A DNA stretch of 64,000 nucleotides, from positions 18,013 to 82,012 of the forward strand of contig JAGXOC010000001.1 of NCBI GenBank assembly GCA_019894665.1, written 5' to 3'. Positions within the stretch are counted from its first letter, which is position 1; each line of letters opens with the position of its first letter. Below are positions 1-64,000 of the stretch, one piece after another. Under the pieces are notes generated by a model, which worked only from the letters and a program-made list of their open reading frames with translations, was not told the DNA's origin and ran no database searches. The stretch is from Candidatus Thorarchaeota archaeon (GTDB lineage Archaea; Asgardarchaeota; Thorarchaeia; Thorarchaeales; Thorarchaeaceae). Position numbers and translations under genes: made by a program.

Positions 1-214
1 TTCTCAGAGTGAACGATGAGGCATATCCCGGAGAAGCTCCATTCATTTCTTTAATTCTCTTAATGACTTCGTTGAATGTGATATTCTTTCCACGAAGTTG
101 TAAGCAGAGGTCTCCATCCTCTGTGATATCTAGAAAATTTAGATCATTGCGATTTACACCATAGACTAATCTTGATTTGTCTACTGACCAGGTCTCTTCT
201 ACCACTGCGTTCAC
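1..214 (-). CDS. hypothetical protein, partial (runs off window start). Absent from the ORF track
   Basis: Minus-strand frame is open from the GTG at 212-214 to position 2, with no stop; checked triplet by triplet. It is the last gene of the minus-strand sensor operon. No family recognised. Confidence 0.25.
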   Translation of the reverse strand, partial: MNAVVEETWSVDKSRLVYGVNRNDLNFLDITEDGDLCLQLRGKNITFNEVIKRIKEMNGASPGYASSFTLR

Positions 215-243
215 CCTTGTACATCTTTCTTGATGAGGTGTGA

Positions 244-1713
244 CTATTTTTCGTCTTCGCGAATGGAGTCAAGCATTCCTTGGAACGCCCGAGCGAGCTC
301 GCCAATCTCATCATCTTGCGCGATGTATGTCGCATCGACTTGAAGGTCTCCAGCATCTAGAGGCTGGTCTCTAATTCTCGCTGCAACATTTCTCTCTGCA
401 AGGTCCATAAGATACTGTAATGGCCTTGTAATAGTATTCGAAATGGCAACAGCAACAATTCCTGCCACCACTATACCTCCCATGGTGACAAGGATGATGT
501 AGCTTGCTGCCTGAGCGTTTTGTTCAGCGATTCGTGCCTCCAGAAGTGGAATGCTCTCTAGAACCTCATCCAGAGGTACTGATATGACACAGATGTAGTC
601 ACCTTTCCCAACTTGAGTATATACTAGGATATTTTCCGCTCCGTTTCGAGTGTACCGAAATGTTCCAGAGGCTCCTGGGGTTATACTTGTAATCAGGGCA
701 ACGTGATACTCTGTTATGGCTTCAGTGAAATCCGAATTGATCTCTACATCAGTAAGATATGGCAATCCAGTTATGTAGTCATCCGCGCCTACTTCTGGAT
801 GTGCAACAACTCCACCAATAGAATCCACTAAGAATGCATACCCACTTTCTAATACTTCCACATTGATGACTTTCTCCTTGATGTCTTCTATGGTGATGTC
901 TCCAGAAATGACCGCAAACGGATAGCCGTTTCTGTACACGACCTTTCCGATTGATATCAGAAGCACTTCATCAAACTCATCATAATATGGCTCAACAAAC
1001 ACCATGTCGCCTTCGCCATCCCAGATCGTCTGATACCAATATTCCCCTCTTGGGTCATAGGGATTAGCTGCCCTTGCCGGATCTGTCAGCTCACCTAAAA
1101 TGCTACCCGGATAATTGATGAACAATCCATCGTCTGCAAAGGCGACATAGAGCCATCTGAAATCTAGCTGATTGTGAATCGCCTTGAATAAGTAGTCAAG
1201 ATTTGATACACGCCCCAGCTTGTCAGCATTGGTGGTTTCGTAGGCATCAAAGTCTGTTGAGTCAGTTCCCGCAACATACCAACTGCTATAGTCCCAGGAC
1301 ACATTGAGACCATAACTGAGGTCATAGTGATTATCCGCTGGGGCTGGAGCAGCCGCATCATCCTCGAATAAGAGGTCATAATACACCTCTCGATACTCAT
1401 AGGTTGATCCAGCATCAAAAAGAGATTCAAGTTCCTCTGCAGCTGCGGCAATCATCCCTTCTGCACTAGCCAGTTTTTGGTTAATGACAAGAGCTGTCTT
1501 CTGAGCTGTTTCAACCATGTTTGTCTGAATCTGATTCTCTAAAGCTATGGAGCTCTGATCTGTAGTTGAGTTACCTATCAGGTCCACGAAGGTCAATGAG
1601 ATCAATCCTGTAGCACTCAGTGATACAAGTGAGATTACTAGGAAGGTGAGGATCACGTTTGTCCGGAATTTTCCTTTCTTCTTGGTTTGAGTTGATGACT
1701 TTACCATTTTCAT
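244..1713 (-). CDS. membrane sensor protein: TM, extracytoplasmic Cache-like domain, TM, then a HAMP domain with no output domain
   Basis: N-terminal TM (ILTFLVISLVSLSATGLISL). Periplasmic Cache-like region homologous to the next gene (NGYPFAVISGDITIEDIKEKVINVEVLESGYAFLVDSIGGVVAHPEV). Second TM (IILVTMGGIVVAGIVAVAI). C-terminal HAMP-like helix pair (ITRPLQYLMDLAERN...DEIGELARAFQGMLDSIRE). Confidence 0.7.
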   Translation of the reverse strand: MKMVKSSTQTKKKGKFRTNVILTFLVISLVSLSATGLISLTFVDLIGNSTTDQSSIALENQIQTNMVETAQKTALVINQKLASAEGMIAAAAEELESLFDAGSTYEYREVYYDLLFEDDAAAPAPADNHYDLSYGLNVSWDYSSWYVAGTDSTDFDAYETTNADKLGRVSNLDYLFKAIHNQLDFRWLYVAFADDGLFINYPGSILGELTDPARAANPYDPRGEYWYQTIWDGEGDMVFVEPYYDEFDEVLLISIGKVVYRNGYPFAVISGDITIEDIKEKVINVEVLESGYAFLVDSIGGVVAHPEVGADDYITGLPYLTDVEINSDFTEAITEYHVALITSITPGASGTFRYTRNGAENILVYTQVGKGDYICVISVPLDEVLESIPLLEARIAEQNAQAASYIILVTMGGIVVAGIVAVAISNTITRPLQYLMDLAERNVAARIRDQPLDAGDLQVDATYIAQDDEIGELARAFQGMLDSIREDEK

Positions 1714-1723
1714 TGCACCTCCA

Positions 1724-4597
1724 TTAATAATCCGTAGTAGTCCCTCCGACTTCCAATTGTGCCATCAAGACTCCCACCCTTTCGAACGCTTTCTCGATAT
1801 CCAATCTTACGTTAGAGCTGTCTACAACTGAGAGGTATTGTCCCTGTGGAATTCTTTCACAAATTGATTCCAAGAGCTCTTCTGTTGTGATGTGTTGACC
1901 AGTTCTTGCTGATTTTATGCGTCTATCAGTATCAGCCTTCTGGCTTAGTTCCTGCCCCACGCCAATGATAAGTAGATTAACATCGAGATGGTGGTCTCGA
2001 ATGAAACCCTCGATTGTAAGGGGCCTCTTTCTCTTCATTCGGTCACTATCAGTAAGAATTCCCTTAAGAACATCTAAGGAGTAGTTCTCAGAGCTATTGT
2101 CTTGTCCATCTGTTAATGCGATTACCCATCTATGCTCACTGGACTCGATTTTTTCAAGCTCCTCCAGTGCTCTTCCAAGAGCATCATAGAATGCAGTTGC
2201 ATAATTTGGATACTTGAGAGACATCAATGTCGCCACTATTTTGTTCTCGTCATCTTCTCGTTCTCCCTTCAAAGTGAGAGGTAGAAGCTCTCGGTACGAG
2301 GAGTTGAAGACAATAACAGATACAGCGTCTTGTGGGTTGACCTGACTATGCAGGATTTCTAAGGCGCCTTTTACTGCCGCCCTGATTCTATTTTGTGCTT
2401 GCATGCTGCCTGAGTAGTCAATCACGAATGTAACGCTCTTCTTGAACATTATAGAACGTCTCAGCTTCTCGGCCTTCCTTCGTACATCATGACTGGGCTT
2501 GTTTCGCTCGTCAAGGACATCAGCTAGCCGCTGCATAGCAAACACGACCAACCAAAGCTCGTCAGTTTCTTGTCCGAAAGAGATCGCCTCATTATAGTTA
2601 TCTTCAGCTTTCTTCCATTTGCCCTGAACCTGATGCAATTCGCCTTCATGGTAATGTATGTAAGCTAGACTTCTCACATAGTCTATTGACCTTGCGATTT
2701 CTTGAGCTTCATCAAATTTGGATTGAGCTTGACCATAACGGCCATCGCGCATAAGTACTAGTCCCATGGCGTCGAAACGTTTCGCAAGACCGTATTGGTT
2801 TTGCATTGTTCGATCAATAGCCTCTGCGTCTTCCAAGAGTGCCATTGATTTGTCTGCATGGCCTCGATCCATCTCAACTAGTGCCATGTTGTGGTAGACC
2901 GAAGCGATTCTTACAAGCGCATCTTTCTCATCCACACCATCTTCTTTGGCCTTCTCTAGACGACCTTTTGCGATCGCCAATGACTGCTCATAGTATTGCA
3001 TGGCGCTTCCAGTATCACCACGCTGTCTGAACACATTACCAATGTTGAGAAGCATAATCTGTTCTCCAACATCGATCTGAAGTCTGCGGCTGATTTCCAA
3101 TAGGTTCTGATAGTTAGCTAAGGCTCTGTTTAGGTCCCCACGAATAAAAGCTTGATTCCCAAACCTTGCAGCTTCCTGGAAACTGAGGAGCGCATCAACC
3201 GTCGTTCCGACCTCCTCATACATTGCTCCCGCTGACGTGATTCCCCGTGTGAAATCTTGTCCAGCCATCTTATTCACAAGACGAGTCATCTCGGTTATTG
3301 GTTCGATTACTGATTGTGCTCTTCGATAAGAAACAGTAGTAATCACTCCCGCTACAATTGCTAAGACGGCTCCTAGAGCAATGGTGAGTATGAGGGTCTG
3401 AGTCCCCACTAGGCCAAGCATAGCCGTCGCGGGTCCAATAACATCAGAATTTGGAACTACGATTGCTAACACATATTCTGTATTAGTGACATTGACGAAC
3501 GCCATATGCCATGTTTGTCCTTCCTTTTGAAATTCTTCTAATCCCGACTCTTCCATCAAAACCGTGGTACTTAGCAGATTACTAAATGCAACAGCTTCAG
3601 TGCTAGATGTTGAAGCAAACTCAAGCAACTCTATTGCAAGAGGATCATCAAATGGGTCTAGATCGGGATGAGCAACAACAACTCCATTGCTGTTGAGCAA
3701 ATATGAATATCCATTTTCCAATACTTCAAGATTCAATACTTTCTCATTTATTGTTGACATTGATACATCTGCAGATACTACACCGATGAGTGTACCATTG
3801 TCAAACCTTACTGGTCTTCCAATAGATATGACAAGTCCAACTGATAGATCAATGTACGGTTCTGTAAAGACAACACTATCGTCACCTGGATCTTGTGCTA
3901 CAACGTTCGTATACCAAAGCTCTGCATTGGGATCGTAGTCTTCTGCAGGTGAAACTGGATTTCCCTCATCATCCTCTTGGAAATAGAAGAGGTCGTCGAA
4001 CGGATAGTTTCTGAAAAGATGCTGATCAGATATTCCCAAATCGAATCCCATATAGAGCCATCTAAAGTCTTCATTCATCTCATGAAGCGCTCTGAATATA
4101 TTCACCATGTTGGATGAAATATCGAGCACATTCTGTGTACCAGGAGAAAGGTCATGGGGATCATTATTATTCCATGCGAAACGTGGCATATAGTAGCAAT
4201 CCGTTCCAAATGTGATGTAATCCGAATAATAGGCATCGACAATATCTTGCTCTGTTTCAAAGGTCAGATCTCCCCAATTGGGTTCATCCGCTTGATTCCA
4301 ATAGTAACTGTAACGTGATGTCGCATTTATCCGGTCATTGAACAGGTCTTCACAATAAGCTTCCATCATATACACGCCATCAACGTAGTTCTTCCATCTC
4401 TCTTCTATGAAGAGACCTGTATCATTGGAGAGTCTCATCAGGTTAGCCAGTTCTTCGGCTTTCAGTTCCGCCGCGGCATCAGCTGCGTTTGCATTTGACA
4501 CGTCATTTATTGCAATTATCGATAAAGAAGAAATTACTAAAATCGGTATTAACGCAACAGTGACGAATGTGACTACTATTCGTTTCGAGATATTCAT
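1724..4597 (-). CDS. membrane sensor protein: Cache-like domain, HAMP, TPR repeats and a von Willebrand factor A (vWA) domain
   Basis: N-terminal TM. Cache region paralogous to the 244-1713 gene (NGTLIGVVSADVSMSTINEKVLNLEVLENGYSYLLNSNGVVVAHPDL). Second TM, then HAMP (YRRAQSVIEPITEMTRLVNKMAGQDFTRGITS). TPR-like repeats (YYEQSLAIAKGR...ALVRIASVYHNMALVEMDRG...). vWA with MIDAS motif (VTFVIDYSGSMQ ... VIALTDGQDNSS). Confidence 0.7.
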   Translation of the reverse strand: MNISKRIVVTFVTVALIPILVISSLSIIAINDVSNANAADAAAELKAEELANLMRLSNDTGLFIEERWKNYVDGVYMMEAYCEDLFNDRINATSRYSYYWNQADEPNWGDLTFETEQDIVDAYYSDYITFGTDCYYMPRFAWNNNDPHDLSPGTQNVLDISSNMVNIFRALHEMNEDFRWLYMGFDLGISDQHLFRNYPFDDLFYFQEDDEGNPVSPAEDYDPNAELWYTNVVAQDPGDDSVVFTEPYIDLSVGLVISIGRPVRFDNGTLIGVVSADVSMSTINEKVLNLEVLENGYSYLLNSNGVVVAHPDLDPFDDPLAIELLEFASTSSTEAVAFSNLLSTTVLMEESGLEEFQKEGQTWHMAFVNVTNTEYVLAIVVPNSDVIGPATAMLGLVGTQTLILTIALGAVLAIVAGVITTVSYRRAQSVIEPITEMTRLVNKMAGQDFTRGITSAGAMYEEVGTTVDALLSFQEAARFGNQAFIRGDLNRALANYQNLLEISRRLQIDVGEQIMLLNIGNVFRQRGDTGSAMQYYEQSLAIAKGRLEKAKEDGVDEKDALVRIASVYHNMALVEMDRGHADKSMALLEDAEAIDRTMQNQYGLAKRFDAMGLVLMRDGRYGQAQSKFDEAQEIARSIDYVRSLAYIHYHEGELHQVQGKWKKAEDNYNEAISFGQETDELWLVVFAMQRLADVLDERNKPSHDVRRKAEKLRRSIMFKKSVTFVIDYSGSMQAQNRIRAAVKGALEILHSQVNPQDAVSVIVFNSSYRELLPLTLKGEREDDENKIVATLMSLKYPNYATAFYDALGRALEELEKIESSEHRWVIALTDGQDNSSENYSLDVLKGILTDSDRMKRKRPLTIEGFIRDHHLDVNLLIIGVGQELSQKADTDRRIKSARTGQHITTEELLESICERIPQGQYLSVVDSSNVRLDIEKAFERVGVLMAQLEVGGTTTDY

Positions 4598-4645
4598 CTA
4601 TCTTCCACCACTTCTTTGAATCATGAAACTCATCGGCAACTCTCT

Positions 4646-6088
4646 CTAACCACTCCAGGTAGCTAATTCATCCATCAACTTTCTCTCAAAATCGTTGATG
4701 TCTTGTTTCTTTTCCAGGATGAATTCATCCCCTGATAATGCGCCTTGTACAGTTCCTTCACCAAGGAGAATGATAAGGGTCCGTCTTAGAATTCTGCGGT
4801 CGATTCCTGTTTCCTTTTCAAGACGTCCCACGTCTAACGTATCAGTTCCACCAAGGAGGTCTTGAAGAGTACCTTTCACCTTCTGGATATCCTTTCTTGA
4901 AGGTACTGGAATCTTCTTCTTCTTGGACTCCGTTCTTACGAACATATGGCCGTCAATGTGTCCCTCAATCACATCACTCTGAATCATTGCTTGGAGGCTA
5001 CGACGTAGATTGTATGCAGCAGGTCTGGGTAGTGTTCGTCGCAGAATCCGGTCCAGCTCCTTGAGTTTGATTTTGTTGTGTTTCGATGTAATCGAATCAA
5101 TGCTTTCCTGAATGTACTCTTCAATCACATATTCTTCAATCATCTCTAATTGTGCGCCACAGGATGAACAGACTGATGCTTCTGGCGATGTTGGAGCACC
5201 ACAGTTACCACACTTGATGGCTCTCCTGTATAGAACCGTCTTTGTCGATCCAATCTGCTGAAGAATCACTTTCTCAGTCCTTGTCACTTTTCCAGACTCT
5301 TGGACTTCCCAGAAGCTCAACTTTTGATCTTTTGTACTCACAACAAGAAAAGCGACATCCGATACGTCATCTGGAACTCCAGTAGCCATGGACCTTGGTG
5401 TATCGCCAACGTCAAGTCTCGCTACTTCATTTCCATCAATGTCCCACATTCTCAGAGTTGGTGATTGATCTCCAGTTATGAACAGAGTTCTATCACCGAA
5501 TGAGAGTACTGCAAAGACTGAAAGACGTGAACCTAGTTGTAGTTCTTTCAGCTGATATCCTGCCGCTGTGAGGACAGTAATCAGACCCTTCTTGTCTGCT
5601 ACAACGACTTCTAGTTCAGTATCCTTTGTGATATCCTCAAGCCAAACATCAGCGATGGGGTCTCTCATGGTCTTTGTGAAAATCGCATCTTTATCATCAT
5701 TATACAGGATTACGCGATTGTTTTGCAATGCAACAACAACTTCAGCGGCATCATCACCGTCTATATCTCTGGCATCACAAGCAACAACGTTACTCTCCAG
5801 TCGGATATTCCAAACAGGACTTCCTCTATGATCAACAACGAGGACCTTCTTTCCGACTCCTCCAACTAAAGCATCCTTTCCTTCACCCTCGACATCCCCT
5901 ACAGCAATACATCTGACCTTGCTGCTCCATTTTCTTGTGCTCCGAAGTGTGCCTCGCGCATCAAAGACTCTCAGACGGTCTCCATAGTCTAGAGAGAAAA
6001 TTTGAGTGCTAGCGTCCTGTCTCTGACGAACATAGACGGAATATACATTCGCAGACGTAGGTACCTCCGCAACCGAGCGAATTTTCAA
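4646..6088 (-). CDS. beta-propeller (FG-GAP/PQQ-like) protein with an internal zinc ribbon and a C-terminal winged-helix-like region
   Basis: Repeated strand-rich segments with a DxDGD-type motif (ARDIDGDDAAEVVVAL, LVGGVGKKVLVVDHRG). Zn ribbon CGNCGAPTSPEASVCSSCGAQL. Basic/helical C-terminus (IDRRILRRTLIILLGEGTVQGAL). Confidence 0.5.
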   Translation of the reverse strand: MKIRSVAEVPTSANVYSVYVRQRQDASTQIFSLDYGDRLRVFDARGTLRSTRKWSSKVRCIAVGDVEGEGKDALVGGVGKKVLVVDHRGSPVWNIRLESNVVACDARDIDGDDAAEVVVALQNNRVILYNDDKDAIFTKTMRDPIADVWLEDITKDTELEVVVADKKGLITVLTAAGYQLKELQLGSRLSVFAVLSFGDRTLFITGDQSPTLRMWDIDGNEVARLDVGDTPRSMATGVPDDVSDVAFLVVSTKDQKLSFWEVQESGKVTRTEKVILQQIGSTKTVLYRRAIKCGNCGAPTSPEASVCSSCGAQLEMIEEYVIEEYIQESIDSITSKHNKIKLKELDRILRRTLPRPAAYNLRRSLQAMIQSDVIEGHIDGHMFVRTESKKKKIPVPSRKDIQKVKGTLQDLLGGTDTLDVGRLEKETGIDRRILRRTLIILLGEGTVQGALSGDEFILEKKQDINDFERKLMDELATWSG

Positions 6089-6157
6089 CTTCTAACCTGC
6101 ACCTTGTGCACTCTAGTTGCATAGCCATATAAGTGTGCATAGATTCCGAGCAAAACG

Positions 6158-7234
6158 ATGAGGAATTCAGACACTTGTAGGGTTGGTTTTCTCTGGAATC
6201 CTAGTTTAGAGACCTTCGATTTTGGTACCAAGCATCCAATCAGGATTGGACGATTCCAGATGGTTCGTGATTTTCTTGAAGCTAATAATTTCCTTAGCCA
6301 ACCTAATGTTGAAATCCTTACCCCTGAACCAATTCCAGATGACTTACTGAAGATTATTCATGCTCAGAATTATTTGAATGAGGTCCGAAGAATCTCCGAA
6401 ACTGGTGAAGGTGAGATTGCCGTCGATACACCTGGATACCTAGGGATATTCGAGAATGCAAGTATAACCTCTGGTGCAACCGTTACGGGAGTTCGTGCTA
6501 TAGCGTCTGGGCGTATAGACCATTTCCTATCGCCAACCGGAGGATTCCATCACGCTAAATTTGATTGGGGCGGAGGATTCTGCATCTTCAACGATGTTGC
6601 TGCGGCAGTCTATGAGTTGAAGAAACTAGGCTATCATCGAATACTGGTTGCGGATTTTGATGTTCATCACGGAAACGGGACACAGACATATTTCTATGAG
6701 GATCCAGATGTCATGCAGATTTCATTCCATGAAGATCCTGAGTGGATGTTCCCTCATGATGGGTTCATTGAGGATATCGGAGAAGGGCCTGGTCGTGGAT
6801 ATAACATCAACATGCATTTCCCTATGGACTCCTGCGACGGAGTTTACAAGTATGCCTTTGATGAGATTGTGCCCCGACTAGTGGAGTTCTTCAAACCTGA
6901 ATTCATAATCTTCCTCCCCGGATTCGATGCCCATTATAGAGACCGTCTTGCCCACCTCAACCTAACAACTGACATGATTAGATACATCACTACATTCTTT
7001 CACAATGCTGCCCACAGATACAGCGAGTGTCGGTTTGGCGTCCTAGCAAGCGGTGGCTATTCCAAAGATTCCCTGAATTGGGGTATCGGAGTAGTCATGT
7101 CAGTGCTCTCTGGTTATGACTATGAGCCACCGAAACAAGAACCCCCCTACGGAGATGATGATGAGACTTGGGACACTGTTCGAGGGAATGTTGAGAAAGT
7201 CAAGAGCCTCGTTTTTCCTGAACTTGGAATCTAG
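6158..7234 (+). CDS. histone deacetylase / acetoin-utilisation AcuC family deacetylase
   Basis: Class I/II HDAC signature (ADFDVHHGNGTQ, Zn/charge-relay His-His). GGGFCIFND motif. Length typical of the family. Confidence 0.8.
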   Translation: MRNSDTCRVGFLWNPSLETFDFGTKHPIRIGRFQMVRDFLEANNFLSQPNVEILTPEPIPDDLLKIIHAQNYLNEVRRISETGEGEIAVDTPGYLGIFENASITSGATVTGVRAIASGRIDHFLSPTGGFHHAKFDWGGGFCIFNDVAAAVYELKKLGYHRILVADFDVHHGNGTQTYFYEDPDVMQISFHEDPEWMFPHDGFIEDIGEGPGRGYNINMHFPMDSCDGVYKYAFDEIVPRLVEFFKPEFIIFLPGFDAHYRDRLAHLNLTTDMIRYITTFFHNAAHRYSECRFGVLASGGYSKDSLNWGIGVVMSVLSGYDYEPPKQEPPYGDDDETWDTVRGNVEKVKSLVFPELGI

Positions 7235-7246
7235 GATGTTATCTCA

Positions 7247-8125
7247 TCAATCTGGTTTCCAGAAATGTAGTAGATATTCGAAAGTCGTTGTAAGTGTGAT
7301 ATAGTTTGAAGGCCAACCAAAAATCCCAACCTTGTTCACAATGTTCCGTCTATCCCAGATGATAGTATTTCGAAGTTCATATCCAACCTTTTGAAGTGCT
7401 TCAACGACGTCAATGTGAATTGGGACTCGCTTTCCCTCCCACCAATAATCTGTGATGTTGATTACACAATGACCTCTTGGTTTGAGAATTGGTAGTATTC
7501 CTTTAAAGATATCACCGAGAGTATCAGCATACTCATTCACTTCCATCGTGCCCAGGTCTCTAGGGTCTTTGGAATACTGCTGTACTTTCAGAAAGTGCTC
7601 ATCTTCCCTGAGGTCTCCTCTCTTACTCTTATTCTTACGTTTCCTATTCAGAAGGTTTGCGTATGGTGGGGATGTGACACATAGACTCACAGTTTCATCA
7701 TCAAAGTAATCGTGAATATTCTTGGCTTCATCATGAATCGCCAGCTGACTTGAACCATTCTCATTACTTAACACTCTTGAATTTGCATGATCAACATACT
7801 CTGCCTTCAGATCAAAACCAACTGCATTACGGCCTAGATCCTGTGCAGCAACTAATGTTGTACCGCTTCCTACAAACGGGTCAATAACGAGCTCACCTTG
7901 ATGGGTGAACAACTTGATGCATTTAGTTGGAAGTGAAATTGGAAAAACAGCAGGATGTACGTTCTTGTCTCGAATGTCCCTCTTCTCGTAATAAAACTCC
8001 CATATGGCGATCTGTGACTGCATCCACTCCTTTGCAGTCAAGCAGTTGATGTGTTTTGGTCGGCAATCACATGTACGTGTGTGTCCAATCTTCAGAGGTT
8101 TCGAAATCTCCTGCAAAAGCATCAA
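7247..8125 (-). CDS. DNA N4-cytosine/N6-adenine methyltransferase (PF01555-like). Motif I precedes motif IV
   Basis: AdoMet motif I (IDPFVGSGTT) preceded by HPAVFP. Catalytic motif IV is SPPY (VTSPPYANL). A C-terminal EYLLHFWKP motif resembles the E.ilvF.K motif of this family. Confidence 0.75.
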   Translation of the reverse strand: MMLLQEISKPLKIGHTRTCDCRPKHINCLTAKEWMQSQIAIWEFYYEKRDIRDKNVHPAVFPISLPTKCIKLFTHQGELVIDPFVGSGTTLVAAQDLGRNAVGFDLKAEYVDHANSRVLSNENGSSQLAIHDEAKNIHDYFDDETVSLCVTSPPYANLLNRKRKNKSKRGDLREDEHFLKVQQYSKDPRDLGTMEVNEYADTLGDIFKGILPILKPRGHCVINITDYWWEGKRVPIHIDVVEALQKVGYELRNTIIWDRRNIVNKVGIFGWPSNYITLTTTFEYLLHFWKPD

Positions 8126-8177
8126 GAGTCAATTACTCATCATCCATATGGCACTTGCTATTTTTCAAATCATCAAT

Positions 8178-9794
8178 CTATGAGAAATTGGTTGATTCAA
8201 TGAATATTGACTGGAAATCTTTGTGAGATGCCAACTCAATGTAATTGACTTTGGAGACGAAATCTTCAGCAACCTTTCTCGCCTCTGATGAAAGAAGAAG
8301 CGCTTTTGCACCTTCTCCTGCTGCGTTGCCCACCTGAATGATCTGTTCTCTCCTAATGGGCGGTAGCAACCCAATCCGAAGTGCACTCTCAGGTTGGATA
8401 TAACTTCCAAATGCACCTGCTAACATCACGGAATCAATATCATTGACAGCGACCCCAGCTTCCTGCATCAGTATTGTAATCCCTGCATGAATTGCAGCCT
8501 TCGCCAACTGAACCTGTCGAACATCTTTCTGAGTGAACGAAATCTTACGCGATACATCTGACTCTTCTACGAGCAAGTAACTTAGTCCAAAATCATCATC
8601 ACGGTATACTCTGGGAGAAACCGACTGTATCCCTCCAGTATCATTAATTATTCCAGTTCGTCGCATCTCTGCAACAGTATCAACAATTGCTGAACCACAG
8701 ATGCCTTGTGGTGCAACATTACCAATGACCGTAATTTCCGGAGGTTCTTCCAGGTTTTCGATTAATACGTGCTCTATGGCTCCTTCTTGGCCCCGCATTC
8801 CATATCGTATAGTTGCTCCTTCAAAAGCTGGTCCTGCCGCTGCTGAACAGCACGATAATTCTCCTCGGTTTGATAGGACAATTTCACCATTGGTTCCAAC
8901 ATCAATCCCTACAACAATCTGATCAGACAAGTCCAATCTCTGAGAGAGAATGAAACCAACGGTGTCTCCCCCAACAAATCCCGCGATGTTCGGTGGTAGA
9001 TACACCTCAATATTGGGAGCAGACAATAGACCCAATTCTGAACCTGAGGTGACTAATGCATCTCGAATAGACGGTTCATATGGTGTGACCCCCAATGATT
9101 TGACATCTGCGCGTAGTAATAGGTGGTGCATTGCTGTGTTTCCAACAATCGCCATTCTTGTCAGGTATTCCATCTCAATACCTGAACCCTCTATGAGAGA
9201 ACCAACCATCGAATCAAACTCTGTTGTGACTCTCTTTGAGAGCTCCACTTGCCCATTTTCCTCTCTGAGGGCATGCGTAATCCTTGATATGACATCCTCG
9301 CCAAAGACCACCTGTGGATTGAGTGATGCTAATTGACTCATCTGAACTCCTGAGCCCAATGCAAGGAGATATGCCACAATTGTGGTTGTTCCCAGATCGA
9401 TAGCAATTCCATAACGACCTTCGCCTCCGGTATCTGGAATCCAATCCTCCAGTCGAGAGACCCCCTCGGTAAGTATCTGTACCTCACCTCGTCGCTTAGT
9501 TATTACAACTCGTGTGTCTGCCATCACTCTGTGTTGACATGCCAAACGGACACCTTGCGCTAGATCACCCGAAGATATCCTTCTCTCATCTTCGAGTGTC
9601 GGCTCTGGGGCTGGCTGTAGAACAAGTGAGCATTTCCCACAGGTTCCTGCACCTCCACAATCTGAGGACAAATGAAGTCCGACCATCCTTATGGCTTCAA
9701 GAAAAGTGTTCTGTTCATCCATGGATATACGTAGACCAGATGGCTCGAAAACGACTATGTATTTCTTCAATCTACTCAATCCTTGTGGTGTCAT
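8178..9794 (-). CDS. RACo-like corrinoid reductive activase: [2Fe-2S] ferredoxin domain fused to an ASKHA-family ATPase
   Basis: N-terminal plant-type ferredoxin Cys pattern (SDCGGAGTCGKCSLV ... LACQH). ASKHA phosphate-1 motif (GIAIDLGTTTIVAYL). Later Gly-rich motifs (VGIDVGTNGE, IVGNTAMHHLLL). Divergent from a corrinoid/Fe-S enzyme gene. Confidence 0.6.
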   Translation of the reverse strand: MTPQGLSRLKKYIVVFEPSGLRISMDEQNTFLEAIRMVGLHLSSDCGGAGTCGKCSLVLQPAPEPTLEDERRISSGDLAQGVRLACQHRVMADTRVVITKRRGEVQILTEGVSRLEDWIPDTGGEGRYGIAIDLGTTTIVAYLLALGSGVQMSQLASLNPQVVFGEDVISRITHALREENGQVELSKRVTTEFDSMVGSLIEGSGIEMEYLTRMAIVGNTAMHHLLLRADVKSLGVTPYEPSIRDALVTSGSELGLLSAPNIEVYLPPNIAGFVGGDTVGFILSQRLDLSDQIVVGIDVGTNGEIVLSNRGELSCCSAAAGPAFEGATIRYGMRGQEGAIEHVLIENLEEPPEITVIGNVAPQGICGSAIVDTVAEMRRTGIINDTGGIQSVSPRVYRDDDFGLSYLLVEESDVSRKISFTQKDVRQVQLAKAAIHAGITILMQEAGVAVNDIDSVMLAGAFGSYIQPESALRIGLLPPIRREQIIQVGNAAGEGAKALLLSSEARKVAEDFVSKVNYIELASHKDFQSIFIESTNFS

Positions 9795-9886
9795 GGAAGG
9801 GGTTGTGTATTGTTTTTACTGTTCTCCTATGGAAGAATGTATTAGTTGCGTTGCTGTGTTTGCGCTATCAAATTGGAGACCCACTA

Positions 9887-11248
9887 ATGTTTGTGAGAAC
9901 TGGTGCATGTGATCCCTCATCATGCAACAATGAGTGTCTTGAAGCATGTCAAAGAGTGCATGGTGACGTATCACCATTGACTTTTCAAGAGGGTCAGGAC
10001 TATCCAGTAATCAACCTTGAAACATGTACCACCTGCCTTGCTTGCGTTCGCGCCTGTCCGTTTGATGCTATTACAGCAGAACGTACCGACGGGAGAAGTC
10101 CACCTAGGCCGGTTGAATTGAGTGTCCATGAGGGGTCAGATTATAGCCCCTATGAGGTGGCGGACGGTCTCAAACAAATATCAGAGGCTGACACAGTCTT
10201 TGCAAGAGTCCAATTCGATTCCGAGTTTCAATATTATCACCAGACTGAATTCTCTGGTGCACAGCTGATGATCTCGAAAGATATACCTGGATATGGTCGG
10301 TTTGAGCATGAGCTCAGCGTCGCAGCATGGAAGCTCTACGACTCACGCAACTCAATACAACGACCAGGAATAGGTCTTGACCCGGATGCCAGCGAGGCTG
10401 GGGAAAAGAATGTGACCAATCCTGAAGAATTGACTCAGATGGTGAAGAAAGCTGCACGATTCTTTGGTGCAGATCTTGTTGGGATTGCTCCACTTAATCG
10501 AGATTGGTTATACACTTTGAATCGGCGAGGAGAACCGAATATTGTTCCTGAATCATTGGAATTTGTTATCGTTATGGCAATAGAGATGGACTATGACGCT
10601 ATAGCAACATCACCCGCCTTCACGAGCTCAGCAGCGACAGGTCTTGGATATTCATCAATGGCTTTTGCTGAACTTGAACTTGCCGCCTTTATCCAAAGGC
10701 TTGGTTATAGCGCAATGACATCTGGTAACAATGTATCGCTAAGTGTTCCACAAGCAATTGATGCTGGTCTTGGCCAATATGGACGTCATGGGATACTGAT
10801 AACAAAGGAATTTGGTCCGCGGGTGCGGATTGCAAAAGTACTCACGGATATGCCACTTCTGAGGGACTATCCAAATGAGGGCTTTTGCAAATCAGTCGTG
10901 CGCTTTTGTGAGACCTGCAAGAAATGTGCAACCTCATGCCCCTCTCAATCGATACCATACGGTAAAGAACAGACCTGGGGAGGAACCAGCATCTCGAATA
11001 ATCCTGGCGTCAAGAAATGGTACGTCAATGTTGAGAGCTGCTATGGGTTCTGGGTTGAGAATGGTGCGGAATGTTCTAATTGTATCCGTTCATGCCCTTA
11101 CAACAAAAAGGATGGAAGCTTTCATCGGATGATTCTGTGGTTTGTACAACATACACCTTGGCTTAATCGATTGATCGTCAAAATGGATGACATTGCTGGA
11201 TATGGTAAACAAAAGAGTGGAAACAGGTTTTGGAAGAAATTTAGTTGA
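9887..11248 (+). CDS. reductive-dehalogenase-like (RdhA/QueG superfamily) corrinoid Fe-S protein with an N-terminal ferredoxin-like extension
   Basis: Start moved to the ATG at 9887, because the track start at 9512 overlaps the RACo gene. N-terminal CTTCLACVRACP. C-terminal twin cluster motifs CETCKKCATSCP and C-x10-CSNCIRSCP, the Cx(n)CxxCxxxCP pattern typical of RdhA. No Tat signal peptide. Confidence 0.5.
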   Translation: MFVRTGACDPSSCNNECLEACQRVHGDVSPLTFQEGQDYPVINLETCTTCLACVRACPFDAITAERTDGRSPPRPVELSVHEGSDYSPYEVADGLKQISEADTVFARVQFDSEFQYYHQTEFSGAQLMISKDIPGYGRFEHELSVAAWKLYDSRNSIQRPGIGLDPDASEAGEKNVTNPEELTQMVKKAARFFGADLVGIAPLNRDWLYTLNRRGEPNIVPESLEFVIVMAIEMDYDAIATSPAFTSSAATGLGYSSMAFAELELAAFIQRLGYSAMTSGNNVSLSVPQAIDAGLGQYGRHGILITKEFGPRVRIAKVLTDMPLLRDYPNEGFCKSVVRFCETCKKCATSCPSQSIPYGKEQTWGGTSISNNPGVKKWYVNVESCYGFWVENGAECSNCIRSCPYNKKDGSFHRMILWFVQHTPWLNRLIVKMDDIAGYGKQKSGNRFWKKFS

Positions 11249-11320
11249 TGTGTCCGCCGACGGAAGGCATAATTAGCGGGGCTCTATGATTCTAGTGTCC
11301 GATGCTACCAATAATACAAT

Positions 11321-12841
11321 GTGATTTGTGCCAACAATAACATGAATAAATCTGATTTCGGAGTATGGGTTGATATGCCACAAAATGCTGGAAAGCGGGC
11401 AAAAAAGGGGAAAACTAAGACTCCAAAGAAAGAGAAATTCAATCTCCCCGATTTTAATGATGAAATTCTAAACGATATTATCAACAACTCACTCGAAGGA
11501 ATCGGAATCATAGGTGAAGATTACAAAATTGAGTATGCCAACGAGAATTACTGCAAGATTCTTGGTGTTCCTAACCTCATAGGTCATGACTTCCGCAATT
11601 ACTTTGAACAAGATCTGTGGAAAACACTTTCTGACCGCTATGGAGCAAGGCGAAGAGGTGAGGCTCTATCCGGTGTGTATCAGATGAATATCATTCACAA
11701 GGATGGAGAAGTCCGCACAGTTGAAGGTCGGGCTTCCATGGCCATTGGTCCTGACGGAAAACCAAAGATTATTGCACATCTCTTGGATATCACAGAAGTC
11801 CTTGCTGACTCAGAGGCTCTTGAAGAATCAGAGACTCGCTATCAGATGTTAATTGAAACAATGGATGATGGCTTAGTCATTGACGACCCGGATGGAAATC
11901 TCGTTTATACAAATGATGCTTTCTGCAAAATGCTTGGTTACACTTCTGATGAGATAGTTGGAACTTCATGGATTGATTTGACTGAAGGTTTGAACTCTGA
12001 GGATATTGCAACGAAAATTGCAGAGCGAAGATCTGGGAAATCCGAGAGTTACGAGCTACGCTGGATTACTAAGTCCGGTGAGAGTGTGCCAACTATTGTC
12101 TCAGCAACACCTTACATCGACAGAGATGGGAAGTTTGTAGGGACATTTGCAGTGATAACTGAAATCTCGGAACAGAAAGAAGCTGAGGCCGCTGTCCAAT
12201 TCTATCTTGATCTATTAAGCCATGATATTGCAAACCAACTCCAGGTGATAATGACTAGTAGTGGTCTTCTAGAGGAAGAAGTTCCCGCATCATATATTGA
12301 TGACGCCCGAAAGGACATCTTGGACGCTGTAGAGCGATGCAATAGACTCATCACAAAAGTAAAACGTGCGGCTCAAATCCGATACATTCCCCTATCTCGA
12401 ATTGATGCGATGCCAATCTTAAAGGAAAAAATCAAGGTCCTAGAACGAGTTTATGGTGCAAAGGTGCACCTTCAAGGATTGAAGAAGATTCTTCCTGTTG
12501 AGGCTGATGTCCTACTAGGTGAGATGATTTGGAATCTTCTTGAGAACGCAGCACGTCATAATCCAAAGGACGAAAAGCAGGTGTGGGTTACTTGCGAAAC
12601 AAAAACCGATACATGCAGCATTGTTATTGGTGATGATGGTCCAGGTCTCAGTGATATGAGAAAAAAGACTCTATTCACTGAACGAAAACATGGTGGCGGA
12701 GTAGGACTTACTCTGGTATCTCAAATGATCCGAAAATATGGTGGGTCGATCGAGGTACAGGATCGGGTAATTGGCAAACCAGCTATGGGCACAAAGTTTA
12801 TTGTCACTCTGAGAACGGCAGACCCTCGCGAGAAACGATAG
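11321..12841 (+). CDS. sensor histidine kinase with tandem PAS domains
   Basis: PAS cores (IIGEDYKIEYANENYCKILG; VIDDPDGNLVYTNDAFCKMLGY). H-box LSHDIANQLQVI. N-box LLENAARHN. G1 DDGPGL. G2 GGGVGLTLVSQMIRKYGGSIEV. Confidence 0.8.
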   Translation: MICANNNMNKSDFGVWVDMPQNAGKRAKKGKTKTPKKEKFNLPDFNDEILNDIINNSLEGIGIIGEDYKIEYANENYCKILGVPNLIGHDFRNYFEQDLWKTLSDRYGARRRGEALSGVYQMNIIHKDGEVRTVEGRASMAIGPDGKPKIIAHLLDITEVLADSEALEESETRYQMLIETMDDGLVIDDPDGNLVYTNDAFCKMLGYTSDEIVGTSWIDLTEGLNSEDIATKIAERRSGKSESYELRWITKSGESVPTIVSATPYIDRDGKFVGTFAVITEISEQKEAEAAVQFYLDLLSHDIANQLQVIMTSSGLLEEEVPASYIDDARKDILDAVERCNRLITKVKRAAQIRYIPLSRIDAMPILKEKIKVLERVYGAKVHLQGLKKILPVEADVLLGEMIWNLLENAARHNPKDEKQVWVTCETKTDTCSIVIGDDGPGLSDMRKKTLFTERKHGGGVGLTLVSQMIRKYGGSIEVQDRVIGKPAMGTKFIVTLRTADPREKR

Positions 12842-12853
12842 AAGCTCCAGTTA

Positions 12854-13147
12854 CTAATGTGTTCGATTCTCCAAACGTTCGTATAACCCCTCGAAGAAGT
12901 CCTTCTTTTTGATTTTACCATGGTTGATAGTAAAGAAGTTTGTTTTGATACGATAAAGTCTGTTCTTTATCTCACTGTACTTCTTTAGTCTCTTCTTGCC
13001 CACGGCATTGTCAATGATGGACGTGACTGCTTCTGGGAAGTTGTCGATATATTGACACTGTTTGATCTGAATGTGAAACAGTGTACTTTGTAGAATGTCG
13101 GTTCTAGAGATACATTTAGGCTCCACGGTCATATGCACGGTCCCCAC
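12854..13147 (-). CDS. hypothetical small protein
   Basis: 97-codon ORF in the gap between the kinase and the radical-SAM gene. No recognisable motif. Composition is plausible, but Lys/Ile-rich. Confidence 0.25.
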   Translation of the reverse strand: MGTVHMTVEPKCISRTDILQSTLFHIQIKQCQYIDNFPEAVTSIIDNAVGKKRLKKYSEIKNRLYRIKTNFFTINHGKIKKKDFFEGLYERLENRTH

Positions 13148-13295
13148 ACATTCGAGGATGAATTATTCTTATGAAGATTCTAGAAAAAACCTACAAGAAG
13201 TCTAGTAATACTGCTCCAGTAATCGGTTTATTGAGTGACATATGGGTTGAAATTATAACCCGGGAGTCACGACAATTGTACGGACTTGTATAGCC

Positions 13296-13991
13296 ATGCG
13301 CGTTGCGTCAATCATTGACATAAGCCTCGTTGATGTACCTGGCATACCCGTCACTGTGCTTTTCACAGCAGGGTGTAACATGGATTGTCCATATTGTCAG
13401 AATGCTGAGATTATTCCCACCACTTCTGGTGATGAGATGACGATAGATGAGATTGTCCAACAGCTTCGTGGAAATCTTACTGATGGATACTGTATCACAG
13501 GTGGTGAGCCCACTATCCAAAAGGACCTTTCAGATTTACTCAAACAACTACGTTTAGAGGAATCCAAACACATCAATCTCAACACCCAAGGGACGGTTCC
13601 TGATGTTCTTCGGCAATCATTACCCTACTTAGACTCGGTATGGTTCGATATCAAAACAATTCCGTCATCTTATTGCAAGGTGACTCGTGTTGAGAAAGAT
13701 CCTTGGTCCCGTGTAGAACGAAGCATTAAGCATGTGTTAGATTCAGAAGCTTCTTTCTGGCCGAGAACGACATATGTCGGGGGTCTCACCCAATCTTCTG
13801 ACATTCTCAAAATCTCTGAAATCCTTTCAGACTTAGGATTTGAGGGAGAATACGTGGTGCAGAACTTCGTTAAATCTAAAGGAACTCGAGAGGCTGATGT
13901 AGAGTCTTTCACTGAACCCGATTTAGATGAACTCAAATCTGTCCTTGTTAATATTCCAGAAGGAATTAGCTTGCGCTTGGAATGGCGATAG
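13296..13991 (+). CDS. radical SAM protein, glycyl-radical-enzyme activase / NrdG / QueE-like
   Basis: CNMDCPYCQN (CxxxCxYCxN) near the N-terminus, then GYCITGGEPT (SAM-binding GGE motif). About 230 aa. Confidence 0.6.
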   Translation: MRVASIIDISLVDVPGIPVTVLFTAGCNMDCPYCQNAEIIPTTSGDEMTIDEIVQQLRGNLTDGYCITGGEPTIQKDLSDLLKQLRLEESKHINLNTQGTVPDVLRQSLPYLDSVWFDIKTIPSSYCKVTRVEKDPWSRVERSIKHVLDSEASFWPRTTYVGGLTQSSDILKISEILSDLGFEGEYVVQNFVKSKGTREADVESFTEPDLDELKSVLVNIPEGISLRLEWR

Positions 13992-14100
13992 AGCCAAACC
14001 ATGGGCGAACACACAGACAACCTTTTAAACGCCCTAGGAATGACGTTGATTTGACCACGCCAGATGCTAGGTCACATATTGCTGGAGTGTTATTCAAAAC

Positions 14101-14841
14101 ATGTTTCCCACACAGTCAATGGGTTATGACAGAGCTATTACAGTTTTCAGCCCTGAAGGCAGATTATACCAAGTAGAATACGCCACTGAAGCAGTCCGTC
14201 ATGGACCACTTGCAGTTGGAGTCAAGGCCAGTAATGGAGTTGTCCTGGTAGGAGAGAAACGTTCTCCTCATCCAATGGCAGATCTTGACTCTCTCAAGAA
14301 AATCCTACTTATCGATGACCATGTAGGTACAGCAATTGCTGGTCTGCATGCTGACGCACGAAAGTTGATTGATCAAGCTCGTGTCCAAGCTCAAATCAAC
14401 AGACTAAGTTATGATGAACCCATCTCGGTTTCATCTCTAGTTGTGAACATCTGTGACACCAAACAAATGCATACTCAGTACGGTGGAGTTCGACCATATG
14501 GAGTGTCACTCTTGGTAGCAGGTGTTGACGATCATGGTCCCCAACTATTCACAACCGATCCATCCGGTTCATTCTGGGGTTGGAAAGCAGCAGCTATTGG
14601 CAAAGAGGCGGACGTAGTTCGCGATTTCTTTGCTGAGAAGTACAAATCTTCAATTAATCTTGATGGTGCACTTGATTTAGCAATCGAAGGACTCTTGAAG
14701 TCTACCGACAAAGCTGAAGTTGAACCTGAAGAGAAGGCTAAGACTCTTGAGATTGGTAAGATTGACACTAAAGACAATATGTTCACAATCTTAAGTCAAG
14801 CTGAAGTCGAAGAGGTCTTGAAAGCAAGACTAGCCGCTTGA
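14101..14841 (+). CDS. psmA: 20S proteasome alpha subunit
   Basis: Classic alpha-subunit N-terminus: YDRAITVFSPEGRLYQVEYA. Length 246 aa. Confidence 0.9.
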   Translation: MFPTQSMGYDRAITVFSPEGRLYQVEYATEAVRHGPLAVGVKASNGVVLVGEKRSPHPMADLDSLKKILLIDDHVGTAIAGLHADARKLIDQARVQAQINRLSYDEPISVSSLVVNICDTKQMHTQYGGVRPYGVSLLVAGVDDHGPQLFTTDPSGSFWGWKAAAIGKEADVVRDFFAEKYKSSINLDGALDLAIEGLLKSTDKAEVEPEEKAKTLEIGKIDTKDNMFTILSQAEVEEVLKARLAA

Positions 14842-15735
14842 TTGCTCTACCAATCTATCAACAATCAACGATGCAATATCAATTCCTGTAACTCGAGATA
14901 AAGCACTCCATGATGGGGCGGCATTCGCTTCAATGACACATGGGCCCTCTGGAGACTCGATGATATCAACACCTGTATAGTCTAGTTTCAATATTTCTGC
15001 AGTCTTGATAGCACATTCCTCATATTCTGGAGTCAACTTGGTCAGTTCAGCTTTTCCTCCACCATGAACGTTTGTTCTCCACTCACCCTCAATTCCCTCT
15101 GGAATGTATCGATACATAGCCCCAATCAGTTTTCCACCAATTACAAAAGCGCGAATGTCCCTGTCCGGTTTCTCAACCAGTTCTTGAACATAGAGCACCT
15201 GTCCTAATTGATGAATGAACTTCATTGCACGATAGGTGAGTTCACGATGATCTGCTCTAATGGCACCCATGCCTCGGGCACCTATCAGAGGTTTGACCAC
15301 AACGTCTCCGACCTCATCAACAAAATTAATTGCTGCCTCAAGGTTTTCTCCAATATACGTTCGGGGGATTCTGATTCCTGCTTTATGCAGTGCTGTGAGG
15401 GATGCATACTTGTCCTTTGCTCTTCGGAAAGAATATGCTGGATTCATCACATAGATTCCTGCATCTTCAAAGTGCTCCAACAGACTGATTCTGAAAGTTA
15501 TCTGGTCTCCTGTACCAAATCCTATTGTCCTAACCATCACTCCATCCATGTCAGACACATCTTCCTCATCAAGATGTGTGAATTTGTTTGGGAGCTGAGC
15601 TGCGATGTCTGGCAGTCTGAATGGCATGGCACTGTGTCCCTTTGCTTCCATTGCTTCAATGAGACTTTTAGTCGCCCAATTATTCACATTCTCGTGATAG
15701 ATTACTCCAAACTTGCGATTAGACATGGACATCAC
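14830..15735 (-). CDS. RimK/LysX/MptN-family ATP-grasp alpha-L-glutamate ligase
   Basis: ATP-grasp fold. N-terminal preATP-grasp (KFGVIYHENVNNWATKSLIEAMEAKGH). VVKPLIGARGMG; Mg-binding region ESPEGPCVIEANAAPSW. Its 3' end overlaps the psmA 3' end by 12 nt (convergent). Confidence 0.7.
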   Translation of the reverse strand: MMSMSNRKFGVIYHENVNNWATKSLIEAMEAKGHSAMPFRLPDIAAQLPNKFTHLDEEDVSDMDGVMVRTIGFGTGDQITFRISLLEHFEDAGIYVMNPAYSFRRAKDKYASLTALHKAGIRIPRTYIGENLEAAINFVDEVGDVVVKPLIGARGMGAIRADHRELTYRAMKFIHQLGQVLYVQELVEKPDRDIRAFVIGGKLIGAMYRYIPEGIEGEWRTNVHGGGKAELTKLTPEYEECAIKTAEILKLDYTGVDIIESPEGPCVIEANAAPSWSALSRVTGIDIASLIVDRLVEQSSG

Positions 15736-15841
15736 CTGGAGTTACTACACATTGGGACCTGACGTTCCGTTAAAAGAGCTATCCACCAACCAGTTGTTCC
15801 ATTTAGACAAACCCAAATAGCCGGCAAGTTATGCCTACACC

Positions 15842-16618
15842 ATGGGACTTCCTGGATTAACTTCCTCTCAGATGATTGAAGTAGACAGAATAATGATGGA
15901 TGAACTAGAAGTTCCCGTGGACTTGATGATGGAGCACGCGGGTAGCAATCTAGCAAGATTGTGTGTCACTCTTTCCCCCACACGTGATGGTGTCTTTCGA
16001 GTTATTGCTGGTTCTGGGAATAATGGTGGGGGTGGGATAGTTGCCGCACGTAGGCTCATGAGTTGGGGTCATGACGTTATCATATACCTGCCGCGTGGAA
16101 AAGAGAGCCTTAGATCTGTGCCATTAGAGCAGTTGAGGCGTGCTGAAAGAGTCGGTGTCAAAATCGTCAATGGTCTCCCAGAAGCTTCCACCGAACAACA
16201 ATGTCTCGTCATAGATGCATATCTTGGCTACGGCTATCATAAACAGAACGATTCCATTTCTGAGGCTGTCTTTTCATATCTTCGGAGCGAATCAAAGATT
16301 GTATCACTTGACGTTCCATCTGGGCTTGACTCAACCACTGGTGCATCGCATAGTCTGTTCAATCCTATTGCAACTATGACCATTGCTTTTATGAAGAGTG
16401 GACTACTCATAGGACCGAAAAACTTGATAGGAACCTTATTCATTGCTGACATTGGAGTACCTATGGATATCTATGAATCAAGATTGAACCTTTCATGGAA
16501 ACCCCCCTATTCGCTGTTCAGTCTGAACTCCTTGTATCTAGCATTCTCTCAAGACCCGCTTCAACAAGTCAAGTTGTCAAAAACTGATAATGGACCAACC
16601 TGGTCTGTATCGTTCTAG
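15842..16618 (+). CDS. nnrE: NAD(P)H-hydrate epimerase (YjeF N-terminal domain)
   Basis: YjeF_N signature: VIAGSGNNGGGGIVAARRL. DAYLGYGY. Confidence 0.65.
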   Translation: MGLPGLTSSQMIEVDRIMMDELEVPVDLMMEHAGSNLARLCVTLSPTRDGVFRVIAGSGNNGGGGIVAARRLMSWGHDVIIYLPRGKESLRSVPLEQLRRAERVGVKIVNGLPEASTEQQCLVIDAYLGYGYHKQNDSISEAVFSYLRSESKIVSLDVPSGLDSTTGASHSLFNPIATMTIAFMKSGLLIGPKNLIGTLFIADIGVPMDIYESRLNLSWKPPYSLFSLNSLYLAFSQDPLQQVKLSKTDNGPTWSVSF

Positions 16619-17696
16619 GATAAGCATCAAGTATTCGCCTGTTTCGAAAAAATCTTCAGACATCAAGGGTATGAGTGAACTTGCAATGATCAACGAGCTG
16701 ATGGAAATATCTGAGAAACTTGCAAATGATCGCAAGCAGAATCCAGTACTGCTGGCACGTATGGAGTTTGCATGTAAGGGACAGTCACCTCGGTTTCTCA
16801 TTATTTCACCCGTCACTAGGAGTGGCCAGGATTTACAGCTGTTCAATATGAGCATGGGGGATGCATTTCATGCTACGCGGATCCCGGGACATGCTTTGCT
16901 TCCGCCTGACTTTGCTCCAACTCTATTCAAAGGACCTGCGTCATTTAATCGCGACTTCCCTCACCAGAAAGGTGTGATTGTAACCTTTGATATTGATGAG
17001 CCATTGGAAATCATTAGAGAAACCATTGAGAACATATCACTTCATCACGATTTGAATACACTTCCACTTATTGCCTTTCAGATAGATTATCAAAATGGTC
17101 GAGTAAAACTCATTGTGCATGGTAAAGGACGCACCTACGAATATGAGAACATATTGCTATCTCGAATTAGAGTGCCTGATGAATTGGATAATGACCTTCT
17201 TGTTCTTATTTGTTCAGACTCTAGAGTTCATCCACCACACTCAAACAACGGCATCCCAATGGCAATACGAACTCTCGGTGGATATGTTCCTGAATACAGT
17301 GGGAATCATGATGAGACAGAACAACTAAACGAATTTTTCCAGAAATGGCTGTCTTCTACTGGTAATTCAAAGATAATTCTCGTTGTAGCTCATGGTAACT
17401 TTGAAGGAGAAGGAGATTCCTGCGCGGCTGGAACTGCATCGCTGAATCCAGATACAATATCAAACCCCTCCCTAAAACCCACCATAGAAGAGTTAAAGCG
17501 AGCTGCCGAGGAATTTGAAAGTGGTCCACCCAGGAATCCAGAAGATCGCGTAAAGTCATTATCAAAAGCAACTCGAGCTAATCTTCTAACTTACCCAGCG
17601 ATTGCAGATGCAGAGAGTATGTTCCAACTCACAATAGATGAACTATTGATGGATACAGTCACTAATACGCTATCTCAATCTGACATTTTCGAATAA
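16590..17696 (+). CDS. hypothetical protein with a divergent beta-carbonic-anhydrase-like motif
   Basis: LVLICSDSRV matches the CxDxR zinc-ligand motif of beta-CA. A second His/Cys region (VVAHGNFEGEGDSCAAG) has non-canonical spacing. An alternative start at 16671 (MSELAM...) would remove the overlap with nnrE. Confidence 0.35.
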   Translation: MDQPGLYRSRISIKYSPVSKKSSDIKGMSELAMINELMEISEKLANDRKQNPVLLARMEFACKGQSPRFLIISPVTRSGQDLQLFNMSMGDAFHATRIPGHALLPPDFAPTLFKGPASFNRDFPHQKGVIVTFDIDEPLEIIRETIENISLHHDLNTLPLIAFQIDYQNGRVKLIVHGKGRTYEYENILLSRIRVPDELDNDLLVLICSDSRVHPPHSNNGIPMAIRTLGGYVPEYSGNHDETEQLNEFFQKWLSSTGNSKIILVVAHGNFEGEGDSCAAGTASLNPDTISNPSLKPTIEELKRAAEEFESGPPRNPEDRVKSLSKATRANLLTYPAIADAESMFQLTIDELLMDTVTNTLSQSDIFE

Positions 17697-18367
17697 TGAC
17701 CAGAATATGAAACTACTAGGTCCTCATATTGGTCCAGATCAAGTATGAATGAATTCAGTTTGAAAACTGGTACAACCGGTACGCCCTCATGAAGTTCTAC
17801 CTCTTCGACTAACCAAGTCACAAGTACCGGGAATAACCTGTATTCCTTCTCAACCAGCGTTCTCATCTTCTCTGAGAGCCTAACTAATTCTTTGGTCAAT
17901 TCCTGTGTTCGCTTCTTCTGTTTTTCAGCTGCTGTTTTGAGAGCTGATGACTTGCCACTTCTAATACTCCACATCTTCGCGTCAATTGCAATGATGATGT
18001 TACCCTTCACACCAATAACATCAATCTCCATCCCATGGATCAAAGAATTACCTCGTCTGCGGTAGCTCTCAACACATCTGTAGCCGTTCGCTGACAGGAT
18101 TGTTGCGACAAACCCTTCAAAATCTTTCCACGTCAATAAATCGACCATGTCAGCTATACTAGCGCCCTCCTTTACCCCCCTCATCGCTAAATCGATTCTC
18201 TCCGTTCTAGTAATGTGGATAAGGCTCCCGTTAGGCATGAACAGCCCAATTTGTTCCAACACTTTTTCCGTGAGTGAATCCGTAGATGAAATCTCTCCAC
18301 CCTCTTTTGTTTGCTTGAGAACTTCTGTAATAGTATGGATAATTTCAGACGGCATTGTCATATTCAA
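17675..18367 (-). CDS. restriction-endonuclease-fold (Mrr_cat-like) domain protein
   Basis: WKDFEGFVATILSANGYRCV ... GMEIDVIGVKGNIIIAIDAKMW matches the Mrr_cat pattern (FE..v..ll...Gy.v ... D.GiD.i ... QcK), which carries the D-(D/E)xK nuclease core. Confidence 0.5.
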   Translation of the reverse strand: MNMTMPSEIIHTITEVLKQTKEGGEISSTDSLTEKVLEQIGLFMPNGSLIHITRTERIDLAMRGVKEGASIADMVDLLTWKDFEGFVATILSANGYRCVESYRRRGNSLIHGMEIDVIGVKGNIIIAIDAKMWSIRSGKSSALKTAAEKQKKRTQELTKELVRLSEKMRTLVEKEYRLFPVLVTWLVEEVELHEGVPVVPVFKLNSFILDLDQYEDLVVSYSGHYSKMSD

Positions 18368-18419
18368 TAAACTGTGCTAGTTTATAACCTCAATAGATGA
18401 CAGTGATTTAGGTGGGCCG

Positions 18420-18908
18420 ATGTCTGAGCAGGAAGGATGGCACAGAGTACTCAAGGCATTTGAGGATTGGATACAATACGAAACTACTGAGTTTGGACCT
18501 TACACCGGTTATTTTTCACTTGAGAATCTGAGAGACCTCACGAGCAAGGAACGAGTAAGCTGGATGCAATCGATGTATGATGAGATTATTCCCGGTCGTG
18601 TGGAGCGATGTAAAAGTGCAGGTATTGCCTTTGAGGATTTTCTACCCTACATGCCCGATCCAACAGCACGTGAAGTCGTGCAATCCATGATAGATTTGAC
18701 GCAGGTTCTCTCAGATGATATACTAGCCATGAGCGATACAATACATGCGATGAAGGAAGAGCATGAGGCTAGTGGCTTAGATGAAATTGTACCATTTCTT
18801 TCAGATATTGCAGAGGCAGAAGAGGGGATTCGTCATCACATGAGCCTATTCAGCCAAGGTTTTGGCAAGCTCCGAAGTATGGGACTTGAGATGCCAACCA
18901 TGGAATAG
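18420..18908 (+). CDS. hypothetical acidic protein
   Basis: 162-codon ORF with clean intergenic spacing. No recognisable domain. Confidence 0.4.
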   Translation: MSEQEGWHRVLKAFEDWIQYETTEFGPYTGYFSLENLRDLTSKERVSWMQSMYDEIIPGRVERCKSAGIAFEDFLPYMPDPTAREVVQSMIDLTQVLSDDILAMSDTIHAMKEEHEASGLDEIVPFLSDIAEAEEGIRHHMSLFSQGFGKLRSMGLEMPTME

Positions 18909-19024
18909 ACTCGATTAAATCAGTGATTACATCACTGACAAAACTTAAGTACAAACATCGATTTGGCCAAACTGACCCAATTAGAATGAGGTGAAAAACG
19001 CAATGGGAACTAGAACAAGAACTA

Positions 19025-19438
19025 ATGCCCATCAACATCGGGTCTCGAACACAAAAGGTGACTGCCATCCAGATGGTGACTGCGAAATTAAGTCACGAGG
19101 TGAATGTGTTCTTCAGTGACCGTAAGGTCTCGACGACTGCTTTTCAAAGTCTTGCTGCATCGTTCTTCAGACTAGCTGATGCTAGGTTGAGTGATACACA
19201 GAAGCAGGTACTACGAATGAGTCATGAGCTGCTCAAACATCGCGAGCTGACTCTGACAGCTCTTGCAGACAAGGTTTCGCGTCGAAGTACTCTTCCTTAT
19301 AGTACATGTAAGTGGAATCTCCGTGCTCTGAAGAACATGGGACTTCTGAATGGTGGAAATCTGAACAGTAAAGGACAGTTCGCCTGTCTGACCGCTGAGG
19401 CCCAGATGTTGGTAGACTACCTAGAGGATGACCTCTAG
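19025..19438 (+). CDS. putative winged-helix transcriptional regulator
   Basis: wHTH-like segment QKQVLRMSHELLKHRELTLTALADKVSRRSTLPYSTCKWNLRALKNMGLL. Confidence 0.45.
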   Translation: MPINIGSRTQKVTAIQMVTAKLSHEVNVFFSDRKVSTTAFQSLAASFFRLADARLSDTQKQVLRMSHELLKHRELTLTALADKVSRRSTLPYSTCKWNLRALKNMGLLNGGNLNSKGQFACLTAEAQMLVDYLEDDL

Positions 19439-19443
19439 TATAT

Positions 19444-19473
19444 GGGGGCTTCTTAAGTCCCCTTCCTTTTTTT
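19444..19473 (+). terminator. hairpin plus oligo-T terminator-like element after the 19025-19438 gene
   Basis: GGGGGCTT-cTT-AAGTCCCC forms an 8-bp stem (one G·U pair) with a 3-nt loop, then TTCC and a T7 run (19467-19473), 6 nt past the stop codon. Confidence 0.45.
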
Positions 19474-19828
19474 AATCAAGCTCTCAACAGAAGACACCGG
19501 GTGCTACCCAGTTCTCACCAAGAACTGCTATGCTTTTCGTTCTTGGGTCATCGTATCTTCTTATCGAATAGATTCCATCCTTGGAGAATGAGAGCCTTGA
19601 CCTCTTCAAGACTGGTCGCCGATGCAATGATGATGGCAACGGATCTACTTTCTCCGGGATTCAAGTTTCCAAGATTCCACTGGAGTCCAGTCGCCACATC
19701 CATTGGCCCGAGTTCGAGATTGTTACGTAGATTCGGGGCGTCTTCACTGATTTGGATCTTCGTAGGCCACTCTGATATATACGTCATGAAATTTAGATTA
19801 CAAATACGCCGTTTCACACTTCATAAAG

Positions 19829-21106
19829 TTGATAAACCACCTACAAATCCCACACAGGACCGGGTGGATTTTTCCTATGACTAACCTCAATGTCGAACAA
19901 CTCGAGAAATGGTATCGAAAACAGCTCAGAGACAAATCGAAAGATTTCATCAAACAAGCTGAGAAGAGCTATAGGATTGTAGAAACTGCTCTAAAGGACA
20001 TTGAGGAAGTATCACAGCAGTTTAAGGAAGAAGAAGAAGAGGAACTTGAATCTGGAGGCATTGCAGCAAGATTCGCCTTAAAAGTTGGCGAGATAGTTTC
20101 TGACTTCTATGTTGACAAAGATATTACGTATGAGAACACTGAAGCTATGCAGAGTGAGATTCAGCACTTCATTCAGGAACTATGGGGTGCAGGAGCTCGC
20201 TGGATTCGTAGGATGGATAAGCGTTACAAGAATGTGATTAAGAGTCTAGACACATTCATGAAGGAACTCGCTCGAGAAATGAATAAGATAAGCAAACTGC
20301 TATTCGAGTACAGTTGGGTCAAAGAGCTAGAGAGAATCGGCGGTCGCATTGAAACCCTACACGATTTGACATTCAGCAAGGAGATATTCGAAGAACAGAT
20401 TCGGCAAGTTCGTCGCAAGATTGATAATGCTCAGAAAGAATATGATTCAGCTAAGAAGGCATACGATGATTTTACCAAAGCCTCCAATGTTTCAGAACTA
20501 CTTAATCTTGATGAACAGGCTGAACATATTAATAGCCTCCTACGAATGAAACTAAATCCTTTGAAGAAACAGGTAAAGAAATTCTTCCAACACGACACTG
20601 GCGTTCGAGTTGGACCTCCAGGCCAGAAAGCTCTGACTGAGTACTTTGAAGACCCATACACAGCGATAACAGAAGAATCTGAAGGATATCCCGGACTTCT
20701 TGAGGGACTAACAGGACTACAGGAAGCAATCGAAACCAAGAGGTTGCCCCTTAAAGATCGACTCGCACGACGGGCTATTGAAGAGGTAGAATCTATTCGG
20801 AAAGGAGGATTGCAGAAGCTCCAAGATCAAGCAAAGGAGATCGAAAACAAACGTGACACTTACGCAGGTTCTGATGTGTATACTCAAAACGAAGCATTCC
20901 AGAGCGCTCTGAATGAAGCTACGAAGAACCTGGAATATCACAGCAATGACCTACTTCGAATCAGGGATGATATCACGAGACAGATTGACAAGGTGAAAGA
21001 ATTCAAGGGTCGCGTCGAAACTGAGATTTTTGATGCTTTTAGTGAGAAAGTTACCGTACAGGTGGAAGTCAGTCTTGAACCATTACTAGACCTGTGTAAA
21101 CTCTGA
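19829..21106 (+). CDS. coiled-coil protein, unknown function
   Basis: Long charged, heptad-like helical sequence (EEEELESGG...; RKIDNAQKEYDSAKKAYDDFTKAS). No enzymatic motif. A more likely start is the ATG at 19878. Confidence 0.5.
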   Translation: MINHLQIPHRTGWIFPMTNLNVEQLEKWYRKQLRDKSKDFIKQAEKSYRIVETALKDIEEVSQQFKEEEEEELESGGIAARFALKVGEIVSDFYVDKDITYENTEAMQSEIQHFIQELWGAGARWIRRMDKRYKNVIKSLDTFMKELAREMNKISKLLFEYSWVKELERIGGRIETLHDLTFSKEIFEEQIRQVRRKIDNAQKEYDSAKKAYDDFTKASNVSELLNLDEQAEHINSLLRMKLNPLKKQVKKFFQHDTGVRVGPPGQKALTEYFEDPYTAITEESEGYPGLLEGLTGLQEAIETKRLPLKDRLARRAIEEVESIRKGGLQKLQDQAKEIENKRDTYAGSDVYTQNEAFQSALNEATKNLEYHSNDLLRIRDDITRQIDKVKEFKGRVETEIFDAFSEKVTVQVEVSLEPLLDLCKL

Positions 21107-21110
21107 AGTA

Positions 21111-21950
21111 TTGGGGATAGTGGTTTTGAGGATCCTAGTGACTTCTGAGCAAGATATTGCCAGCTTGACAATCAAAGACATACTTCTCAGTGATCATGGA
21201 TTTTCTCAAACCGACGAGTCATTTGAAGGGAATCCCATTTTTTCCAATGGCAGAAACGCCAAGGTCATAACGACCAATCGTGACATGATTCATTGTGACC
21301 ATCTCGAAACTCATTTTGATAGCGAAGTGTTCATCTTTTGTTCTAGACATCGTGCTGAATCTGGAAAACCCGCACTGCTAGTTCATAGCACGGGAAATCT
21401 TGGTAGTGAGGCACTCTTTGGTGGGACACCTCATCATCTTTCTGTTTCCGCTCCTTCTCTTGTTTCCGTCGCACTCAAGAAACTGTTTGAAGAACGAAAC
21501 AAAACTGGGTTAGATGAATTTGATGTGTCATTAGAAGTGACGCACCACGGTCCTACAATAATGAAGACCCCACTATTGTTTGTGGAGCTGGGAAGCTCTG
21601 AGGAGTACTGGACTCATCAGGGTGGTGCTAAGGCAGTGGCTGCTGCTGCAATGGATTGTGTTAACGAACCATTGTCTGGTGACGCTGTTATTGGTTTTGG
21701 CGGCACCCACTATGCTAGTAAGTTCAACAAGATAGTATTAGAGAAAGGCTACAAGATTGGGCACATGGCTCCAAAATATGCTATCAATGGTCTGACATCT
21801 GATGTCCTCAATCAAATGATTACCCATTCAACAAATCCAATCGTATCTGCTATTATAGATTGGAAAGGAATGAATGCTGAAAATAAAACACATATTCTTC
21901 CGATGTTAGAAGATGCCAATATTGAAGTGATTCGAGCAAAGAATGCGTAA
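21111..21950 (+). CDS. putative archaeal-type D-aminoacyl-tRNA deacylase (DtdA/DTD2-like)
   Basis: Size about 280 aa. Motif region FCSRHRAESGKPALLVHSTGNLG resembles the SRH...H.GN region of tRNA_deacylase proteins. Assigned from memory of the family. Confidence 0.4.
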   Translation: MGIVVLRILVTSEQDIASLTIKDILLSDHGFSQTDESFEGNPIFSNGRNAKVITTNRDMIHCDHLETHFDSEVFIFCSRHRAESGKPALLVHSTGNLGSEALFGGTPHHLSVSAPSLVSVALKKLFEERNKTGLDEFDVSLEVTHHGPTIMKTPLLFVELGSSEEYWTHQGGAKAVAAAAMDCVNEPLSGDAVIGFGGTHYASKFNKIVLEKGYKIGHMAPKYAINGLTSDVLNQMITHSTNPIVSAIIDWKGMNAENKTHILPMLEDANIEVIRAKNA

Positions 21951-22076
21951 TTTCGTAGTAAAGCTGAGTTTCTTTACATCAATTACCTCCTTCTTATTGG
22001 CTATATTACGTTCCCGAAAGGCTAATTACTCTCCCTGACACTGACGAACAATATCGCCATCTTAGTAGGGGATGCT

Positions 22077-23039
22077 ATGGTCACCGAGAAAAGCGATGCT
22101 GCTATTGAAGAAATCCAAGGAAAAGTAGACAAACTTTCTGTGGAACTTGCTAGTATACGTGAGGAGCTAACAGTGCTCACTTCCGTACCAGAAATAGACA
22201 AGAAAATTGACACTCTTAGTAAGAGTGTTGAGAAGGTTTGTGACGCTAAGGAAATTCAAGAAGTTGGAAAGAAGTTAGACGATCTGGCTAAATCGTTGAA
22301 GGGATTGGACCAAACAAAGAAACTGGACGATATCACAAAGTCAGTCATAGCGATTGACTCGACTGTGAAAGAAGTCAATGATTCCAAAGAGTCAGCTGTC
22401 ATCATAAAGAAGATTGATGATATTCTTGTGTCTCTGGCTGACAGTGAATCTGTACCAAAGAAATTGGATGACCTTCAGAATTACGTTGCAGGGCTTTCAG
22501 GTATAGAGGAGAAAGTTCAGGACCTCGCAGGCCAATTTGAAGAAACAAAAGAGATTGTGGGGATTATTGTTCGCCAACTGGATGATATTGAGCGGAAATA
22601 TAATCTGGCAATCGATAGGGTCACAGAGGCAGTTGACACACTCACCGACTTCATTAAATCCGGGGTTGCTACTTCATCTGAATCTAAGACACCTACGAAG
22701 AAACCCAATGAAACCATAGATGAAGAGAAACCCAAAATTAAACCTCCATCCACGGTTAATTTGCCATCAACCATTGACGCATTAATGGATAACCTGATGA
22801 CTCTGGTGATCCCGCAGACTGAAGCAAAAGAGATGGCTGAAGCTCTTGAGGAAGTGCGTGATGAGCTTACTACAATGATTAGGGGACACACACCGGTACT
22901 CTTCCAATTTGGTAAACGCGCTCGTGAACTGAAATCATATCCGCCAACTGCGACATTGAATGAAAATGATATTGCTAGTCTAAGTCGTGAAATCAAATCA
23001 TGGAAAAGCAAACTCAAAGAAGTGACTAGCAGTAGCTGA
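22077..23039 (+). CDS. coiled-coil protein with at least 5 tandem repeats of about 35 aa
   Basis: Repeats: KKIDTLSKSVEKV / KKLDDLAKSLKGL / KKLDDITKSVIAI / KKIDDILVSLADS / KKLDDLQNYVAGL. Confidence 0.55.
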   Translation: MVTEKSDAAIEEIQGKVDKLSVELASIREELTVLTSVPEIDKKIDTLSKSVEKVCDAKEIQEVGKKLDDLAKSLKGLDQTKKLDDITKSVIAIDSTVKEVNDSKESAVIIKKIDDILVSLADSESVPKKLDDLQNYVAGLSGIEEKVQDLAGQFEETKEIVGIIVRQLDDIERKYNLAIDRVTEAVDTLTDFIKSGVATSSESKTPTKKPNETIDEEKPKIKPPSTVNLPSTIDALMDNLMTLVIPQTEAKEMAEALEEVRDELTTMIRGHTPVLFQFGKRARELKSYPPTATLNENDIASLSREIKSWKSKLKEVTSSS

Positions 23040-23195
23040 ATTTTCCCGACTCGGACCTGAAAAATCGAGGTTCCTGTTACATAGGTTTATCTCAGTAAAA
23101 CCACAATGCGCAACGTGACTCACTTTCGGTGATTATACCGTAAACGAGAACAAATAGAGCTGGACCGGTCCAACTCTAGCAGATACAATATTTCA

Positions 23196-24017
23196 ATGGA
23201 TTTGACATTCATGAACCTCAAGAAACACAAACAAGAGCTAGCAGGCAGGATTGGTCTTCTAGATGTTGTAGCTGATAATCAGTTAGCCCTTGAGTTAATT
23301 GAGTTGCACGAGAAGAAGTGTATTATTTGCCAAGAGGATAGACTAAGTTGCACTGTTAGACCTTCATGTATGAACAGGAATTTCTTGAATGCCCTCATTG
23401 AGATAGGTGTCACACCACAGGACCTACCTAGCTTTTGTTATAGCCAGTACCTTGAGCAGATACGACGGTTTATCCTCGAGAAGAGAGGAAGAGAAATGAT
23501 AGATAGAAGAATTCCAATCAAGGATTTACTTTCGACTTTGAATGTGAGTTCTATCCGTCACTTCACAACCAAATTCAAGAAAGTCTGGAAGAACTTCTCC
23601 TCGGCACTTGAGGACAACGAAGTGCTAGTTATAGGAGATAGTTTGATCTTCAACTTTGATTTTGCGAGAGGGATTGTCACACTCAATCCGATACATGACC
23701 TAATCGACAATTTCAAGATTTTTAATCTCTACTCTCAGATTTTCTCGAACCACTTTGAACTAAAATCTAGTGTTACTGATTTAACTCTGAACTGGTGGCT
23801 TCTCTCCATTAGTGTAGAAGGCCACACACAAAGTAGTGCAAAGAGTCAACTGAAGGTTGGGTCACTAAAGGGCTTTGATGCTGTTTACACAACTGAGATT
23901 GAAGATTCGGTAAAAATTCAAGCTGAAGTCATTGCTAGGAACGAATCATCATCTCTCGAAGTAGGTCAATTGAGAGACCTGTTCCAACGAGTATCAAAGT
24001 TTGAGAAGCAAGACTAA
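23196..24017 (+). CDS. hypothetical protein with an N-terminal Cys cluster
   Basis: CIICQEDRLSCTVRPSC near the N-terminus. No known domain. Confidence 0.45.
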   Translation: MDLTFMNLKKHKQELAGRIGLLDVVADNQLALELIELHEKKCIICQEDRLSCTVRPSCMNRNFLNALIEIGVTPQDLPSFCYSQYLEQIRRFILEKRGREMIDRRIPIKDLLSTLNVSSIRHFTTKFKKVWKNFSSALEDNEVLVIGDSLIFNFDFARGIVTLNPIHDLIDNFKIFNLYSQIFSNHFELKSSVTDLTLNWWLLSISVEGHTQSSAKSQLKVGSLKGFDAVYTTEIEDSVKIQAEVIARNESSSLEVGQLRDLFQRVSKFEKQD

Positions 24018-24074
24018 GCTGACAAAATGCTGTACAAGGGTACAGTCCAATATTGTTAGTGGTGGGATGCACAA

Positions 24075-27000
24075 ATGAGTGATGAAGCAGTTACGGAAGT
24101 AGTATCCGTATTGAAAAAGAATCTAGGCATCACGGATGTCGAGTCCAAGGTAATACTACCTGTTTACCTTGGTGGGAACATGACCGCTGGTGGAGTGTCT
24201 CTCATGTCAGGTGAGAAACTACCCACGGTCAAGAAAACCCTGAAGCGACTTGTTCAGAAGGGAATGGTCAAAGAGATAGATGGCATAGTTACAATATATC
24301 GTTCTGTGCCCCCGAACTTAGCACTATCAGATAATCTGTCGTCCTTCTTGGGTGACGTTCAAAATCTGACCGAGTTATCAGAGAAGACCTTCAGCTCAAA
24401 AGACGAAGATATTGACATTAATGTTGAGAAGGTTATCACTTCTCAGGATGAATCACTAGAAACTGTCAGAACCTCTCTCGCCAAATATGAGGATGAAATG
24501 CTGGATCTAGTAGGCAGTCGCATTGATCAAGTCAAAACTACCGCTACTGCAGTGATGGGTGCTCTCTCTGAAGACATTGAGGACATTATGAACAAGCTAG
24601 ACTCATCGCTAGATAACAGACTGGGAGCCAAGCTCACTGAATTACAAGGTGAGATTGACAAGAGCCAGGTAGGATTAGAAAAAGATGCGAAACGAATTTC
24701 CCGTGAGTTCGATAAATGGTTGAAAGTTGAAAGAAAGACCACGTTAGTCACAATTTCGGAATTTGAAACCAAAGCTCAATCACTCATAGGTGTCGCGCGG
24801 GACGCAGTCACCAAAGCGCTTGAAGCATCCTCCGCTGCGCTACAGAATATCACTCAAGAAATGACAAAGGCACTGAGCTCGATGACTTCCAATGCATCCG
24901 ATAAAGGAGTCGAGATTCTCAATTCAGTGTCAGAAGACCTCACTACTCTTCTTGCTCATTTGGAAGCTGAACTAGCCCATACTTACTTAGCTAGTCAAGA
25001 ATCTCTACGAGAAGTAATGGCTCAAGCACGAACTATACCCACCGAGTTCGGAGATTTCACAAAGAACAAGATAAACGCAGCAGTTGATATTGTTGAAGGT
25101 GTGAGTAGAGATGTTGATGACTGGAAAGAAGAAGTATCTAATTTTATGGACGTGGCATCCCAATCCGTGACTTCACAACTTGAACAGGTAGCATCTACAG
25201 ATGCGAACTACATAGAGGTGCTTAAAAATACTCTCACATCACACACAGAGAAATTGAACGGAATGATTAGTGAAGAATATCATCAAGTACAAGGTCTTGC
25301 AACAACCCTTGGAACTGATTGTGAAACTACACTTGCGGATACTCGTGTTCTGGTGCTAGAACTCCTAGAGAAAGAAAATGCAACAGAGCAAGCAGGGTGT
25401 GATGAAGCAGCTAAGACACTCCACTCAGAACTTGGTAATTGGGTACAAGGCACTGTACAAAACATCGAGAAGAATATGAAAACAACATCTGATGATATTT
25501 CCACTATTCTTGATACAGAATCTAGCGAGTTAAACTCCCTTGCTGCAGCGATGAATAGTAGATTGAAATCCGCATTCAATTCGATCATCAAATCTACAAC
25601 CACAAAGAATGAAACATTGATCACCTCAGTCAAGAAAACAACGCATGACTTTGAGGCAAGTGTTGGAACACAACTGGTGAAACTGATTGGAAGTTTTGCT
25701 AATACCACAGAGAAACAAGTTCTTGATTCAAGGAAACTCTATGAACGTCTGAGAGGTCGGCTTGACAAACGAATGACTGAGAGAGTCACTACGATAAGTT
25801 CTCAGGCCGATAGAATTGAAACTGAAATTGAAGCAATAATCACGCAACAAGTAAATCGAATTGACCAACACACTTTGGGCATTCGTGATGAGTTTCATAC
25901 ACGCCTTGAAGACATAACCCGTCAATTCATTACCCTGACCCAAGGTATCGAAGCGACTTTCAATGGTCTCCTTTCTAGTCAGACTGTTGAGGCTCGTGAC
26001 TTAATTGCATCAACTCATACAGAGTTTAAGACCGCTATGAAATCTGAAATGGTTGGTCTAAAGGAAGACTCTGTGAAATTGCAGCAGGAGTACTCTACAG
26101 AGCTTGGACTCAAAATCGATGAAGTCACTTCATCAATTGCTGGCGTGAAACACGCACTTGAGGAGATATCTGTTCAAAAGCGATTTGAAATCTCAGAAAG
26201 TATGGCTAAGGCTCTTACCACTCTGGAAACTTCAATTCGGAGTACCGAAGATAATTTGCGTCAGATGGAAACTGGCATCATCAATCAATTCACAGAAAAC
26301 CTTGATCAGGTCAGTCAGGAATTCCATGTTACTGTTGATGGTACACGTGATACTATCGCAGAGCGTTTAGATAATGTTCGAGCGGTAACAACAGATGCCA
26401 TAGAGAAAAGTAGTACAGCTGCGCAAAGAGCGGCTGATGCATTTGTTTCAGAACAAAAGGACCACAAGCAGCGACACTTGGCTGATACTAGCAAGAAGAT
26501 AAACCGCCTTGCTACAAAACTAGTGAAAGCATCTAAAGTAAAAATCGAGGAATTCCGTGCTGAACTTTCCGAATGTGAAACTGGTGGAGTGAAAGGTAGG
26601 AATTCAACAAAAGAGGAGATTATTCGAGCCGTTGAGGAACGGAGAGCGGAAGTAACGCAAGCATTCGATGCTGCTTCAGTTTGGGTTGACTCAACAGTTT
26701 CCAACCTGGGAACATCACTAGAAACCTTTGGATCCAAACTTGGTAACGACCTTACATTGATGCAAAGAAATCTCCAGAAAGCAGCTGAGGAAGCTTCTGC
26801 AGCTGTAATTGAACGTGGAGATGCAGATATTGACAAACTAGCAGAGATTACAACGACGCTCTTCGAAGACGCGGAATCCACTGTCACTGCTCGAATTGAT
26901 GACTTTGGAGGCAGTTGCGCTAATGCTTTAGTCAAGGGTAACGATGCATTCACCTCAATGCCTAATACTATGACAGAAAAAATTGAAGAAGTTGACAATG

Positions 27001-27968
27001 TAATCATCAAAGAAACAAATCAAAACTACAGCAAGGTGGCTGACAAGCTATCATCTTCATTTACGGAATTCCAGCGATCTGCTGAATCAGCTTCTGAAGA
27101 GTTTCGAAATCTGCTTGAAAAATCTTCAATTCAGACAACTGAGAAACGGAACGAGGCAATCACAGCCATACAAGAGAGTGCAAATCTGACCAACCAACAT
27201 GCAGCACGAAAATTGGAAACAATAGGCTTGGAGTTAAAAACACAGCTCAGTACTCAATCCTCAACTTTGATTGAGAAAACTCAATCTGATCTGGCTGCCA
27301 AGAATCTAGTCCTAACTGAAGCTGTCACTGATGCAAGCAATCAATCGAGTGAAGGAGTAACTCTGCTCCGACAAACACGAAGCGATGCGCTCTCTGCGTT
27401 CAGTGATCAGGTGGATAAATCATTCCGACGATGGTCAAATACCCAGAAAATGGAGATAGCCTCCTTGAGTGAAAATGTACAGGAAACCATAGCTGGAGTC
27501 ACCGAATTGACTTCAAAAGCTGTTGGTAATCTCAATGCAATCCATGAAGCAAGTGAAAGAATGCTTGATGTTTCGACTAGCAGAACCTGGTATCTTAGTG
27601 GGACTCAGGAGGCCTGTGCTCATATCGGTGACATGGTCCGTCGAGCCGAAGAATCGGTCGTTGTGGCAGTTCATGATGTGTCATGTCTAGATTTGAAGAA
27701 CCTTGCGAGGATAAAGACTCCTAAAAGGAGAGTTCTCATCGTACCTGAAACAGAAGATCCAGAAACAGTTCTCGAAATTATGGCTGGCTGGCGTGTATGG
27801 CAGACAAAAACTCCAATGCTTCTTTCGGTTATTGATGATCGTGAGATTCTTATCGGAGGTGCAAGAGATTCGGACTCTCCAATAGCGGTAGTTTCCGATG
27901 ATGCTTCATATCTCAAGCTTTACCATGATGTTTTGGGTCCGCAGTTAATTCAAAACAAAGTATCTTGA
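24075..27968 (+). CDS. giant (1297 aa) coiled-coil protein: N-terminal wHTH-like domain and a C-terminal globular domain
   Basis: The N-terminal 75 aa resemble a TrmB/MarR-type wHTH (VILPVYLGGNMTAGGVSLMSGEKLPTVKKTLKRLVQKGMVKEIDG). More than 1000 aa follow with a Q/E/K/L/T-rich helical pattern. No Walker A, so not SMC/Rad50, and no MCP signalling core. Last ~150 aa non-repetitive. Confidence 0.6.
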   Translation: MSDEAVTEVVSVLKKNLGITDVESKVILPVYLGGNMTAGGVSLMSGEKLPTVKKTLKRLVQKGMVKEIDGIVTIYRSVPPNLALSDNLSSFLGDVQNLTELSEKTFSSKDEDIDINVEKVITSQDESLETVRTSLAKYEDEMLDLVGSRIDQVKTTATAVMGALSEDIEDIMNKLDSSLDNRLGAKLTELQGEIDKSQVGLEKDAKRISREFDKWLKVERKTTLVTISEFETKAQSLIGVARDAVTKALEASSAALQNITQEMTKALSSMTSNASDKGVEILNSVSEDLTTLLAHLEAELAHTYLASQESLREVMAQARTIPTEFGDFTKNKINAAVDIVEGVSRDVDDWKEEVSNFMDVASQSVTSQLEQVASTDANYIEVLKNTLTSHTEKLNGMISEEYHQVQGLATTLGTDCETTLADTRVLVLELLEKENATEQAGCDEAAKTLHSELGNWVQGTVQNIEKNMKTTSDDISTILDTESSELNSLAAAMNSRLKSAFNSIIKSTTTKNETLITSVKKTTHDFEASVGTQLVKLIGSFANTTEKQVLDSRKLYERLRGRLDKRMTERVTTISSQADRIETEIEAIITQQVNRIDQHTLGIRDEFHTRLEDITRQFITLTQGIEATFNGLLSSQTVEARDLIASTHTEFKTAMKSEMVGLKEDSVKLQQEYSTELGLKIDEVTSSIAGVKHALEEISVQKRFEISESMAKALTTLETSIRSTEDNLRQMETGIINQFTENLDQVSQEFHVTVDGTRDTIAERLDNVRAVTTDAIEKSSTAAQRAADAFVSEQKDHKQRHLADTSKKINRLATKLVKASKVKIEEFRAELSECETGGVKGRNSTKEEIIRAVEERRAEVTQAFDAASVWVDSTVSNLGTSLETFGSKLGNDLTLMQRNLQKAAEEASAAVIERGDADIDKLAEITTTLFEDAESTVTARIDDFGGSCANALVKGNDAFTSMPNTMTEKIEEVDNVIIKETNQNYSKVADKLSSSFTEFQRSAESASEEFRNLLEKSSIQTTEKRNEAITAIQESANLTNQHAARKLETIGLELKTQLSTQSSTLIEKTQSDLAAKNLVLTEAVTDASNQSSEGVTLLRQTRSDALSAFSDQVDKSFRRWSNTQKMEIASLSENVQETIAGVTELTSKAVGNLNAIHEASERMLDVSTSRTWYLSGTQEACAHIGDMVRRAEESVVVAVHDVSCLDLKNLARIKTPKRRVLIVPETEDPETVLEIMAGWRVWQTKTPMLLSVIDDREILIGGARDSDSPIAVVSDDASYLKLYHDVLGPQLIQNKVS

Positions 27969-28427
27969 TCAAAGACCCATAGTGTAAACAATTGCAGATT
28001 CATCGAAATAGTAGTCAAGAATCTTTCCAGAGGCGATAAACCCAATTGACTCGTAGAGTGCTCTAGCCGCAATATTGCTCTCTCGCACCTCAAGGCGACA
28101 AGTATCAATACTGTTAGTCTTAAGATGGCCAATCATATGAAACAACATCATCTTGCCTCTTCCCGTTCTTCGTTCATCCACTTGAATTGCAAGATTGAGA
28201 ATATGACCTTCTAAAGTACGAGTATCGATTTCCCAAACCGCGTAGCCAATCACTTTGTTAGCCTCCTCAACTACATCCATGAATAGTGAACCTGATTCTC
28301 CAGATGATACCCGTCCACCCTGAATGCAAATATTGAGGAAAACTGAGTACTCCCAAGCGACTGGGAAGCTCTGCCGCTCTATCTTCATAATTTCGTCGAG
28401 GTCTTCCAATCGGGCTCTTCTAATCAT
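27969..28427 (-). CDS. rimI: GNAT N-acetyltransferase, RimI-like
   Basis: RimI-like N-terminus (MIRRARLEDLDEIMKIERQSFPVAWE). Acetyl-CoA motif A: RRTGRGKMMLFHMI. Confidence 0.7.
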   Translation of the reverse strand: MIRRARLEDLDEIMKIERQSFPVAWEYSVFLNICIQGGRVSSGESGSLFMDVVEEANKVIGYAVWEIDTRTLEGHILNLAIQVDERRTGRGKMMLFHMIGHLKTNSIDTCRLEVRESNIAARALYESIGFIASGKILDYYFDESAIVYTMGL

Positions 28428-28448
28428 GAAATCAATTCACTCCCTAAT

Positions 28449-28808
28449 CTAAAATGATTCGTTTGCTCCAAAATCCCGCTCAACAGAGTTGCCACAGGAA
28501 GAACAAAACGCTGCATTCTCGGGAAGAGGATTTCTACAGAATTGGCATGACGCATCCACACGAAGATAGGCTGGTCCTGGTTCATCAGACTGGGCAAAAC
28601 GAGCATCATCTACCCCGTTCTTGTTTATCCACCAAAAAACCATCATCATAACGAAAAGAGTTGAGATCGTAATAACAGGAGCGAGGTTTCCCGTGAAGAA
28701 GAAGGGGAAAATGAAGAAAGTAACGCTCTCTCCAAGATTCAAAAGAGCAATACCCAGACCGAGAATGATGAATCCAATAGTAATTAGGTACATGTTTCTA
28801 TTCTTCAT
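28449..28808 (-). CDS. small membrane protein with a C-terminal zinc-ribbon
   Basis: Two hydrophobic helices (YLITIGFIILGLGIALL; ISTLFVMMMVFWWI). CQFCRNPLPENAAFCSSCGN. Confidence 0.4.
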   Translation of the reverse strand: MKNRNMYLITIGFIILGLGIALLNLGESVTFFIFPFFFTGNLAPVITISTLFVMMMVFWWINKNGVDDARFAQSDEPGPAYLRVDASCQFCRNPLPENAAFCSSCGNSVERDFGANESF

Positions 28809-29014
28809 GTAAAACTCACCATCAAGTCTTTGGATATTTCTGGGTGTGAATCTCCAATAGTCTTCTCGGGGTTCCGGTCAGTGAGAGCCTATTAAATTAT
28901 GGCTCCAATCTTCTAGATACCGCATAGAAAAGGCACGCAAGACATATCAACAACAGGTGAGATATTAACAAATGCTGAGCCACTACTGTAATTATCTATT
29001 TTGATGACTACAAT

Positions 29015-29584
29015 ATGGTGCGGGGGTTTGAAAGGATGATGCCAACTGACAAGAAGAAGACCAGTAAGAAGAGTGGAAAATCAAAGTATCTCTTCAAGAT
29101 CACGGTAGTAGGTCCTGACGATTCGCTCCTAGAGGATGTGCTTTCTACATTTGACCCAGTGGTAAAAGTAGATGGAATACGAATAGTATCCGCGGACCAT
29201 TCCACAGATGACTCAGATGTTCGAGCAGTCTTTATGTCTCCGAAACATGCAGTACTTGACATTCTCCTTTCTCTAACGTTCAAAAGTGCTAGTGCAGTGA
29301 TTATTGTTTTGAGAGGCTCTGACCCCGAGTTGGAAACTATATACAGAAATGAGATTCGTGAAAATCTGGGTACAAAAATCCCCACACGCGTAGTAACGGT
29401 CGAGTCTGCGCTTGATAAGTTCAAACGCACTGAGATACATCACATCTTTGATGAACTGATGGAAGAGATTCTTGCTCAGAGAGAGAAGGAACATAAAGCC
29501 AAAGAGAAGAAGAAGAAGGAAAAGGGCGAGAAGCAGAAAGAGAAGACCAAGAAGACAACGACTAAGAAAAAGAAGAAGAATTGA
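29015..29584 (+). CDS. hypothetical protein with a degenerate GTPase-like N-terminus and a poly-lysine C-terminal tail
   Basis: KYLFKITVVGPDDS resembles a G1 strand but lacks the GxxxxGK[ST] P-loop. C-terminal KEKKKKEKGEKQKEKTKKTTTKKKKKN. Confidence 0.45.
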   Translation: MVRGFERMMPTDKKKTSKKSGKSKYLFKITVVGPDDSLLEDVLSTFDPVVKVDGIRIVSADHSTDDSDVRAVFMSPKHAVLDILLSLTFKSASAVIIVLRGSDPELETIYRNEIRENLGTKIPTRVVTVESALDKFKRTEIHHIFDELMEEILAQREKEHKAKEKKKKEKGEKQKEKTKKTTTKKKKKN

Positions 29585-29628
29585 TACGTAACACGAACCT
29601 TTTTTTTCGATTGTAGATTCTTCAGAGC

Positions 29629-30642
29629 TTGGTGTCAGTAGTGGATTCAGATAAGAAAAGATCAGATGAATACTGGATGGGTGTCCGTGATGCACTACGG
29701 ATGGTCGATAGTTTTACCAAATGGGCAAGAAGAAATGAGAGTCGTGCTAAGAATCTTGATGATTTTATTCACGATGGATTAGTTGCAGCGGCGAAACGCT
29801 GTGAGTCTTGTCTGAAAGATGACTTGGGCCTCACCTTCGTGGAAGACGAAGAGTCAGTTGATGGATCCACAGGAGATGAACAGGTACCATCTGGTTATGA
29901 GATTGGTTCTTCTTCTAAAGATTATTCAGAGCCCGAAAAATCATCAGAACCCACTTTTGGAGGAACTCCCGAAGACATGGCTACTGAAACTTCGGAAGTG
30001 CCAATTGAATCTGAAAGTGATAGCATTAGCATTGACAATGTAAGTCGTCTTGAGGAGGAAGAGATGGATGACCTGTCAATAGATGGACCTCCACGCGAGT
30101 TCACATCAGATTTTGAGCTTGTTGAGCCTACCGATCTTTTTGTCGACATGTCTGAAGCTACAGCTGAGGATGAAGTTACACACGAACCAGAAGCAGAGGA
30201 AGTAGAACCTTCAGATGCCGAGAACAAACCTTCGTTCACTTGGGCTGATTACGAAAAAGCCGTGACTCCGGATACTGAGGGTCCCGAGATTGTTGAAGAA
30301 GATGAAGCTGACGAGATTCCACCTCCTATTGAACTGGAATCTGTAGACACACCAGTACCCTTTGATGAACCGGAGCCAATATCCGAAATGGTGGAGATGC
30401 CTGAGCCACCCCCAATTCCTGCCGACGAGTCAGAGCTAGCCTCAGAACCGATGAAAGTATCTGAGCCGCCCTCAATTCCGACAGATGAGTATGAGAGCGA
30501 ACCAATTGAAGAAGAAACCGTTGAAACGACAGAAGCGCCCGACCCTATAACAGAACCACCCCCACCACCCCCACCTCCAGATAGAGATGAGGATGAAGAT
30601 GAGCGACGACGTCGAGCTCGCAGACTCTTCTTCGGGGACTAA
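29629..30642 (+). CDS. acidic, proline-rich, probably disordered protein with a small N-terminal helical domain
   Basis: About 60-aa N-terminal domain, then an E/D/P/S-rich sequence with repeats (EPPPIPADESELASEP / EPPSIPTDEYESEP), a PPPPPPPP stretch and an Arg-rich C-terminus. Confidence 0.5.
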   Translation: MVSVVDSDKKRSDEYWMGVRDALRMVDSFTKWARRNESRAKNLDDFIHDGLVAAAKRCESCLKDDLGLTFVEDEESVDGSTGDEQVPSGYEIGSSSKDYSEPEKSSEPTFGGTPEDMATETSEVPIESESDSISIDNVSRLEEEEMDDLSIDGPPREFTSDFELVEPTDLFVDMSEATAEDEVTHEPEAEEVEPSDAENKPSFTWADYEKAVTPDTEGPEIVEEDEADEIPPPIELESVDTPVPFDEPEPISEMVEMPEPPPIPADESELASEPMKVSEPPSIPTDEYESEPIEEETVETTEAPDPITEPPPPPPPPDRDEDEDERRRRARRLFFGD

Positions 30643-31694
30643 TTCCCCTCTCCAATCATGTCTTTATAGAGCTTGGAAGCTTGGGTAGCAGTAGCTACAC
30701 CTTTCACAACAACATTTCCAGCAGGCATTATTGTCACACGAATCTCGTGGTCCACATTTACTACGAGGAATCGCTTCCTCCGCTTGACTGAGTAGTCAGA
30801 GTCTAGTTTGGTCGCCAATGTGTCAAGATCAATCTTTAGTAATTTTCCAGGTGATACATTGAAACTCTGAGAACACAACTGAGTCACTGTAAGCTCAGTC
30901 AGCTTACTGGCTGGCACTTTGTGTGGTGATGAACATACATCACAGTCTGCAGCTTTTCCAATGTCAAAGAAATCAAAACTCAATGAACTTGTATCGATGG
31001 TCATCAACCGGTTTGCTAAGTCAGACTCTCTCCCCAAAGCTAGTTTTAGTGCCTCGTTCACTTCAATCGATGCTGCAAGAGAGAGTAGCATTGGTGACAC
31101 TCCCACTCGTGCGCATGTATTTTCAGGATTATCTTGAGCATCTCCCATCACACATTGTAGACAACCGGTTTTTCCTGGGATGAATGTTGTAAGGTTTGCA
31201 TAATACTCAACAGCTCCCGCAAACACGTAAGGTATTTTGAGTGAGAGGCTTGCTTGGTTAACTGCTCTGCGGGCTTTGAATGAGTCTAATCCATCAACAA
31301 TGATGTCTACTCCCTTTAGTACATCAACTGCATTTTCATCATCAACAGAGACGCATATTGGATCAAACTGTACTTCCGGATTCATCAGCTCAAGATTATC
31401 TGCAGCTGCTTCTGCTTTAGGTTTGCCAATATCTTCAGTGTTGAATACTGTCTGTCTCTGAATGTTTGAGAGCTCAACAATATCTCGGTCGATGATTCTT
31501 ATTCTGCCAAAACCGATTGCAGCAAGAAGCCGGAGCGCAGGACTTCCTAATCCCCCAGCTCCCAACATGGCTACTGATGTATTCATGATAGTTTCCATAT
31601 CGTTTTCTGAAAAGTCACGAAGCGCAAGCATTCGTGAATACCTTTCTTGTTGTTCGTCTGTGAGCTTCATATCTGCCATTATGAACACAGGCAC
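30639..31694 (-). CDS. ThiF/MoeB/E1-like activating enzyme with a C-terminal extension of about 95 aa
   Basis: Nucleotide-binding LGAGGLGSPALRLLAAIGFGRIRIIDRD. RQ motif. Zn-binding CLQC ... CDVC. Unassigned extension after the second CxxC. Confidence 0.7.
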   Translation of the reverse strand: MPVFIMADMKLTDEQQERYSRMLALRDFSENDMETIMNTSVAMLGAGGLGSPALRLLAAIGFGRIRIIDRDIVELSNIQRQTVFNTEDIGKPKAEAAADNLELMNPEVQFDPICVSVDDENAVDVLKGVDIIVDGLDSFKARRAVNQASLSLKIPYVFAGAVEYYANLTTFIPGKTGCLQCVMGDAQDNPENTCARVGVSPMLLSLAASIEVNEALKLALGRESDLANRLMTIDTSSLSFDFFDIGKAADCDVCSSPHKVPASKLTELTVTQLCSQSFNVSPGKLLKIDLDTLATKLDSDYSVKRRKRFLVVNVDHEIRVTIMPAGNVVVKGVATATQASKLYKDMIGEGN

Positions 31695-31729
31695 TCACTT
31701 AAAACCTTGGACATCAGTTATGGTCGCTC

Positions 31730-32554
31730 ATGGAGTCCAAGTCTGAGGTTGCAATAGGACTTAGAAGGAGTCCGGGAGAAGCGCTGAGAACAGCTCTCTC
31801 AAAGTTGAATGAACCAATAATTCCTCCAGCGAATACCAAACGTGTTGTAATCAAACCATCAATCTATGATCCAAACTTGCCGGGAAACACTGATGCGAAT
31901 ATGGTTCGAGCAATCATTCAAATGTTCAGTTCTGTGGGTCCAATCAGTATAGTGGAAAGCGATAACCCCTTGAGAACAACTAGGGATGCATTCACACGAA
32001 GCGGCTATACTGTTCTTGAAAATGAGACAGTGGAGCTTGTGAACCTCTCAGATGCAGACATGACCTCAGTCGCATTCTCTGGCCATTACTTCCAAAACCG
32101 AAAAATGCCACGAATTCTGCACGATGATCCATTCCTGATCAACGTTGCCACGCTGAAGGCAGAACCCGATATCTGCACCGTAGGTGCCGGCATAAAGAAT
32201 CTTTTTGGACTTCTGCCTGAGCTGGATAAGAGTGTCTATCATGAGTCCATTAATAGTGTGTTAATGGACCTCCTAGAAGCATATAGACCAAATCTAACGG
32301 TGATTGATCTCACTGATGTCGTCATTGGAAACAGAGAAGAGGGACATACAAAACATGTTGGGGGCGTGGTGGTTGGAGTTGACCCCGTTGCCGTGGATTC
32401 TTTCTGCTCAAGTCTTCTTGGAATTGATCCTATGAAGATAGATCATCTGCGAACCGCCCACACTCTTGGCATGGGAGAAGCTTTACCCGACCGCATCACA
32501 GTGCGTGGCACGAAGCATCAGATAGAGGAGCTAGGTAGGCTTTTCCAACAATAG
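31730..32554 (+). CDS. DUF362-like protein
   Basis: RVVIKPSIYDPNLPGNTDANMVRAII resembles the DUF362 N-terminus. Assigned from memory. Confidence 0.4.
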   Translation: MESKSEVAIGLRRSPGEALRTALSKLNEPIIPPANTKRVVIKPSIYDPNLPGNTDANMVRAIIQMFSSVGPISIVESDNPLRTTRDAFTRSGYTVLENETVELVNLSDADMTSVAFSGHYFQNRKMPRILHDDPFLINVATLKAEPDICTVGAGIKNLFGLLPELDKSVYHESINSVLMDLLEAYRPNLTVIDLTDVVIGNREEGHTKHVGGVVVGVDPVAVDSFCSSLLGIDPMKIDHLRTAHTLGMGEALPDRITVRGTKHQIEELGRLFQQ

Positions 32555-32639
32555 GCCATAAGGAAAGAGTTTATCACGACATTAAGGCTTGCGAATAATC
32601 CTCTAAGGTGTCTAGGGTGACACCAGCAATGGCCCACAA

Positions 32640-33818
32640 GTGGTGTTTCACATGGACTGGACATCTCACACCATGGAGCGTATTCCCGCTTCCGGTACTC
32701 TCAAGATGTTTGAGCTAGCAACACGTCTTGAAGCTGAAGGTAAGCGTATCTACCATTTTGAGGTAGGTCAACCTGATTTTCCAACTCCTGAGCATATAGT
32801 TGAGGCTGGAATCGAAGCTCTGAAACACGGTTTTACACGGTATACATCTTCTAGAGGAATTCCTCCTCTTCTTGATGGTATCGAAAAACACTATGCTGAC
32901 CGTGGAATCCAGATAGATGGCTCCCAAAATGTCATTGTGACTCCCGGAGCAAAGATGGCTCTCTTTCAAGGATTTCTCAGCACACTCGATCCAACAGATG
33001 ATGTGCTAGTTCTATCACCAGCATGGCCAACTTACCGAAACCTGATTAGGACAGTCGGTGCCAAACCCGTAGATGTCAATACGCATCCTAGGTATGGGCT
33101 TGATGAAGAAGAGCTCAAAAGCCATTGTTCTAAAACCGTCACCGCTCTAATAATCAACACTCCGAATAATCCGACTGGCGGTGTCCTTGAGAAAGACCAA
33201 ATGAAGATGATCCATGACCTCGCTGTGGACAATGATTTCGTTGTCTTCTCTGACGAAATATATGAGATGATAGTCTATAATGGGTTTAAACAGACATCAA
33301 TGTTAGAGATTGACCCCACTATGGAGCATACCTTGGCCATCAACGGGTTCTCAAAAACCTATGCAATGACTGGATGGCGACTTGGCTTTGCTATTGGCAA
33401 TAAGGAAACTATCGACAATATGGTCCGAATACAGCAGAATACGACTTCATGTGCGACATCTTTCGTTCAATATGCTGGGACAAAGGCTTTGAATGGAGAT
33501 CAGAGTTCAGTCAAGATGATGGTGAAAGCGTACCAGAAGCGGCGTGATGAGATCACTAACATATTCAATAATATGGATGGTATTTTTTGCATCAATCCAG
33601 CGGGCGCATTCTATGTATTTCCAGACTTCTCAGCATACAATCTGAGTAGTAGTACCCTCGCGGAATTGATTCTGAAGAAAACCGGGGTCACCTCTACTCC
33701 TGGGATTTCTTTCGGTAAGGATTATGATAACCACCTCCGCTTCTCGTATGCTACTGATCTGTCTGTGATAGAAGAGGGTCTAAGAGTGCTCTCTGAATAT
33801 CTTCCAACACTGCTGTAG
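32640..33818 (+). CDS. class I/II pyridoxal-phosphate aminotransferase (aspartate-aminotransferase family)
   Basis: NNPTGGV; PLP-lysine region SFSKTYAMTGWRLGF. Start may be the ATG at 32673. Confidence 0.8.
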   Translation: MVFHMDWTSHTMERIPASGTLKMFELATRLEAEGKRIYHFEVGQPDFPTPEHIVEAGIEALKHGFTRYTSSRGIPPLLDGIEKHYADRGIQIDGSQNVIVTPGAKMALFQGFLSTLDPTDDVLVLSPAWPTYRNLIRTVGAKPVDVNTHPRYGLDEEELKSHCSKTVTALIINTPNNPTGGVLEKDQMKMIHDLAVDNDFVVFSDEIYEMIVYNGFKQTSMLEIDPTMEHTLAINGFSKTYAMTGWRLGFAIGNKETIDNMVRIQQNTTSCATSFVQYAGTKALNGDQSSVKMMVKAYQKRRDEITNIFNNMDGIFCINPAGAFYVFPDFSAYNLSSSTLAELILKKTGVTSTPGISFGKDYDNHLRFSYATDLSVIEEGLRVLSEYLPTLL

Positions 33819-33857
33819 TACCTTCAAGCTTAAGTACCTCGACTGGAGGATTTCCTT

Positions 33858-34436
33858 GTGAATCTTGAAGATGACCGAATCCAATTTGAATGCACGAAGT
33901 GTGGTGCATGCTGTCGAGAGGACGCTCTACTAGTAACAGTCACTGGGCGCGATATAACACGTATCTCAATGGGGTTGGGTCTTGATTCAAACGAAGTGAT
34001 TAGGGCATTTGATTTTTATCTTGTGTCAAATTCAGAATCGCCTGAAGGACTTCGCGATATTCCTGCAGTGAACACTGAGCATGGACCTGCTTATATCGCT
34101 CTAAAGAAACTGGAAACTGGCGATTGTATATTCTTGAAGGACAATCTCTGCATGATACATACATTTCGACCAGGGGTATGCAGGTCCTTTCCATTTGTGT
34201 TCAGGGATGGTGGCGATGAGAAGACTTGGGGCTTCAGTGCCATGAAAGAAATCTGCCCCGGTCTTGGAAGCGGACCTGAAGTTGAAATCTCAGATTTGAG
34301 AGAATTGGCTGATGCCGTATTGGAGGACATTGAGATATTCAAGGACTTTGTAGAAGAATGGAATCAGGATAAAGAGAAACCAACGGCCGACAGCTTAGTC
34401 GAAACTATTCTTTCTGAGCTAAGATTTACTGTTTAA
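33858..34436 (+). CDS. YkgJ/UPF0153-family CxxCxxCC cysteine-cluster protein
   Basis: CTKCGACCRED, then C..HTFRPGVCRSFPF. Confidence 0.5.
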   Translation: MNLEDDRIQFECTKCGACCREDALLVTVTGRDITRISMGLGLDSNEVIRAFDFYLVSNSESPEGLRDIPAVNTEHGPAYIALKKLETGDCIFLKDNLCMIHTFRPGVCRSFPFVFRDGGDEKTWGFSAMKEICPGLGSGPEVEISDLRELADAVLEDIEIFKDFVEEWNQDKEKPTADSLVETILSELRFTV

Positions 34437-34441
34437 TCGGT

Positions 34442-35452
34442 CTACAACTTGGTCAGGATCTGCAAGATGTTCCCAAAATTATGTTCAATAGTACGACTCT
34501 TCTCCGCATATCCCGCAAGGGTATCCAATCTGTCATCCCTTTCAGTGAGCTGGCAGAATTTGTCTGATCGGATCTCTGAATGGATCGCTTCATTTAGTTC
34601 AATTATCTCATCGGATGACTTCAGAATATATTGAAGCATCTTGATGAGCATGTTGAACTCAATGATGTCCCGAAGCTGGAGCGCCTGGCTATAAAATTGG
34701 AATTCCAATCTTGCTAATCTTTCCCTCATTGAAACTAGATTTTGAATCCATTCCTTGGCATCTTCCTCTCTTAATTCTTGACTAAGCCTGTTCCAGAAGT
34801 TTTGTTGATCAAGAAGCTGAACCAAATAGTTTCGAAGGAATTGGAAATGATCTACACCTTTTTCAATATCATCTTCAGTACCGATAGGCTCCATCATCTC
34901 ATCTGTCTGACTGTGCTTTACGGCAATCATGAGTGAGAACTTGTCCACGTATCTCTTCACTTCATCAGTTTTTTCTTTCTCTGTCAGTGCACCAGCAAAA
35001 GTATCGCCTAATGTTAAGATGAATTTGTAGAGACATTCAGAACATATCTCTGCACTACTTGAGATTTCCTTAGTTGACAGAAACTGCATAGCATCCTCTA
35101 GGTCCTTTCCTGGCACATCTTGTCTATGTATCCTCAAAACCCATCCTTGTGAGATACAATAGACTTTGTTGTCCAGGTAGTTGATGTAGATTGACGCATA
35201 GCAAACATTACCATCGGACGCCCTCTCTTCCTCCATACTGTCCTTGTCGTAGTGGAATGAGAAAATAGAAGGATCTATCTCAATGGCATCAATCTCTAGG
35301 ACGCTGTCATCGTTTACACACAGTTTTTCGTCTCCAAAAACTTTGTAGCAAGGACAACCTCTGACTAGCTTGATGCTTGATTCTTTCTCCTGCTTGCTAC
35401 TGCTTGTGCCAAACACGTTCCTTTTCTCCAACTCAAGATTGCGTTTCCTCAA
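34442..35452 (-). CDS. uncharacterised Cys-motif protein (CPCY family), paralog A
   Basis: LVRGCPCYKVFGDEKLCVNDD ... YCISQ ... CSECLYKF, then a helical C-terminal half. Paralog of the 35504-36511 gene. Confidence 0.55.
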   Translation of the reverse strand: MRKRNLELEKRNVFGTSSSKQEKESSIKLVRGCPCYKVFGDEKLCVNDDSVLEIDAIEIDPSIFSFHYDKDSMEEERASDGNVCYASIYINYLDNKVYCISQGWVLRIHRQDVPGKDLEDAMQFLSTKEISSSAEICSECLYKFILTLGDTFAGALTEKEKTDEVKRYVDKFSLMIAVKHSQTDEMMEPIGTEDDIEKGVDHFQFLRNYLVQLLDQQNFWNRLSQELREEDAKEWIQNLVSMRERLARLEFQFYSQALQLRDIIEFNMLIKMLQYILKSSDEIIELNEAIHSEIRSDKFCQLTERDDRLDTLAGYAEKSRTIEHNFGNILQILTKL

Positions 35453-35503
35453 AACGCTCTACAGGACAGGTTCAGATTACAACGAGTGGCCATTTAGAAG
35501 TTC

Positions 35504-36511
35504 TTATGCAGTATGTGTGTCTATATTGTGAAGTGCTGAAACAAGATTGCTGAACTTGTACTCTGTAGTCTTTCTCGCTTCGGAATGCTGAGAGAGCATC
35601 TCACGGATGTTGGAAGGCAAAGCATCACGTTCGACGAGACTGTTTGTTTTCTCACGAATCGAATTGTTGACAGTGATGACCTTCTCAGAGACCCCAACCA
35701 TGAACCGCAGAACACTGAGTGGATCTGTTTCATCAGACGGATCATCAAGAGATAATACTTGAAACAGGAATACTGACTCTAGACGTGCAAGGGTTCTATA
35801 GGCATCAATCAACTCAAGCAGGTCTTGCTCAACTCCAGCTTGCTTCAAGTTTAGCATCATCGATGCCCAGTGGGAGCGGCTTCTGTTGATTTCCCTAAGG
35901 TAGTTCCATAAGTGGGTATTGAAATCTGAGGGTTTTTCACTCGCTTCATACCCACTGAGTTGTATGGCCATATTGGTTGCCAACTCCCGGACATATTTTG
36001 CGATGACCTCTTGTCTCTCATCATCTGTCAGAAAGCCTTCCGAACTCTCTCCTAGGGTCCTCAGATATCTGTAAAGACAATCAGAGCAAAGGACACCATC
36101 TCTACTCTTTTCGGAGGACGTCACGAATTGCAGTGCGCTATCAATCTCAGACACTTTGACATCTTTTTCATTGATACTAATTCGTTGGTTCTGACTCACA
36201 CAATAGCAGAATCCTCCCTTTCTATCGAGAAACATCAGGAGGTAGCACATGCTCTTGTTATCGCTCATATATTCCTCTAGAAGGTGTTGCGAGTCGAGTT
36301 GATTGAAGAAACTTGGGTCAACTGAGATCGCATTGATTGGAAAGACACCATCATTATTCAAACAGACTTTCTCATCACCAAATTCCCGATAGCATGGGCA
36401 TCCTCTCACAAGATGACTAGGACCATCTGGAGAGTCTGATAATAAGCTTGAATCTATGTTCACTCGGGACGCCTCAGGTCGGATTTTGGTGACACTCCTA
36501 ATTGTGTTCAA
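35504..36511 (-). CDS. uncharacterised Cys-motif protein (CPCY family), paralog B
   Basis: LVRGCPCYREFGDEKVCLNND ... YCVSQ ... CSDCLYRY. Same length and architecture as paralog A. Confidence 0.55.
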   Translation of the reverse strand: MNTIRSVTKIRPEASRVNIDSSLLSDSPDGPSHLVRGCPCYREFGDEKVCLNNDGVFPINAISVDPSFFNQLDSQHLLEEYMSDNKSMCYLLMFLDRKGGFCYCVSQNQRISINEKDVKVSEIDSALQFVTSSEKSRDGVLCSDCLYRYLRTLGESSEGFLTDDERQEVIAKYVRELATNMAIQLSGYEASEKPSDFNTHLWNYLREINRSRSHWASMMLNLKQAGVEQDLLELIDAYRTLARLESVFLFQVLSLDDPSDETDPLSVLRFMVGVSEKVITVNNSIREKTNSLVERDALPSNIREMLSQHSEARKTTEYKFSNLVSALHNIDTHTA

Positions 36512-36591
36512 TGCTCCGACTCTGAGTTCACATTTGAATGAATCTCGGATGTTCGGAAAAAGAAAGGAGCTTGTGGGGCTCCATTATAGAA

Positions 36592-36732
36592 TCAACCCCA
36601 CAACTCTCTTTTGAGCAGATCACGAATGGCAATTCGGATAGCTTCTGATCTGTTTGGATAGAGATTACTCTCTACAAGTTTCTCTAGTCCATCAACATAA
36701 GTTTCCGGGATGTGTAAGGTTACGAGTTTCAT
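36592..36732 (-). CDS. ribbon-helix-helix (CopG/Arc-type) DNA-binding protein
   Basis: MKLVTLHIPETYVDGLEKLVESNLYPNRSEAIRIAIRDLLKRE. Start placed at the internal Met; the track ORF extends to 36804. Confidence 0.5.
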   Translation of the reverse strand: MKLVTLHIPETYVDGLEKLVESNLYPNRSEAIRIAIRDLLKRELWG

Positions 36733-37135
36733 CTCGATAATCACCTGAGTATGTTCAGCGTCATACGTGAATATGATTGTAAGTAATACTAGGTCAATAT
36801 TCAATTCAGGTAGACTTCAGAATGGCAGAGGGGGGAGCATTCCAGCTCCCGGTTCGTAAAATAGATGAACGCACATTCGCCGGGAGGAGCAATGTGCGCT
36901 CAAACAAATAGACTGAGGATGGGTCATAAGTCAGCTTGTATACTGCAGCCAATACTGGGTCAATACTTAGAGTATGATGGAGAAATGTTCACCGTATTGT
37001 TTGGGTCTGTATTGTGTATTATAACAAAATTCGACAACTATTGGATTTTCTTCGTTAATTCCCGACTTCTAGCAATACATTTATGCTGGCTCATAGTTAC
37101 CGGGGTCATTAAACAATGGATTGAGGTAGGTACTA

Positions 37136-37897
37136 ATGGCTACAAATGCTGAGAGTAAAGCGGCTGGTAAATCCGAAGATGGAGTGAAAACTTCACAAGA
37201 GCTTGAATCCCTAAAGTGGATTCGTGAAAGACGTTCCATCAGAGAATTCACTGGCGAAAAAATATCCGATGAGCACATCGAGTTGATTTTGGAAGCGGCG
37301 CGACATGCACCGAGTCCAGAGAACATGTTGATGATGCGTTTCGTTGTAATACGTGATGACCAGGATAGTAAGGTTTTCCTAGCAGATATCGCCCAGGAAA
37401 TGGCTCAAACTGCTTTCGGAGGAGCTCCATTTGAACTCACAAGTGGAAGAAACTGGTTTATCAGTGATCCTTACAGAGCGGCAGTCTATGCGAGACTGAG
37501 GGATGGAGAGTTATTCAGATATCCGGAAAAGAGCGACACTGTGATTATTGTTTGTGCAAGTGAAGCTTGGCATGATGCTGGATATCTCTACCCCAATTCA
37601 CTATTTGGATCGGTAGTCTGTGGAATGGCAATCCAAAATATGTGGCTGACCGCCACAGAACTTGGATATGGATGCGGGTATGAGGCACTAGTCTGTTCTG
37701 ATCCCCGTCATGCTCAACTTCTACGTGACCGATTCGGCATCCCACCAATTTGGGAGCCTATAACTGCCTTTTGTATTGGCCAGCGCGTTTCACCACGTGC
37801 TTTAGGTCCCAGCAGAGCCCCTCTTGAGGGTCTGATGTACGAAGAGCGATGGGGCAAACCATACAAGAGACTCGCGTTCAGGAAGGAGGACAAGTAA
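37136..37897 (+). CDS. nitroreductase-family flavoprotein, copy 1
   Basis: RERRSIREFTGEKISDEHIELILEAARHAPSPENMLMMRFVVIRDD matches the nitroreductase N-terminal region. Paralog of the 44358-45122 gene. Confidence 0.65.
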   Translation: MATNAESKAAGKSEDGVKTSQELESLKWIRERRSIREFTGEKISDEHIELILEAARHAPSPENMLMMRFVVIRDDQDSKVFLADIAQEMAQTAFGGAPFELTSGRNWFISDPYRAAVYARLRDGELFRYPEKSDTVIIVCASEAWHDAGYLYPNSLFGSVVCGMAIQNMWLTATELGYGCGYEALVCSDPRHAQLLRDRFGIPPIWEPITAFCIGQRVSPRALGPSRAPLEGLMYEERWGKPYKRLAFRKEDK

Positions 37898-37898
37898 T

Positions 37899-38426
37899 AT
37901 GGACGTCAATTTTGAAGGTAAAACTCTAGATAACATGAAGGAATTAGCTGAAGAGGCTGGTCTTACCCCTGAAGGCTTTATCGAGGTTGTCATGGAGCAA
38001 TTCGTTGACAACAAAGGTGGACGAGTCTACTCAGGCAGATGGTCCGGTGGAGTTGTTGACGGCGAAAAGGGCTTTCGCTATGTCCCGCAATGGCCTTTCC
38101 GACCCGGCTTCAAAGAAGCCGAGGGAGACAAGGTGAAGGGCTGGAAGTCTGGAGGCAAATCTTTCAGACCTCATCCTACTGGAGCTTGGCCTTTCTATCC
38201 GCGACTGAAAGAAGGCGACATCGAGCACGAATACTGGAACACTAAGAAGATGATTCATCAATCCTTCATCAACGACAGAAAGGGACGCGTTGTAGTACTA
38301 ATGGATGGCGACAGATATGATAACTTTCTCGACAAGGTGAAAGCGAGGAAAGGTAATTTCTGGGCGAACTCCGTTGACGATTCTATGCAAGAGGCTGTGG
38401 ATGACTGGATGGCTAAGGAGGAATGA
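37899..38426 (+). CDS. hypothetical Gly/Trp/Lys-rich protein
   Basis: 175-aa ORF translationally coupled between the nitroreductase and the SCP2 gene (GRWSGGVVDGEKGFRYVPQWPFRPGFKEAEGDKVKGWKSGGKSFRPHPTGAWPFYPRLKEG). No known domain. Confidence 0.5.
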   Translation: MDVNFEGKTLDNMKELAEEAGLTPEGFIEVVMEQFVDNKGGRVYSGRWSGGVVDGEKGFRYVPQWPFRPGFKEAEGDKVKGWKSGGKSFRPHPTGAWPFYPRLKEGDIEHEYWNTKKMIHQSFINDRKGRVVVLMDGDRYDNFLDKVKARKGNFWANSVDDSMQEAVDDWMAKEE

Positions 38427-38430
38427 AACA

Positions 38431-38790
38431 ATGTCACAACTACAAGAATTTTTCAAATTCCTGATGACCCAATGCAACACCAAGGATGACCTTAAGAAAC
38501 AGCTCGCCGCTTGGGTTGGTCCCTATCACGGTAAAATCCTTCAGGTTCATACTGAGGAAGGTGACCAATACATGGTGGTGACAAAGGACAAGATCGAGTT
38601 ATTCGAGGGAAGCTATCCTAGTCCTGATGTCACCTACAAATCGAGTGCTGCAATATTGCTTGGTATCTTCACTGGTGAAGTTCCATTCAAAGACACAATG
38701 AAGGACGGAAGTCTTCAGGTCATTGGCAACGCGAACGAAAGCGACCCTCTTGCTAATCTAATTCTTCAGGTAATGATGGGTGCGATGTAG
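38431..38790 (+). CDS. SCP2 sterol-carrier-like domain protein
   Basis: AAILLGIFTGEVPFKDTMKDGSLQVIGNANESDPLANLI matches the SCP2 C-terminal pattern. Start moved to the ATG at 38431 behind a GGAGG RBS. Confidence 0.5.
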   Translation: MSQLQEFFKFLMTQCNTKDDLKKQLAAWVGPYHGKILQVHTEEGDQYMVVTKDKIELFEGSYPSPDVTYKSSAAILLGIFTGEVPFKDTMKDGSLQVIGNANESDPLANLILQVMMGAM

Positions 38791-38801
38791 GAGGAATTGC
38801 T

Positions 38802-39923
38802 ATGGTTAACAAGATTGCCGTCATTGGCTCTGGACTTATGGGTTCAGGAATTGCATACGTGTCCGCGTGGAATGGTATCACTGTCACCATGGTTGATATC
38901 AAACAAGAGTTCATCGACAAGGGTATGGAACGACTCCGAACTGATGTTATGACTGGTATCGACAAAGGGAAGATTACCATGACTCAGGCTGAAGGTCTTA
39001 TGAGTAGGCTCAGCGCAACAATTGATATTGAAGAGGCTGTCAAAGACGCAGACCTTGTCATTGAAGCCATCTTCGAGAATATGGAGGTCAAGAAAGAAGT
39101 TTTTGCCAAGATAGATGCCGCGGCGCCTGCACACGCAATACTGGCTACAAACACATCGTCGCTAAGTATTGATGAGCTAGCAACAGCCACGAAGAGGCCG
39201 GACAAATTCATAGGTATGCACTACTTCTCACCGGTCCCAGCTATGAAGCTATTAGAGCTCGTAATTGGGGACAAGACCAGTGCAGAGACCATTGCTACTG
39301 CTGAAGCTGTGGGCAAGACCCAGGGAAAAACAACAGTCATAGCAAAGAACAGTCCTGGATTCATAGTAAATCGCCTTCTCATGCCAGTTATGCGCGAGGC
39401 AATACTAATGCTGGAGCGTGGAGAGGCAACGAAGGAGGAGATTGACAATGCTATGCTGCAAGTCGGAAAAGCTCCCGCCGGTCCCTTCACATTGGGTGAC
39501 TTTGTGGGTCTCGATATTGCTTACAATGCTATGTCAACCCTATACAGAGAGATTGGTGACTGTTTCAAACCACCTGATACTCTAAAGAACCTCGTTGAAT
39601 CTGGTGCTATCGGTATGAAATCCAAAAAGGGCTTCTACTCGTATGGTGCGGATATTGTAGAACCTGAGGCACCAAAGGGTGCAGATCCGAACTGGATTGT
39701 AGAGCGATTGAATATGCCAGCTGTTCGTGAAGCTATGATTTTGGTGGATGACGATATCGCCAACAAGGAAGACATTGATATGGCCATGAAGCTAGGAGCA
39801 AGCTGGCCCATGGGTCCTTTTGAGATGGCGGATAAATTTGGACTTGACAAGATCAAAGAGTTTCTGACGAAGCTCGAGAGCGAATCAGGTGCTTGTTACT
39901 CGGTTCCGAAATATCTGGAATAA
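38802..39923 (+). CDS. 3-hydroxyacyl-CoA dehydrogenase, copy 1
   Basis: Rossmann fold (IAVIGSGLMGSGIA). NTSSLSI. Duplicated C-terminal 3HCDH_C region. Confidence 0.8.
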   Translation: MVNKIAVIGSGLMGSGIAYVSAWNGITVTMVDIKQEFIDKGMERLRTDVMTGIDKGKITMTQAEGLMSRLSATIDIEEAVKDADLVIEAIFENMEVKKEVFAKIDAAAPAHAILATNTSSLSIDELATATKRPDKFIGMHYFSPVPAMKLLELVIGDKTSAETIATAEAVGKTQGKTTVIAKNSPGFIVNRLLMPVMREAILMLERGEATKEEIDNAMLQVGKAPAGPFTLGDFVGLDIAYNAMSTLYREIGDCFKPPDTLKNLVESGAIGMKSKKGFYSYGADIVEPEAPKGADPNWIVERLNMPAVREAMILVDDDIANKEDIDMAMKLGASWPMGPFEMADKFGLDKIKEFLTKLESESGACYSVPKYLE

Positions 39924-40059
39924 ATCAGATCAAGAAATGGGTGGGGAGTTTCCCTACCCTATCTCTTCTTTTTTTCGATAACAATGCTCATTCGCGAGAA
40001 TGAACGATGTTTATAAGTCAGTCACTCTCTCCGAGAAGATATAGACTCCAAATAGGTGG

Positions 40060-40878
40060 TTGAATATGCCAGAGTATGAAACAATACTTTATTCAAAAGA
40101 GGGCTCGTTCCTTTCCCCTGAAAAGAACGTGGCCGTAATTAAGATGAATCGCATTGATGCAATGAATGCTTTTAATGCTAAAATCCTCGAAGAGCTTGTG
40201 GCAGCATTACAAGAGGCTGAGAATGATCCAGAGGTTAGATCAATTGTAATCGCGTCAACACATGGCAAGGTGTTTGGTGTTGGTGCAGACCTAAAGGATG
40301 CGCAGGCTCTACTAGGCAAACCCGATGAGGTCAGACCTCTCTTGGAACAGGGGATAGAAGCAATCGATACTGTTGCAAAACTTAGCAAACCGGTAATAGC
40401 AGCCATAAATGGACTCTGTCTTGGCGGTGGAACCGAACTTGCTCTCGCCTGTGATATCCGAATCTGCGATACTGAAGCTAAAATTGGAACCCCTGAGGTG
40501 AGTTTAGGTTTAATTCCATCATGGGGTGGATGCGTTAGACTTCCTAGAATTGTAGGACTTGGGAAAGCAATGGAGATAATTCTAACTGGTGGTCAGGTCA
40601 CAGCTCAAGAGGCTCTTGATATGGGTCTTGTAAGTAAAGTTGTAACCAAGGATGAGTTGCTAAGCCAAGCTATGTGGTATGGTGCAAAACTGGGCGGCAA
40701 TGCACCTGTCGCTTTGAAGCTAGCAAAACAAGCCACGCATATGGCTTTCGAAGAAGACTACAAGGACAACTTTGAATTTCTAATTGATGCAGGTGTTGAA
40801 TGTTTCAAGACTAAGGATCTTGGTGAGGGAATCGCCTCAGTCTTTGAGAAGCGACGTGGCAAGTTCACTGGAGAATAG
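40060..40878 (+). CDS. enoyl-CoA hydratase/crotonase family protein, divergent copy
   Basis: Oxyanion-hole motifs (FGVGADLKD; INGLCLGGGTELALACDIRI). Confidence 0.8.
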   Translation: MNMPEYETILYSKEGSFLSPEKNVAVIKMNRIDAMNAFNAKILEELVAALQEAENDPEVRSIVIASTHGKVFGVGADLKDAQALLGKPDEVRPLLEQGIEAIDTVAKLSKPVIAAINGLCLGGGTELALACDIRICDTEAKIGTPEVSLGLIPSWGGCVRLPRIVGLGKAMEIILTGGQVTAQEALDMGLVSKVVTKDELLSQAMWYGAKLGGNAPVALKLAKQATHMAFEEDYKDNFEFLIDAGVECFKTKDLGEGIASVFEKRRGKFTGE

Positions 40879-41039
40879 TAACTTTATAGTCGACCCCGGG
40901 TCTCCGGGGTCATTCTTCTCTTTTTGATGGTTAATCGTCAACCTTAAGACCCCGTACTCGATGGACGATAACATACTGTGTGACATATGAGCCCTGCACT
41001 GATATGAAATGGGCAGGCTCTACCCACGGAGGAAATGAA

Positions 41040-42206
41040 ATGGCAAGAAGAGTTGCTGTTGTCGCTGGCGGCCACAGCAAGTTTGGTAAAAGATTCGATG
41101 CCACTGTGAGAGAACTATCTGCAGAAGCCTTCAAACCGATTGTCGATGAAGGTATCACACAAGACAAGATAGACGCGAGTATTCTTTCATATGCAGCATC
41201 GCAATTCTCAGGTCAGGGAGCGGGTTCCGCTTTAATCGCTGACTACATTGGACTTCAGAACAGACCCCATATGCGAGTCGAGTCTGCTTGTACCACAGGA
41301 ACTGCCAGCCTCAGGGCTGCGTGGGGAATGGTTGCAGCAGGACTCTATGATGTAATGTTGGTTCTTGGTGTCGAACAAATGAATCGTGTATCCTCGGCTA
41401 TGGCGACAGAATATATGTCGCAGGCTGGCGATATGCGTTGGGAGTATCCTTTTGGTATAAGCTTCCCTGCATTCTATGCTCTAATGGCTTCACGCTACAT
41501 GAGTGAGTATGGTATGACCCATGACACTCTTGCAAAAATAGCCGTGAAATCCCATCACTATGGTGCACAGAATCCCAAGGCACATCTACCCAAAGAAATT
41601 ACGTTCGAAGAGGCTAATAATGCGGTTGCGATTTGTAGCCCACTTAATCTCTACGACTGTAGCTTGATCACTGACGGTGCTGCTGCTGTTGTTATCGCTT
41701 CAGAGGATAGGGTCAAAGAATTCACTGACAGACCTATGTGGATCAAGGGTATTGGAGCTGGTGCCTCTGAGATGATGATTCAGGATAGAGCTAGTCTCAC
41801 CTCAATCCCAGGTGCTAAGTATGCTGCTAATGCTGCTTACAAGATGGCTGGAGTAGAACCCAAGGATATTAAGATGGCACAGGTGCATGATTGTTTCACT
41901 ATTGCTGAACTTATTGCATACGAGGATTTGGGCTTTGCAGAACCTGGTAAGGGTCCTGAGCTCGTCGAGAATAAAGAGAACTATCACGACGGTCGTATCC
42001 CGGTCAATTGTGATGGTGGTCTCAAGAGTAAAGGTCATCCTTTGGGCGCAACTGGCGTATCAATGACCTATGAAGTCATGAAACAGATGAGAGGCGAAGC
42101 TGAGAACAGTTCTCGTCAAATCGATGATGTAGACCTTGGTCTAGTTCATAACGTTGGACAGTCCGGACAATTCGTCAACGTGTTCATCTTTGAGAGGGGT
42201 TGGTAA
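41040..42206 (+). CDS. thiolase-like acetyl-CoA C-acyltransferase (archaeal SCP-x type)
   Basis: Start moved to MARRVAVVAGGHSKFGK. Catalytic Cys region (VESACTTGTASL). C-terminal motifs (NCDGGLKSKGHPLGATG; NVGQSG). Confidence 0.75.
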   Translation: MARRVAVVAGGHSKFGKRFDATVRELSAEAFKPIVDEGITQDKIDASILSYAASQFSGQGAGSALIADYIGLQNRPHMRVESACTTGTASLRAAWGMVAAGLYDVMLVLGVEQMNRVSSAMATEYMSQAGDMRWEYPFGISFPAFYALMASRYMSEYGMTHDTLAKIAVKSHHYGAQNPKAHLPKEITFEEANNAVAICSPLNLYDCSLITDGAAAVVIASEDRVKEFTDRPMWIKGIGAGASEMMIQDRASLTSIPGAKYAANAAYKMAGVEPKDIKMAQVHDCFTIAELIAYEDLGFAEPGKGPELVENKENYHDGRIPVNCDGGLKSKGHPLGATGVSMTYEVMKQMRGEAENSSRQIDDVDLGLVHNVGQSGQFVNVFIFERGW

Positions 42207-42209
42207 GAG

Positions 42210-42623
42210 ATGTCGGAGCACAAAGAGCTCTACCTCGGTTACTCGACTGACAAAGCAGTTACACCCTTCTTTCAAGATTTTCTTGAAGCGCTTGAGCAAG
42301 AGAAGCTCATGAAGAGCAAATGTACATCTTGTGGAGCCGAATACTTACCCCCTAGACAACATTGTCAGAAATGCCTGAGTGAATGCACTCTGACAGAGAT
42401 GACCGAGAAGGAAGCGAAGTTATACTCATACGTCGTTGTTGAATTCGCTCCTATGAGTCTATCATCAAAACAACCCTATGTGGTAGCTATTGGTGAATTT
42501 CCATCAGGTCTTCGACTAACTGCGCATATCACCAATCTGATGGCTATGCCAGAGGTTGGGATGCCCCTCAGGCTTGGTTTTGAAGCAAAAGAAAAAATGG
42601 TCACTTACAAGTGGCTTGTATAG
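42210..42623 (+). CDS. DUF35 zinc-ribbon / OB-fold protein (thiolase partner)
   Basis: CTSCGAEYLPPRQHCQKC rubredoxin-like ribbon followed by an OB-fold-like region. Translationally coupled to the thiolase gene. Confidence 0.65.
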   Translation: MSEHKELYLGYSTDKAVTPFFQDFLEALEQEKLMKSKCTSCGAEYLPPRQHCQKCLSECTLTEMTEKEAKLYSYVVVEFAPMSLSSKQPYVVAIGEFPSGLRLTAHITNLMAMPEVGMPLRLGFEAKEKMVTYKWLV

Positions 42624-42667
42624 TCAAAGGTTGAGCCTTCGGGCTCTCCTTTCTCTTTATTTTTCGA

Positions 42668-42868
42668 TTATTCTTTGCGGATAGTATCCAGGAAAGAAAT
42701 GCACCCATTAGGACATTCTTCGATACAATTCCCACAGTCCTTACAATATTGGATATGTGCCACTTGCGGTTTCTCATCTATCTTCTCATACACCCCATAA
42801 AGGCAGGTCTTAACACAGGTCCCGCATCCATCGCAGCAGTTCTCATTCAGTATTGTTGGGATAATCGT
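42668..42868 (-). CDS. small 2x[4Fe-4S] ferredoxin-like ORF with no canonical start codon. Absent from the ORF track
   Basis: Minus-strand frame (coordinates approximate) encodes ...CDGCGTCVKTC... and ...CKDCGNCIEECP..., two CxxCxxCxxxC(P) motifs. The ORF is open from an upstream TGA to a TAA but has no ATG/GTG/TTG before the first cluster. A GGTGA RBS-like motif precedes ATT/ATC codons. Confidence 0.3.
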   Translation of the reverse strand, partial: TIIPTILNENCCDGCGTCVKTCLYGVYEKIDEKPQVAHIQYCKDCGNCIEECPNGCISFLDTIRKE

Positions 42869-42939
42869 TCACCTGTTTGAATTGGAATTAACAAACGGTG
42901 TAGTAATATGAATGATAGTTTAGCGACATAGATTGACTG

Positions 42940-43335
42940 TCACGAACCGTATGTGTGATCGTATTCTGAAAGCGTTTCCAATACTGATGCCCAACGTGTT
43001 TGCATCATAACTGTCTTCAGGGTCTCTAGATAGATGAGCGATGCTTCCTTTGAATCACAACAATTAAGCTTCTCAAGGGCTGTATCAATCAAACTTTTGA
43101 TGTCATTCATTCTGCGTTTTCCAGCATTCCGTCTATAGCTCGAAAAAATAACGTAATCCTTCTTGACATCCTTGAGTCCTTGAATGAGTCGTGCTTCTTC
43201 GTGAACAACTGTCTTGAATTCATAGGTGCTCTCAAGAGATGCCTTCATTGCACTAAGACTCTCTCTCCATACATCTCTCTTTTCTAAGCTAACCATCACT
43301 GCAATCTCCGGGGGATACTTGTTATTTGGATACAA
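42940..43335 (-). CDS. hypothetical protein
   Basis: 131-codon ORF between the two beta-oxidation-like modules. No recognisable motif. Confidence 0.35.
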   Translation of the reverse strand: MYPNNKYPPEIAVMVSLEKRDVWRESLSAMKASLESTYEFKTVVHEEARLIQGLKDVKKDYVIFSSYRRNAGKRRMNDIKSLIDTALEKLNCCDSKEASLIYLETLKTVMMQTRWASVLETLSEYDHTYGS

Positions 43336-43431
43336 ACGAGTAATTAAACATTAAGTGATTCCAGGGTCATACGCGCGAAGGCTTATTACTCGCCTATGAA
43401 CTAGAGCGATTACTAACCAGGAGGAAGAGCT

Positions 43432-44217
43432 GTGTCTGAACAGGAAGTTCTCTACGAAGTGGCTGATGGAATTGCTACCATCACTATTAATCGACCTACA
43501 AAATACAATGCTTTGAACAACACGGTAAGATCAGCTCTAACTGATTTCTTCAAGAAGGCTGAGAAGGATGATGCTGTAAGGGTTGTTATCTTGACCGGTG
43601 CTGGGGAGAAAGCATTTGCTGCAGGAGCTGATATCACAGGGTTCCCAGGTATAGACTCGAAAAAGGTACGGCCAGCTGCTCTGCAAGGACAAGAACTCAG
43701 TGTGTATATAGAGTCGATGAGTAAACCAGTGATTGCCGCTGTAAACGGTTTTGCACTGGGAGGGGGCTGCGAGCTTGCCATGGCGTGTGACATCCGGTAT
43801 GCATCAGCAAATGCAAGATTTGGCCAACCTGAGATACTTCTGGGTATCATTCCAGGGTACGGTGGTACAGTTAGACTTCCACGACTTGTCGGTCTCGGAA
43901 TGGCTAAAGAGCTTGTATACACAGGAGATCAGATCAAAGCGGATGAAGCATTACGGATTGGTCTAGTAAACAAAGTGTTTGATTCTATTGAAGCCCTCCA
44001 TGAAGGTACGAAAGAACTAGCAACCAAGTTGGTTGGAAAACCTGGTGTGGCACTCAAACTAGCAAAACAATCACTGAATAATGCTTGGCAACAAACTCTT
44101 ACTGATAATCTTGCATTTGAGCTTGACTCGTTTTGTCAGACATTCGATACTGAGGATAAAGAAGAAGGTGTCGCAGCTTTCCTTGAAAAGCGCAAAGCAG
44201 AATTCAAACACAAATAA
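43432..44217 (+). CDS. enoyl-CoA hydratase/crotonase, copy 2
   Basis: INGFALGGGCELAMACDIRYAS. The C-terminus (AFCQTFDTEDKEEGVAAFLEKRKAEFKHK) is nearly identical to that of the 46275-47060 gene. Confidence 0.8.
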   Translation: MSEQEVLYEVADGIATITINRPTKYNALNNTVRSALTDFFKKAEKDDAVRVVILTGAGEKAFAAGADITGFPGIDSKKVRPAALQGQELSVYIESMSKPVIAAVNGFALGGGCELAMACDIRYASANARFGQPEILLGIIPGYGGTVRLPRLVGLGMAKELVYTGDQIKADEALRIGLVNKVFDSIEALHEGTKELATKLVGKPGVALKLAKQSLNNAWQQTLTDNLAFELDSFCQTFDTEDKEEGVAAFLEKRKAEFKHK

Positions 44218-44357
44218 CAGATCAAGACATTTCCAAATGAATGCGTTTGTATAAATAGTGCCTTTACATGGTGGAATAAAGATTGCAGGTGGATAGGTAT
44301 ACGTTACATGATAGAGGAAATACCCTCCTTTTCCCGTAACTTGCCCGAGGTGAGGTA

Positions 44358-45122
44358 ATGACAACGAAAGCAAAAGGAAAATCGGATAGTAGTAGTGAGA
44401 AGCTAGAAGACACAAAGATTGCTTCAGGGCTCGAAGCAATGAAGCATGTTAGGTCTCGACGCTCAATCCGAGAGTTCACTGGCGGGAAGATTCCTGATGA
44501 TCACATCGAGCTGATATTAGAAGCAGCACGACATGCTCCAAGTCCTGAGAACATGTTAATGATCAGGCTAATTGTGATACGAGATGACCAGGCAACAAAG
44601 GAATTCTTAGCAGACATAGCACATGAAAATGCACGGACAGTATTTGGTAACTCTCCTTTTGAGCTCACAAGCGGAAGAAATTGGTATATCGGAGATGAAT
44701 TTCGAGCCGCTGTGTTCTCTCGACTTCGGGAGGGGACGCTTTTCAGGTATCCCGAGAAGAGCGATACCGTCATAGTTGTGTGTGCAAGTCATGCGTGGCA
44801 CGATGCAACCAAATTGTACCCCAATGAACTCTTCGGATCTGTTGTTGCAGGTATGGCTATACAAAACATGTGGATGGTCGCAACTGCAATGGGGTATGGT
44901 TGCGGCTACGAGGCTTTGGTTTGCTCAGACTCACGACACACTCAGTTAATTCGTGATAGAATTGGAATCCCACCGATTTGGGCACCTTTGACAGCATTTT
45001 GTATTGGTGTTCCTGTTTCTACAAGACATCTGGGACCCAGTCGACCACCACTAGAAGGACTACTGTATGATGAACGATGGGGTAAACCATACAGAAGGAT
45101 TGCATTCAGAAAAAAGGAGTGA
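44358..45122 (+). CDS. nitroreductase-family flavoprotein, copy 2
   Basis: SRRSIREFTGGKIPDDHIELILEAARHAPSPENMLMIRLIVIRDD. About 65% identical to copy 1 over the full length. Confidence 0.65.
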   Translation: MTTKAKGKSDSSSEKLEDTKIASGLEAMKHVRSRRSIREFTGGKIPDDHIELILEAARHAPSPENMLMIRLIVIRDDQATKEFLADIAHENARTVFGNSPFELTSGRNWYIGDEFRAAVFSRLREGTLFRYPEKSDTVIVVCASHAWHDATKLYPNELFGSVVAGMAIQNMWMVATAMGYGCGYEALVCSDSRHTQLIRDRIGIPPIWAPLTAFCIGVPVSTRHLGPSRPPLEGLLYDERWGKPYRRIAFRKKE

Positions 45123-46255
45123 AGGAAATGAAGGTCAAAAAGATAGCAGTTATTGGTGCCGGTCTCATGGGAGCAGGAATCACATATGTGTCTAGAGCAT
45201 CTGGATATGAAGTGATAATGACTGATTTGGATGACGACGCGCTACAACGTGGTCTGTCAAGGTTCAATGGTTATGTGGAATCAGGAGTCAAACGAGGGAA
45301 GTTATCACCCAAAGATGGCGAGAAGTTAATCAGTCAGCTAACTACTACAACAGATCTGAGCGAAGCAGTCAGTGATGTGGATCTGGTCATAGAGGCTGTA
45401 TTCGAAAACATGGACGTCAAGAAGAAACTATTCAAAGAAATGGACAGTGCTGCCAAACCTCACACAATCCTCGCTTCCAACACATCCTCCCTTAGCATAA
45501 CCGAGCTTGGAAAGGTGACAAACCGACCTGACAAGGTAGTTGGGATGCACTACTTTTCTCCTGTTCCTGCAATGAAGCTTCTTGAGGTCATCATAGGAAG
45601 AGAGACGAATGATGATACTGTTCAGACTGCCTTAGAAGTTGGTGAGAAACAGAGGAAAATTACTGTGAAGGCAATAGATAGTCCAGGATTCATTGTCAAC
45701 AGACTCCGTAGCCAGATTTCGAGAGCAGTATTACAGATCTATGAACAAGGCTTGGCAAGTGCTGAAGAGATTGACACAGCCATGAAAGAGAAGTTCGGTA
45801 CACCAATGGGATCATTGGAACTGACTGACTTTGTTGGCCTGGATGTATCATTTGGTACCGGGAGTACTCTCGAGAGAGAATTGGGAGATTGTTACAAAGT
45901 TCCTGAAATACTCAAGAAGTATGTAGAGGAAGGAAGAATTGGAAGGAAGGCTGGCAAGGGTTTCTATGCTTATGAAGATGGCCAGAAACGGTCGCTTGAA
46001 GAACCAAAGGGTGCAGATCCAGATGTGCTGGTCAACAGAATCATCATGCCATATCTGAGAGAGGCTATGATTGAACTCGAGACCGGGATTGCATCAAAGG
46101 AGGATATTGACAAGGCTATGAAACTGGGTTCTAACTATAAGGAAGGACCCTTTGAAACCATTGAACGGCTTGGTCTTGATACGGTTCGAGAGGAGTTGAA
46201 GAAACTTCAGGAAGAATTTGGAGATTGCTATAACCTTCCCAAAATGCTTCAGTGA
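45119..46255 (+). CDS. 3-hydroxyacyl-CoA dehydrogenase, copy 2
   Basis: IAVIGAGLMGAGIT; NTSSLSI. Same two C-terminal-domain architecture as copy 1. Overlaps the upstream stop codon by 4 nt. Confidence 0.8.
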   Translation: MKEMKVKKIAVIGAGLMGAGITYVSRASGYEVIMTDLDDDALQRGLSRFNGYVESGVKRGKLSPKDGEKLISQLTTTTDLSEAVSDVDLVIEAVFENMDVKKKLFKEMDSAAKPHTILASNTSSLSITELGKVTNRPDKVVGMHYFSPVPAMKLLEVIIGRETNDDTVQTALEVGEKQRKITVKAIDSPGFIVNRLRSQISRAVLQIYEQGLASAEEIDTAMKEKFGTPMGSLELTDFVGLDVSFGTGSTLERELGDCYKVPEILKKYVEEGRIGRKAGKGFYAYEDGQKRSLEEPKGADPDVLVNRIIMPYLREAMIELETGIASKEDIDKAMKLGSNYKEGPFETIERLGLDTVREELKKLQEEFGDCYNLPKMLQ

Positions 46256-46274
46256 CAGTGGGTGTGAGAAAACT

Positions 46275-47060
46275 ATGACTGAAGATCTGGTTCTCTATGA
46301 TGTAGAAGACGAGATAGCCATAATCACAATTAACCGACTAGAGAGATACAACGCTCTCAATATTGGTGTGAAGAATAAACTACTAGAGCTGTTGAAACAT
46401 GCTGATGAAGATCCATCTGTCAGAGTAGTTATTCTCACCGGATTAGGAGAGAAAGCATTTATTTCTGGAGCAGATGTAACTGATTTTGTTGGTCGGAACT
46501 CTAAGACCATCCGGGAAGTTGTGGACCCTAGTAGAGAGATAGCTCAGTATATGACCTCAATGAAGAAGCCAATTATTTGTGCTGTAAATGGATATGCGCT
46601 TGGTGGAGGCTGTGAGCTAGCACTTGCATGCGATATCCGCTATGCATCCATTAATGCAAAATTAGGTCTTCCAGAAATCAATCTTGGAACCATACCAGGT
46701 AATGGTGGAACTGTCAGAATGTCTAGGCTTGTTGGCCTTGGAATTGCGAAAGAACTAATTTTCACTGGTGATTTGATAACTGCTGAGGAAGCTTTGAGAA
46801 TTGGTCTTGTGAACAAAGTCTTCAACTCTGTAGATGAACTCAGAGCAGGTGTAGTAGAACTCGCAAAGAAATTAGCACAAAGACCAGGAGTAGCTCTTAA
46901 TCTAGCAAAACAGTCTATACAGAATGCTTGGCAATTCCCTCTCGACGAACATCTCGCCTTCGAGCTTGATGCGTTTTGTCAGACCTTTGACACTGAGGAT
47001 AAGGAGGAAGGTGTAGCAGCTTTCCTTGAGAAGCGTAAACCTGAATTCAAACACAAGTAG
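46275..47060 (+). CDS. enoyl-CoA hydratase/crotonase, copy 3
   Basis: Start moved to the ATG at 46275 (MTEDLVLYDV). VNGYALGGGCELALACDIRYAS. Close paralog of the 43432-44217 gene. Confidence 0.8.
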   Translation: MTEDLVLYDVEDEIAIITINRLERYNALNIGVKNKLLELLKHADEDPSVRVVILTGLGEKAFISGADVTDFVGRNSKTIREVVDPSREIAQYMTSMKKPIICAVNGYALGGGCELALACDIRYASINAKLGLPEINLGTIPGNGGTVRMSRLVGLGIAKELIFTGDLITAEEALRIGLVNKVFNSVDELRAGVVELAKKLAQRPGVALNLAKQSIQNAWQFPLDEHLAFELDAFCQTFDTEDKEEGVAAFLEKRKPEFKHK

Positions 47061-47082
47061 TGTTGACATTGTAGTAATTAGA

Positions 47083-48018
47083 CTAAGCTCTTTGAAGCTG
47101 AATGTGTCCATCCTCGAGGAGAACAAGGTCATTCTTGGACAGAAATTCAATGTGCTTGTCGAGCATGATTTCTTCGAAAAGAAGGTAGACTGAATAGGGA
47201 ATTCGAGGATATATTATTGGAACTTGAGCAAGTTGCTTCACAGTATCTACTCCTTCACCGATATGATGGAGAATTTCTTCATCGCGTTTGTCGAAGAACG
47301 CTAAGTAGCTCCTAAGCTGCTCATCAAGTCCCTCAGTTACTGGATCTAAAAGATGACTGCTGATTCCCATGGGAGGTTGCAAATCGATTATTCTTTCAAT
47401 AGACTTCCTGAAATCCTCAAGGTCACTAACGATATTTCCATACCACGGTCCGAAATCTGTGAGGTCTATATCAACAAGAAGTATCTTCTCAAGTCCATTG
47501 ATACCAAAACAAGTATGGTCATGAGTGTGACCCGGCGAATGGATAGGGGTGAGTTGTACTTCACCGCAATCTATTGGTCTATCATCCCGGAATGTGCCAT
47601 CTACTATGTAGTCATCTTGCACGTGTGGTAGTCTTGATCTTAGTAAGCTCAGCCATTGCTCTTTTGTTTCTGGACTAACGATCCCTATGGTTTTCATCAT
47701 GGTTTCAAAGCTTTCGACTGCATCCCTAGCCAATGGGTGACATAACACTTCACAGTTGGAGATACGTCGAAAATGTGAGGTGTAACCCTTGTGATCCGCA
47801 TGAAAATGAGTTAACACGATACGGTCGAGGTCTTCTGGTTTATGACCTAGGTCTCTAAGAGTTGAGAATACTTGTTCTGGATGTGAACCTGCGTCTACAA
47901 GAGTGAGTATCTCGTCATCGATTATCAAAGTGTTTGCTTCTGGGAAACGAGCTTCATTTTTCCCTCTAACAAGATGAACATGTGGTTCAATCTCAATGTG
48001 AGCAGGATATTCTGACAT
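47083..48018 (-). CDS. metallo-beta-lactamase-fold hydrolase
   Basis: HxHxDH motif (LTHFHADHKG). Further His (HSPGHTHDH). Confidence 0.65.
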   Translation of the reverse strand: MSEYPAHIEIEPHVHLVRGKNEARFPEANTLIIDDEILTLVDAGSHPEQVFSTLRDLGHKPEDLDRIVLTHFHADHKGYTSHFRRISNCEVLCHPLARDAVESFETMMKTIGIVSPETKEQWLSLLRSRLPHVQDDYIVDGTFRDDRPIDCGEVQLTPIHSPGHTHDHTCFGINGLEKILLVDIDLTDFGPWYGNIVSDLEDFRKSIERIIDLQPPMGISSHLLDPVTEGLDEQLRSYLAFFDKRDEEILHHIGEGVDTVKQLAQVPIIYPRIPYSVYLLFEEIMLDKHIEFLSKNDLVLLEDGHIQLQRA

Positions 48019-48092
48019 TACATTTTGGATGTTCTAGTGACAAATAACTCTCATGGTCGGACAATCTATATGCAGCCCTGTCTCCACACTGA

Positions 48093-49565
48093 TTGCTGGT
48101 GATTTCGATGAGTGACCGTCTCTTTGCGATATTTGACATTGGAACAACAGGAACCCGTTCCGTCATTGTAGATGAAGAAGGGCGTGAGGTTAGTAAGGCG
48201 TATGAAGAGTACCCTTCAAACCCCAAAGACATTGGAGTGCATGAACAGGTTGCAGATACTTACTGGCGTGCATCAGCCAATACAATGCAGAGAGCACTAG
48301 CAGGTTGTAAACATGGACCAGATGCTATCGTTGGTGTGGTTGTAACTACAGCTCGTGACTCGATTACACCGATAGACAAAGATGGTAGAGCTTTGGCCCC
48401 TACTGTGACTTGGATAGATGCCCGAAAAACTGCAAAGAGCAAGGAGATGGCCGAAGAAATTGGTCAACGAAATGCAGTCAGAAAGATGATGTGGTTCAGT
48501 GAGAATCGGCCCAAATTATACGAGAAGTCATACAAATGGCCACACATTGATGCGTTCATCAACAATCGTCTTTGTGGTGCAGTTGTTAGTTCTCCTGGAG
48601 AAGCTAGATACGGTCCATTTGATTTTGAAACTCTCCAGTGGTCTGAAGAGTTGTGTGAAGCGACTGGAATTCCTATTGACAAACTAGCTGAAATCAAGGA
48701 TTCTGGAACAACTATTGGTGAGATCAGTTCAGAGGCTGCCAAGGCCACATCACTACGAAAGGGGACACCTGTAATTCTAGGTAGTGGGGACCAGCAGTGT
48801 GCTGCTTTGGGTATGGGAGTAATTGAAACTGGCAAAGTCAAAGCTACTACTGGTACTGGAACCTTTGTGATTACTCATCTTGATGAATTTATGGAAGAAA
48901 CATTTGTGATGTACTGCCATCCTTCTGCAATGCCCGGGAAGTGGATTCTAGAAGGCGTGACTCCGGGAACTGGACTTACTTACAAGTGGTATAGAGACAA
49001 TTATTGCGAGCCTGAGATGGCTCTAGCAGCTCAGACCAAGAAAGACGTCTATCAAATCATCGAAGCCTCAGCAGCTTCTGTACCCCCCGGCAGTGATGGA
49101 CTTGTTATGTTCCCGTTCATGGCATACAATCTAGGAATACTATACAATCTTGGTTTTAGTCACACCAAAGCACATGTTGCTCGAGCAATCTTGGAGGCGA
49201 ACGGATACACCATCTCATTCTATCTTCAAATGATGGAAGGGATGACTGACATTGAGTTCAAGGAACTTCTCATTGCGGGAGGTGGAGCAAACTCTCCATT
49301 GTGGCGTCAGATCATGGCTGATTGTGTGAATAAAACCGTTGTACTTCCCAAAGTACGAGACTCAACAGTGATTGGTGCTGCAGTTCTTGGTACAGTTGGA
49401 ACTGGAATCTACGGTGGATTTAAGGAAGCTGTAGAAAATATGGTTCACATTGAAGAACGACGAGAGCCAATTCCTGAAAATGTGGAAGTGTACGAGAAGC
49501 AGTATAAAATCTACAACAAACTATTGAATGCTGAAACGGGAAAAATACTGGATGCAATATCCTAA
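48093..49565 (+). CDS. FGGY-family carbohydrate kinase, possibly glycerol kinase by context
   Basis: N-terminal ASKHA motif (AIFDIGTTGTRSV). FGGY C-terminal motifs (IAGGGANSPLWRQIMADC). It sits next to GlpA/B/C, but the N-terminus is not the canonical GlpK signature. Confidence 0.65.
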   Translation: MLVISMSDRLFAIFDIGTTGTRSVIVDEEGREVSKAYEEYPSNPKDIGVHEQVADTYWRASANTMQRALAGCKHGPDAIVGVVVTTARDSITPIDKDGRALAPTVTWIDARKTAKSKEMAEEIGQRNAVRKMMWFSENRPKLYEKSYKWPHIDAFINNRLCGAVVSSPGEARYGPFDFETLQWSEELCEATGIPIDKLAEIKDSGTTIGEISSEAAKATSLRKGTPVILGSGDQQCAALGMGVIETGKVKATTGTGTFVITHLDEFMEETFVMYCHPSAMPGKWILEGVTPGTGLTYKWYRDNYCEPEMALAAQTKKDVYQIIEASAASVPPGSDGLVMFPFMAYNLGILYNLGFSHTKAHVARAILEANGYTISFYLQMMEGMTDIEFKELLIAGGGANSPLWRQIMADCVNKTVVLPKVRDSTVIGAAVLGTVGTGIYGGFKEAVENMVHIEERREPIPENVEVYEKQYKIYNKLLNAETGKILDAIS

Positions 49566-49566
49566 A

Positions 49567-49818
49567 CTATTCGTCGTCTTCCTTTTGGTTGTCTTCCCAG
49601 ATTCGACCAAAGAATACGAATGCCAGAACTAGTTCGGATCCGCTAGCATTCTGTGCAATATGCTCAATTGACTCACTGATTGTGTCCTCATGTTCCCATG
49701 CCTGTCGAGCAAGGTTTACAATGTCTTCAAAGCGGTGGTCAGGTATATCGAGAGCCTGTGTGAGTTTTTTCACGTCATGGCTGCCAACAACAAGTGTGCC
49801 GAGGTCATAGGTAGGCAT
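49567..49818 (-). CDS. hypothetical small protein
   Basis: 83-codon ORF convergent with the FGGY kinase gene and divergent from glpA. No motif. Confidence 0.3.
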   Translation of the reverse strand: MPTYDLGTLVVGSHDVKKLTQALDIPDHRFEDIVNLARQAWEHEDTISESIEHIAQNASGSELVLAFVFFGRIWEDNQKEDDE

Positions 49819-49963
49819 TGGTCATTCACTAAATCAACCCGCGAATATCTCCTTTTAATGTAATCTTGACTATCATTTACTTTCTTATCCAATCCGAAAC
49901 CTTAGTATTGCACGCACGTTCACTACACATATCCAAACCCCCGAAGCAGTATCTCAGGAAAAG

Positions 49964-51616
49964 ATGTGCATGAGTGACTCTGAGTTTGATGTTGTCGTAA
50001 TAGGTGGAGGAAGCACAGGCACTGCTGTGGCTCGGGACTGTGCAATGAGGGGTTTCAGAACTCTTCTATTAGAGCGTGATGACATTGCATCCGCTACTGT
50101 TGGAACCTGTGCAGGAATGATTTCCTCAGGTCTCAAGTACAGAAGTGAACCTGATATAATGAAAATGTGCTCAACAGAGGTTGTACATCTAAATCGAATC
50201 GCACGTCATATAATCATGAAGAATCCAATACTCACTCCATTCCGGGACCTGAGTGATGTTGGAAGTGACATGGAGTACGTTGAGTCGTATTCTGAGCATG
50301 CAGAGGAACGAGATGTTCCTGAAATGATGTTTCTCACGCCAGAAGCAACAATAGCGATAGAACCCCTTCTACATCCTGATGTCGTCTTTAGTGTCTATTA
50401 TGAGGAATTCTTCATTGACCCCTTTCGTCTATGTCTACTTCAGGCTCTTGATGCAAAAAGACATGGGGCTGAAATCAAGACATATTGTGAAGTAATTGGT
50501 TTTGAAACTGTCAATGACGTTATACAGGGAGTCGTGTTCTATAATCGCATCACGGGCACAACAGAGAAAATCGGTGCGAAGATTGTTGTGAATGCAGCTG
50601 GACCATGGGCTCCCAAAATTGCTGGGTTTAGTGGTGCAGAACTTGAGCTTCGACTCAATAAGGGTGCCCATATAATCTTAGATCGACGGGTTGTGAATGT
50701 AGGAATCTCCGTAAAGGCACTCGATGGACGTTACATCTATCTGTTTCCTCATGAAAATACAACACTCCTGGGTACAACTGCATTGGATACATGGGAAGAT
50801 CCTGATTCACTAGTTGCTTCATTTGATGAGATTGAATACCTAATGAGAAGCATTGAGACATATATACCGTCGATACGTGATGCTCGGATCATCAGGACGA
50901 TGGCTGGAGTACGTCCTCTTGTGGCTGATTGGAAGGTCCCTGAAGGCAAGGTGACTCGTGGATATCAGGTAATAGATCACGAAAATGGTCTGATTAGCTT
51001 CACTGGTGGAAAACTAGTGATGTGCAGACATATGGCTGAAGCAGTCACTGATATTGTTTCTAAGAAACTAGGAAATGATTCTGCATGCACAACGCATGAG
51101 AAACCTCTACCTGGCAATGAGGCTGACGTGGATGTCGAAGCACTGTCTGCAGAATATGGAGTTAGTATGCACGCTCTAGAGCGGATGCGTGCTCGTCGTG
51201 GCACAGAGATGACCAAAATCCTTGAACTGACAAAAGACCATCCAGAATGGAAGACAACAATCTGCACATGCGAACCTATTATTGAAGCTGAGATTCGATA
51301 TGCGATAAGAGAGGAGTTCCCACAAACACTGAATGACCTGCGCCGAAGACTCCGACTTGGTACTGGCCCGTGTCAGGGAACCTTCTGCACTTACAAAGCT
51401 GCTTCAATCCTCTCTGAGGAGCTCGACCTACAAGGTGATGACTTTCTAGTTGACATTCTTGATTTCAGGGCCGAGAGATGGAAAGGCATCCGTCCCTCGA
51501 TGAGAGGTGAACAACTAGCCCAAGAGGAATTAGCTCAGGGTATGTATTCCTGTGTGGGGAACCTTGATCAGTCAGATGTCGATTATGATCTAAAGCCATG
51601 GGAGGAGGGTGTCTAG
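49964..51616 (+). CDS. glpA: anaerobic glycerol-3-phosphate dehydrogenase subunit A
   Basis: FAD dinucleotide fold (FDVVVIGGGSTGTAVARDCAMRG). C-terminal BFD-like [2Fe-2S] region (CTCEPIIEAEIRYAI ... GTGPCQGTFC). Confidence 0.8.
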   Translation: MCMSDSEFDVVVIGGGSTGTAVARDCAMRGFRTLLLERDDIASATVGTCAGMISSGLKYRSEPDIMKMCSTEVVHLNRIARHIIMKNPILTPFRDLSDVGSDMEYVESYSEHAEERDVPEMMFLTPEATIAIEPLLHPDVVFSVYYEEFFIDPFRLCLLQALDAKRHGAEIKTYCEVIGFETVNDVIQGVVFYNRITGTTEKIGAKIVVNAAGPWAPKIAGFSGAELELRLNKGAHIILDRRVVNVGISVKALDGRYIYLFPHENTTLLGTTALDTWEDPDSLVASFDEIEYLMRSIETYIPSIRDARIIRTMAGVRPLVADWKVPEGKVTRGYQVIDHENGLISFTGGKLVMCRHMAEAVTDIVSKKLGNDSACTTHEKPLPGNEADVDVEALSAEYGVSMHALERMRARRGTEMTKILELTKDHPEWKTTICTCEPIIEAEIRYAIREEFPQTLNDLRRRLRLGTGPCQGTFCTYKAASILSEELDLQGDDFLVDILDFRAERWKGIRPSMRGEQLAQEELAQGMYSCVGNLDQSDVDYDLKPWEEGV

Positions 51617-52990
51617 ATGGACATGGAATGCGACCTCTTAGTGATAGGTGGTGGAATGGCTGGGCTTGTTGCAGGGACACTAGCGGCAGAAGCTGGTCTT
51701 TCAACGATTCTCCTTCGAAAGGGACAGAGTGCAACCGCATACTCCTCTGGAGCCATTGATATCATTGGATATCTTCCAGATGCTTCTGAACCCTTTTCAA
51801 CACCTGAAGAAGGACTGGCAGCTATTGCGGGTCTTTACCCACTTCATCCCTACAGCATTATCGGATATGTTGATGGGATTAAACCTGAAGATGTTGTTGA
51901 TGAGATAGTCGGGAGGACTCGAGACACTATTACTTGGCTCAAAGAAAAACTCAAGGATACCATTGCTCCACTGAGTGGTGATTTCAAGTCTAACATCTTC
52001 CCCATTACTATTCTTGGAACCACAAAACCGACATGTCTTGTTCAGAAGACAATGTATTCTGAAGACCTTCAGACACGAGAGGATAGTGTTCTTCTCTTCA
52101 CAGGATTCTCTGGAAACGCTGACTTCAATCCTTCAGTAGCGGCAAAGACCTATCTGGAAGATAGAATAGCCATTGGAGAGCCACCACGCAAAGTGGGGCA
52201 TTGCACACTTCGGGTGTCGCCATTTGGTAAGCCATACAATGTGTCCTCCGTTGAGATCGCCCGGCATCTAGACCATGAGAGATCAATTGAAGATTTAGCA
52301 ACGCAACTGAAACCGCAGGTGGAGCAATTAGGAGCCACTCATGTGGCAGTTCCCCCAGTATTAGGCATAAAGACAGCGATGGATAATAAAAAGAAACTAG
52401 AAGATCAAATTGGTGCAGAAGTTTTCGAGATGCTAGGTTTCCCTCCATCTGTTCCTGGATTAAGACTGCAACTTGCTCTTGAAGAGATGTATAGAACGAA
52501 CGGCGGCAAGATGTTAGTTGGTCATGAAGCAACTTCGTACATTAAGACAGAGGGCCGTATAACTAAAGTGAGTGCTAAAGCCCCACGTCGAGAGATGAAT
52601 ATTGAGGCGAAAGCGTTTATTCTCTCTACGGGCAAATACATTGGCGGAGGACTCAGTGGAGATGAAAATGGAATACGTGAAACTGTGTTCGGACTGATGA
52701 CTGTAACAGACGCATATCATTCCGCTGGAGAAATTATTCCATCTAGATATACAAACCGTATTGCAATCAGTCCTGAGGGTCACCCCATCAACTCATGTGG
52801 GCTCACACTGGATCCCCACTTTAGACCCATTAATGAAGACGGTGTTGAATGGGCTTCGAATTTGTATTCAGCTGGAGCTGTTCTTGCAGGATACGACTAT
52901 TCCATCGAGAAGAGTGGGTTAGGCGTTGCTGCAGTGAGTGGTTTTTCTGCAGCGAAGCATGCAATTGACTTCATTAAGGAGGTGGCCTGA
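51617..52990 (+). CDS. glpB: anaerobic glycerol-3-phosphate dehydrogenase subunit B
   Basis: FAD-binding N-terminus (CDLLVIGGGMAGLVAGTLAAEAG). Translationally coupled to glpA (start abuts its stop) and followed by an Fe-S subunit gene. Confidence 0.6.
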   Translation: MDMECDLLVIGGGMAGLVAGTLAAEAGLSTILLRKGQSATAYSSGAIDIIGYLPDASEPFSTPEEGLAAIAGLYPLHPYSIIGYVDGIKPEDVVDEIVGRTRDTITWLKEKLKDTIAPLSGDFKSNIFPITILGTTKPTCLVQKTMYSEDLQTREDSVLLFTGFSGNADFNPSVAAKTYLEDRIAIGEPPRKVGHCTLRVSPFGKPYNVSSVEIARHLDHERSIEDLATQLKPQVEQLGATHVAVPPVLGIKTAMDNKKKLEDQIGAEVFEMLGFPPSVPGLRLQLALEEMYRTNGGKMLVGHEATSYIKTEGRITKVSAKAPRREMNIEAKAFILSTGKYIGGGLSGDENGIRETVFGLMTVTDAYHSAGEIIPSRYTNRIAISPEGHPINSCGLTLDPHFRPINEDGVEWASNLYSAGAVLAGYDYSIEKSGLGVAAVSGFSAAKHAIDFIKEVA

Positions 52991-52991
52991 A

Positions 52992-54230
52992 GTGAATGAA
53001 GACGAGGCTTTTGAGTACGTCAAGAACACACTCAGGAAAGAGAAGATAACTCCTTATCACTCTCATGAACTCGAAGTTGTGAAGTCTGTTGAACGTTGCA
53101 TCAATTGTGGCCTCTGTATCAGTCATTGTCCTGTTGTTGCTGCTGTGGGTGTTGACCGGTTCAGTGGTCCTCGAAGTATAGCTGTGGAATTGAGTCGTTC
53201 CCCCCCTGAGTTCTGGTCGACTGCAGATGTTGTGTATCTGTGCACTGGATGTGGAACTTGTCGTGAAGTTTGCCCAAAGAATGTCGATATCCCTGAGGTG
53301 GTCAATCTCATCCGTGCAAGAATTTTCGAACATCGTCCCGACTTGGTTCCCAAGAGCCTTCATGTGTTGCGAGAAGTTCTTACAGAGTACTATTTGGCAT
53401 TTGAGCCCTGGGAGGACAAAGAGGAGAAAAATGAAAGTAGAGATATGCGACTTGAACGACTAGGACTTCCATTTGTACAAGACAAGATCCTTGACAAAGC
53501 TGAGGTTCTCCTCTATCCGGGTTGCCAAGCTGAAGAACGAGCTCAAGAGGTCCGCGAAGCCGCGAAAGTGATTCTGGACCATTTTGATGTGGACTACACA
53601 TTGCTTGACGATATGTCCTGCTGTGGGCTACCTTCTCGACTAATGGGTGACCATGAAACTGAACGGGTTTTAGCCAAGCAGCTCAAAGAGAAAGTCAAAA
53701 AGCTTGGAATTAAGACCGTAGTCACAACCTGTGCAGGATGCACATCGAGCCTTTCCGACATCTCATATCGTAATGAATGGGGAGTCCCAGCTGTCCATAT
53801 TCTTGAGTTTCTGGCAGAGGAAATAGGTCTGGAGAAAATAGACTCAGCCACAAAAGGCTCTACGGAATTCTCGGATGTCCATGTCACAGTTCACGATCCT
53901 TGCCATCTGATCAGACACACATCTCGTCAGATAACGGATTTTGCACTTGACATCTTACGTCAACTGCCTGGTGTGAAAGTTACTGAATCCGAAGCCAATG
54001 ACTCCTGCTGTGGTGGAGGAGGTCTAGTATCATACCACTCCGATGATGTTGCTAAAGCGGTGGTCAAGGAGAATATGGAGGCTATTCAGAAAACTAGCGC
54101 GGATAGACTTGTAACTCCCTGTCCCCTGTGCACAGCACAAATTGAGAGCAATCTCTTCAAGACTGGAAGTTCTGTTGAGGTAGATGACCTGACAGTATTC
54201 ATTGCTCAAAGACTTCCTAAGAAGAGGTGA
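52992..54230 (+). CDS. glpC: anaerobic glycerol-3-phosphate dehydrogenase subunit C (Fe-S, CCG domains)
   Basis: Two ferredoxin motifs (CINCGLCISHCP; CTGCGTCREVCP) and two CCG cysteine-rich domains (DMSCCGLPS; DSCCGGGG). Start placed at the in-frame GTG at 52992 after a GGAGGTGG RBS. Confidence 0.65.
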   Translation: MNEDEAFEYVKNTLRKEKITPYHSHELEVVKSVERCINCGLCISHCPVVAAVGVDRFSGPRSIAVELSRSPPEFWSTADVVYLCTGCGTCREVCPKNVDIPEVVNLIRARIFEHRPDLVPKSLHVLREVLTEYYLAFEPWEDKEEKNESRDMRLERLGLPFVQDKILDKAEVLLYPGCQAEERAQEVREAAKVILDHFDVDYTLLDDMSCCGLPSRLMGDHETERVLAKQLKEKVKKLGIKTVVTTCAGCTSSLSDISYRNEWGVPAVHILEFLAEEIGLEKIDSATKGSTEFSDVHVTVHDPCHLIRHTSRQITDFALDILRQLPGVKVTESEANDSCCGGGGLVSYHSDDVAKAVVKENMEAIQKTSADRLVTPCPLCTAQIESNLFKTGSSVEVDDLTVFIAQRLPKKR

Positions 54231-54237
54231 ATGCCAA

Positions 54238-55665
54238 GTGCTTGATGAAAAGACAAAGAAGAAAGCCTTTGAGCGAATAGCAGCAATCGTTGGGGCCGAT
54301 CATATTACTAGACATAAGACTGACCAAATTCTAAACGCTCATGACGCTTGGCCTCTGAGTGAGGCAAAACTTCGAGCTGGGGAGATGCTACCTCTTGCAG
54401 ACCTGATAGTCTTCCCTGGAACTGCTGATGAGGTCTCCCACGTTCTCATTGTTGCAAATGAATTGAAAATTCCCGTAACCCCTGTTGGTGGCGGTGCTGG
54501 GACTTGCGGTGGGACACTACCAATCTATGGTGGAATTCAGCTAGATCTGAAACGTCTGGACAAAATTACAGAAATTGATCATACATCTATGGTAGTAAGA
54601 GTCCAAGCAGGAGTTGTTGGAATTGATCTTGAGGAAGAGGTCAATCGTTATGGATACACCACTGGTCATACTCCAACTTCACTTCGCGCCTCTAACATTG
54701 GAGGATTTATTGCGACAAGATCAGGGGGCTCAATGTCTTCTCTCTACGGTAAGATTGAGGACCTAACATTAGGTCTCCAAGTCGTACTTCCAACTGGGTC
54801 TATCATTGAATCAAAGGCAGTTCCACGACATTCTGTTGGTCCAGACCTTCGTCAGCTTTTCATTGGTTCAGAAGGAACCCTTGGAATCATTACAGAAGCA
54901 ACATTGAGATTATTTCCAATCCCCGAAGAACGCAGGTTTAGAAGCATCAGTTTTCCTGATGTGCACAGTGGACTTGAGGCGATTAGAAAGATCTTCCGAG
55001 TTGGTATTCTTCCATCTGTTGTTCGTCTTTACGATCCTGAAGATGCAGCTCTGAGTTTCTCTATGCACTTTGAGTTTGAAGAAGGCCACTGCATGCTTCT
55101 TCTGGCCTTCGATGGAGACCTGAAGAAAGTCGATATTGATGAGAAAAAGTCAGTTCAAATCTGTCTAGAGGAGGGAGGTTCTGACCATGGAGAAGGGCCA
55201 TCCAAACGTTGGTGGGAACATCGGTATGACATGTACTATCCCTCTCGTCTAACCACTGGTGGGTATGCTATAGGCGACACTATTGACATTGTCGCCACGT
55301 ATGACAAGCTGGAGAACGTGTACCATGCGATGAAAGAAGTCATGGAAGAAGAAGATGCCATAGTTATGTCTCATTTCTCCCACATGTATCCAAATGGTGG
55401 TAGCATATACATGATTTTCTTCACATCACAACCAGATGCAGAAACTGCTTGGGCAACTTACAAGAGAATCTGGGATGCTGGAGTCGCTGCATGTCATCGC
55501 GAGGGTGGTACGATGAGCCACCAGCATGGTGTTGGGCTTTCTCGTAGCACTTACATAGAAGATGAGCTCGGGTCGAGCTTTAATGTTCTGAAGACGATCA
55601 AAGATGCCTTAGATCCCAATGGAATAATGAATCCTGGTAAGCTTGGATTGGGGGTGCGTGAGTGA
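54238..55665 (+). CDS. FAD-linked oxidase, GlcD / D-lactate dehydrogenase family
   Basis: PCMH-type FAD-binding domain (VFPGTADEVSHVLIVANELKIPVTPVGGGAGTCGG). C-terminal FAD-oxidase region (HGVGLSRS). Start placed at the GTG at 54238. Confidence 0.7.
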   Translation: MLDEKTKKKAFERIAAIVGADHITRHKTDQILNAHDAWPLSEAKLRAGEMLPLADLIVFPGTADEVSHVLIVANELKIPVTPVGGGAGTCGGTLPIYGGIQLDLKRLDKITEIDHTSMVVRVQAGVVGIDLEEEVNRYGYTTGHTPTSLRASNIGGFIATRSGGSMSSLYGKIEDLTLGLQVVLPTGSIIESKAVPRHSVGPDLRQLFIGSEGTLGIITEATLRLFPIPEERRFRSISFPDVHSGLEAIRKIFRVGILPSVVRLYDPEDAALSFSMHFEFEEGHCMLLLAFDGDLKKVDIDEKKSVQICLEEGGSDHGEGPSKRWWEHRYDMYYPSRLTTGGYAIGDTIDIVATYDKLENVYHAMKEVMEEEDAIVMSHFSHMYPNGGSIYMIFFTSQPDAETAWATYKRIWDAGVAACHREGGTMSHQHGVGLSRSTYIEDELGSSFNVLKTIKDALDPNGIMNPGKLGLGVRE

Positions 55666-56786
55666 TGGAACCGGATACGATTGCTGAACAAGTGCGGATG
55701 TGTGGAGCTTGTCCAAAGATGTGCCGGCATGTGTGTCCAACATTTTTTGCGTGGAGGTCAGAAGCACCTACACCTCATGGACGTGCACTCTTAATGCACC
55801 AGGAGATAACTGGTACTCGTGAGATCGATGAACGCGGTGTGGAAGTACTATACCAGTGTCTTGAATGCAGTCATTGCCTCACTTGGTGTAAACCAGAGAT
55901 AGACATTGCCACACTTGTAGAGATCAAACGACGTGATTTAGTGAAGTCTGGTCAACAGCCAGAGGCCATATCGCGGCTCACAGGTCTTGTTAAAAAAAAC
56001 CACAATCCATTTGGAGAAGAACACTCCAAACGGAGTGATTGGATTAAGACTAGCAACTCAAAGGGTTCAAGAGTTCTGTATTTCACAGGCTGTACAGCGG
56101 CATATCGAGAGACTGGTAGTGCTCAGGATACAGTGTCCCTTCTTGAACACCTGGGCTATTCAGTTGAAATTGCACCTGATGAGTGGTGCTGTGGCAGTCC
56201 CTTAATCAGAACAGGAGATGTTGATTCTGGGTTCGAGCTGGCAAAACACAACGCAGAAGTTTTGAACCGAACTGATGTTGAAGCAATCTTGGTCACATGC
56301 CCTGGTTGTTATCGTACCCTCACATCCGATTATTCTGAATATGGACATGAACTCAATAAACCAGTACAGCATATCAGTGAGTTCTTGAGAATATCGTTAG
56401 ACAAGCTCCCAAAGGGCAAATTCGATGGGCCGATTACATTTCATGACCCTTGCCATCTCGGGAGGCATTCCGGTATCTATGATGCACCACGTGAAGTAAT
56501 TGCAGCTGTTTCTGGTTCTAGTGTGGTGGAGATGGAGCGGAATAAAGAGAATGCAATGTGCTGTGGAAACGGTGCGGGACTTAGAACGATGTTTCCAGAT
56601 CATGCAAAGAAGATAGGCGATGAACGAATTCGTCATGCCAAGAATGTTGACGCACAGTATTTGGTGACTTCATGCCCATTCTGTAAAAACATGCTGGCCT
56701 CCCAATCGGAGAATGAAATCACTGTGTTAGACCTTCCTGAATTTGTTATGATGGCTGAAAAGGTTCATTATGACAAGACAGATTAA
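55662..56786 (+). CDS. Fe-S oxidoreductase with CCG domains, GlcF / LldF-like partner subunit
   Basis: CGACPKMCRHVCP and CLECSHCLTWCKP cluster motifs. CCG domains (EWCCGSP; AMCCGNGAG). Confidence 0.55.
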   Translation: MMEPDTIAEQVRMCGACPKMCRHVCPTFFAWRSEAPTPHGRALLMHQEITGTREIDERGVEVLYQCLECSHCLTWCKPEIDIATLVEIKRRDLVKSGQQPEAISRLTGLVKKNHNPFGEEHSKRSDWIKTSNSKGSRVLYFTGCTAAYRETGSAQDTVSLLEHLGYSVEIAPDEWCCGSPLIRTGDVDSGFELAKHNAEVLNRTDVEAILVTCPGCYRTLTSDYSEYGHELNKPVQHISEFLRISLDKLPKGKFDGPITFHDPCHLGRHSGIYDAPREVIAAVSGSSVVEMERNKENAMCCGNGAGLRTMFPDHAKKIGDERIRHAKNVDAQYLVTSCPFCKNMLASQSENEITVLDLPEFVMMAEKVHYDKTD

Positions 56787-56815
56787 GAGTCAGTTGAAGC
56801 AAGCGAAGACTTAGA

Positions 56816-57931
56816 ATGGATGCTGAAGAAATACTCCGTCTCAAAGTACGGCTCCTCACTGAGGGTGCCAACCTGCCCGAGAACCAGTTTCAAGGAAGAA
56901 AAGGAGGTGCAGGACCTGTTGGAGGAATGTACTTCTATCTGCCAAATGGGCGTACATGCGGAATTCCGATTAGAAATGGGGATTTAGCTAAGAGGTATAA
57001 CTCTGCACCACTTGAACAGACAGATAACCCAGACATTTGGATCTATGATGGTTCTGTTAATCTGAAGATCATTCCGAAACCCAAGTTCTATGACCTTACG
57101 ACTAGTGATGGTATTCCTTATTCTAAGATTGCTGTTCTGCATGGTTCACGTACTCTGGCCACCACAGTTTACCAGGGATGTAAGTATTGGACAAAAGGCA
57201 CACACTGCAAATTCTGCACAATTCCAAATTCGTACACATCTGGTAATACTGTGCTTGAGAAAACTCCTGAACAGATTGTTGAAGTCGTATTGGCTGCTGA
57301 GCGTGAAGGTGCAATCGATGACGTTCTAATGACCACCGGCACAACGGAATCACCTGATATGGGATGTGCCATTCTGATTCGAATTATAGAGGCTATACGT
57401 GAATCCAGCAGTATACCAATTGGGGTCCAGTTTGAACCCCCAGTTGACATCAGCTTTATTCGTGATGTGGCGAATGCAGGAGCCAATGCTGTTGGGATGC
57501 ACATCGAGAGCGCCGACGAATCTGTTCGAGAAGCGATGAGTCCCGGAAAACATCAGTATGGTTCAATTGATTTCTATCAGGAACGCTTGAAACATGCTCT
57601 TGATTATTTCGAGCGGGGTAACGTAAGCACATACGTCCTGCATGGATTAGGAGAAGATAGTGAACGAACGCTGACACTGGTAGAGGAGCTAGCATCCATT
57701 GGAGTGTTACCGATTGTATCTCCAGTTAGGCCTTCAGCAGGTAGTCAGCTGGCGGACTATGTTCCAACCTATGTTGATAATCTGGACTCTTCCGTTGAGT
57801 TTTACAAAAGAGTCGGGTCAATTCTATACGAAAATAAGATCAACCCCGAGAAGACCGTGGCTGGCTGCCACAAATGTGGAGGCTGTTCTCCAGAACAAGA
57901 AGCCTACGATTGGGCAGCGACCGTTCACTAA
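56816..57931 (+). CDS. Cys-rich putative Fe-S enzyme, possibly radical-SAM-like with a non-canonical Cx8CxxC motif
   Basis: GCKYWTKGTHCKFC, then about 40 aa later LMTTGTTE (a possible GGE-like SAM motif). C-terminal CHKCGGCSPEQ. No family recognised. Confidence 0.3.
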   Translation: MDAEEILRLKVRLLTEGANLPENQFQGRKGGAGPVGGMYFYLPNGRTCGIPIRNGDLAKRYNSAPLEQTDNPDIWIYDGSVNLKIIPKPKFYDLTTSDGIPYSKIAVLHGSRTLATTVYQGCKYWTKGTHCKFCTIPNSYTSGNTVLEKTPEQIVEVVLAAEREGAIDDVLMTTGTTESPDMGCAILIRIIEAIRESSSIPIGVQFEPPVDISFIRDVANAGANAVGMHIESADESVREAMSPGKHQYGSIDFYQERLKHALDYFERGNVSTYVLHGLGEDSERTLTLVEELASIGVLPIVSPVRPSAGSQLADYVPTYVDNLDSSVEFYKRVGSILYENKINPEKTVAGCHKCGGCSPEQEAYDWAATVH

Positions 57932-57978
57932 ATAAGTTAAAACCTTGAGGTAGTTGCATAGATACAGCTATGAGCTGA

Positions 57979-58473
57979 GTGAGTCATATGGAAGACATTC
58001 CTGCAGAAGATATTTCCATTATCGAATTTGGCGAAGAAGACGCAAATGAGATTTCTGAGCTCTTTAAACTAGCATGGCCACTAGCTAAAGAGTATCCTAC
58101 CCATTGGCGACAGAAGAGGATGTATACACCTGAGCAAGTTGTGGCAGACATGAGGAATGGCTTCCACTACTTTGGGAGTCGTTTCCAAGGTGAAATAGTA
58201 GGGCTGTATAAGGCTAAGATAACCGAAAACGGGTTGTTTGGAGAACATCAGACTGTACGTCCAGAATGTAGAGCCACAGGTCTCGCGTCTGCTATGTACC
58301 TTCAATTCGCAGAATATGGAAGAGCGCATGGGTGTAAGCGGAACTATTGCAATATCCTTGTCGGACAAGAAATTGGTGAGAGACTCATGAAGAAGTATGG
58401 TTTTCGTCCCTGGGAGGAACCTTACTATCAAGCTGAAGATTTGCTAGTTCAGATGTATGAGCGTCTCTTATGA
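57979..58473 (+). CDS. GNAT-fold acetyltransferase-like protein
   Basis: VRPECRATGLASAMYLQFAEYGRAHGC resembles GNAT motif A. Size 164 aa. Confidence 0.45.
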   Translation: MSHMEDIPAEDISIIEFGEEDANEISELFKLAWPLAKEYPTHWRQKRMYTPEQVVADMRNGFHYFGSRFQGEIVGLYKAKITENGLFGEHQTVRPECRATGLASAMYLQFAEYGRAHGCKRNYCNILVGQEIGERLMKKYGFRPWEEPYYQAEDLLVQMYERLL

Positions 58474-58550
58474 ATTTCGAATTTGTTAGATTCTTCTCCT
58501 ATGCCGGAAGATGCATATATTTCAGATAAGTAAGGACTTCATAGAAGTAT

Positions 58551-58757
58551 TTGCCTCCAAAAAGTCCACTAGTCTTTAATCCTCCCAGGTGCTTCAAAGC
58601 TCCTGTCTATCCAGGAGTTAAGATTCGAGCCGTTATTGAGGTAACGGAAAATGCGCCAGATAGCAACCTCTGCCGACTCACATTCGATGTCTACAATGAA
58701 GATGGTGTTGCAGTTATGGATGGTTACGCTACTGTCATGCCGCCAATAAAGGAGTAA
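58551..58757 (+). pseudogene. possible remnant of a hot-dog / MaoC-like dehydratase
   Basis: The 68-aa ORF ends CRLTFDVYNEDGVAVMDGYATVMPP, resembling a hot-dog-fold C-terminal strand-turn-strand. Too short for a full domain. Confidence 0.25.
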
Positions 58758-58766
58758 ACAACAAGA

Positions 58767-60113
58767 TTGAACAGCCACATAGCATGTGGCTTATCTGTCA
58801 TGAATCAGGGACAATCCGCCAGGTCAGATGCACTCGAAGCATTAATTCAATATGATCAGTCTACTACTTCGATGAAGACACTCTTGCGTGAAATGCAAAC
58901 AGCCTCACCAGACTCTCCTGATTCTCAGTTTCACACACAATCTCTATCCCTCTCAGTTGTCAGGTTCCGGAATACAATTGATTTCATTCTCTCTAGGTCC
59001 CTAGGAAAAAGAAAGCTACACGATTTACGCCCACGAGATCTCAATATCCTCCGCCTCGCCGTCTATGAAGTTCATTGGCTTAATGCTGATTTAGTTGAAA
59101 CATCATCTTTCTATCCTAAAATCGAATCACATTATTCAACTGAGTTCAAGGAGGCTGAATCTGTAAATCTCGATGCTGTTATTGAAGGAATGCCCATTGT
59201 CAATCGCTTAAGCTTGAAACATTCACATCCTACCTTTCTAGTGAAGACTCTACTTGACAATCTTACTCTAGATGAAACTGGTCAATTATTAACCGCGAAC
59301 AATCAGAAACGTACATACTACATCCGCCCCAATATGCTTTATGATGATTATAATTCAGTCTTGGAATCATTGGTTGAAGTCAAGATGAAAAGAGATCCTG
59401 ACATACCCGAGGTTTTCAAAATAGTAGAGGGCGTAGATTCAGTTGTTAGGTCTCAGTTATTCAAAGATGGACGTGTATTGATTCAAGACAAGGCTAGTAT
59501 CATCACAGTCAATGCTCTGAACCCCGAACCCGGCCAGAAGATCTGGGATGCGTGTGCGGCTCCAGGTATGAAGACTCAGTTGATTGCTGAGAGGATGAAG
59601 GATCAAGGACAGATCATTGCTTCTGATGTTTATGAAGAACGAGTTAAAACAGGACGCGAACGGTCTCAACATCTCAATGCCTCACAGATTGAGTGGTTGC
59701 ATGCCGATGCTACGAAGCCTGTAGTTCATGATGCTGATAAAATCCTGATTGATGCTCCATGTACTTCTACGGGTATCCTACAAGCCTACCCCTCCTTCAA
59801 ATGGCGATTGAATAAGGAAACACTCTTTGCATTGATGACTGTGCAAAACAAGATTCTAGATGCAATTCTCACAGATTACGCTGATAAACCTGGAACTGAG
59901 ATTGTCTTCTCGACTTGCTCAATTCTACCTCATGAGGGCGAGTCTCAGATAGATTCAGCAATGCAACGACATAATTTTGAGTTACTAAAACCCCTAGATT
60001 ATGGGAGTTCAGGATATCCTGGTTTCGATTGTTCAAAAAAGGTTCAGAGACTATTCCCCCACAAACATGACACAAGTGGGTTCTTTATTGCTCGATTGAA
60101 AATTAGGCACTGA
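58767..60113 (+). CDS. NOL1/NOP2/Sun (RsmB/NSUN) family RNA m5C methyltransferase
   Basis: AdoMet motif DACAAPGMKTQ. Catalytic region LIDAPCTSTGI ... FSTCSILPHEG. N-terminal NusB-like extension. Confidence 0.75.
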   Translation: MNSHIACGLSVMNQGQSARSDALEALIQYDQSTTSMKTLLREMQTASPDSPDSQFHTQSLSLSVVRFRNTIDFILSRSLGKRKLHDLRPRDLNILRLAVYEVHWLNADLVETSSFYPKIESHYSTEFKEAESVNLDAVIEGMPIVNRLSLKHSHPTFLVKTLLDNLTLDETGQLLTANNQKRTYYIRPNMLYDDYNSVLESLVEVKMKRDPDIPEVFKIVEGVDSVVRSQLFKDGRVLIQDKASIITVNALNPEPGQKIWDACAAPGMKTQLIAERMKDQGQIIASDVYEERVKTGRERSQHLNASQIEWLHADATKPVVHDADKILIDAPCTSTGILQAYPSFKWRLNKETLFALMTVQNKILDAILTDYADKPGTEIVFSTCSILPHEGESQIDSAMQRHNFELLKPLDYGSSGYPGFDCSKKVQRLFPHKHDTSGFFIARLKIRH

Positions 60114-61044
60114 TTCGTCTTTCAACTGATTCTAAAACTCTACGTGCAAACTCCCTATCATCCTTGAAGGACCAAGGTATTTCTAGGAAAAGCTTATTCG
60201 CTGTTATCATGAGGTTTTGGTCTCGATTGATTAGGACCTTAAACACCACTTTGGTCCACTCAAAACAAGGATGCTCTTGGAATGTCTGACTCTCTCCCGA
60301 TTTTGTTGTTATCTCTGCAAGATATGCCATACCTTCTTTGGGTTTGCCCAACATTAGGTCTGCAAGTGCACCCATACACGCAAGAGTGACAGCATTCTTG
60401 ATCATTCCTGATTTGATGTATGACGCAGCTCCGTCTTTGTACTCTTCAGCCTTTTTTGTGTACAAGGATCGACCATGGCTAATTATCAAATCCTTAGTAT
60501 CTTCCTTCGGATTTGCTTTCTTGAGTGTGACACCTCCAAGGACGGCTGCCTTGAGTTCCGATTGCAATTCTGTAGTTGGTTTGCGTTCACTCAACTGCTC
60601 AATCTTATCAATCAGGGCTTCTCCTGCTTTCATCAATTCCTGTTTTGTTGCGAGCCCGTTCAACGCAGGGTCTTTGTCTGCAATTCCTTCCTCGTAAACC
60701 GTCCGTGCAGAACGGAAAAGGTCGTAGGCTTTCTCAACTAAGTCAGTCTTGTTTGCGAAGTTTATCGCCTTTACATAGGCATGAATGGCGTTGTCAGCTT
60801 CACCAAGATTTTCAAACTGAGACGCAGATTCAATCAACCAAGGAAAGGCGTCTGTACTGTTTGAATCAAGCGCATCCTGACCTCTTGCAAGAGAGCTATA
60901 TGCATCTACACATATTGTAGCAAGATCTGGTTTCAGGCACTTGGCATTAACTTCTGCTTTGTGCAGTTTCTGGCCCCTTAGCCTACAATATGGGTCACCA
61001 GACTCTGTTTCCCCCAGCCAATTGCACTTGTTTTCTGTTGCCAA
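60103..61044 (-). CDS. hypothetical protein with an N-terminal Cys motif and a helical repeat body
   Basis: CNWLGETESGDPYCRLRGQ...AKCLKPDLATIC; the remainder is alpha-helical, TPR-like. Confidence 0.45.
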   Translation of the reverse strand: MATENKCNWLGETESGDPYCRLRGQKLHKAEVNAKCLKPDLATICVDAYSSLARGQDALDSNSTDAFPWLIESASQFENLGEADNAIHAYVKAINFANKTDLVEKAYDLFRSARTVYEEGIADKDPALNGLATKQELMKAGEALIDKIEQLSERKPTTELQSELKAAVLGGVTLKKANPKEDTKDLIISHGRSLYTKKAEEYKDGAASYIKSGMIKNAVTLACMGALADLMLGKPKEGMAYLAEITTKSGESQTFQEHPCFEWTKVVFKVLINRDQNLMITANKLFLEIPWSFKDDREFARRVLESVERRISA

Positions 61045-61190
61045 GAAGTGTTCACGCCCAAGATGTCTATGTCATGATGCAACTTGAATGTTAAAAAACC
61101 AACCCTCGCTGTATCGTTATCTTTAACTGCAACCAGAAAGGGCTGAATCATGAGGTATTCACACTGAGCGACGACGACACTGAGCTTGCC

Positions 61191-61571
61191 ATGATTAGAC
61201 GAAAGAAAATGGCGAAGTTTGTGGCTCGTGAAAAGAAGATCCAAGAACAGAAAGAGCAGAAGGAAAAGTCAGATGTCGGGCGGGCCAATCTTCTTCAAAA
61301 ATACCTGGCCCCGGAAGCTCAGACTTACCTCTCCGCGCTCACGAAGAATGAACCTCACATAGGCAAGAGAGTGGAAGATATCCTCCTCAATCTTATTGTT
61401 TATCGGGGACTGCGCCAAACTATCACTCAACTGGATATTCGTTATGTAGAACGCCAAGTCAAGGGGGAAGGTCCGAAAATCCGTGTACAACGCGATGGAG
61501 AGACCTCTGACTTTGGTTCGTACGTTAAGGACGCCATCAAAGAGAGTTCTAACGACACCACCAAAGATTAG
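61191..61571 (+). CDS. PDCD5/TFAR19-like DNA-binding protein
   Basis: Basic N-terminus, then the LSALTKNEPHIGKRVEDILLNLIVYRGLRQTI ... KIRVQR pattern typical of archaeal PDCD5-like proteins (~120 aa). Confidence 0.4.
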   Translation: MIRRKKMAKFVAREKKIQEQKEQKEKSDVGRANLLQKYLAPEAQTYLSALTKNEPHIGKRVEDILLNLIVYRGLRQTITQLDIRYVERQVKGEGPKIRVQRDGETSDFGSYVKDAIKESSNDTTKD

Positions 61572-62500
61572 CCCATCGATTTTGCCCGTGCTCTCCAATC
61601 CTTGATTGTATACTGCAATTCCTCAATATTGCCCATTTGCTTTCTCCAAGAGTCAGCAGTTCGTCTCATCTGAAACACTAAGGCTCCGCCACGAGCAAGC
61701 TTCTGTTCAAGTATTTCTACTGCAGTTTCAAGTGCAATACCTATACTTCCTTGGTCGTCTGTTTTTCCGAGGAATTCTTCAAGACCTGCAAAGATTGCAT
61801 CAGGTTCCATTGTCATCCATTCATCACGAGGGACCCGTAGTTCTCTATACTTCTTTGCTGGAATGACAGTTGTGCCGTCTTTGATTTCTATCTCCCCTGC
61901 AACTTGGAGCGCATCAACAATCTCCAGTGCTGCTGAAACATCTATTATGAGTGTTGTAGCTATTTCGTCGATTTTGATTGATTTACGATTTAGCACCATA
62001 TTTAAGATACGGTATTTGGGGTCTCCCACCTCAAGAAGAACCTCTCGCAGTTTCTCCAGAGACTCCTCTTCCTGATTCAAGACCAATGTTGCGACCTGTG
62101 AGAATCGTTTCAAGTCCTCCCGTAGTCTCCCAATTCTTTGTTCAGATAGTGTAAGTTCCTCTTTCAAAGAATATCCGTCAGAACCTGGTGCCTTCTTCAA
62201 AAGTTGCTGTGTTTGCTCAGCTTTCATTCCTTGTACTTCTTTTCCGACTACATCAAGGACTCCTTTGGTCTTTGAGAGTTCTGAGGTGAGTATTTGAATC
62301 TCTGAGTCTTTCTGCGCAACCGTGGTCTCAAGTTGTGCTACATTATCCCCTAGTTGGTTTGCGCGCCTCTGTGAACCTCCAAGCTGTGCTTGCATGACTT
62401 CAAGTTTCTGATTGAGCGAAGCAATCTGTATTGTCTTGTCTCGGAGTCGTTCATTGATATCATCCGACATAGTGGTCCCTATTTTGAAGTCCATATGCAT
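61568..62500 (-). CDS. coiled-coil protein with a C-terminal alpha/beta region
   Basis: The N-terminal 150 aa are heptad-like (LNQKLEVMQAQLGGSQRRANQLGDNVAQLETTVAQKDSEIQILTSEL). No catalytic motifs. Confidence 0.45.
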   Translation of the reverse strand: MHMDFKIGTTMSDDINERLRDKTIQIASLNQKLEVMQAQLGGSQRRANQLGDNVAQLETTVAQKDSEIQILTSELSKTKGVLDVVGKEVQGMKAEQTQQLLKKAPGSDGYSLKEELTLSEQRIGRLREDLKRFSQVATLVLNQEEESLEKLREVLLEVGDPKYRILNMVLNRKSIKIDEIATTLIIDVSAALEIVDALQVAGEIEIKDGTTVIPAKKYRELRVPRDEWMTMEPDAIFAGLEEFLGKTDDQGSIGIALETAVEILEQKLARGGALVFQMRRTADSWRKQMGNIEELQYTIKDWRARAKSMG

Positions 62501-62548
62501 CGATAATTAAAGGCGTCTCGTCTGGATAGCAATAAGGAGAGCTCTGCT

Positions 62549-63301
62549 TTGGAACTATTTGATTCGCACACTCATGTGGATATGCGACATTTCAAGAATG
62601 ACCGAGCGCGAGTTATTCAGAGGGCAAAAGATGCTGGTCTAATTGGAATGGTCACTAGTTCGATAGGTTCCGCGTCATTTCGTAGAACACTTGGAATTGT
62701 GGAAAAACACCAAGGTTTTGTTCATCATTCTGCAGGCTGTGGAGTGTCACAGCTCACATTAGAAGAAGCAGAAAAGATTGTGGCTCTCACTCGCAAATAT
62801 TCTACAGACATCGTGGCCGTGGGAGAGGTAGGGCTAGACTATCACTGGGTGAAAGATACACAAGGTCGGAAAAATCAGGAACCTTTGTTTCAGATGTTTA
62901 TCGAACTGGCAAAAGAGTTGGACCTTCCAATTGTAATTCACTCCAGAAAAGCTGAGGCTGAAGCAACAGAGATCCTTGAGAAGAATTTCTCTGGAGATGT
63001 ACTCATGCATTGTTTTGATGGACCTCCTTCAGTTGCGAAACAGGTTGCAGATAATGGCTGGTACATCACGCTCCCTGCTAATTTTGGAAAGTACAGGAAT
63101 CGAAAAGATGCTGCAGAGATTTTGCCTTTGGATCAAATTCTATTGGAAACTGACGGTCCCTATCTTTCACCAACACCAGAACGAAACGAGCCTGCCAATA
63201 TCCTCTATGGAATTGAGAGTCTAAGTAAATTGCTGGATTTATCAGATGAAGATGTGGCTCAAGCAACAACACAGAATGCTCTCAAATTCTATCGTTTATA
63301 G
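62549..63301 (+). CDS. tatD: TatD-family metal-dependent hydrolase/DNase
   Basis: FDSHTHVDM metal-binding motif. VGEVGLDYHW. HSR and HCF motifs. Confidence 0.8.
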   Translation: MELFDSHTHVDMRHFKNDRARVIQRAKDAGLIGMVTSSIGSASFRRTLGIVEKHQGFVHHSAGCGVSQLTLEEAEKIVALTRKYSTDIVAVGEVGLDYHWVKDTQGRKNQEPLFQMFIELAKELDLPIVIHSRKAEAEATEILEKNFSGDVLMHCFDGPPSVAKQVADNGWYITLPANFGKYRNRKDAAEILPLDQILLETDGPYLSPTPERNEPANILYGIESLSKLLDLSDEDVAQATTQNALKFYRL

Positions 63302-63324
63302 AAATCTAAGACCAAAAACACCAA

Positions 63325-64000
63325 ATGGTTTCATTGTCTTTACAAAATATGTATACCCGCCGTTTCATGGATGTAGATGCATCTTCTCTGAAATCTCCAA
63401 TTGGCATCGTTGGTCTACCTGGAATTGCCAATGTTGGAAGGATTGCGATTCAAACCCTCACTAGTATTCTTGATGCCCACCATGTATCAGATTTCTTCAG
63501 TAAGGACTTGCCTCCTCGAGTTATGGTCATTAAGGGGATCTCTCACTGTCCAAAGTCATCAATACATCTCTATCGCGCCGCACCAGATGAACCTCATGAC
63601 CTTCTTTGTCTTACTGCTGACTTTCAACCAGCTTCGGGTAACGGTGTTTTCGAGTATGCAGACTATGTAGCTAGTGAATTCTCGAATCTTGGAGTAAAAG
63701 AGATGTATTCTCTGGCTGCGTATGAACAGGGATACCAAGAATACTTTGGTTCGTTTCCGTCACCACCAAGAGTCTTTGTATCAGCAAGCTCTCAAAATCT
63801 CTTGGACAAAATATCACAGGTTGATGGAATGGTCGCAACAGAAGAGGGCGTAGTTGTCGGAGCAAATGGCATCATTCCTAGTTGGGCTGCTTCAGTTTAT
63901 GATATGGAGGGCGCATGTCTTCTGGGTGAAACTATGGGTGTAATCAAGGCTGACTATAGAGCCGCGCAGATACTTCTTGAGAAACTGACCAGTCTTGTTG
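63325..64000 (+). CDS. proteasome assembly chaperone PAC2/PbaA-family protein, partial (runs off window end). Absent from the ORF track
   Basis: The frame is open from 63310 to the window end. In-frame ATGs at 63325, 63349 and 63367. PIGIVGLPGIANVGRIAIQTL matches the (I/V)xG(F/L)PG(I/V)GxVG N-terminal motif of PAC2-family proteins. Confidence 0.5.
   Translation, partial: MVSLSLQNMYTRRFMDVDASSLKSPIGIVGLPGIANVGRIAIQTLTSILDAHHVSDFFSKDLPPRVMVIKGISHCPKSSIHLYRAAPDEPHDLLCLTADFQPASGNGVFEYADYVASEFSNLGVKEMYSLAAYEQGYQEYFGSFPSPPRVFVSASSQNLLDKISQVDGMVATEEGVVVGANGIIPSWAASVYDMEGACLLGETMGVIKADYRAAQILLEKLTSLV

Follow-up and report, generated by a model that had tools for sequence, protein, structure and literature searches.

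A thorarchaeal gene cluster joining a paired Cache receptor with a TPR-vWA output to speA suggests polyamine-type amine sensing in Asgard archaea

The first 6088 nt of the window, a 64,000 nt stretch of a Thorarchaeota (Asgard) genome, hold four co-directional minus-strand genes A-B-C-D, separated in this order by 48, 10 and 29 nt (Table 1). B and C encode a long and a short membrane receptor, flanked by a cytosolic protein (A) and the beginning of a decarboxylase gene (D). The layout agrees with an earlier sequence-only reading, which had described four co-directional genes with spacers of 10–50 nt, the last lying only partly inside the window. The TATA-like box upstream of A, situated also 25 nt upstream of a divergent HDAC-like gene, is kept across 44 aligned upstream regions and presumably is the promoter.

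Table 1 Features of the receptor locus, with positions in the window and the basis of each assignment.
Feature	Position	Strand	Basis or remark
TATA-like box CTTATAT (as read on the minus strand)	6127..6133	not assigned	39 nt upstream of the A start
Shine-Dalgarno-like motif AAGGTG	6100-6105		
Gene A	6088..4646	-	ORF, 480 aa, TTG start
A, residues 1-263: six-bladed FG-GAP-like beta-propeller, repeated DxDGD-type motifs	5300..6088	-	AF2 model
A, residues 292-314: CxxC...CxxC zinc ribbon	5147..5215	-	Zn_Ribbon_1, E = 5e-5
A, residues 322-479: two winged-helix domains with a basic linker between them	4652..5125	-	Secondary structure of the model
Gene B (long receptor)	4597..1724	-	ORF, 957 aa
B, residues ~7-29: TM1, K5 and R6 just before	4511..4579	-	Hydropathy maximum 2.65
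B, residues ~35-385: dCache_1 extracellular domain	3443..4495	-	Pfam; alignment to PctA 5LTX
B, residues ~396-420: TM2, followed by RR	3338..3412	-	Hydropathy maximum 2.67; model helix 383-426
B, residues ~430-480: divergent HAMP (predicted)	3158..3310	-	In register with Pfam-detected family members
B, residues ~481-717: TPR solenoid, ~12 helices	2447..3157	-	Pfam TPR_12, TPR_2, TPR_MalT
B, residues ~720-950: cytoplasmic vWA with MIDAS	1748..2440	-	Pfam VWA_2, VWA; profile against PDB
Gene C (short receptor)	1713..244	-	ORF, 489 aa
C, parts: TM1 ~19-41, dCache_1 ~45-400, TM2 ~404-428, HAMP 429-486, acidic tail	244..1713	-	
C, residues 424-486 of 489: HAMP	256..429	-	Pfam, 32.6 bits (cut-off 25)
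Gene D (speA), first 71 codons, cut by the window edge	214..1	-	GTG start at 214; translation

The long receptor B runs from TM1 through dCache_1, TM2, HAMP and TPR to a vWA domain with a complete MIDAS. Pfam assigned dCache_1 (61.9 bits, cut-off 45), TPR_12 (61.8 bits), VWA_2 (51.4 bits, cut-off 27) and VWA (40 bits, cut-off 23.8). Hydropathy places the N-terminus of both B and C inside, with two TM segments and the ectodomain outside; the sensor domains had been called periplasmic, which is wrong for an Asgard archaeon, in which they are extracellular. In the AlphaFold2 (AF2) model of B an unbroken helix from residue 2 to 86 spans TM1. The ectodomain of B is strongly acidic, with 64 D+E versus 14 K+R.

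Pfam did not detect HAMP in B itself. Residues 430-480, nearly invariant in the Thor orthologues, align column-for-column with relatives that have a Pfam HAMP (14 of 30 family members), and by homology to these B is predicted to carry a HAMP domain. The model shows helices at 433-444 and 457-486, with low confidence (pLDDT <50) at 423-472, and the second helix continues straight into the first TPR helix. The TPR helices (489-717) are modeled with a pLDDT of ~90 over most of the solenoid, whose closest counterparts among solved structures are the peptide-binding TPRs of LGN/Pins, kinesin light chain and OGT. In the vWA domain, D727-x-S729-x-S731, T801 and D830 make up a complete MIDAS, a putative metal site; across 30 aligned members, the most distant at 21% identity, four of these residues are invariant and S731 is present in at least 90%. 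Profile searches of the PDB matched ArnB-like, ITIH, BatB and anthrax-receptor vWA domains, with top matches at E ~6e-15 and Sec23/24 not among the matches. A conserved C-terminal tail, ...EVGGTTTDY, follows the vWA. Both the order Cache, HAMP, TPR, vWA and the intact DxSxS...T...D MIDAS had been recognized from the sequence, and Pfam together with the family alignment supports them.

The short receptor C has a dCache_1 domain as well (54.2 bits, cut-off 45) and, as had been noticed, stops right after its HAMP domain: three residues remain, and no output domain follows. With 28% identity over 434 aa (E = 7e-36), B and C are tandem Cache paralogues, as first proposed. C adjoins B in 53/53 Thor-type and 13/13 distant loci, counting those that extend far enough, which rules out chance as the source of the arrangement. 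A short Cache partner also lies beside the long receptor in all nine further loci from other subfamilies, and the long and short genes are frequently 4-17 nt apart or overlap. Short ectodomains from 11 of the 13 systems scored 156-714 bits against other short ones, whereas the match to the long partner of the same system reached just 53-178 bits; the long partners likewise are closer to other long ones, and the long and short trees are mirrored. As the short receptors resemble those of other lineages far more than their own long partner, the pair is ancient and co-inherited, and such an ancient, obligate pairing supports the earlier idea of a hetero-oligomer of B and C.

Protein A has no TM segment by hydropathy and is predicted to be cytosolic. 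Its AF2 model (pLDDT 84) consists of 24 strands forming six blades, a zinc ribbon and two winged helices. The FG-GAP/PQQ-like propeller suggested earlier thus appears as an FG-GAP-like six-blader; Pfam reported Beta-prop_CGLA (27.9 bits, cut-off 26.8) and weak FG-GAP, BBS2 and Itfg2 matches, and Foldseek returned NHL, IFT-A, BBS and ITFG2 propellers at E ~1e-13 to 1e-15, matches that are generic for the fold. The proposed CxxC...CxxC ribbon also holds: Zn_Ribbon_1 matched 18/18 C-terminal fragments, and C293, C296, C307 and C310 do not vary among 34 orthologues. The suspected winged helix has the right fold, but the model contains two rather than one. These are closer to the PCI type than to classical DNA-binding winged helices, with weak PCI-domain matches in 11/18 C-terminal fragments (best E = 7e-4); a sequence search with the winged-helix region found no solved relative.

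More than 160 full-length A orthologues with 61-100% identity were found, all of them Thor-type. In 49/50 Thor-type loci A is the gene immediately upstream of B, a position it also occupies in Loki and in loci L057/58. Searching with a propeller HMM, we located A-like genes adjoining B/C pairs in L057-62 and L079-81. A-like propellers with zinc-ribbon and/or winged-helix modules in variable order accompany B/C pairs in four lineages, some of them in systems lacking speA. In one Heimdall clade and four remote loci, no A-like propeller was found within 9 kb; A cannot, therefore, be a universal output.

At E <= 1e-30 B has 137 relatives, and its family numbers more than 100 full-length clusters at 50% identity; all organism-labelled members but one are Asgard. 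The architecture had been called unusual, which stands in relation to characterized receptors and fails as a description of a one-off, since the family is large within Asgard. Among 30 members examined with Pfam, dCache_1 was found in 30, VWA and TPR in 29 each, and HAMP in 14. No MCPsignal domain was matched in B, C or these 30 members, and the name "McpC" given to one B orthologue (P0014) is an over-annotation. A sensor histidine kinase or two-component system was likewise rejected, as Pfam found no HisKA, HATPase_c or response regulator in A, B or C.

The best functional clue at the locus is the gene beside the receptor pair, which the earlier reading had not named. The 71 codons of D within the window matched full-length SpeA-family orthologues (phmmer E = 2e-19). 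Against NF003763 (cut-off 369) the Thor D orthologue scored 349.3 bits, Heimdall L072 344 and L061 385.5, and the motifs YPVKVNQ, HxGSQ, GGGLAIDY and DITCDSDGE align to solved SpeA structures, including the PLP-Lys and Cys motifs. D is speA, a predicted biosynthetic arginine decarboxylase of the SpeA family with intact catalytic motifs. Conservation of the arrangement in other genomes had been set as a test, and the genes indeed stay together across several Asgard classes: SpeA is present in 42/43 Thor-type loci, 10/12 distant loci and Loki, and the B-C-speA adjacency is kept from Thor to Loki, Hod and Heimdall, among which the B proteins are 31-40% identical. In L061, L062 and L066 speA is divergent and upstream, so the linkage outlasts reordering. 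Heimdall loci contain a second PLP decarboxylase gene in addition. SpeA ends in a conserved acidic DPY tail, a motif that may be structural instead of a docking site.

To describe the ligand pocket, B was aligned residue by residue to PctA (5LTX). The pocket consists of Y221, E226, W228, Y229, Y248, D250 and D277, a YEWYYDD pattern common to B and C. Y121, W128, Y129, Y144 and D173 of PctA are kept, and R126 is replaced by E226. In the AA_motif of dCache_1AA domains, Y121, R126 and W128 (PctA numbering) contact the carboxylate side and Y144 and D173 the amine side of the ligand (Gumerov et al. 2022); the corresponding residues in B are Y221, E226, W228, Y248 and D277, and both B and C depart from this motif by having Glu at the R126 position. 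The AM_motif of the amine-binding dCache_1AM domains includes a small pocket insertion plus specific aromatic and acidic residues, and Cerna-Vargas et al. (2023) describe dCache_1AM from a single archaeal phylum, Halobacteriota.

The substitution is a property of the speA-linked group. Among 67 B and 62 C proteins from the genome-scan loci, nearly all of which have speA, not one has Arg at the R126-equivalent position; the carboxylate-clamping Arg of speA-linked receptors is replaced by Glu, Asp or Gln, and in a few speA-linked Heimdall B proteins an aromatic F, W or Y stands in place of the acid. The Tyr/Asp/Asp triad for primary amines (Y248/D250/D277) is invariant. In the wider family, Arg is kept in 92/126 long relatives (~73%), and the canonical motif is complete in 45. 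Of the R-type systems, L080 and L081 were checked and both lack speA, and the E-type Loki system has it; against this pattern, one non-speA system, L075, also has Glu. Because the carboxylate clamp is lost while the amine-binding residues are kept, a cationic amine without a carboxylate is the expected ligand, a prediction based on one substituted position plus gene context. Agmatine- and polyamine-binding dCache domains are known from TlpQ and McpU (PMC6234866). The position of speA and the altered pocket suggest polyamine-type amine sensing.

Taken together, we propose that A, B, C and speA constitute an Asgard signaling operon, in which a heteromeric, predicted amine sensor with a MIDAS/TPR partner-binding output exerts feedback on polyamine synthesis. 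We put the probability of this reading at roughly 45%, a little short of even odds. The domain architecture, the topology, the conserved MIDAS, the ancient long/short pairing, the speA linkage and the Arg-to-acid change in the pocket are observed; that the receptor is a heteromer, which ligand it binds, what the vWA and TPR modules hold and which way regulation runs are inferred as follows. B and its ancient paralogue C probably form one hetero-oligomeric transmembrane receptor, whose dCache_1 pockets go back to the universal pocket for amino acids. The most economical candidate ligand comes from the product line of the adjacent speA: agmatine or a polyamine related to it. Its binding would be relayed by TM2 and HAMP to the directly fused TPR solenoid and the MIDAS vWA; this output would be non-catalytic, the TPR/MIDAS scaffold changing which cytosolic proteins are held. 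The co-encoded A is the most likely partner; it would relay the signal and might also regulate transcription of the operon. SpeA, via its acidic tail, is a secondary candidate. The net effect would be feedback control over polyamine synthesis.

Several other explanations start from the same observations. The ligand of the receptor might not be a polyamine: a metal ion, a basic peptide, a quaternary amine or another cation or small molecule could occupy the pocket, or arginine could still be bound in a rearranged form of it, speA then being no more than one of the regulated genes. The analysis of the pocket concerns a single position, the strongly acidic ectodomains could serve general cation binding, and the aromatic residue at that position in some Heimdall B proteins is reminiscent of quaternary-amine pockets, in which aromatic residues bind by cation-pi contacts (PMC10104139). 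We consider this unlikely, though deserving of attention, given that the primary-amine triad is invariant and that loss of the clamp tracks with the presence of speA. It is rather improbable that the linkage to speA is functionally meaningless, with A, B and C being a generic sensor module in an inherited gene order. An adjacency that survives at 31-40% identity of B and despite inversion of speA relative to B argues against it, as does a pocket change specific to the speA-linked group, even if paralogous B/C pairs adjoin unrelated genes elsewhere and the HDAC-like and LarE-like neighbors are conserved within Thor only.

Two further possibilities concern the cytoplasmic part. The inventory of an alpha-solenoid, a vWA domain, a beta-propeller and a zinc ribbon recalls COPII and integrin heads, which are built from such units, the propeller of A resembles those of IFT-A, BBS and ITFG2, and the organism itself belongs to Asgard, so a membrane scaffold or coat-like assembly positioned by the receptor could be imagined. 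The propeller resemblance is generic, however, the vWA matches do not include Sec23/24, and a Cache-HAMP front end is a classical signaling input, which makes a structural role very improbable. Extremely remote is the chance that the vWA serves as adaptor for a MoxR-type AAA+ chaperone or a chelatase-like machine, as in BatA/BatB, CoxE or ChlD: no MoxR/AAA+ or DUF58 gene occurs in any speA-linked locus, set against weak VWA_CoxE matches in 11/30 members, BatB among the solved vWA matches (E = 2.5e-10) and the name "Mg-chelatase subunit ChlD" for relatives in some sources.

A bolder version of the amine-sensing operon, which we regard as decidedly doubtful, would be an unrecognized prokaryotic signaling mode. 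Here, a MIDAS vWA and an FG-GAP propeller would form an integrin-like pair in the cytoplasm under the control of the heteromeric Cache/HAMP receptor, directly holding or releasing SpeA or the zinc-ribbon/winged-helix regulator without phosphorylation or second messenger. On this bolder version, the family, in which one chain carries both an amino-acid-type dCache_1 and a vWA and whose hosts are the archaea nearest to eukaryotes, might also relate to the origin of eukaryotic Cache-vWA proteins.

Genetic work on Asgard archaea is close to impossible. A role in sensing polyamines or agmatine, tied to speA, would be a concrete, testable function, and the ectodomains offer a biochemical entry. A pocket for amino acids that has naturally become a presumed amine pocket also bears on the prediction of receptor ligands from sequence.

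Parts of the proposed operon have counterparts in known systems. ArnA-ArnB, which represses motility in Sulfolobus acidocaldarius, combines a MIDAS vWA protein (ArnB) with a zinc-finger/FHA protein (ArnA) (PMC6509490) and is a precedent for cytosolic vWA signaling in archaea with a zinc-finger partner. The solved structures that match the vWA of B best include the ArnB paralogue vWA2 (5A8J) and, similar to it, a 387-aa protein (8S05). In ArnB, however, which is soluble, the vWA is inserted in a beta-sandwich and a C-terminal four-helix bundle carries phosphosites, and the protein is controlled by Ser/Thr phosphorylation that the ArnA FHA domain recognizes (PMC6509490), whereas the vWA of B is fused to a membrane receptor and A has a propeller and winged helices instead of FHA. 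As the model of B shows a plain vWA after the TPR and no FHA protein is encoded in the loci, B was not classified as an ArnB-type regulator.

The only characterized proteins joining dCache_1 and vWA in one chain are the alpha2delta subunits and CACHD1 (PMC8915833), and CACHD1 and alpha2delta-1 appear among the solved structures matching B profiles. In these eukaryotic proteins the vWA interrupts the Cache, and the two lie outside the cell (PMC8915833), while the vWA of B is cytoplasmic and set apart from the Cache by TM2, HAMP and TPR. The vWA of B matches alpha2delta at E ~2e-7, compared with 6e-15 for the top matches, and its Cache is closer to the bacterial PctA type; the two are not specifically related. 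BatA/BatB of the Bacteroides aerotolerance operon likewise combine membrane-anchored vWA and TPR (BatB match, E ~1e-10), but lack Cache and HAMP and are accompanied by MoxR and DUF58 genes absent from the speA-linked loci. Genes A and B together also encode parts similar to the FG-GAP propeller and MIDAS vWA-like domain of the integrin head, and integrin I-domains matched weakly. Both proteins face the cytoplasm, however, and the likeness is one of parts only, with no support for homology beyond the folds.

The closest topology is that of bacterial dCache_1-HAMP receptors, among them PctA/B/C and Mlp24/37, which sense amino acids, and McpU and TlpQ, which sense polyamines, agmatine and histamine; in these receptors HAMP follows TM2 as in B and C. 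Mlp37 and PctA are the best solved matches to the B ectodomain (E ~1e-12), and the Y, W, Y, Y, D, D pocket is common to both sides. B and C differ from the bacterial amino-acid receptors in the exchange of Arg for Glu, the obligate long/short gene pair and their archaeal origin. Cache/HAMP receptors are the commonest extracellular sensors of prokaryotes, and in every characterized case, to our knowledge, the signal goes to a kinase, a chemotaxis array, a cyclase/phosphodiesterase or a phosphatase. B and C have no MCP signaling domain, kinase, cyclase or phosphatase; the output of the pair is the TPR and vWA of B. With an output that is purely a protein-docking module, unlike that of the characterized receptors, this large, conserved and apparently Asgard-specific family would add a new output class to the Cache/HAMP receptors.

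The long receptor encoded by gene B belongs to a large and so far undescribed family of Asgard receptors, in which Cache/HAMP proteins come in pairs and the output is TPR-vWA; it sits in the branch that is tied to arginine decarboxylase. Gene B lies in a minus-strand operon of four co-directional genes (A to D), separated by spacers of 48, 10 and 29 nt, at the place where a sequence-only reading had put it. The last reading frame leaves the window, as that reading had noted, and belongs to a probable speA orthologue.

Upstream of A, a TATA-like box and an AAGGTG motif are kept in 44 loci, consistent with a single transcript starting at A. Two copies of TGTGCA, 29 bp apart, flank the TATA-like box and could be an operator. 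This pair is kept only in the closest Thorarchaeota clade; in the remaining ones, short repeats of another sequence surround the box. No tRNA genes or Rfam elements were detected in the window.

Features of the operon, its products and the surrounding window (nucleotide positions in window numbering; residues in protein numbering)
Feature	Position	Strand	Details
Gene A	6088..4646	-	480 aa, TTG start
Gene B	4597..1724	-	957 aa
Gene C	1713..244	-	489 aa
Gene D	GTG at 214, continues past window edge	-	fourth reading frame
TATA-like box	6127-6133		upstream of A, kept in 44 loci
TGTGCA repeats	6105-6110, 6134-6139		either side of the TATA-like box
HDAC-family deacetylase	6158-7234	+	69 nt between its start codon and that of A
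Methylase to kinase genes	7247-12841		N6/N4 DNA methylase, RACo-type corrinoid activase (2Fe-2S + ASKHA), 4Fe-4S protein, PAS-HATPase kinase
1297-aa protein	24075-27968	+	N-terminal TrmB-type winged helix, then long apolipoprotein-like helical repeats; odd architecture
Glycerol-use cluster	48093-55665	+	FGGY kinase, GlpA/B/C-like anaerobic glycerol-3-phosphate dehydrogenase subunits, FAD-linked oxidase
A, six-bladed propeller	residues 1-263		FG-GAP-like DxDGD motifs; AlphaFold2
A, long helix			AlphaFold2
A, four-Cys ribbon	residues 292-314		all four Cys invariant
A, two winged helices			basic linker between; AlphaFold2
B, ligand pocket	Y221, E226, W228, Y229, Y248, D277		equivalent to PctA Y121, R126, W128, Y129, Y144, D173; alignment to 5LTX

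The domain calls that the earlier reading made for A, B and C are all backed by Pfam. In B, dCache_1 scored 61.9 bits (cut-off 45), VWA_2 51.4 bits (cut-off 27) and VWA 40 bits (cut-off 23.8), and several TPR families matched. Pfam missed the HAMP domain in B itself, which we placed at residues 430-480, in register with relatives having a Pfam HAMP (14 of 30). In C, dCache_1 scored 54.2 bits and HAMP occupies residues 424-486 of 489, so the short sensor indeed stops right after this domain. The two sensors were correctly called paralogues, with 28% identity across the N-terminal 430 residues (E = 7e-36). Hydropathy gave two TM segments each in B and C and none in A; basic residues lie at the cytoplasmic side of both segments, placing the Cache domains outside the cell and HAMP, TPR and vWA inside. 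Acidic residues outnumber basic ones in the two ectodomains (64 vs 14 and 60 vs 17). The AlphaFold2 model of B (pLDDT 78) consists of a long TM1 helix, a double Cache, TM2, a low-confidence HAMP, about 12 TPR helices and the vWA domain, with no break between the second HAMP helix and the first TPR helix. The MIDAS, described from the sequence as intact, has D727, S729, T801 and D830 invariant and S731 nearly so in a 30-member alignment with identities down to 21%.

At E <= 1e-30, 137 relatives of B came out of an exhaustive search through 1.84 billion cluster representatives, more than 100 of them full-length (~850-990 aa) with the same architecture and 22-40% identity. All members named by organism but one are Asgard archaea (Thor, Loki, Hod, Heimdall, Hermod and Sif), and the remote subfamilies are probably Asgard too, judging from their neighbouring genes only. 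The sole other label is a Bathyarchaeia MAG (L071; DATKZI010000011.1), which may reflect mis-binning or gene transfer; its B-C-speA-decarboxylase locus has the genes ordered as in Heimdallarchaeota loci, with proteins of matching length and the same C-terminal tails. For both A and B, every close homologue (58-100% identity) comes from a Thorarchaeota metagenome-assembled genome, which places the window in an Asgard archaeon. For the genome scan we used a 10-sequence alignment, a 30-sequence alignment being too diverse. Our literature search found no paper describing dCache, HAMP, VWA and TPR together, and nothing relevant on vWA or Cache in Asgard archaea. Public sources name one B orthologue (P0014, Thorarchaeota AB_25) 'Methyl-accepting chemotaxis protein McpC' and other relatives 'Mg-chelatase subunit ChlD'; no MCP signalling domain was found in family members. 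A remote long/short pair lies on a 290-kb metagenome contig (L078, 15959-16646 and neighbours) that carries, in addition, genes for a dynamin-like protein (Dynamin_N, Dynamin_M, GED), a papain-like protease and a protein joining LRR to a dual-specificity phosphatase.

The gene arrangement recurs in other genomes. Wherever the locus extends far enough, C adjoins B, in 53/53 loci of the Thor type and 13/13 distant ones. A short dCache_1 protein of 472-576 aa also accompanies the long one in nine more loci, which belong to other subfamilies; the two genes are often separated by 4-17 nt or overlap. For the short ectodomain, 11 of 13 systems gave 156-714 bits against short partners of other lineages and 53-178 bits against the long member of the same pair. 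Long partners follow the same scoring pattern, and the branching order is equal in both subtrees. Pairing and cross-lineage scores together indicate a duplication older than the Thor/Loki/Heimdall split, with the two genes co-inherited since, a pattern that would fit B and C as subunits of one receptor. This dating relies on the pairwise score table rather than the tree. Complete separation of long from short partners across the 13 pairs appeared in 0/100 bootstraps and had weak support under a crude distance measure, because the two members of the L075 pair, and nearly those of the L080 pair, resemble each other. In two loci (L063, 4784-6781; L064, 2700-4655) the short partner reaches 651-665 aa and has HEAT-like repeats after HAMP, so that the 'output-less' partner does have an output there; speA is not seen on either of the two contigs, which are short.

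Gene D is an orthologue of a protein of ~600-635 aa. Against the SpeA equivalog model (cut-off 369), which they match along their whole length, orthologues scored 349 bits in Thorarchaeota, 344 in a Heimdall locus (L072) and 385 in L061, and they keep the PLP-lysine motif YPVKVNQ as well as the HxGSQ, GGGLAIDY and DITCDSDGE motifs of solved arginine decarboxylases. SpeA is present in 42 of 43 Thor-type loci, 10 of 12 distant loci and one Lokiarchaeota locus; in three Heimdall/Hod-type loci the gene is divergent upstream of B, still adjacent. A C-terminal tail D[ED]DPY[MFIYL] ends 47 of 50 distinct SpeA orthologues (L001-L073, e.g. L005 13392-15242). It does not align to bacterial SpeA, of which the solved examples run ~46 residues longer with unrelated sequence, and may be a docking motif.

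In one Heimdall clade (L065, L069, L071, L072 and L073; e.g. L072 15248-16690), a second fold-III PLP decarboxylase of 460-481 aa directly follows speA; it resembles LysA and D-ornithine/lysine decarboxylases and scores below every equivalog cut-off. The HDAC-like gene divergent from A and a LarE-like gene after speA are kept within Thorarchaeota only, the former in nearly all Thor-type loci and without counterpart in distant ones. An acetylpolyamine amidohydrolase (APAH) function for this HDAC-like neighbour was not supported, as HDAC6 catalytic domains and bacterial HDAH scored ~157-199 bits versus 116 for APAH, with no NCBIfam match. In L002, the operon is flanked by the same methylase and RACo genes as here, joined by those for MtrH and for a B12-binding protein.

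Every dCache_1 domain that senses amino acids has, at the PctA R126 position, an Arg that binds the ligand carboxylate (PMC8915833). The alignment to PctA showed the amine-binding side of the B pocket intact and a Glu in place of this Arg. Among the genome-scan loci, nearly all of which have speA, Arg is found at this position in 0/67 B and 0/62 C proteins. B has Glu in 56 and Gln in 6, with an aromatic residue in a few Heimdall proteins, and C has Glu in 30, Asp in 23 and Gln in 7. Among 126 long relatives from the family at large, the Arg is found in 92 and the full canonical motif in 45. Both Arg-type systems whose loci were read lack speA; the Glu-type Loki system has it, and the remote locus L075 is Glu-type without speA. 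Agmatine and polyamines are known ligands of the McpU and TlpQ dCache domains, with affinities from nanomolar to micromolar (PMC6234866). Our prediction is amino-acid sensing for most of the family and, for the branch linked to speA, retuning to a decarboxylated cationic ligand, e.g. agmatine or putrescine.

For A, Pfam gave a beta-propeller and a Zn ribbon, and the AlphaFold2 model (pLDDT 84) added two winged helices where a single possible one had been proposed. The propeller, which dominates whole-model Foldseek results, matched only generic structures (NHL, IFT-A, BBS, ITFG2). For the C-terminal half, profile searches against the PDB gave Zn-ribbon noise only and no solved relative, and Pfam gave weak PCI-type winged-helix matches. 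A-like propellers with Zn-ribbon and/or winged-helix modules in varying order adjoin B/C pairs in Thor, L057/58, Loki, L061/62, L080 and L081, including some systems without speA; none lies within 9 kb of B/C in one Heimdall clade and four remote loci. Where present, A is thus the leading candidate for a downstream partner, though not a universal one. In the remote locus L075, the position that A has in Thor, immediately upstream of the long-receptor gene, is taken by a gene (5469-6878) for a Band_7 (SPFH) plus Zn-ribbon protein, so that here too a Zn-ribbon protein accompanies a vWA receptor.

The output has no catalytic domain. The TPR region of B resembles peptide-binding TPRs (LGN/Pins, kinesin light chain, OGT), and its vWA profile best matched 8S05 (uncharacterised, 387 aa), ITIH, BatB, anthrax-receptor vWA and the Sulfolobus ArnB paralogue vWA2. 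Three conserved segments are candidate docking peptides: the B C-terminus (EVGGTTxDY in Thor, VEGFxxD in Heimdall), the acidic tail of C past HAMP, and the SpeA tail in its form D[ED]DPY[MF]. In the mechanism we propose, an amine would occupy the B/C ectodomains and the signal would travel via TM2 and HAMP to change the shape of the fused TPR-vWA scaffold. This would alter MIDAS/TPR binding of A, and possibly of the SpeA tail, shifting speA transcription or SpeA activity in a polyamine feedback. The architecture, the long/short pairing, the speA linkage and the altered pocket residue are observations, and the heteromer, its ligand, its partner and the direction of regulation are predictions.

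Several other explanations have to be weighed against this amine-feedback mechanism. The same receptor could respond to another ligand class. The neighbourhood could also be inherited synteny without functional coupling, or the proteins could form a structural or coat-like scaffold. The vWA domain could instead be a MoxR-type chaperone adaptor, against which stands that no MoxR gene is present in the speA-linked loci. Overall, the first observation of this operon and its interpretation hold.

Among known systems, the eukaryotic proteins alpha2delta and CACHD1 likewise combine Cache and vWA domains. A specific evolutionary link to them was not supported, because alpha2delta comes far down the ranking of the vWA profile, well after vWA domains of the ArnB-like, ITIH, BatB and anthrax-receptor kinds, and because the Cache domain is closer to bacterial PctA and Mlp37. 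For a MIDAS vWA protein that signals in the archaeal cytosol, the closest experimental precedent is ArnB, together with the Zn-finger protein ArnA (PMC6509490).

Follow-up and report, generated by a model that had tools for sequence, protein, structure and literature searches.

A cytoplasmic reductive dehalogenase homologue and a RACo-family activase as neighbouring, probably separable corrinoid genes in a Thorarchaeota genome

Overview

We analyzed 64,000 nt of the genome of a member of the Asgard Thorarchaeota (Candidatus Thorarchaeota archaeon, GCA_019894665.1, contig JAGXOC010000001.1, positions 18,013 to 82,012, forward strand; hereafter the window). Two divergent genes in the window encode a cytoplasmic homologue of reductive dehalogenases (RdhA) and a RACo-family activase. 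With a probability of roughly 0.7, we consider these to be neighbouring, functionally separable corrinoid genes, RACo being the survivor of an operon for MtrH, RACo and a corrinoid protein (CoP). The initial annotation had proposed that the pair forms a self-contained unit of reactivator and reductase. Comparison with related loci does not support this, as RACo orthologues occur in MtrH-RACo-CoP operons, and RdhA and RACo have been lost independently of each other.

Gene layout and start sites

The features are listed in Table 1. The open reading frame of rdhA, taken mechanically, begins with a GTG at position 9512. The real start is the ATG at 9887, which has GGAG ahead of it (9875-9878) and corresponds to the initial Met of all 38 aligned homologues. 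Thus placed, the divergent frame earlier given as 454 aa is present as 453 aa and a stop codon.

Table 1. Coordinates in the window of the two corrinoid genes, their parts and their immediate neighbours.
Feature	Position (nt)	Strand	Extent or basis
N6/N4 DNA methylase (context only)	7247-8125	-	Pfam
RACo-family activase gene	8178-9794	-	538 aa ORF
Divergent RACo/rdhA spacer	9795-9886		92 bp
Promoter-like motif TATGGAAGAATGTATTAGT	9828-9846		41-59 nt 5' of rdhA ATG; alignment of 16 upstream regions
RdhA-family gene	9887-11248	+	453 aa + stop
ABCE1/RLI-like N-terminal Fe-S domain of RdhA	9887-10084	+	Residues 1-66
Low-complexity variable linker, Fe-S domain to RdhA core	10085-10141	+	Residues ~67-85
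RdhA catalytic core	10142-11248	+	TIGR02486, PceA alignment, Foldseek
Two C-terminal [4Fe-4S] motifs of RdhA	~10907-11098	+	Cys patterns
PAS sensor histidine kinase (context only)	11321-12841	+	Pfam; 72 bp 3' of rdhA, co-directional

The spacer contains a promoter-like motif with a core, GAAGRATG, that is conserved together with GGAG in the aligned upstream regions. Both are also kept in two loci (L009 and L013) where an HDAC gene replaces RACo upstream. Because the motif is conserved regardless of the upstream gene, it is best assigned to rdhA's own promoter region and not to a RACo-specific shared operator. Separately, the divergent layout and short spacer would permit co-regulation of RACo and rdhA.

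In the window, the DNA methylase gene separates HDAC from RACo. Elsewhere in the group, other lineages have a corrinoid-protein gene adjoining RACo on this HDAC-facing side; it lies between the DNA methylase gene and RACo where both are present, and directly abuts HDAC in loci with CoP and RACo only. The position of the PAS histidine kinase gene is kept across the Thorarchaeota block. A link between this kinase and RdhA is unproven because the kinase is also present in two loci without RdhA (L083 and L086).

The reductive dehalogenase homologue

The plus-strand gene encodes an Asgard-type cytoplasmic reductive dehalogenase homologue, for which cobamide binding and dehalogenation are predicted. 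The protein scores 241.3 bits against the NCBIfam RDH model TIGR02486 (cut-off 160.35), and is closer to PceA (4uqu, E 1.3e-60) than to NpRdhA (E 3e-27). Tyr255, Asn281 and Arg314 align with Y246, N272 and R305 of PceA and are invariant among the 38 homologues. The two C-terminal cluster motifs reported in the initial annotation (C341-x2-C344-x2-C347-x3-C351-P352 and C385-x10-C396-x2-C399-x3-C403-P404) are equally invariant. An AF2 model (pLDDT 82.9, pTM 0.81) has its best Foldseek matches to 8q4h_A and PceA (E 1e-24 to 1e-22, TM about 0.62-0.64). These PceA/RDH complex structures are followed by NpRdhA, with QueG far behind (E 1e-6, TM 0.33).

The sequence is new, its best non-identical match being 87% identical. 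Homologues are named 'reductive dehalogenase [Candidatus Thorarchaeota]' at NCBI, and some in JGI are auto-annotated as QueG. For the window protein, QueG identity is excluded by the score against TIGR00276 (50.9 bits, cut-off 200), by Foldseek, and by the lack of queuosine-pathway families among the Pfam matches to window ORFs. QueG and the window RdhA do belong to a common superfamily with a cobamide and two [4Fe-4S] clusters.

It is conceivable, although improbable, that the protein is in vivo a housekeeping reductase with an endogenous substrate, like QueG, and not an organohalide dehalogenase. The gene is present in nearly all Thor and Loki genomes (Manoharan et al., 2019; PMC6737245). 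In MAGs labelled Thor, Hermod, Heimdall or Borr, its homologues share 38-87% identity and lie in conserved chromosomal blocks and not in islands, and the N-terminal domain is invariant. All of this would suit a housekeeping role. However, the invariant PceA catalytic residues, the scores relative to the RDH and QueG cut-offs and the PceA-like fold argue for a dehalogenase. So does a Thorarchaeota RDase (A0A5C9E7E1) that is listed as active on organohalides after heterologous expression in E. coli, a secondary citation of Ng & Silver 2024 in PMC13101508.

The best reading of the protein, as the initial annotation also had it, is a cytoplasmic, non-respiratory RdhA. Respiratory RdhAs are recognized by a Tat signal and an adjacent rdhB, and the window gene has neither. 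No RR motif occurs in the first 40 residues, where the Fe-S domain itself forms the N-terminus, and no transmembrane segment was identified (maximum Kyte-Doolittle 19-residue mean of 1.14). The neighbours of rdhA are RACo upstream and the PAS histidine kinase downstream; no RdhB was found in Thor and Loki genomes (Manoharan et al., 2019; PMC6737245). The reaction would thus take place in the cytoplasm, without direct coupling to a quinone-dependent respiratory chain. In this the protein differs from PceA (S. multivorans 4UQU; Desulfitobacterium 8Q4H), with which it shares the catalytic fold, the Tyr/Asn/Arg of the cobamide site and the two [4Fe-4S] motifs, but which is exported via Tat, anchored via RdhB/PceB to a menaquinol-oxidising complex, and without the extra N-terminal Fe-S domain.

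The N-terminal iron-sulfur domain

The extra N-terminal CxxCxxCxxxCP motif noted initially is present (C47-x2-C50-x2-C53-x3-C57-P58), but a second one, C8-x4-C13-x3-C17-x3-C21, had been missed. Both are invariant among the 38 homologues. The eight Cys could therefore accommodate a second cluster besides the first, and judging from the Cys patterns the domain probably binds two [4Fe-4S] clusters. The eight residues are invariant in 65 Asgard loci, which are all those with a complete, uninterrupted N-terminus (L060, with an in-frame stop, is outside this count). No such eight-Cys domain was found in bacterial, Bathyarchaeia or Archaeoglobi relatives.

In a profile search against the PDB, the best near-full-length, single-stretch matches are the FeS domains of ABCE1/RLI (6tmf_d and 3j15_B, E ~2e-14, profile positions 1-63), and the NCBIfam RLI model also matches the RdhA N-terminus (E 1.8e-9). 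The Fe-S domain of ABCE1 holds two [4Fe-4S] clusters. The spacing C-x4-C-x3-C-x3-C(P)...C-x2-C-x2-C-x3-C-P is common to both. In the window, however, the fusion partner of the domain is an RdhA core and not a set of ABC ATPase domains, and the Pro after the fourth Cys, kept in Heimdall and Hermod proteins, is lost in Thor RdhAs. The AF2 pLDDT is ~78-84 in this domain and below 50 at residues 68-82 of the linker, the columns of which are unconserved in the homologue alignment.

The Tat-less cytoplasmic RdhAs with fused electron-transfer modules (NpRdhA, 4RAS, and reductase-fused proteins attributed to Fisher et al., 2023, in a secondhand citation) offer a comparison. By analogy, a common logic is likely, namely that the enzyme carries its own wiring to a soluble donor. 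The NpRdhA type has C-terminal flavin/[2Fe-2S] reductase modules and a Tyr/Lys/Arg site, whereas the window protein has an N-terminal, two-cluster ferredoxin-like module and no flavin.

The architecture of the window RdhA is already published for Thorarchaeota. Manoharan et al. (2019, mBio; PMC6737245) described RdhA of the same family with an extra N-terminal 4Fe-4S domain, two C-terminal 4Fe-4S motifs, no Tat signal, no RdhB and ~30-33% identity to PceA. They also reported conserved equivalents of Tyr246, Arg305 and Asn272, and a conserved Thor gene neighbourhood.

The RACo-family activase

The minus-strand gene has the [2Fe-2S] ferredoxin and ASKHA architecture proposed for it in the initial annotation. 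We identified Fer2 (residues 18-90), Raco_middle (PF17651, 128-288, E 1e-49) and RACo_C_ter/ASKHA (PF14574, 293-537, E 9e-84), all above cut-off. The best PDB match is RACo of C. hydrogenoformans (3zyy, E 6e-92; also 4C1N), which has the same three parts. Residues 11-98, approximately the plant-type [2Fe-2S] ferredoxin domain, align to residues 3-89 of the 3zyy chain, and residues 124-534 to 203-616, including the nucleotide-binding stretches DLGTT, DVGTNGE and GAFG. Unlike 3zyy, the window protein lacks the ~90-residue linker domain. It differs from RamA, in which 4Fe-4S clusters at the C-terminus take the place of the N-terminal 2Fe-2S cluster. Scores against the NCBIfam equivalogs are below cut-off both for AcsV (369 bits, cut-off 800) and for RamA (146 bits, cut-off 500). 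On these profiles, the protein is a member of the RACo/RACE family and an equivalog of neither AcsV (for CoFeSP) nor RamA (for the methylamine CoP).

As is the case for RACo/RACE systems, orthologues of the window protein occur in operons that also encode a methyltransferase and a small corrinoid protein that binds B12. By position, the window gene is orthologous to the middle gene of these MtrH-RACo-CoP operons, which in other Thorarchaeota are divergent from rdhA. The canonical client of this RACo is therefore a small corrinoid protein. No corrinoid protein adjoins the window RACo, however, and no gene for CoP, MtrH or CODH/ACS and no cobamide gene was found within the 64-kb window.

Decay of the methyltransferase operon beside rdhA

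The loci fall into four states. The full form (CoP-RACo-MtrH divergent from RdhA) occurs in L012, L021, L025, L029, L032, L033, L035, L036 and L087, plus partial contigs; in L033, Pfam identifies MtrH (E 2e-72) and B12-binding domains. CoP and RACo remain in L006, L008, L010, L014, L046, L082 and L089. RACo alone is found in nine species-level loci (the window, L001-L005, L007, L011 and L015). In L009, L013, L017, L020, L045 and L068, nothing lies between HDAC and RdhA. A neighbour-joining tree places the full form in three deep Thorarchaeota clades, and the RACo-only loci in one derived clade, except for a single nested null locus (L009). We infer that the operon decayed stepwise by lineage, from full to CoP-RACo, RACo only and then nothing, the polarity of the losses being inferred from a simple distance tree.

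Across wider comparisons, RACo is found within 3.2 kb upstream of RdhA in 23 of 34 syntenic loci, 1 of 19 non-syntenic Asgard loci and none of the 8 bacterial, Bathyarchaeia or Archaeoglobi relatives. Of the 23, CoP is adjacent in 14 and MtrH in 8. RdhA occurs without RACo in the remaining 11 syntenic loci and in 18 non-syntenic Asgard loci outside the window locus type; every Heimdall-, Hermod- or Borr-labelled locus with enough upstream sequence has kept RdhA and lost RACo. Conversely, RACo occurs without RdhA in L081, L083, L086 and L088. In L081 it stands with MtrH and CoP in a separate context, and in L083 and L086 it is retained within the syntenic block (the L086 protein is present on 22 contigs).

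These patterns bear on two alternatives. According to the first, RACo is a dedicated ATP-dependent reactivator of the adjacent RdhA, possibly docking on its N-terminal ferredoxin domain, such that the two form a self-contained unit at least in the window clade. The genes are divergent and adjacent, the RACo-only state persists in nine species-level loci under purifying selection, and no other corrinoid client is encoded within 64 kb. We nevertheless regard this as unlikely, given the operon membership of the orthologues and the loci that keep only one of the two genes. The rate of RACo evolution also did not shift following loss of CoP: identity to a full-form outgroup is 54.7% vs 53.7%, and identity inside clades is 68.5% vs 69.6%. 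Furthermore, a link between a RACo-type activator and RdhA is absent from the open-access literature. RACo targets the exposed B12 domains of corrinoid proteins; the cobamide of RdhA, in contrast, is buried and is reduced via the enzyme's own Fe-S clusters, at potentials that require no ATP.

The second alternative takes the ancestral CoP, RACo, MtrH and divergent RdhA as one module, for example one that both demethylates and dehalogenates halogenated methoxy-aromatics or halomethanes, with the window as a reduced version. The operon adjoins rdhA in three deep clades, and cobamide is required by both systems. In anaerobic halomethane/DCM cassettes, corrinoid methyltransferases are likewise paired with reductive activators. 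However, the whole neighbourhood of 15-20 kb is colinear (Cache, TPR/VWA, beta-propeller and HDAC genes on one side; PAS kinase, radical SAM, proteasome alpha and RimK on the other; see also Manoharan et al., 2019, PMC6737245), and adjacency is therefore weak evidence. The trio stands alone in L081 and has been lost repeatedly where RdhA remains, and the cluster is without an MT1-type substrate methyltransferase. We thus give this module little credence.

Proposed functions and implications

For two separable genes, we propose the following. A soluble low-potential donor, such as a ferredoxin-reducing oxidoreductase or a hydrogenase, would dock on the N-terminal domain of RdhA, and the four clusters would relay electrons to the cobamide. 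A carbon-halogen bond would then be attacked by Co(I), and Tyr255 would protonate the product. The role may be scavenging, detoxification or an electron sink. RACo, using its [2Fe-2S] cluster and ASKHA ATPase, would spend ATP on reducing corrinoid proteins from the inactive Co(II) state to Co(I). An ancestral MtrH-RACo-CoP methyltransferase operon would have been back-to-back with rdhA, and the window clade would have lost the MtrH and CoP genes there. The window RACo gene is intact and evolves under purifying selection (dN/dS 0.10-0.21, a range also observed where CoP adjoins), and so probably serves corrinoid proteins encoded elsewhere. By this account it is probably a leftover of the methyltransferase operon and no dedicated partner of RdhA, most likely still acting in trans on clients other than RdhA.

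Relative to the 2019 description (PMC6737245), the analysis adds the eight-Cys, ABCE1-like nature of the N-terminal domain, its occurrence in Heimdall-, Hermod- and Borr-labelled relatives, and the decaying MtrH-RACo-CoP operon beside rdhA, which is missing from the RDase section of that paper.

An intact RACo beside rdhA in nine species-level genomes after loss of its partners would also be expected if RdhA had become its client. RACo would then give ATP-gated low-potential electrons to the ABCE1-like domain, or reactivate oxidatively damaged cobamide. We identified no positive evidence for repurposing of RACo towards RdhA in the window clade, and consider it highly improbable that RACo was kept there for this reason. 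If true, however, RACo acting on RdhA would give reductive dehalogenases their first example of an ATP-dependent reactivation system.

The reductive dehalogenase homolog

The initial annotation described two divergent ORFs, their domains and the absence of a Tat signal, and our analysis confirmed this description in every particular. The spacer between rdhA and RACo is 92 bp. The mechanically called rdhA ORF starts at GTG 9512; the real start is ATG 9887, because a GGAG site precedes it and all 38 of the 38 aligned homologs begin at the same Met.

Features of the window
Feature	Position	Strand	Description
RACo-family activase	8178-9794	-	538 aa; Fer2, Raco_middle and RACo_C_ter (ASKHA) by Pfam
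Tract of raised identity to Thorarchaeota AB_25	8246-9745		RACo only
Promoter-like motif	9828-9846		TATGGAAGAATGTATTAGT; 41-59 nt upstream of rdhA ATG
GGAG site	9875-9878		Upstream of rdhA
RdhA	9887-11248	+	453 aa; TIGR02486 above cut-off
PAS sensor histidine kinase	11321-12841	+	72 bp downstream of rdhA
ORF with coiled-coil-type match	22077-23039		NPV_P10; precedes gene for 1297-aa protein
1297-aa protein	24075-27968	+	TrmB-type HTH, then very long apolipoprotein-like region
First paralogous module	37136-40878	+	Nitroreductase-family protein, 3-hydroxyacyl-CoA dehydrogenase, enoyl-CoA hydratase
Second paralogous module	44358-47060	+	As in first module
Predicted dehydrogenase gene run	48093-56786	+	FGGY sugar kinase, then GlpA/B/C-like subunits

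RdhA scores 241 bits against the reductive dehalogenase family model (TIGR02486, cut-off 160) and 51 bits against that for QueG (cut-off 200), and its fold match to QueG is far weaker; we thus reject a QueG identity. The sequence matches PceA (E 1.3e-60) and NpRdhA (3e-27), and PceA residues Tyr246, Asn272 and Arg305 align to Tyr255, Asn281 and Arg314. An AlphaFold2 model built with 38 homologs (mean pLDDT 82.9, pTM 0.81) retrieved a Desulfitobacterium RDH complex subunit and S. multivorans PceA as the top Foldseek matches (E 1e-24 to 1e-22, TM about 0.62), with NpRdhA (1e-18) and QueG (only 1e-6) at lower ranks. JGI auto-annotation names several close homologs (65-78% identical) 'epoxyqueuosine reductase' and others 'reductive dehalogenase'; the HMM cut-offs do not back the former label. 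Neither a twin-arginine motif nor a hydrophobic segment was found in RdhA, in keeping with the proposal of a cytoplasmic, non-respiratory enzyme.

The window RdhA belongs to a published protein class, although its sequence is new. Manoharan et al. 2019 (PMC6737245) described the same class, in which Thorarchaeota sequences have an extra N-terminal 4Fe-4S domain, lack a Tat signal and RdhB, conserve the equivalents of Tyr246, Arg305 and Asn272, and are 30-33% identical to PceA. A 2026 paper (PMC13101508), citing Ng & Silver 2024, includes the Thorarchaeota RDase A0A5C9E7E1 in its list of RDases that were active after heterologous expression. NCBI already labels homologs from Thorarchaeota MAGs 'reductive dehalogenase'.

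In the most likely reading, RdhA is a cobamide reductase of the cytoplasm that would perform PceA-type reductive dehalogenation, in which Tyr255 would donate the proton. Action on an endogenous, non-halogenated substrate is the less favored alternative.

The N-terminal iron-sulfur domain

The additional N-terminal CxxCxxCxxxCP motif that had been noted in RdhA is present, but it is not the only one, since the alignment shows eight invariant Cys (C8-x4-C13-x3-C17-x3-C21 and C47-x2-C50-x2-C53-x3-C57-P). The NCBIfam RLI model matches residues 5-63 (E 1.8e-9). When PDB sequences were searched with a profile built from 22 of these domains, polyferredoxins ranked highest via repeated partial matches, and the best chains matching nearly the whole profile in one stretch were ABCE1/RLI Fe-S domains (E about 2e-14, positions 1-63). 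The ABCE1 Fe-S domain binds two [4Fe-4S] clusters. Judging from the Cys patterns, RdhA probably carries four clusters in addition to its cobamide. A soluble low-potential donor would be wired to RdhA via the fused two-cluster domain and then the two canonical clusters.

Both N-terminal Cys motifs occur in all 65 Asgard loci with a complete, uninterrupted N-terminus (labeled Thor-, Promethe-, Hermod-, Heimdall- or Borrarchaeota, or unclassified archaeal MAGs). One further locus, L060, carries an in-frame stop in this region and is not among the 65. The motifs are missing in the Planctomycetota, Desulfatiglandales, Chloroflexota, Bathyarchaeia and Archaeoglobi relatives retrieved, and the similarity of bacterial, Bathyarchaeia and Archaeoglobi relatives to RdhA begins near residue 80-180. 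These patterns suggest that the ABCE1-like module may be a fixed, built-in part of a four-cluster electron wire in a cytoplasmic cobamide reductase.

The RACo-family activase

The expected ASKHA fold of the activase was borne out. Pfam identified Fer2 (E 2e-6), Raco_middle (1e-49) and RACo_C_ter (9e-84), and the match to the crystal-structure sequence 3zyy (E 6e-92) spans the ferredoxin and the middle plus ASKHA parts. Unlike 3zyy, the window protein lacks about 90 residues of linker domain. It falls below the equivalog cut-offs for both AcsV (369 bits, cut-off 800) and RamA (146 bits, cut-off 500). The closest homologs of both RACo and RdhA are from Thorarchaeota MAGs.

Gene neighborhood and erosion of an operon

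We mapped the window's genes onto 80 loci with RdhA relatives, each GTDB species being represented by a single genome. The block is colinear across a large subgroup of Thorarchaeota: Cache sensor, TPR/VWA protein, beta-propeller protein, HDAC, in some cases a DNA methylase, RACo, RdhA, PAS kinase, radical SAM protein, proteasome alpha subunit (encoded in the window) and RimK. Because the whole neighborhood is colinear, adjacency of RACo and rdhA is by itself weak evidence of a link. Of 34 syntenic loci whose upstream sequence was long enough to judge, 23 have RACo at most 3.2 kb upstream of rdhA; so does one of 19 non-syntenic Asgard loci, on a short contig of the full form, and none of eight bacterial or other archaeal loci. 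No RACo was found within 10 kb of rdhA in Heimdall, Hermod, Borr, bacterial, Bathyarchaeia or Archaeoglobi loci.

States of the slot between HDAC and rdhA (L numbers denote loci of relatives)
State	Content	Loci
Full	B12-binding corrinoid protein (CoP), RACo and MtrH-like methyltransferase on one strand, divergent from rdhA	L012, L021, L025, L029, L032, L033, L035, L036, L087
Full, partial contigs		L018, L023, L024, L027, L028, L030, L065
Intermediate	CoP and RACo	L006, L008, L010, L014, L046, L082, L089
RACo-only	RACo	Window, L001-L005, L007, L011, L015
Empty	HDAC abuts rdhA	L009, L013, L017, L020, L045, L068
Occupied by unrelated genes		L019, L022, L055

Pfam confirms the MtrH-like methyltransferase (PF02007, E 2e-72) and the corrinoid protein (PF02607 and PF02310). 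MtrH-like methyltransferases of Asgard archaea, paired with MtbC-like corrinoid proteins, have been described as methyltransferase systems (PMC11291895). RACo/RACE proteins normally work in a setting of this kind. In a neighbor-joining tree of RdhA, three deep clades carry the full form, the RACo-only loci group together as one derived clade (apart from the nested empty locus L009), and the empty L013 is sister to the full L012. The simplest history would be that an ancestral MtrH-RACo-CoP operon beside rdhA eroded repeatedly and that rdhA stayed. A minority reading is that the four ancestral genes formed one module.

In one Thorarchaeota lineage (L055, 5044-9771; also L019 and L022) the slot contains two radical SAM genes, an LplA-like/DUF116 fusion and a FAD_binding_3 oxidoreductase with a weak Trp_halogenase match, all running in the rdhA direction. 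A second conserved context for Asgard RdhA paralogs or orthologs occurs in L084 (RdhA at 7001-8371) and L085 (7001-8365), in the order nitroreductase, 55-aa ORF, acyl-CoA dehydrogenase, small Fer4/PAS proteins (not constant), RdhA and SAM methyltransferase; this context has no RACo.

We also sampled seven RACo homologs (52-56% identity) that share no contig with a listed RdhA homolog. Three adjoin rdhA, in each case with CoP (L082, L087 and L089). One (L081) belongs to an MtrH-RACo-CoP trio whose surroundings are unrelated and contain no rdhA. Two (L083, 4956-6638; L086, 4501-6093) have the usual Thorarchaeota block minus rdhA, with PAS kinase, RACo, sometimes PRTase, and HDAC; the L086 protein is present on 22 contigs. 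The last (L088) is in an unrelated context from which rdhA, CoP and MtrH are all absent. Thus, either RACo or rdhA can be lost while the other stays.

Does RACo serve RdhA?

RdhA cobamides are reduced through the enzyme's own clusters without ATP, and RACo acts on corrinoid proteins with an exposable B12 domain. This biochemistry, together with the comparative data, which tie RACo to the CoP/MtrH operon and show either gene kept without the other, makes it unlikely that RACo and RdhA form a dedicated reactivation unit; such a unit keeps a small probability in the window's clade, in which RACo alone has stayed beside rdhA. The initial interpretation thus holds in part: its domain assignments and its cytoplasmic, non-respiratory reading stand, but the self-contained unit is unsupported. 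Among the open-access papers searched, none links RACo-type activators to RdhA.

Pfam searches of essentially all ORFs of at least 110 aa, with tblastn using Thorarchaeota CoP and MtrH, identified no CoP, MtrH, CODH/ACS or cobamide biosynthesis, salvage or transport gene in the 64-kb window, so the window does not point to a client of RACo.

The window RACo is intact, with every domain and the nucleotide-binding stretches present. Its dN/dS is 0.10-0.21 inside the RACo-only clade and 0.07-0.21 where CoP still adjoins. Relative-rate comparison and dN/dS gave no indication of faster evolution after loss of the CoP neighbor: RACo-only and intermediate loci share 54.7% and 53.7% identity, respectively, with full-form RACo, and 68.5% and 69.6% within their clades. 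The gene therefore remains functional, but no feature signals a switch of client. Neither neofunctionalization nor decay finds support in these comparisons.

Compared with Thorarchaeota AB_25 (L002), nucleotide identity is 86-92% across RACo only and 73-85% in both flanks; dS is 0.29 for RACo and about 1.0-1.2 for RdhA, HDAC and the beta-propeller gene. The pattern resembles that of recombination between Thorarchaeota lineages over a tract the length of this one gene. The rise is absent in the comparison with L001.

The core of the promoter-like motif (GAAGRATG) is kept in 16 Thorarchaeota loci whatever gene is upstream, empty-slot loci included, as is the GGAG site. A shared operator in the divergent spacer was rejected: only the rdhA-proximal motif is conserved, and it persists without RACo. 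The position of the PAS kinase downstream of rdhA is conserved across the block. As the kinase remains where rdhA is absent, a regulatory link between the two is unproven.

Other genes in the window

The 1297-aa protein is presumably coiled-coil over its long region. The two tandem paralogous modules are separated by genes for a thiolase, a ChsH2-like OB-fold protein and a third enoyl-CoA hydratase. The GlpA/B/C-like genes encode FAD and CCG/Fe-S subunits and are followed at the end of the run by an FAD-linked oxidase and a second CCG protein; the run is predicted to encode glycerol-3-phosphate/lactate-type dehydrogenases.

Implications

The comparison of loci shows the RACo gene as a putative remnant of a corrinoid methyltransferase operon, which Thorarchaeota are losing bit by bit. 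This result is mostly corrective, and halts the spread of an unsupported link between an ATP-dependent reactivator and a dehalogenase. The eight-Cys ABCE1-like domain is a modest added detail on a known Asgard RdhA class, useful for expressing such enzymes or seeking their physiological electron donor and substrate. The main value lies in a clean case of stepwise operon decay that leaves an orphan activase, and in a refined N-terminal domain of Asgard RdhA.

Follow-up and report, generated by a model that had tools for sequence, protein, structure and literature searches.

A giant TrmB-family protein with a 1082-residue hendecad rod in Asgard archaea, and its possible role in DNA bridging

Introduction

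In the archaeal protein TrmB the linker helices of two subunits pair in antiparallel orientation through the contacts F81/I91', F84/L88', L88/F84' and I91/F81', and the DNA-binding domains are swapped between the subunits (PMC4158304). TrmBL2, which lacks the sugar-binding subdomain (PMC4158304), is an abundant protein of archaeal chromatin whose binding to DNA is not sequence-specific (PMC4158304, PMC8707338), and it has been proposed as an archaeal analogue of H-NS (PMC8707338).

The window analysed here is a stretch of 64,000 nucleotides from one contig of a Candidatus Thorarchaeota archaeon. A preliminary description, made from its sequence, had singled out four genes on the same strand, read their products as charged, heptad-like helical proteins, and proposed that together they form a chromosome-organising or scaffold system. 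Here we show that the largest product, a protein of 1297 aa (hereafter the giant), is a variant of the known TrmB family that is previously undescribed, in that no report on this protein family was found in the searchable literature.

Results

All five open reading frames of the interval, the four genes and a DtdA gene, were confirmed on the forward strand (Table 1), and the DtdA-like gene that had been placed between the first two is real. The start of the first gene, previously set at 19829, most likely lies at the ATG listed in the table, which would give a protein of 409 aa, with orthologs of 408-412 aa. In 6 of its 18 orthologs this protein matches the Vps28 C-terminal domain (PF03997) below the cut-off (best E 2.3e-3), and the same domain was the top, though weak, match in a profile search of the PDB (2j9w, E 0.061). 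The 320-aa protein does carry five KK[IL]D[DT][LI] motifs, at residues 42, 65, 81, 111 and 128, but their spacing is only 16-30 aa rather than the tandem ~35 aa described earlier, and the N-terminal part that contains them differs in length among orthologs.

Table 1. Features of the interval, with positions in the window and residue numbers of the encoded proteins.
Feature	Position	Strand	Basis or remark
409-aa gene	19877-21106	+	syntenic only within Thorarchaeota
DtdA gene	21111-21950	+	Pfam tRNA_deacylase, 5e-63
320-aa gene	22077-23039	+	syntenic only within Thorarchaeota
273-aa conserved partner protein gene	23196..24017	+	adjacency to giant gene in several Asgard lineages
Putative metal (Zn or Fe-S) site, residues 42-81 of 273-aa protein: C42-x2-C45-x6-C52-x3-P56-x-C58-x2-R61 ... 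C81	23319..23438	+	invariant residues
57-bp spacer, 273-aa gene to giant gene	24018..24074	+	Shine-Dalgarno-like GGTGGGAT; inverted repeat CTGTAC-N4-GTACAG
Giant TrmB-family rod protein gene, 1297 aa	24075..27968	+	ORF confirmed
TrmB-type winged helix-turn-helix, residues 13-81	24111..24317	+	Pfam PF01978
Uninterrupted hendecad (11/3) alpha-helical rod, residues 82-1163	24318..27563	+	periodicity, AF2, homologs
Segment tandemly duplicated in 1532-1537-aa variants (P0088, L058), residues ~505-735	25587..26279	+	split-sequence BLAST
Most conserved rod part and symmetry centre (~residue 620), residues 590-650	25842..26024	+	conservation profile, mirror axis, covariation
PLD-like domain, TrmB type, residues 1171-1297	27585..27965	+	degenerate HKD motif QTK...DD...GG

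The giant belongs to the TrmB family. The winged helix noticed earlier at its N-terminus matches PF01978 with an E value of 1.1e-8 (35.2 bits against a gathering cut-off of 25.6), and the Frey, Odin, Hel and Baldr relatives have a winged helix of this type as well. The N-terminal part aligns with residues 12-141 of P. furiosus TrmB (3qph), and the helix that follows begins at residue ~82, as it does in TrmB. In this alignment the DNA-contact residues Y50/D51 of TrmB are replaced by K53/K54, so that the TrmB contacts are not conserved, and the position equivalent to the tyrosine is variable in the consensus of the giant family. At the other end the giant closes, as had been described, with a non-repetitive domain. 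It is of alpha/beta type, and fold comparison alone recovered TrmB for it, while a profile search against PDB sequences gave no match. Pfam Regulator_TrmB was matched in 6 of 12 orthologs, over profile positions 3-97 of 233 only. The PLD-like N-subdomain of the C-terminal regulator domain of TrmB is present, with a Q-T-K...DD...GG stretch and no catalytic HxK(x)4D motif of the PLD superfamily enzymes. The sugar-binding beta-subdomain (G320/E326 in TrmB) is absent, the giant ending ~127 residues past the rod. The giant is therefore built like TrmBL2, in that a winged helix and a PLD-like domain flank a linker helix, which is here expanded from ~30 to ~1080 residues of perfectly periodic hendecad helix. 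Assignment to a known family, which the preliminary description had named as evidence against its reading, was in part what we found, both ends of the giant being TrmB.

Motif searches detected neither a Walker A sequence ([AG]x4GK[ST]) nor any CxxC, and hence no zinc-hook motif, in the giant; there were no SMC or AAA matches in Pfam or NCBIfam, and no Pfam match to MCPsignal at E <= 0.1. The earlier view that the giant joins a head of DNA-binding type to a very long rod, and is neither an SMC/Rad50/MukB ATPase nor a chemoreceptor, with no Walker A and no MCP core, is upheld.

The rod comprises 1082 residues, or about 98 hendecads, is Thr/Ser-rich, and contains only 2 Pro. Its dominant period is 3.664 residues (11/3; power 833 versus a median of 3.4), which replaces the heptad-like reading by a hendecad one. 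The same period was found in the relatives tested from other Asgard lineages, and power at 3.5 (heptad) is at or near background in related proteins. The hendecad phase is constant across residues ~345-1140. Core positions are a, d, (e) and h, and large aliphatic or aromatic residues fill 60-67% of them; the polar face is acidic, with no Lys at the interface. Since the rod is strongly acidic (net charge -61), it will not itself bind DNA. No internal BLAST matches were found, so that the rod has periodicity only and no internal sequence repeats. It is indel-free in 130 of 131 family members, down to 20% identity.

AF2 bore out the more than 1000 residues of helix claimed for the giant, modelling the monomer as two helices (99-610 and 618-1163) at moderate confidence (pLDDT 64, pTM 0.27). 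The only break falls in a helix-favouring LEDITRQ stretch, where confidence is lowest (~40). The hendecad core runs unbroken through this centre (F607, L611, I614, F618, T622, I625, F629, L633). Close to it F629-N630-G631 is near-invariant, although P0105 lacks the NG motif. The centre contains no Pro, and it has no obligatory Gly in P0105, P0139 and other lineages.

Four signals indicate that the rod is antiparallel, with residue i coupled to residue ~1240-i about residue ~620. First, conservation is mirrored (r = 0.65 raw, 0.47 detrended) about the axis i+j = 1238-1240, which scores highest among all 500 axes that were tried. Reflection returns the a/d/e/h core set to itself only at sums S ≡ 8 mod 11, 1240 included; all such sums score alike in the mirror correlation of hydrophobicity, which cannot choose one axis among them. 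Secondly, APC-corrected mutual information peaks at antidiagonals 1232-1244 (z up to 4.3), with 12 of the 15 top antidiagonals within 1228-1244, in a set of 95 sequences (Neff 61) in which symmetric conservation could inflate the signal despite the correction. Thirdly, conserved islands of the outer arms pair with each other (E139/R1102, G184/K1055, D195/R1045, W350/L889, E353/K888); at S = 1239-1242 there are 8 matches out of 14, versus 1.6±1.8 elsewhere, the test being restricted to the outer arms because the dense centre contributes most of the pairs when every conserved column is counted, and such a count does not discriminate. Finally, the segment duplicated in the longer variants measures 231 aa, or 21 hendecads, and is centred at residue ~620, the axis of mirror symmetry.

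The encoded giant is 100% identical to the NCBI protein KGD60_00225 of a Candidatus Thorarchaeota MAG. Its gene is carried at 56 genome loci, nearly all of them in Thorarchaeota-labelled MAGs, and MAGs assigned by their labels to Odin-, Frey-, Hel-, Loki- and Baldrarchaeia contain proteins of the same architecture, ~1090–1900 aa long and in many cases close to 1300 aa. Outside Thorarchaeota only the upstream 273-aa gene stays adjacent: of eight non-orthologous Asgard loci, which differ in their other neighbours, five have a homolog directly beside the giant gene (Frey L060, E 1e-37; Hel L062, 6e-28; Baldrarchaeia L065, 8e-33; Odin L063, 7e-19, in divergent orientation; and one further lineage, L059, 1e-28). 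In general the gene neighbourhood of the giant offers no functional hint.

The 273-aa protein has no Pfam match and represents a new family. A confident alpha+beta AF2 model (pLDDT 86, pTM 0.83) rules out the coiled coil that had been ascribed to it; fold comparison found no significant structural neighbour for this model. The five cysteines and the other residues of the C42-C81 motif are invariant in 26 sequences, four non-Thor lineages included, and within this putative metal-site region AF2 confidence drops only across residues 54-59. In the Thor loci GGTGGGAT is conserved 5-8 nt ahead of the giant's start codon, GGAGG-type sequences precede the giant gene in other Asgard loci, and the spacer varies between 5 and 90 bp across loci. 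The short spacer and the conserved Shine-Dalgarno-like sequence are consistent with co-transcription of the two genes.

Discussion

By homology we infer that the giant binds DNA, and bridging or spacing of DNA may be its function. A structural or chromosome-organising role would be the most reasonable interpretation, TrmBL2 being the closest protein by architecture. To this extent the proposal of a chromosome-organising or scaffold element appears sound for the giant; the locus of four genes does not stand up as a unit. The recognition helix is basic (KK/KR) and lacks the Tyr50 of TrmB, which suggests low sequence specificity, as in TrmBL2.

We tentatively favour a model in which the giant is a homodimeric antiparallel rod of ~160 nm that bridges DNA, with domain-swapped heads and the 273-aa protein as its dedicated partner. 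Pairing between two chains is preferred because the linker helix of TrmB itself pairs antiparallel between subunits. Continuous antiparallel helices would then form a straight rod, and each end would carry the winged helix of one chain together with the PLD-like domain of the other as a domain-swapped head. With its two DNA-binding heads kept a constant distance apart, a dimer of this kind could bridge or space DNA over a long range, and if heads also associate with one another it could form a scaffold for the nucleoid. The five-cysteine protein, probably co-transcribed, could serve as an assembly or register-setting factor, or it could attach to the conserved centre or to the heads as a regulator dependent on metal or redox state. 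Several observations speak against the model. One winged helix per end is unusual, as TrmB-type DNA binding uses two, the DNA contacts of TrmB are not conserved, and AF2 folds the monomer as a hairpin, at moderate confidence only.

The same chain could instead turn at residues ~615-620 and fold back on itself into an antiparallel two-helix arm of ~80 nm, with its own winged helix and PLD-like domain at the base and the highly conserved tip open to contacts, perhaps with the 273-aa protein or with another tip; two such hairpins could dimerise by way of their heads, or join along their length as a four-helix bundle, as do chemoreceptor cytoplasmic domains and SMC/Rad50 arms. We consider this possible but somewhat unlikely. 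All four antiparallel signals, the mirror and covariation signals among them, fit an intramolecular hairpin equally well, and the symmetric duplication would merely add a second self-contained hairpin. The AF2 monomer has exactly two helices with a single break in the middle, conservation peaks at the centre as it does at chemoreceptor tips, and the near-invariant F-N-G lies nearby. However, hendecad core and phase run on through the supposed turn from F607 to L633, Pro and an obligatory Gly are missing from the centre in P0105, P0139 and other lineages, the turn is where AF2 is least confident, and in the TrmB precedent the linker helix pairs between chains.

That the giant is an ordinary TrmB-type transcription factor, one that controls genes nearby and uses its rod only for dimerisation or sensing, is improbable in our view. 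Membership of the TrmB family and the palindrome upstream of the giant's own start codon would fit such a regulator, but the effector (sugar-binding) subdomain is missing, the Tyr/Asp of DNA recognition are not conserved, and a local regulator offers no ready reason for a rod kept strictly at 1082 residues down to 20% identity. Inter-chain antiparallel pairing would moreover set the two winged helices too far apart to read a palindrome.

We regard as quite improbable that the 409-, 320-, 273- and 1297-aa proteins constitute one cytoskeletal or scaffold system. The genes share a strand, keep their order in all Thorarchaeota loci with sufficient flanking sequence, and the 409-aa and 320-aa products are mostly helical. 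Yet within Thorarchaeota the whole neighbourhood of ~24 kb, unrelated housekeeping genes included, is collinear even where the giant is only 33% identical, and the synteny of the four genes is uninformative for that reason. Five other Asgard loci showed no homologs of the 409-aa, DtdA or 320-aa genes beside the giant gene, DtdA intervenes between the proposed members and is closely coupled, across a gap of 4 bp, to the 409-aa gene, and the 409-aa protein has its independent, weak similarity to Vps28. The sole locus labelled as a complete chromosome (L052) was considered as a break in synteny and set aside as uninformative, the gene being flanked there by runs of N (masking or assembly gaps).

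It is very improbable that the giant coats lipids or membranes with an amphipathic helix of the perilipin-4, apolipoprotein (A-I, A-IV, E) or LEA type, its rod being unfolded in solution and folding on a lipid surface, so that membranes or lipid bodies would have DNA or a regulator tethered to them: the 11/3 period over hundreds of residues, the Thr/Ser-rich composition and matches at profile level (Apolipoprotein A1/A4/E, PF01442, in six stretches with 77 bits, under the cut-off of 90, and above it in Odin P0209; insect perilipin-4 with the rod profile, E 3e-15) are a similarity of pattern and not homology, given that lipid-binding 11-mers vary in copy number whereas the rod has no repeat unit and is essentially indel-free with site-specific invariant residues, that it has a strong hydrophobic core, an acidic polar face, a Lys-free interface and a negative net charge, and that its mirror-paired, covarying positions point to specific helix-helix pairing.

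Among described systems TrmB (PDB 3QPH, 2F5T) and TrmBL2 (PDB 5BPD) share with the giant the order of winged helix, amphipathic antiparallel-pairing helix and PLD-like domain, and TrmBL2 also the missing sugar-binding beta-subdomain. The giant departs from TrmB in a linker that is strictly hendecad and fixed in length, in Lys/Lys at the Tyr50/Asp51 contacts, in winged helices that would lie ~160 nm apart if pairing is inter-chain, as against adjacent major grooves, and in its conserved five-cysteine partner gene. H-NS would offer a functional parallel, as its antiparallel coiled-coil dimer sets DNA-binding domains at opposite ends and leads to DNA bridging; fold and sequence are unrelated, and its coiled coil spans tens of residues against ~1080. 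SMC/Rad50/MukB and the archaeal SMC-like proteins (ClsN, Sph, arcadin-4) likewise join nucleic-acid-binding ends by a very long antiparallel coiled coil, and a part in chromosome organisation is plausible, but the giant has no ABC ATPase head, hinge, zinc hook or kleisin-type partner, and it has a continuous hendecad helix, also at its centre, in place of interrupted heptads. The cytoplasmic hairpins of MCPs resemble it in their long antiparallel helices, conservation peak at the centre or tip and symmetric length changes; they differ in their MCPsignal and membrane segments and 7-residue period, as opposed to 11 residues and a DNA-binding-type head. The a-d-e-h core, 11-residue repeat and nearly straight helices recur in the hendecad stalks of tetrabrachion and trimeric autotransporters, which are parallel, extracellular and tri- or tetrameric, whereas the giant is cytoplasmic and antiparallel with TrmB domains at its flanks.

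The length constraint on the rod, without indels over 1082 residues to 20% identity and with proteins of ~1300 aa in several classes, calls for an explanation. One bolder proposal, which we consider unlikely, is that the giant is an ATP-independent, non-SMC chromosome-organising device common to Asgard archaea. In this view a stiff hendecad rod, antiparallel and ~160 nm long, would bear a TrmB-type DNA-binding head at either end, would be assembled or controlled by a dedicated metal-binding partner, and would serve as a near-residue-exact molecular ruler for fixed spacing of DNA segments, or of DNA and another structure. If true, it would in principle be a prokaryotic counterpart of the fixed-width chromatin scaffolds of eukaryotes.

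If the dimer model holds, the giant would be among the longest uninterrupted coiled coils known from prokaryotes, with a near-perfect hendecad pattern useful to coiled-coil structural biology, and it would show that a small transcription-factor scaffold (TrmB/TrmBL2) was remade as a structural element of long range in the closest lineage to eukaryotes. To our knowledge, very little is known about Asgard DNA organisation beyond histones. As a conserved, apparently single-copy and length-constrained rod with a predicted DNA-binding function and a putative dedicated partner, the giant may provide a concrete, testable candidate for such organisation.

Results

The 1297-aa protein, hereafter the giant, matches NCBI KGD60_00225 from a Candidatus Thorarchaeota MAG at 100% identity. 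As the preliminary description had proposed, it begins with a TrmB winged helix (Pfam, residues 13-81, 35 bits, above cut-off), in which K53/K54 align with the TrmB DNA-contact residues Y50/D51. At the opposite end, 6 of 12 orthologous C-domains match positions 3-97 of Pfam Regulator_TrmB; in the giant the HKD motif of this domain is degenerate, and comparison with Regulator_TrmB showed that the sugar-binding beta-subdomain is absent. The TrmB-family end domains together with the missing subdomain therefore identify the giant as a TrmBL2-like member of the TrmB family. TrmBL2 likewise lacks this subdomain, and the linker helix of the giant has about 1050 additional residues. A motif scan of the 1297-aa sequence found no Walker A, in agreement with the earlier reading, and no HKD motif or CxxC.

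The rod formed by residues 82-1163 is a hendecad rod of fixed length. Its helices had been called heptad-like, but the hydrophobic period is 3.664 residues, or 11/3 (power 833 versus a median of 3.4), with core positions a, d, (e) and h filled by Leu, Ile, Val or Phe, and an acidic surface rich in Thr/Ser (net charge -61). The phase holds steady between residues ~345 and ~1140; it shifts only once, by one residue, near P322. Nineteen full-length homologs, with identities down to 33%, align without any internal gap, and in a wider set the rod is free of indels in 130 of 131 full-length family members, the sole exception being a 1-residue deletion at 20% identity. No internal sequence repeats were found in the rod, and six sub-threshold Pfam ‘Apolipoprotein’ stretches lie in the middle of the giant. 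An AF2 model (residues 98-1297, 56 sequences) of moderate confidence (pLDDT 64, minimum at the single helix break) consists of two helices, residues 99-610 and 618-1163, and then an alpha/beta domain.

Judged from sequence, the rod pairs antiparallel about residue 620. Independent signals of this kind place an axis of symmetry at S≈1240, where S is the sum i+j of two residue positions in the giant. The smoothed conservation profile of the rod is mirror-symmetric (r = 0.65), and detrended mirrored conservation reaches its global maximum among 500 axes at S = 1238 (r = 0.47). Reflection sends the core positions {a,d,e,h} onto one another solely at S ≡ 8 mod 11, a series that includes 1240. Covariation, taken as APC-corrected mutual information from 95 non-redundant sequences and averaged along antidiagonals, is maximal at S = 1232-1244 (z up to 4.3), with no peak of comparable size at parallel offsets. 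Conserved islands of the outer arms are paired (E139/R1102, G184/K1055, L190/G1051, D195/R1045, W350/L889, E353/K888), 8 of 14 being matched at S = 1239-1242 versus 1.6±1.8 on other axes. Finally, variants of 1532-1537 aa in a Thorarchaeota subclade carry a 231-residue segment (exactly 21 hendecads) twice in tandem. This segment corresponds to residues ~505-735 of the window protein and has its centre on the axis given above; under 1% of placements of a random 231-aa segment would be so well centred. The two copies are 60-71% identical. Such variants would have two tips, or else a rod about 35 nm longer.

The architecture is widely distributed among Asgard archaea. A scan with one genome per species gave 56 loci, nearly all in Thorarchaeota-labelled MAGs and apparently with one copy per genome, and an exhaustive profile search gave 291 representatives, of which roughly 28 are full-length Thorarchaeota proteins of 1285-1313 aa. 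Weaker matches beyond these have identical architecture and a periodicity of 3.66-3.67 (Table). An insect perilipin-4 match was rejected, as it had only the periodicity in common. We found no paper on this rod family in the literature searched. A second paralog class (wHTH, hendecad rod, PLD-like domain; 1089-1140 aa, C-terminal motif GRGNIRVR) occurs in Lokiarchaeota and in a Thorarchaeota MAG that also holds a 1297-aa ortholog (SDNO01, compare L040).

The five ORFs of the locus are present as previously described, save that the first most likely starts at the ATG that gives 409 aa, as in orthologs. Four of the genes had been regarded as one locus of coiled-coil proteins. Their synteny in Thorarchaeota proves nothing, since an entire ~24-kb region, from radical SAM, proteasome alpha and RimK genes through to ThiF and an aminotransferase, is collinear there even where giant identity is 33%. 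In other Asgard loci the neighbours of the giant differ. In five of these a clear 273-aa homolog directly adjoins the giant gene, and no homolog of either the 409-aa or the 320-aa protein was found in the five loci searched for them (L059-L063). A short spacer, with a Shine-Dalgarno-like GGTGGGAT conserved across Thorarchaeota, separates the 273-aa gene from that of the giant. The conserved module therefore comprises two genes, 273-aa and giant. Three paralog-type giants (Loki P0137, Thor P0163, and P0201) have no adjacent 273-aa homolog. The spacer also contains an inverted repeat, CTGTAC-N4-GTACAG in the window and CTGACA...TGTCAG in close relatives, which could fold into a hairpin in RNA or be bound by a protein.

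The 273-aa protein had been counted among the coiled coils; a confident AF2 model (pLDDT 86, pTM 0.83) instead gives an alpha+beta protein. Its family has no Pfam domain and the invariant residues C42, C45, C52, P56, C58, R61, C81 and N164, and in fold searches its C-terminal alpha+beta modules matched PCD/DCoH, type III secretion chaperones and YbjN, all only weakly.

Conservation of the 409-aa protein is very strong, at 55-86% identity throughout the class, and its gene is separated from DtdA by only 4 bp. The protein repeatedly shows weak similarity to the C-terminal domain of Vps28 (6 of 18 orthologs match Pfam PF03997; the top match of a PDB profile search is this Vps28 domain, 2j9w, at E 0.06) and may belong to the Vps28-C-containing Asgard proteins of PMC10936438. 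The 320-aa protein has a modular build. Its N-terminal helical part, whose length varies among orthologs, does contain five KK[IL]DD-type motifs, but at spacings of 16-30 aa and not as ~35-aa repeats; a Pro/Thr/Lys-rich linker (residues ~195-230) and an almost invariant C-terminal domain (residues ~270-300, TPVLFQFGKRARELKSYPPTATLNENDIA) without family assignment follow.

Upstream, all that this genome retains of a 234-aa gene is a remnant left by deletion; about 40 other Thorarchaeota loci have the gene intact, lying between the gene for a small wHTH protein and that for the 409-aa protein. In L010, another homologous locus, the same gene has a different internal deletion. Downstream, a hyper-acidic, Pro-rich, low-complexity protein of 337 aa, which contains PPPPPPPP and ends in a basic tail (RRRRARRLFFGD), adjoins one of 189 aa that ends in a tail rich in Lys; their order is kept across Thorarchaeota and both are without family assignment.

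Table. Positions of features in the window and in homologous loci (L), with homologous proteins (P)
Feature	Locus	Position (strand)	Size (aa)	Remark
Upstream gene	window	17675-18367 (-)	230	weak match, Mrr-type restriction-endonuclease domain
wHTH gene	window	19025-19438 (+)	137	weakly related to TK0271-family activators
Gene remnant	window	19548-19817 (-)		homology 19551-19766; last 72 codons, 82% identical
First gene	window	19877-21106 (+)	409
DtdA	window	21111-21950 (+)		between first two genes, as described; Pfam 5e-63
Repeat-motif gene	window	22077-23039 (+)	320
Partner gene	window	23196-24017 (+)	273
Spacer	window	24018-24074
Giant	window	24075-27968 (+)	1297
Downstream pair	window	29629-30642 (+), 29015-29584 (+)	337, 189
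Duplication variant	L058	6001-10557	1532-1537	also P0088 cluster
Second paralog class, P0163	L064	5001-8423
Second paralog class, P0137	L061	6001-9270	1089	Lokiarchaeota label
DUF4139-like, just upstream of pair	L059	5855-6871
DUF4139-like, just upstream of pair	L060	5201-6589
Orc1/Cdc6, directly upstream of pair	L062	3677-4975		Helarchaeota
273-aa homolog	L060			Frey, E 1e-37
273-aa homolog	L059			E 1e-28
273-aa homolog	L062			Hel, E 6e-28
273-aa homolog	L063			Odin, divergent orientation, E 7e-19
273-aa homolog	L065			Baldr, E 8e-33
P0123			1302	Freyarchaeota label; one cluster member labelled Sigynarchaeota
P0209 / P0234			1306 / 1304	Odinarchaeota label
P0124			1307
P0135			1308
P0139			1245	Helarchaeota label
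P0128			1123	Helarchaeota label
P0160			1732	Helarchaeota label
P0129			1238	Baldrarchaeia label
P0201			1907	‘Promethearchaeota’ label

Discussion

The antiparallel signals fit pairing within a chain and between chains alike, and a hairpin of 80 nm with a conserved tip, as drawn by the two helices and single break of the AF2 model, is a serious rival to a dimer. However, the hydrophobic core continues in phase across the centre (F607, L611, I614, F618, T622, I625, F629, L633), where Pro is absent; the FNG motif is absent from the most divergent family member, and the AF2 turn is placed in a helix-favouring stretch at the point of lowest confidence. Moreover, the linker helices of TrmB pair antiparallel between subunits (F81/I91', F84/L88', L88/F84', I91/F81'), with the DNA-binding domains swapped (PMC4158304). 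For these reasons we favor a continuous helix that would form an antiparallel homodimer.

Two chains of such a homodimer would form a straight antiparallel rod of 1082 × ~0.15 nm ≈ 160 nm, in which the head at each end would combine the winged helix of one chain with the PLD-like domain of the other. The dimer would thus carry two DNA-binding heads, which may be of low specificity as in TrmBL2, and could bridge or space DNA as a ruler or scaffold. The 273-aa protein might be a metal-binding partner or assembly factor, which would act on assembly or regulation. The giant, with its putative DNA-bridging or spacing role, merits real attention in coiled-coil biology and in work on how Asgard archaea organise the nucleoid.
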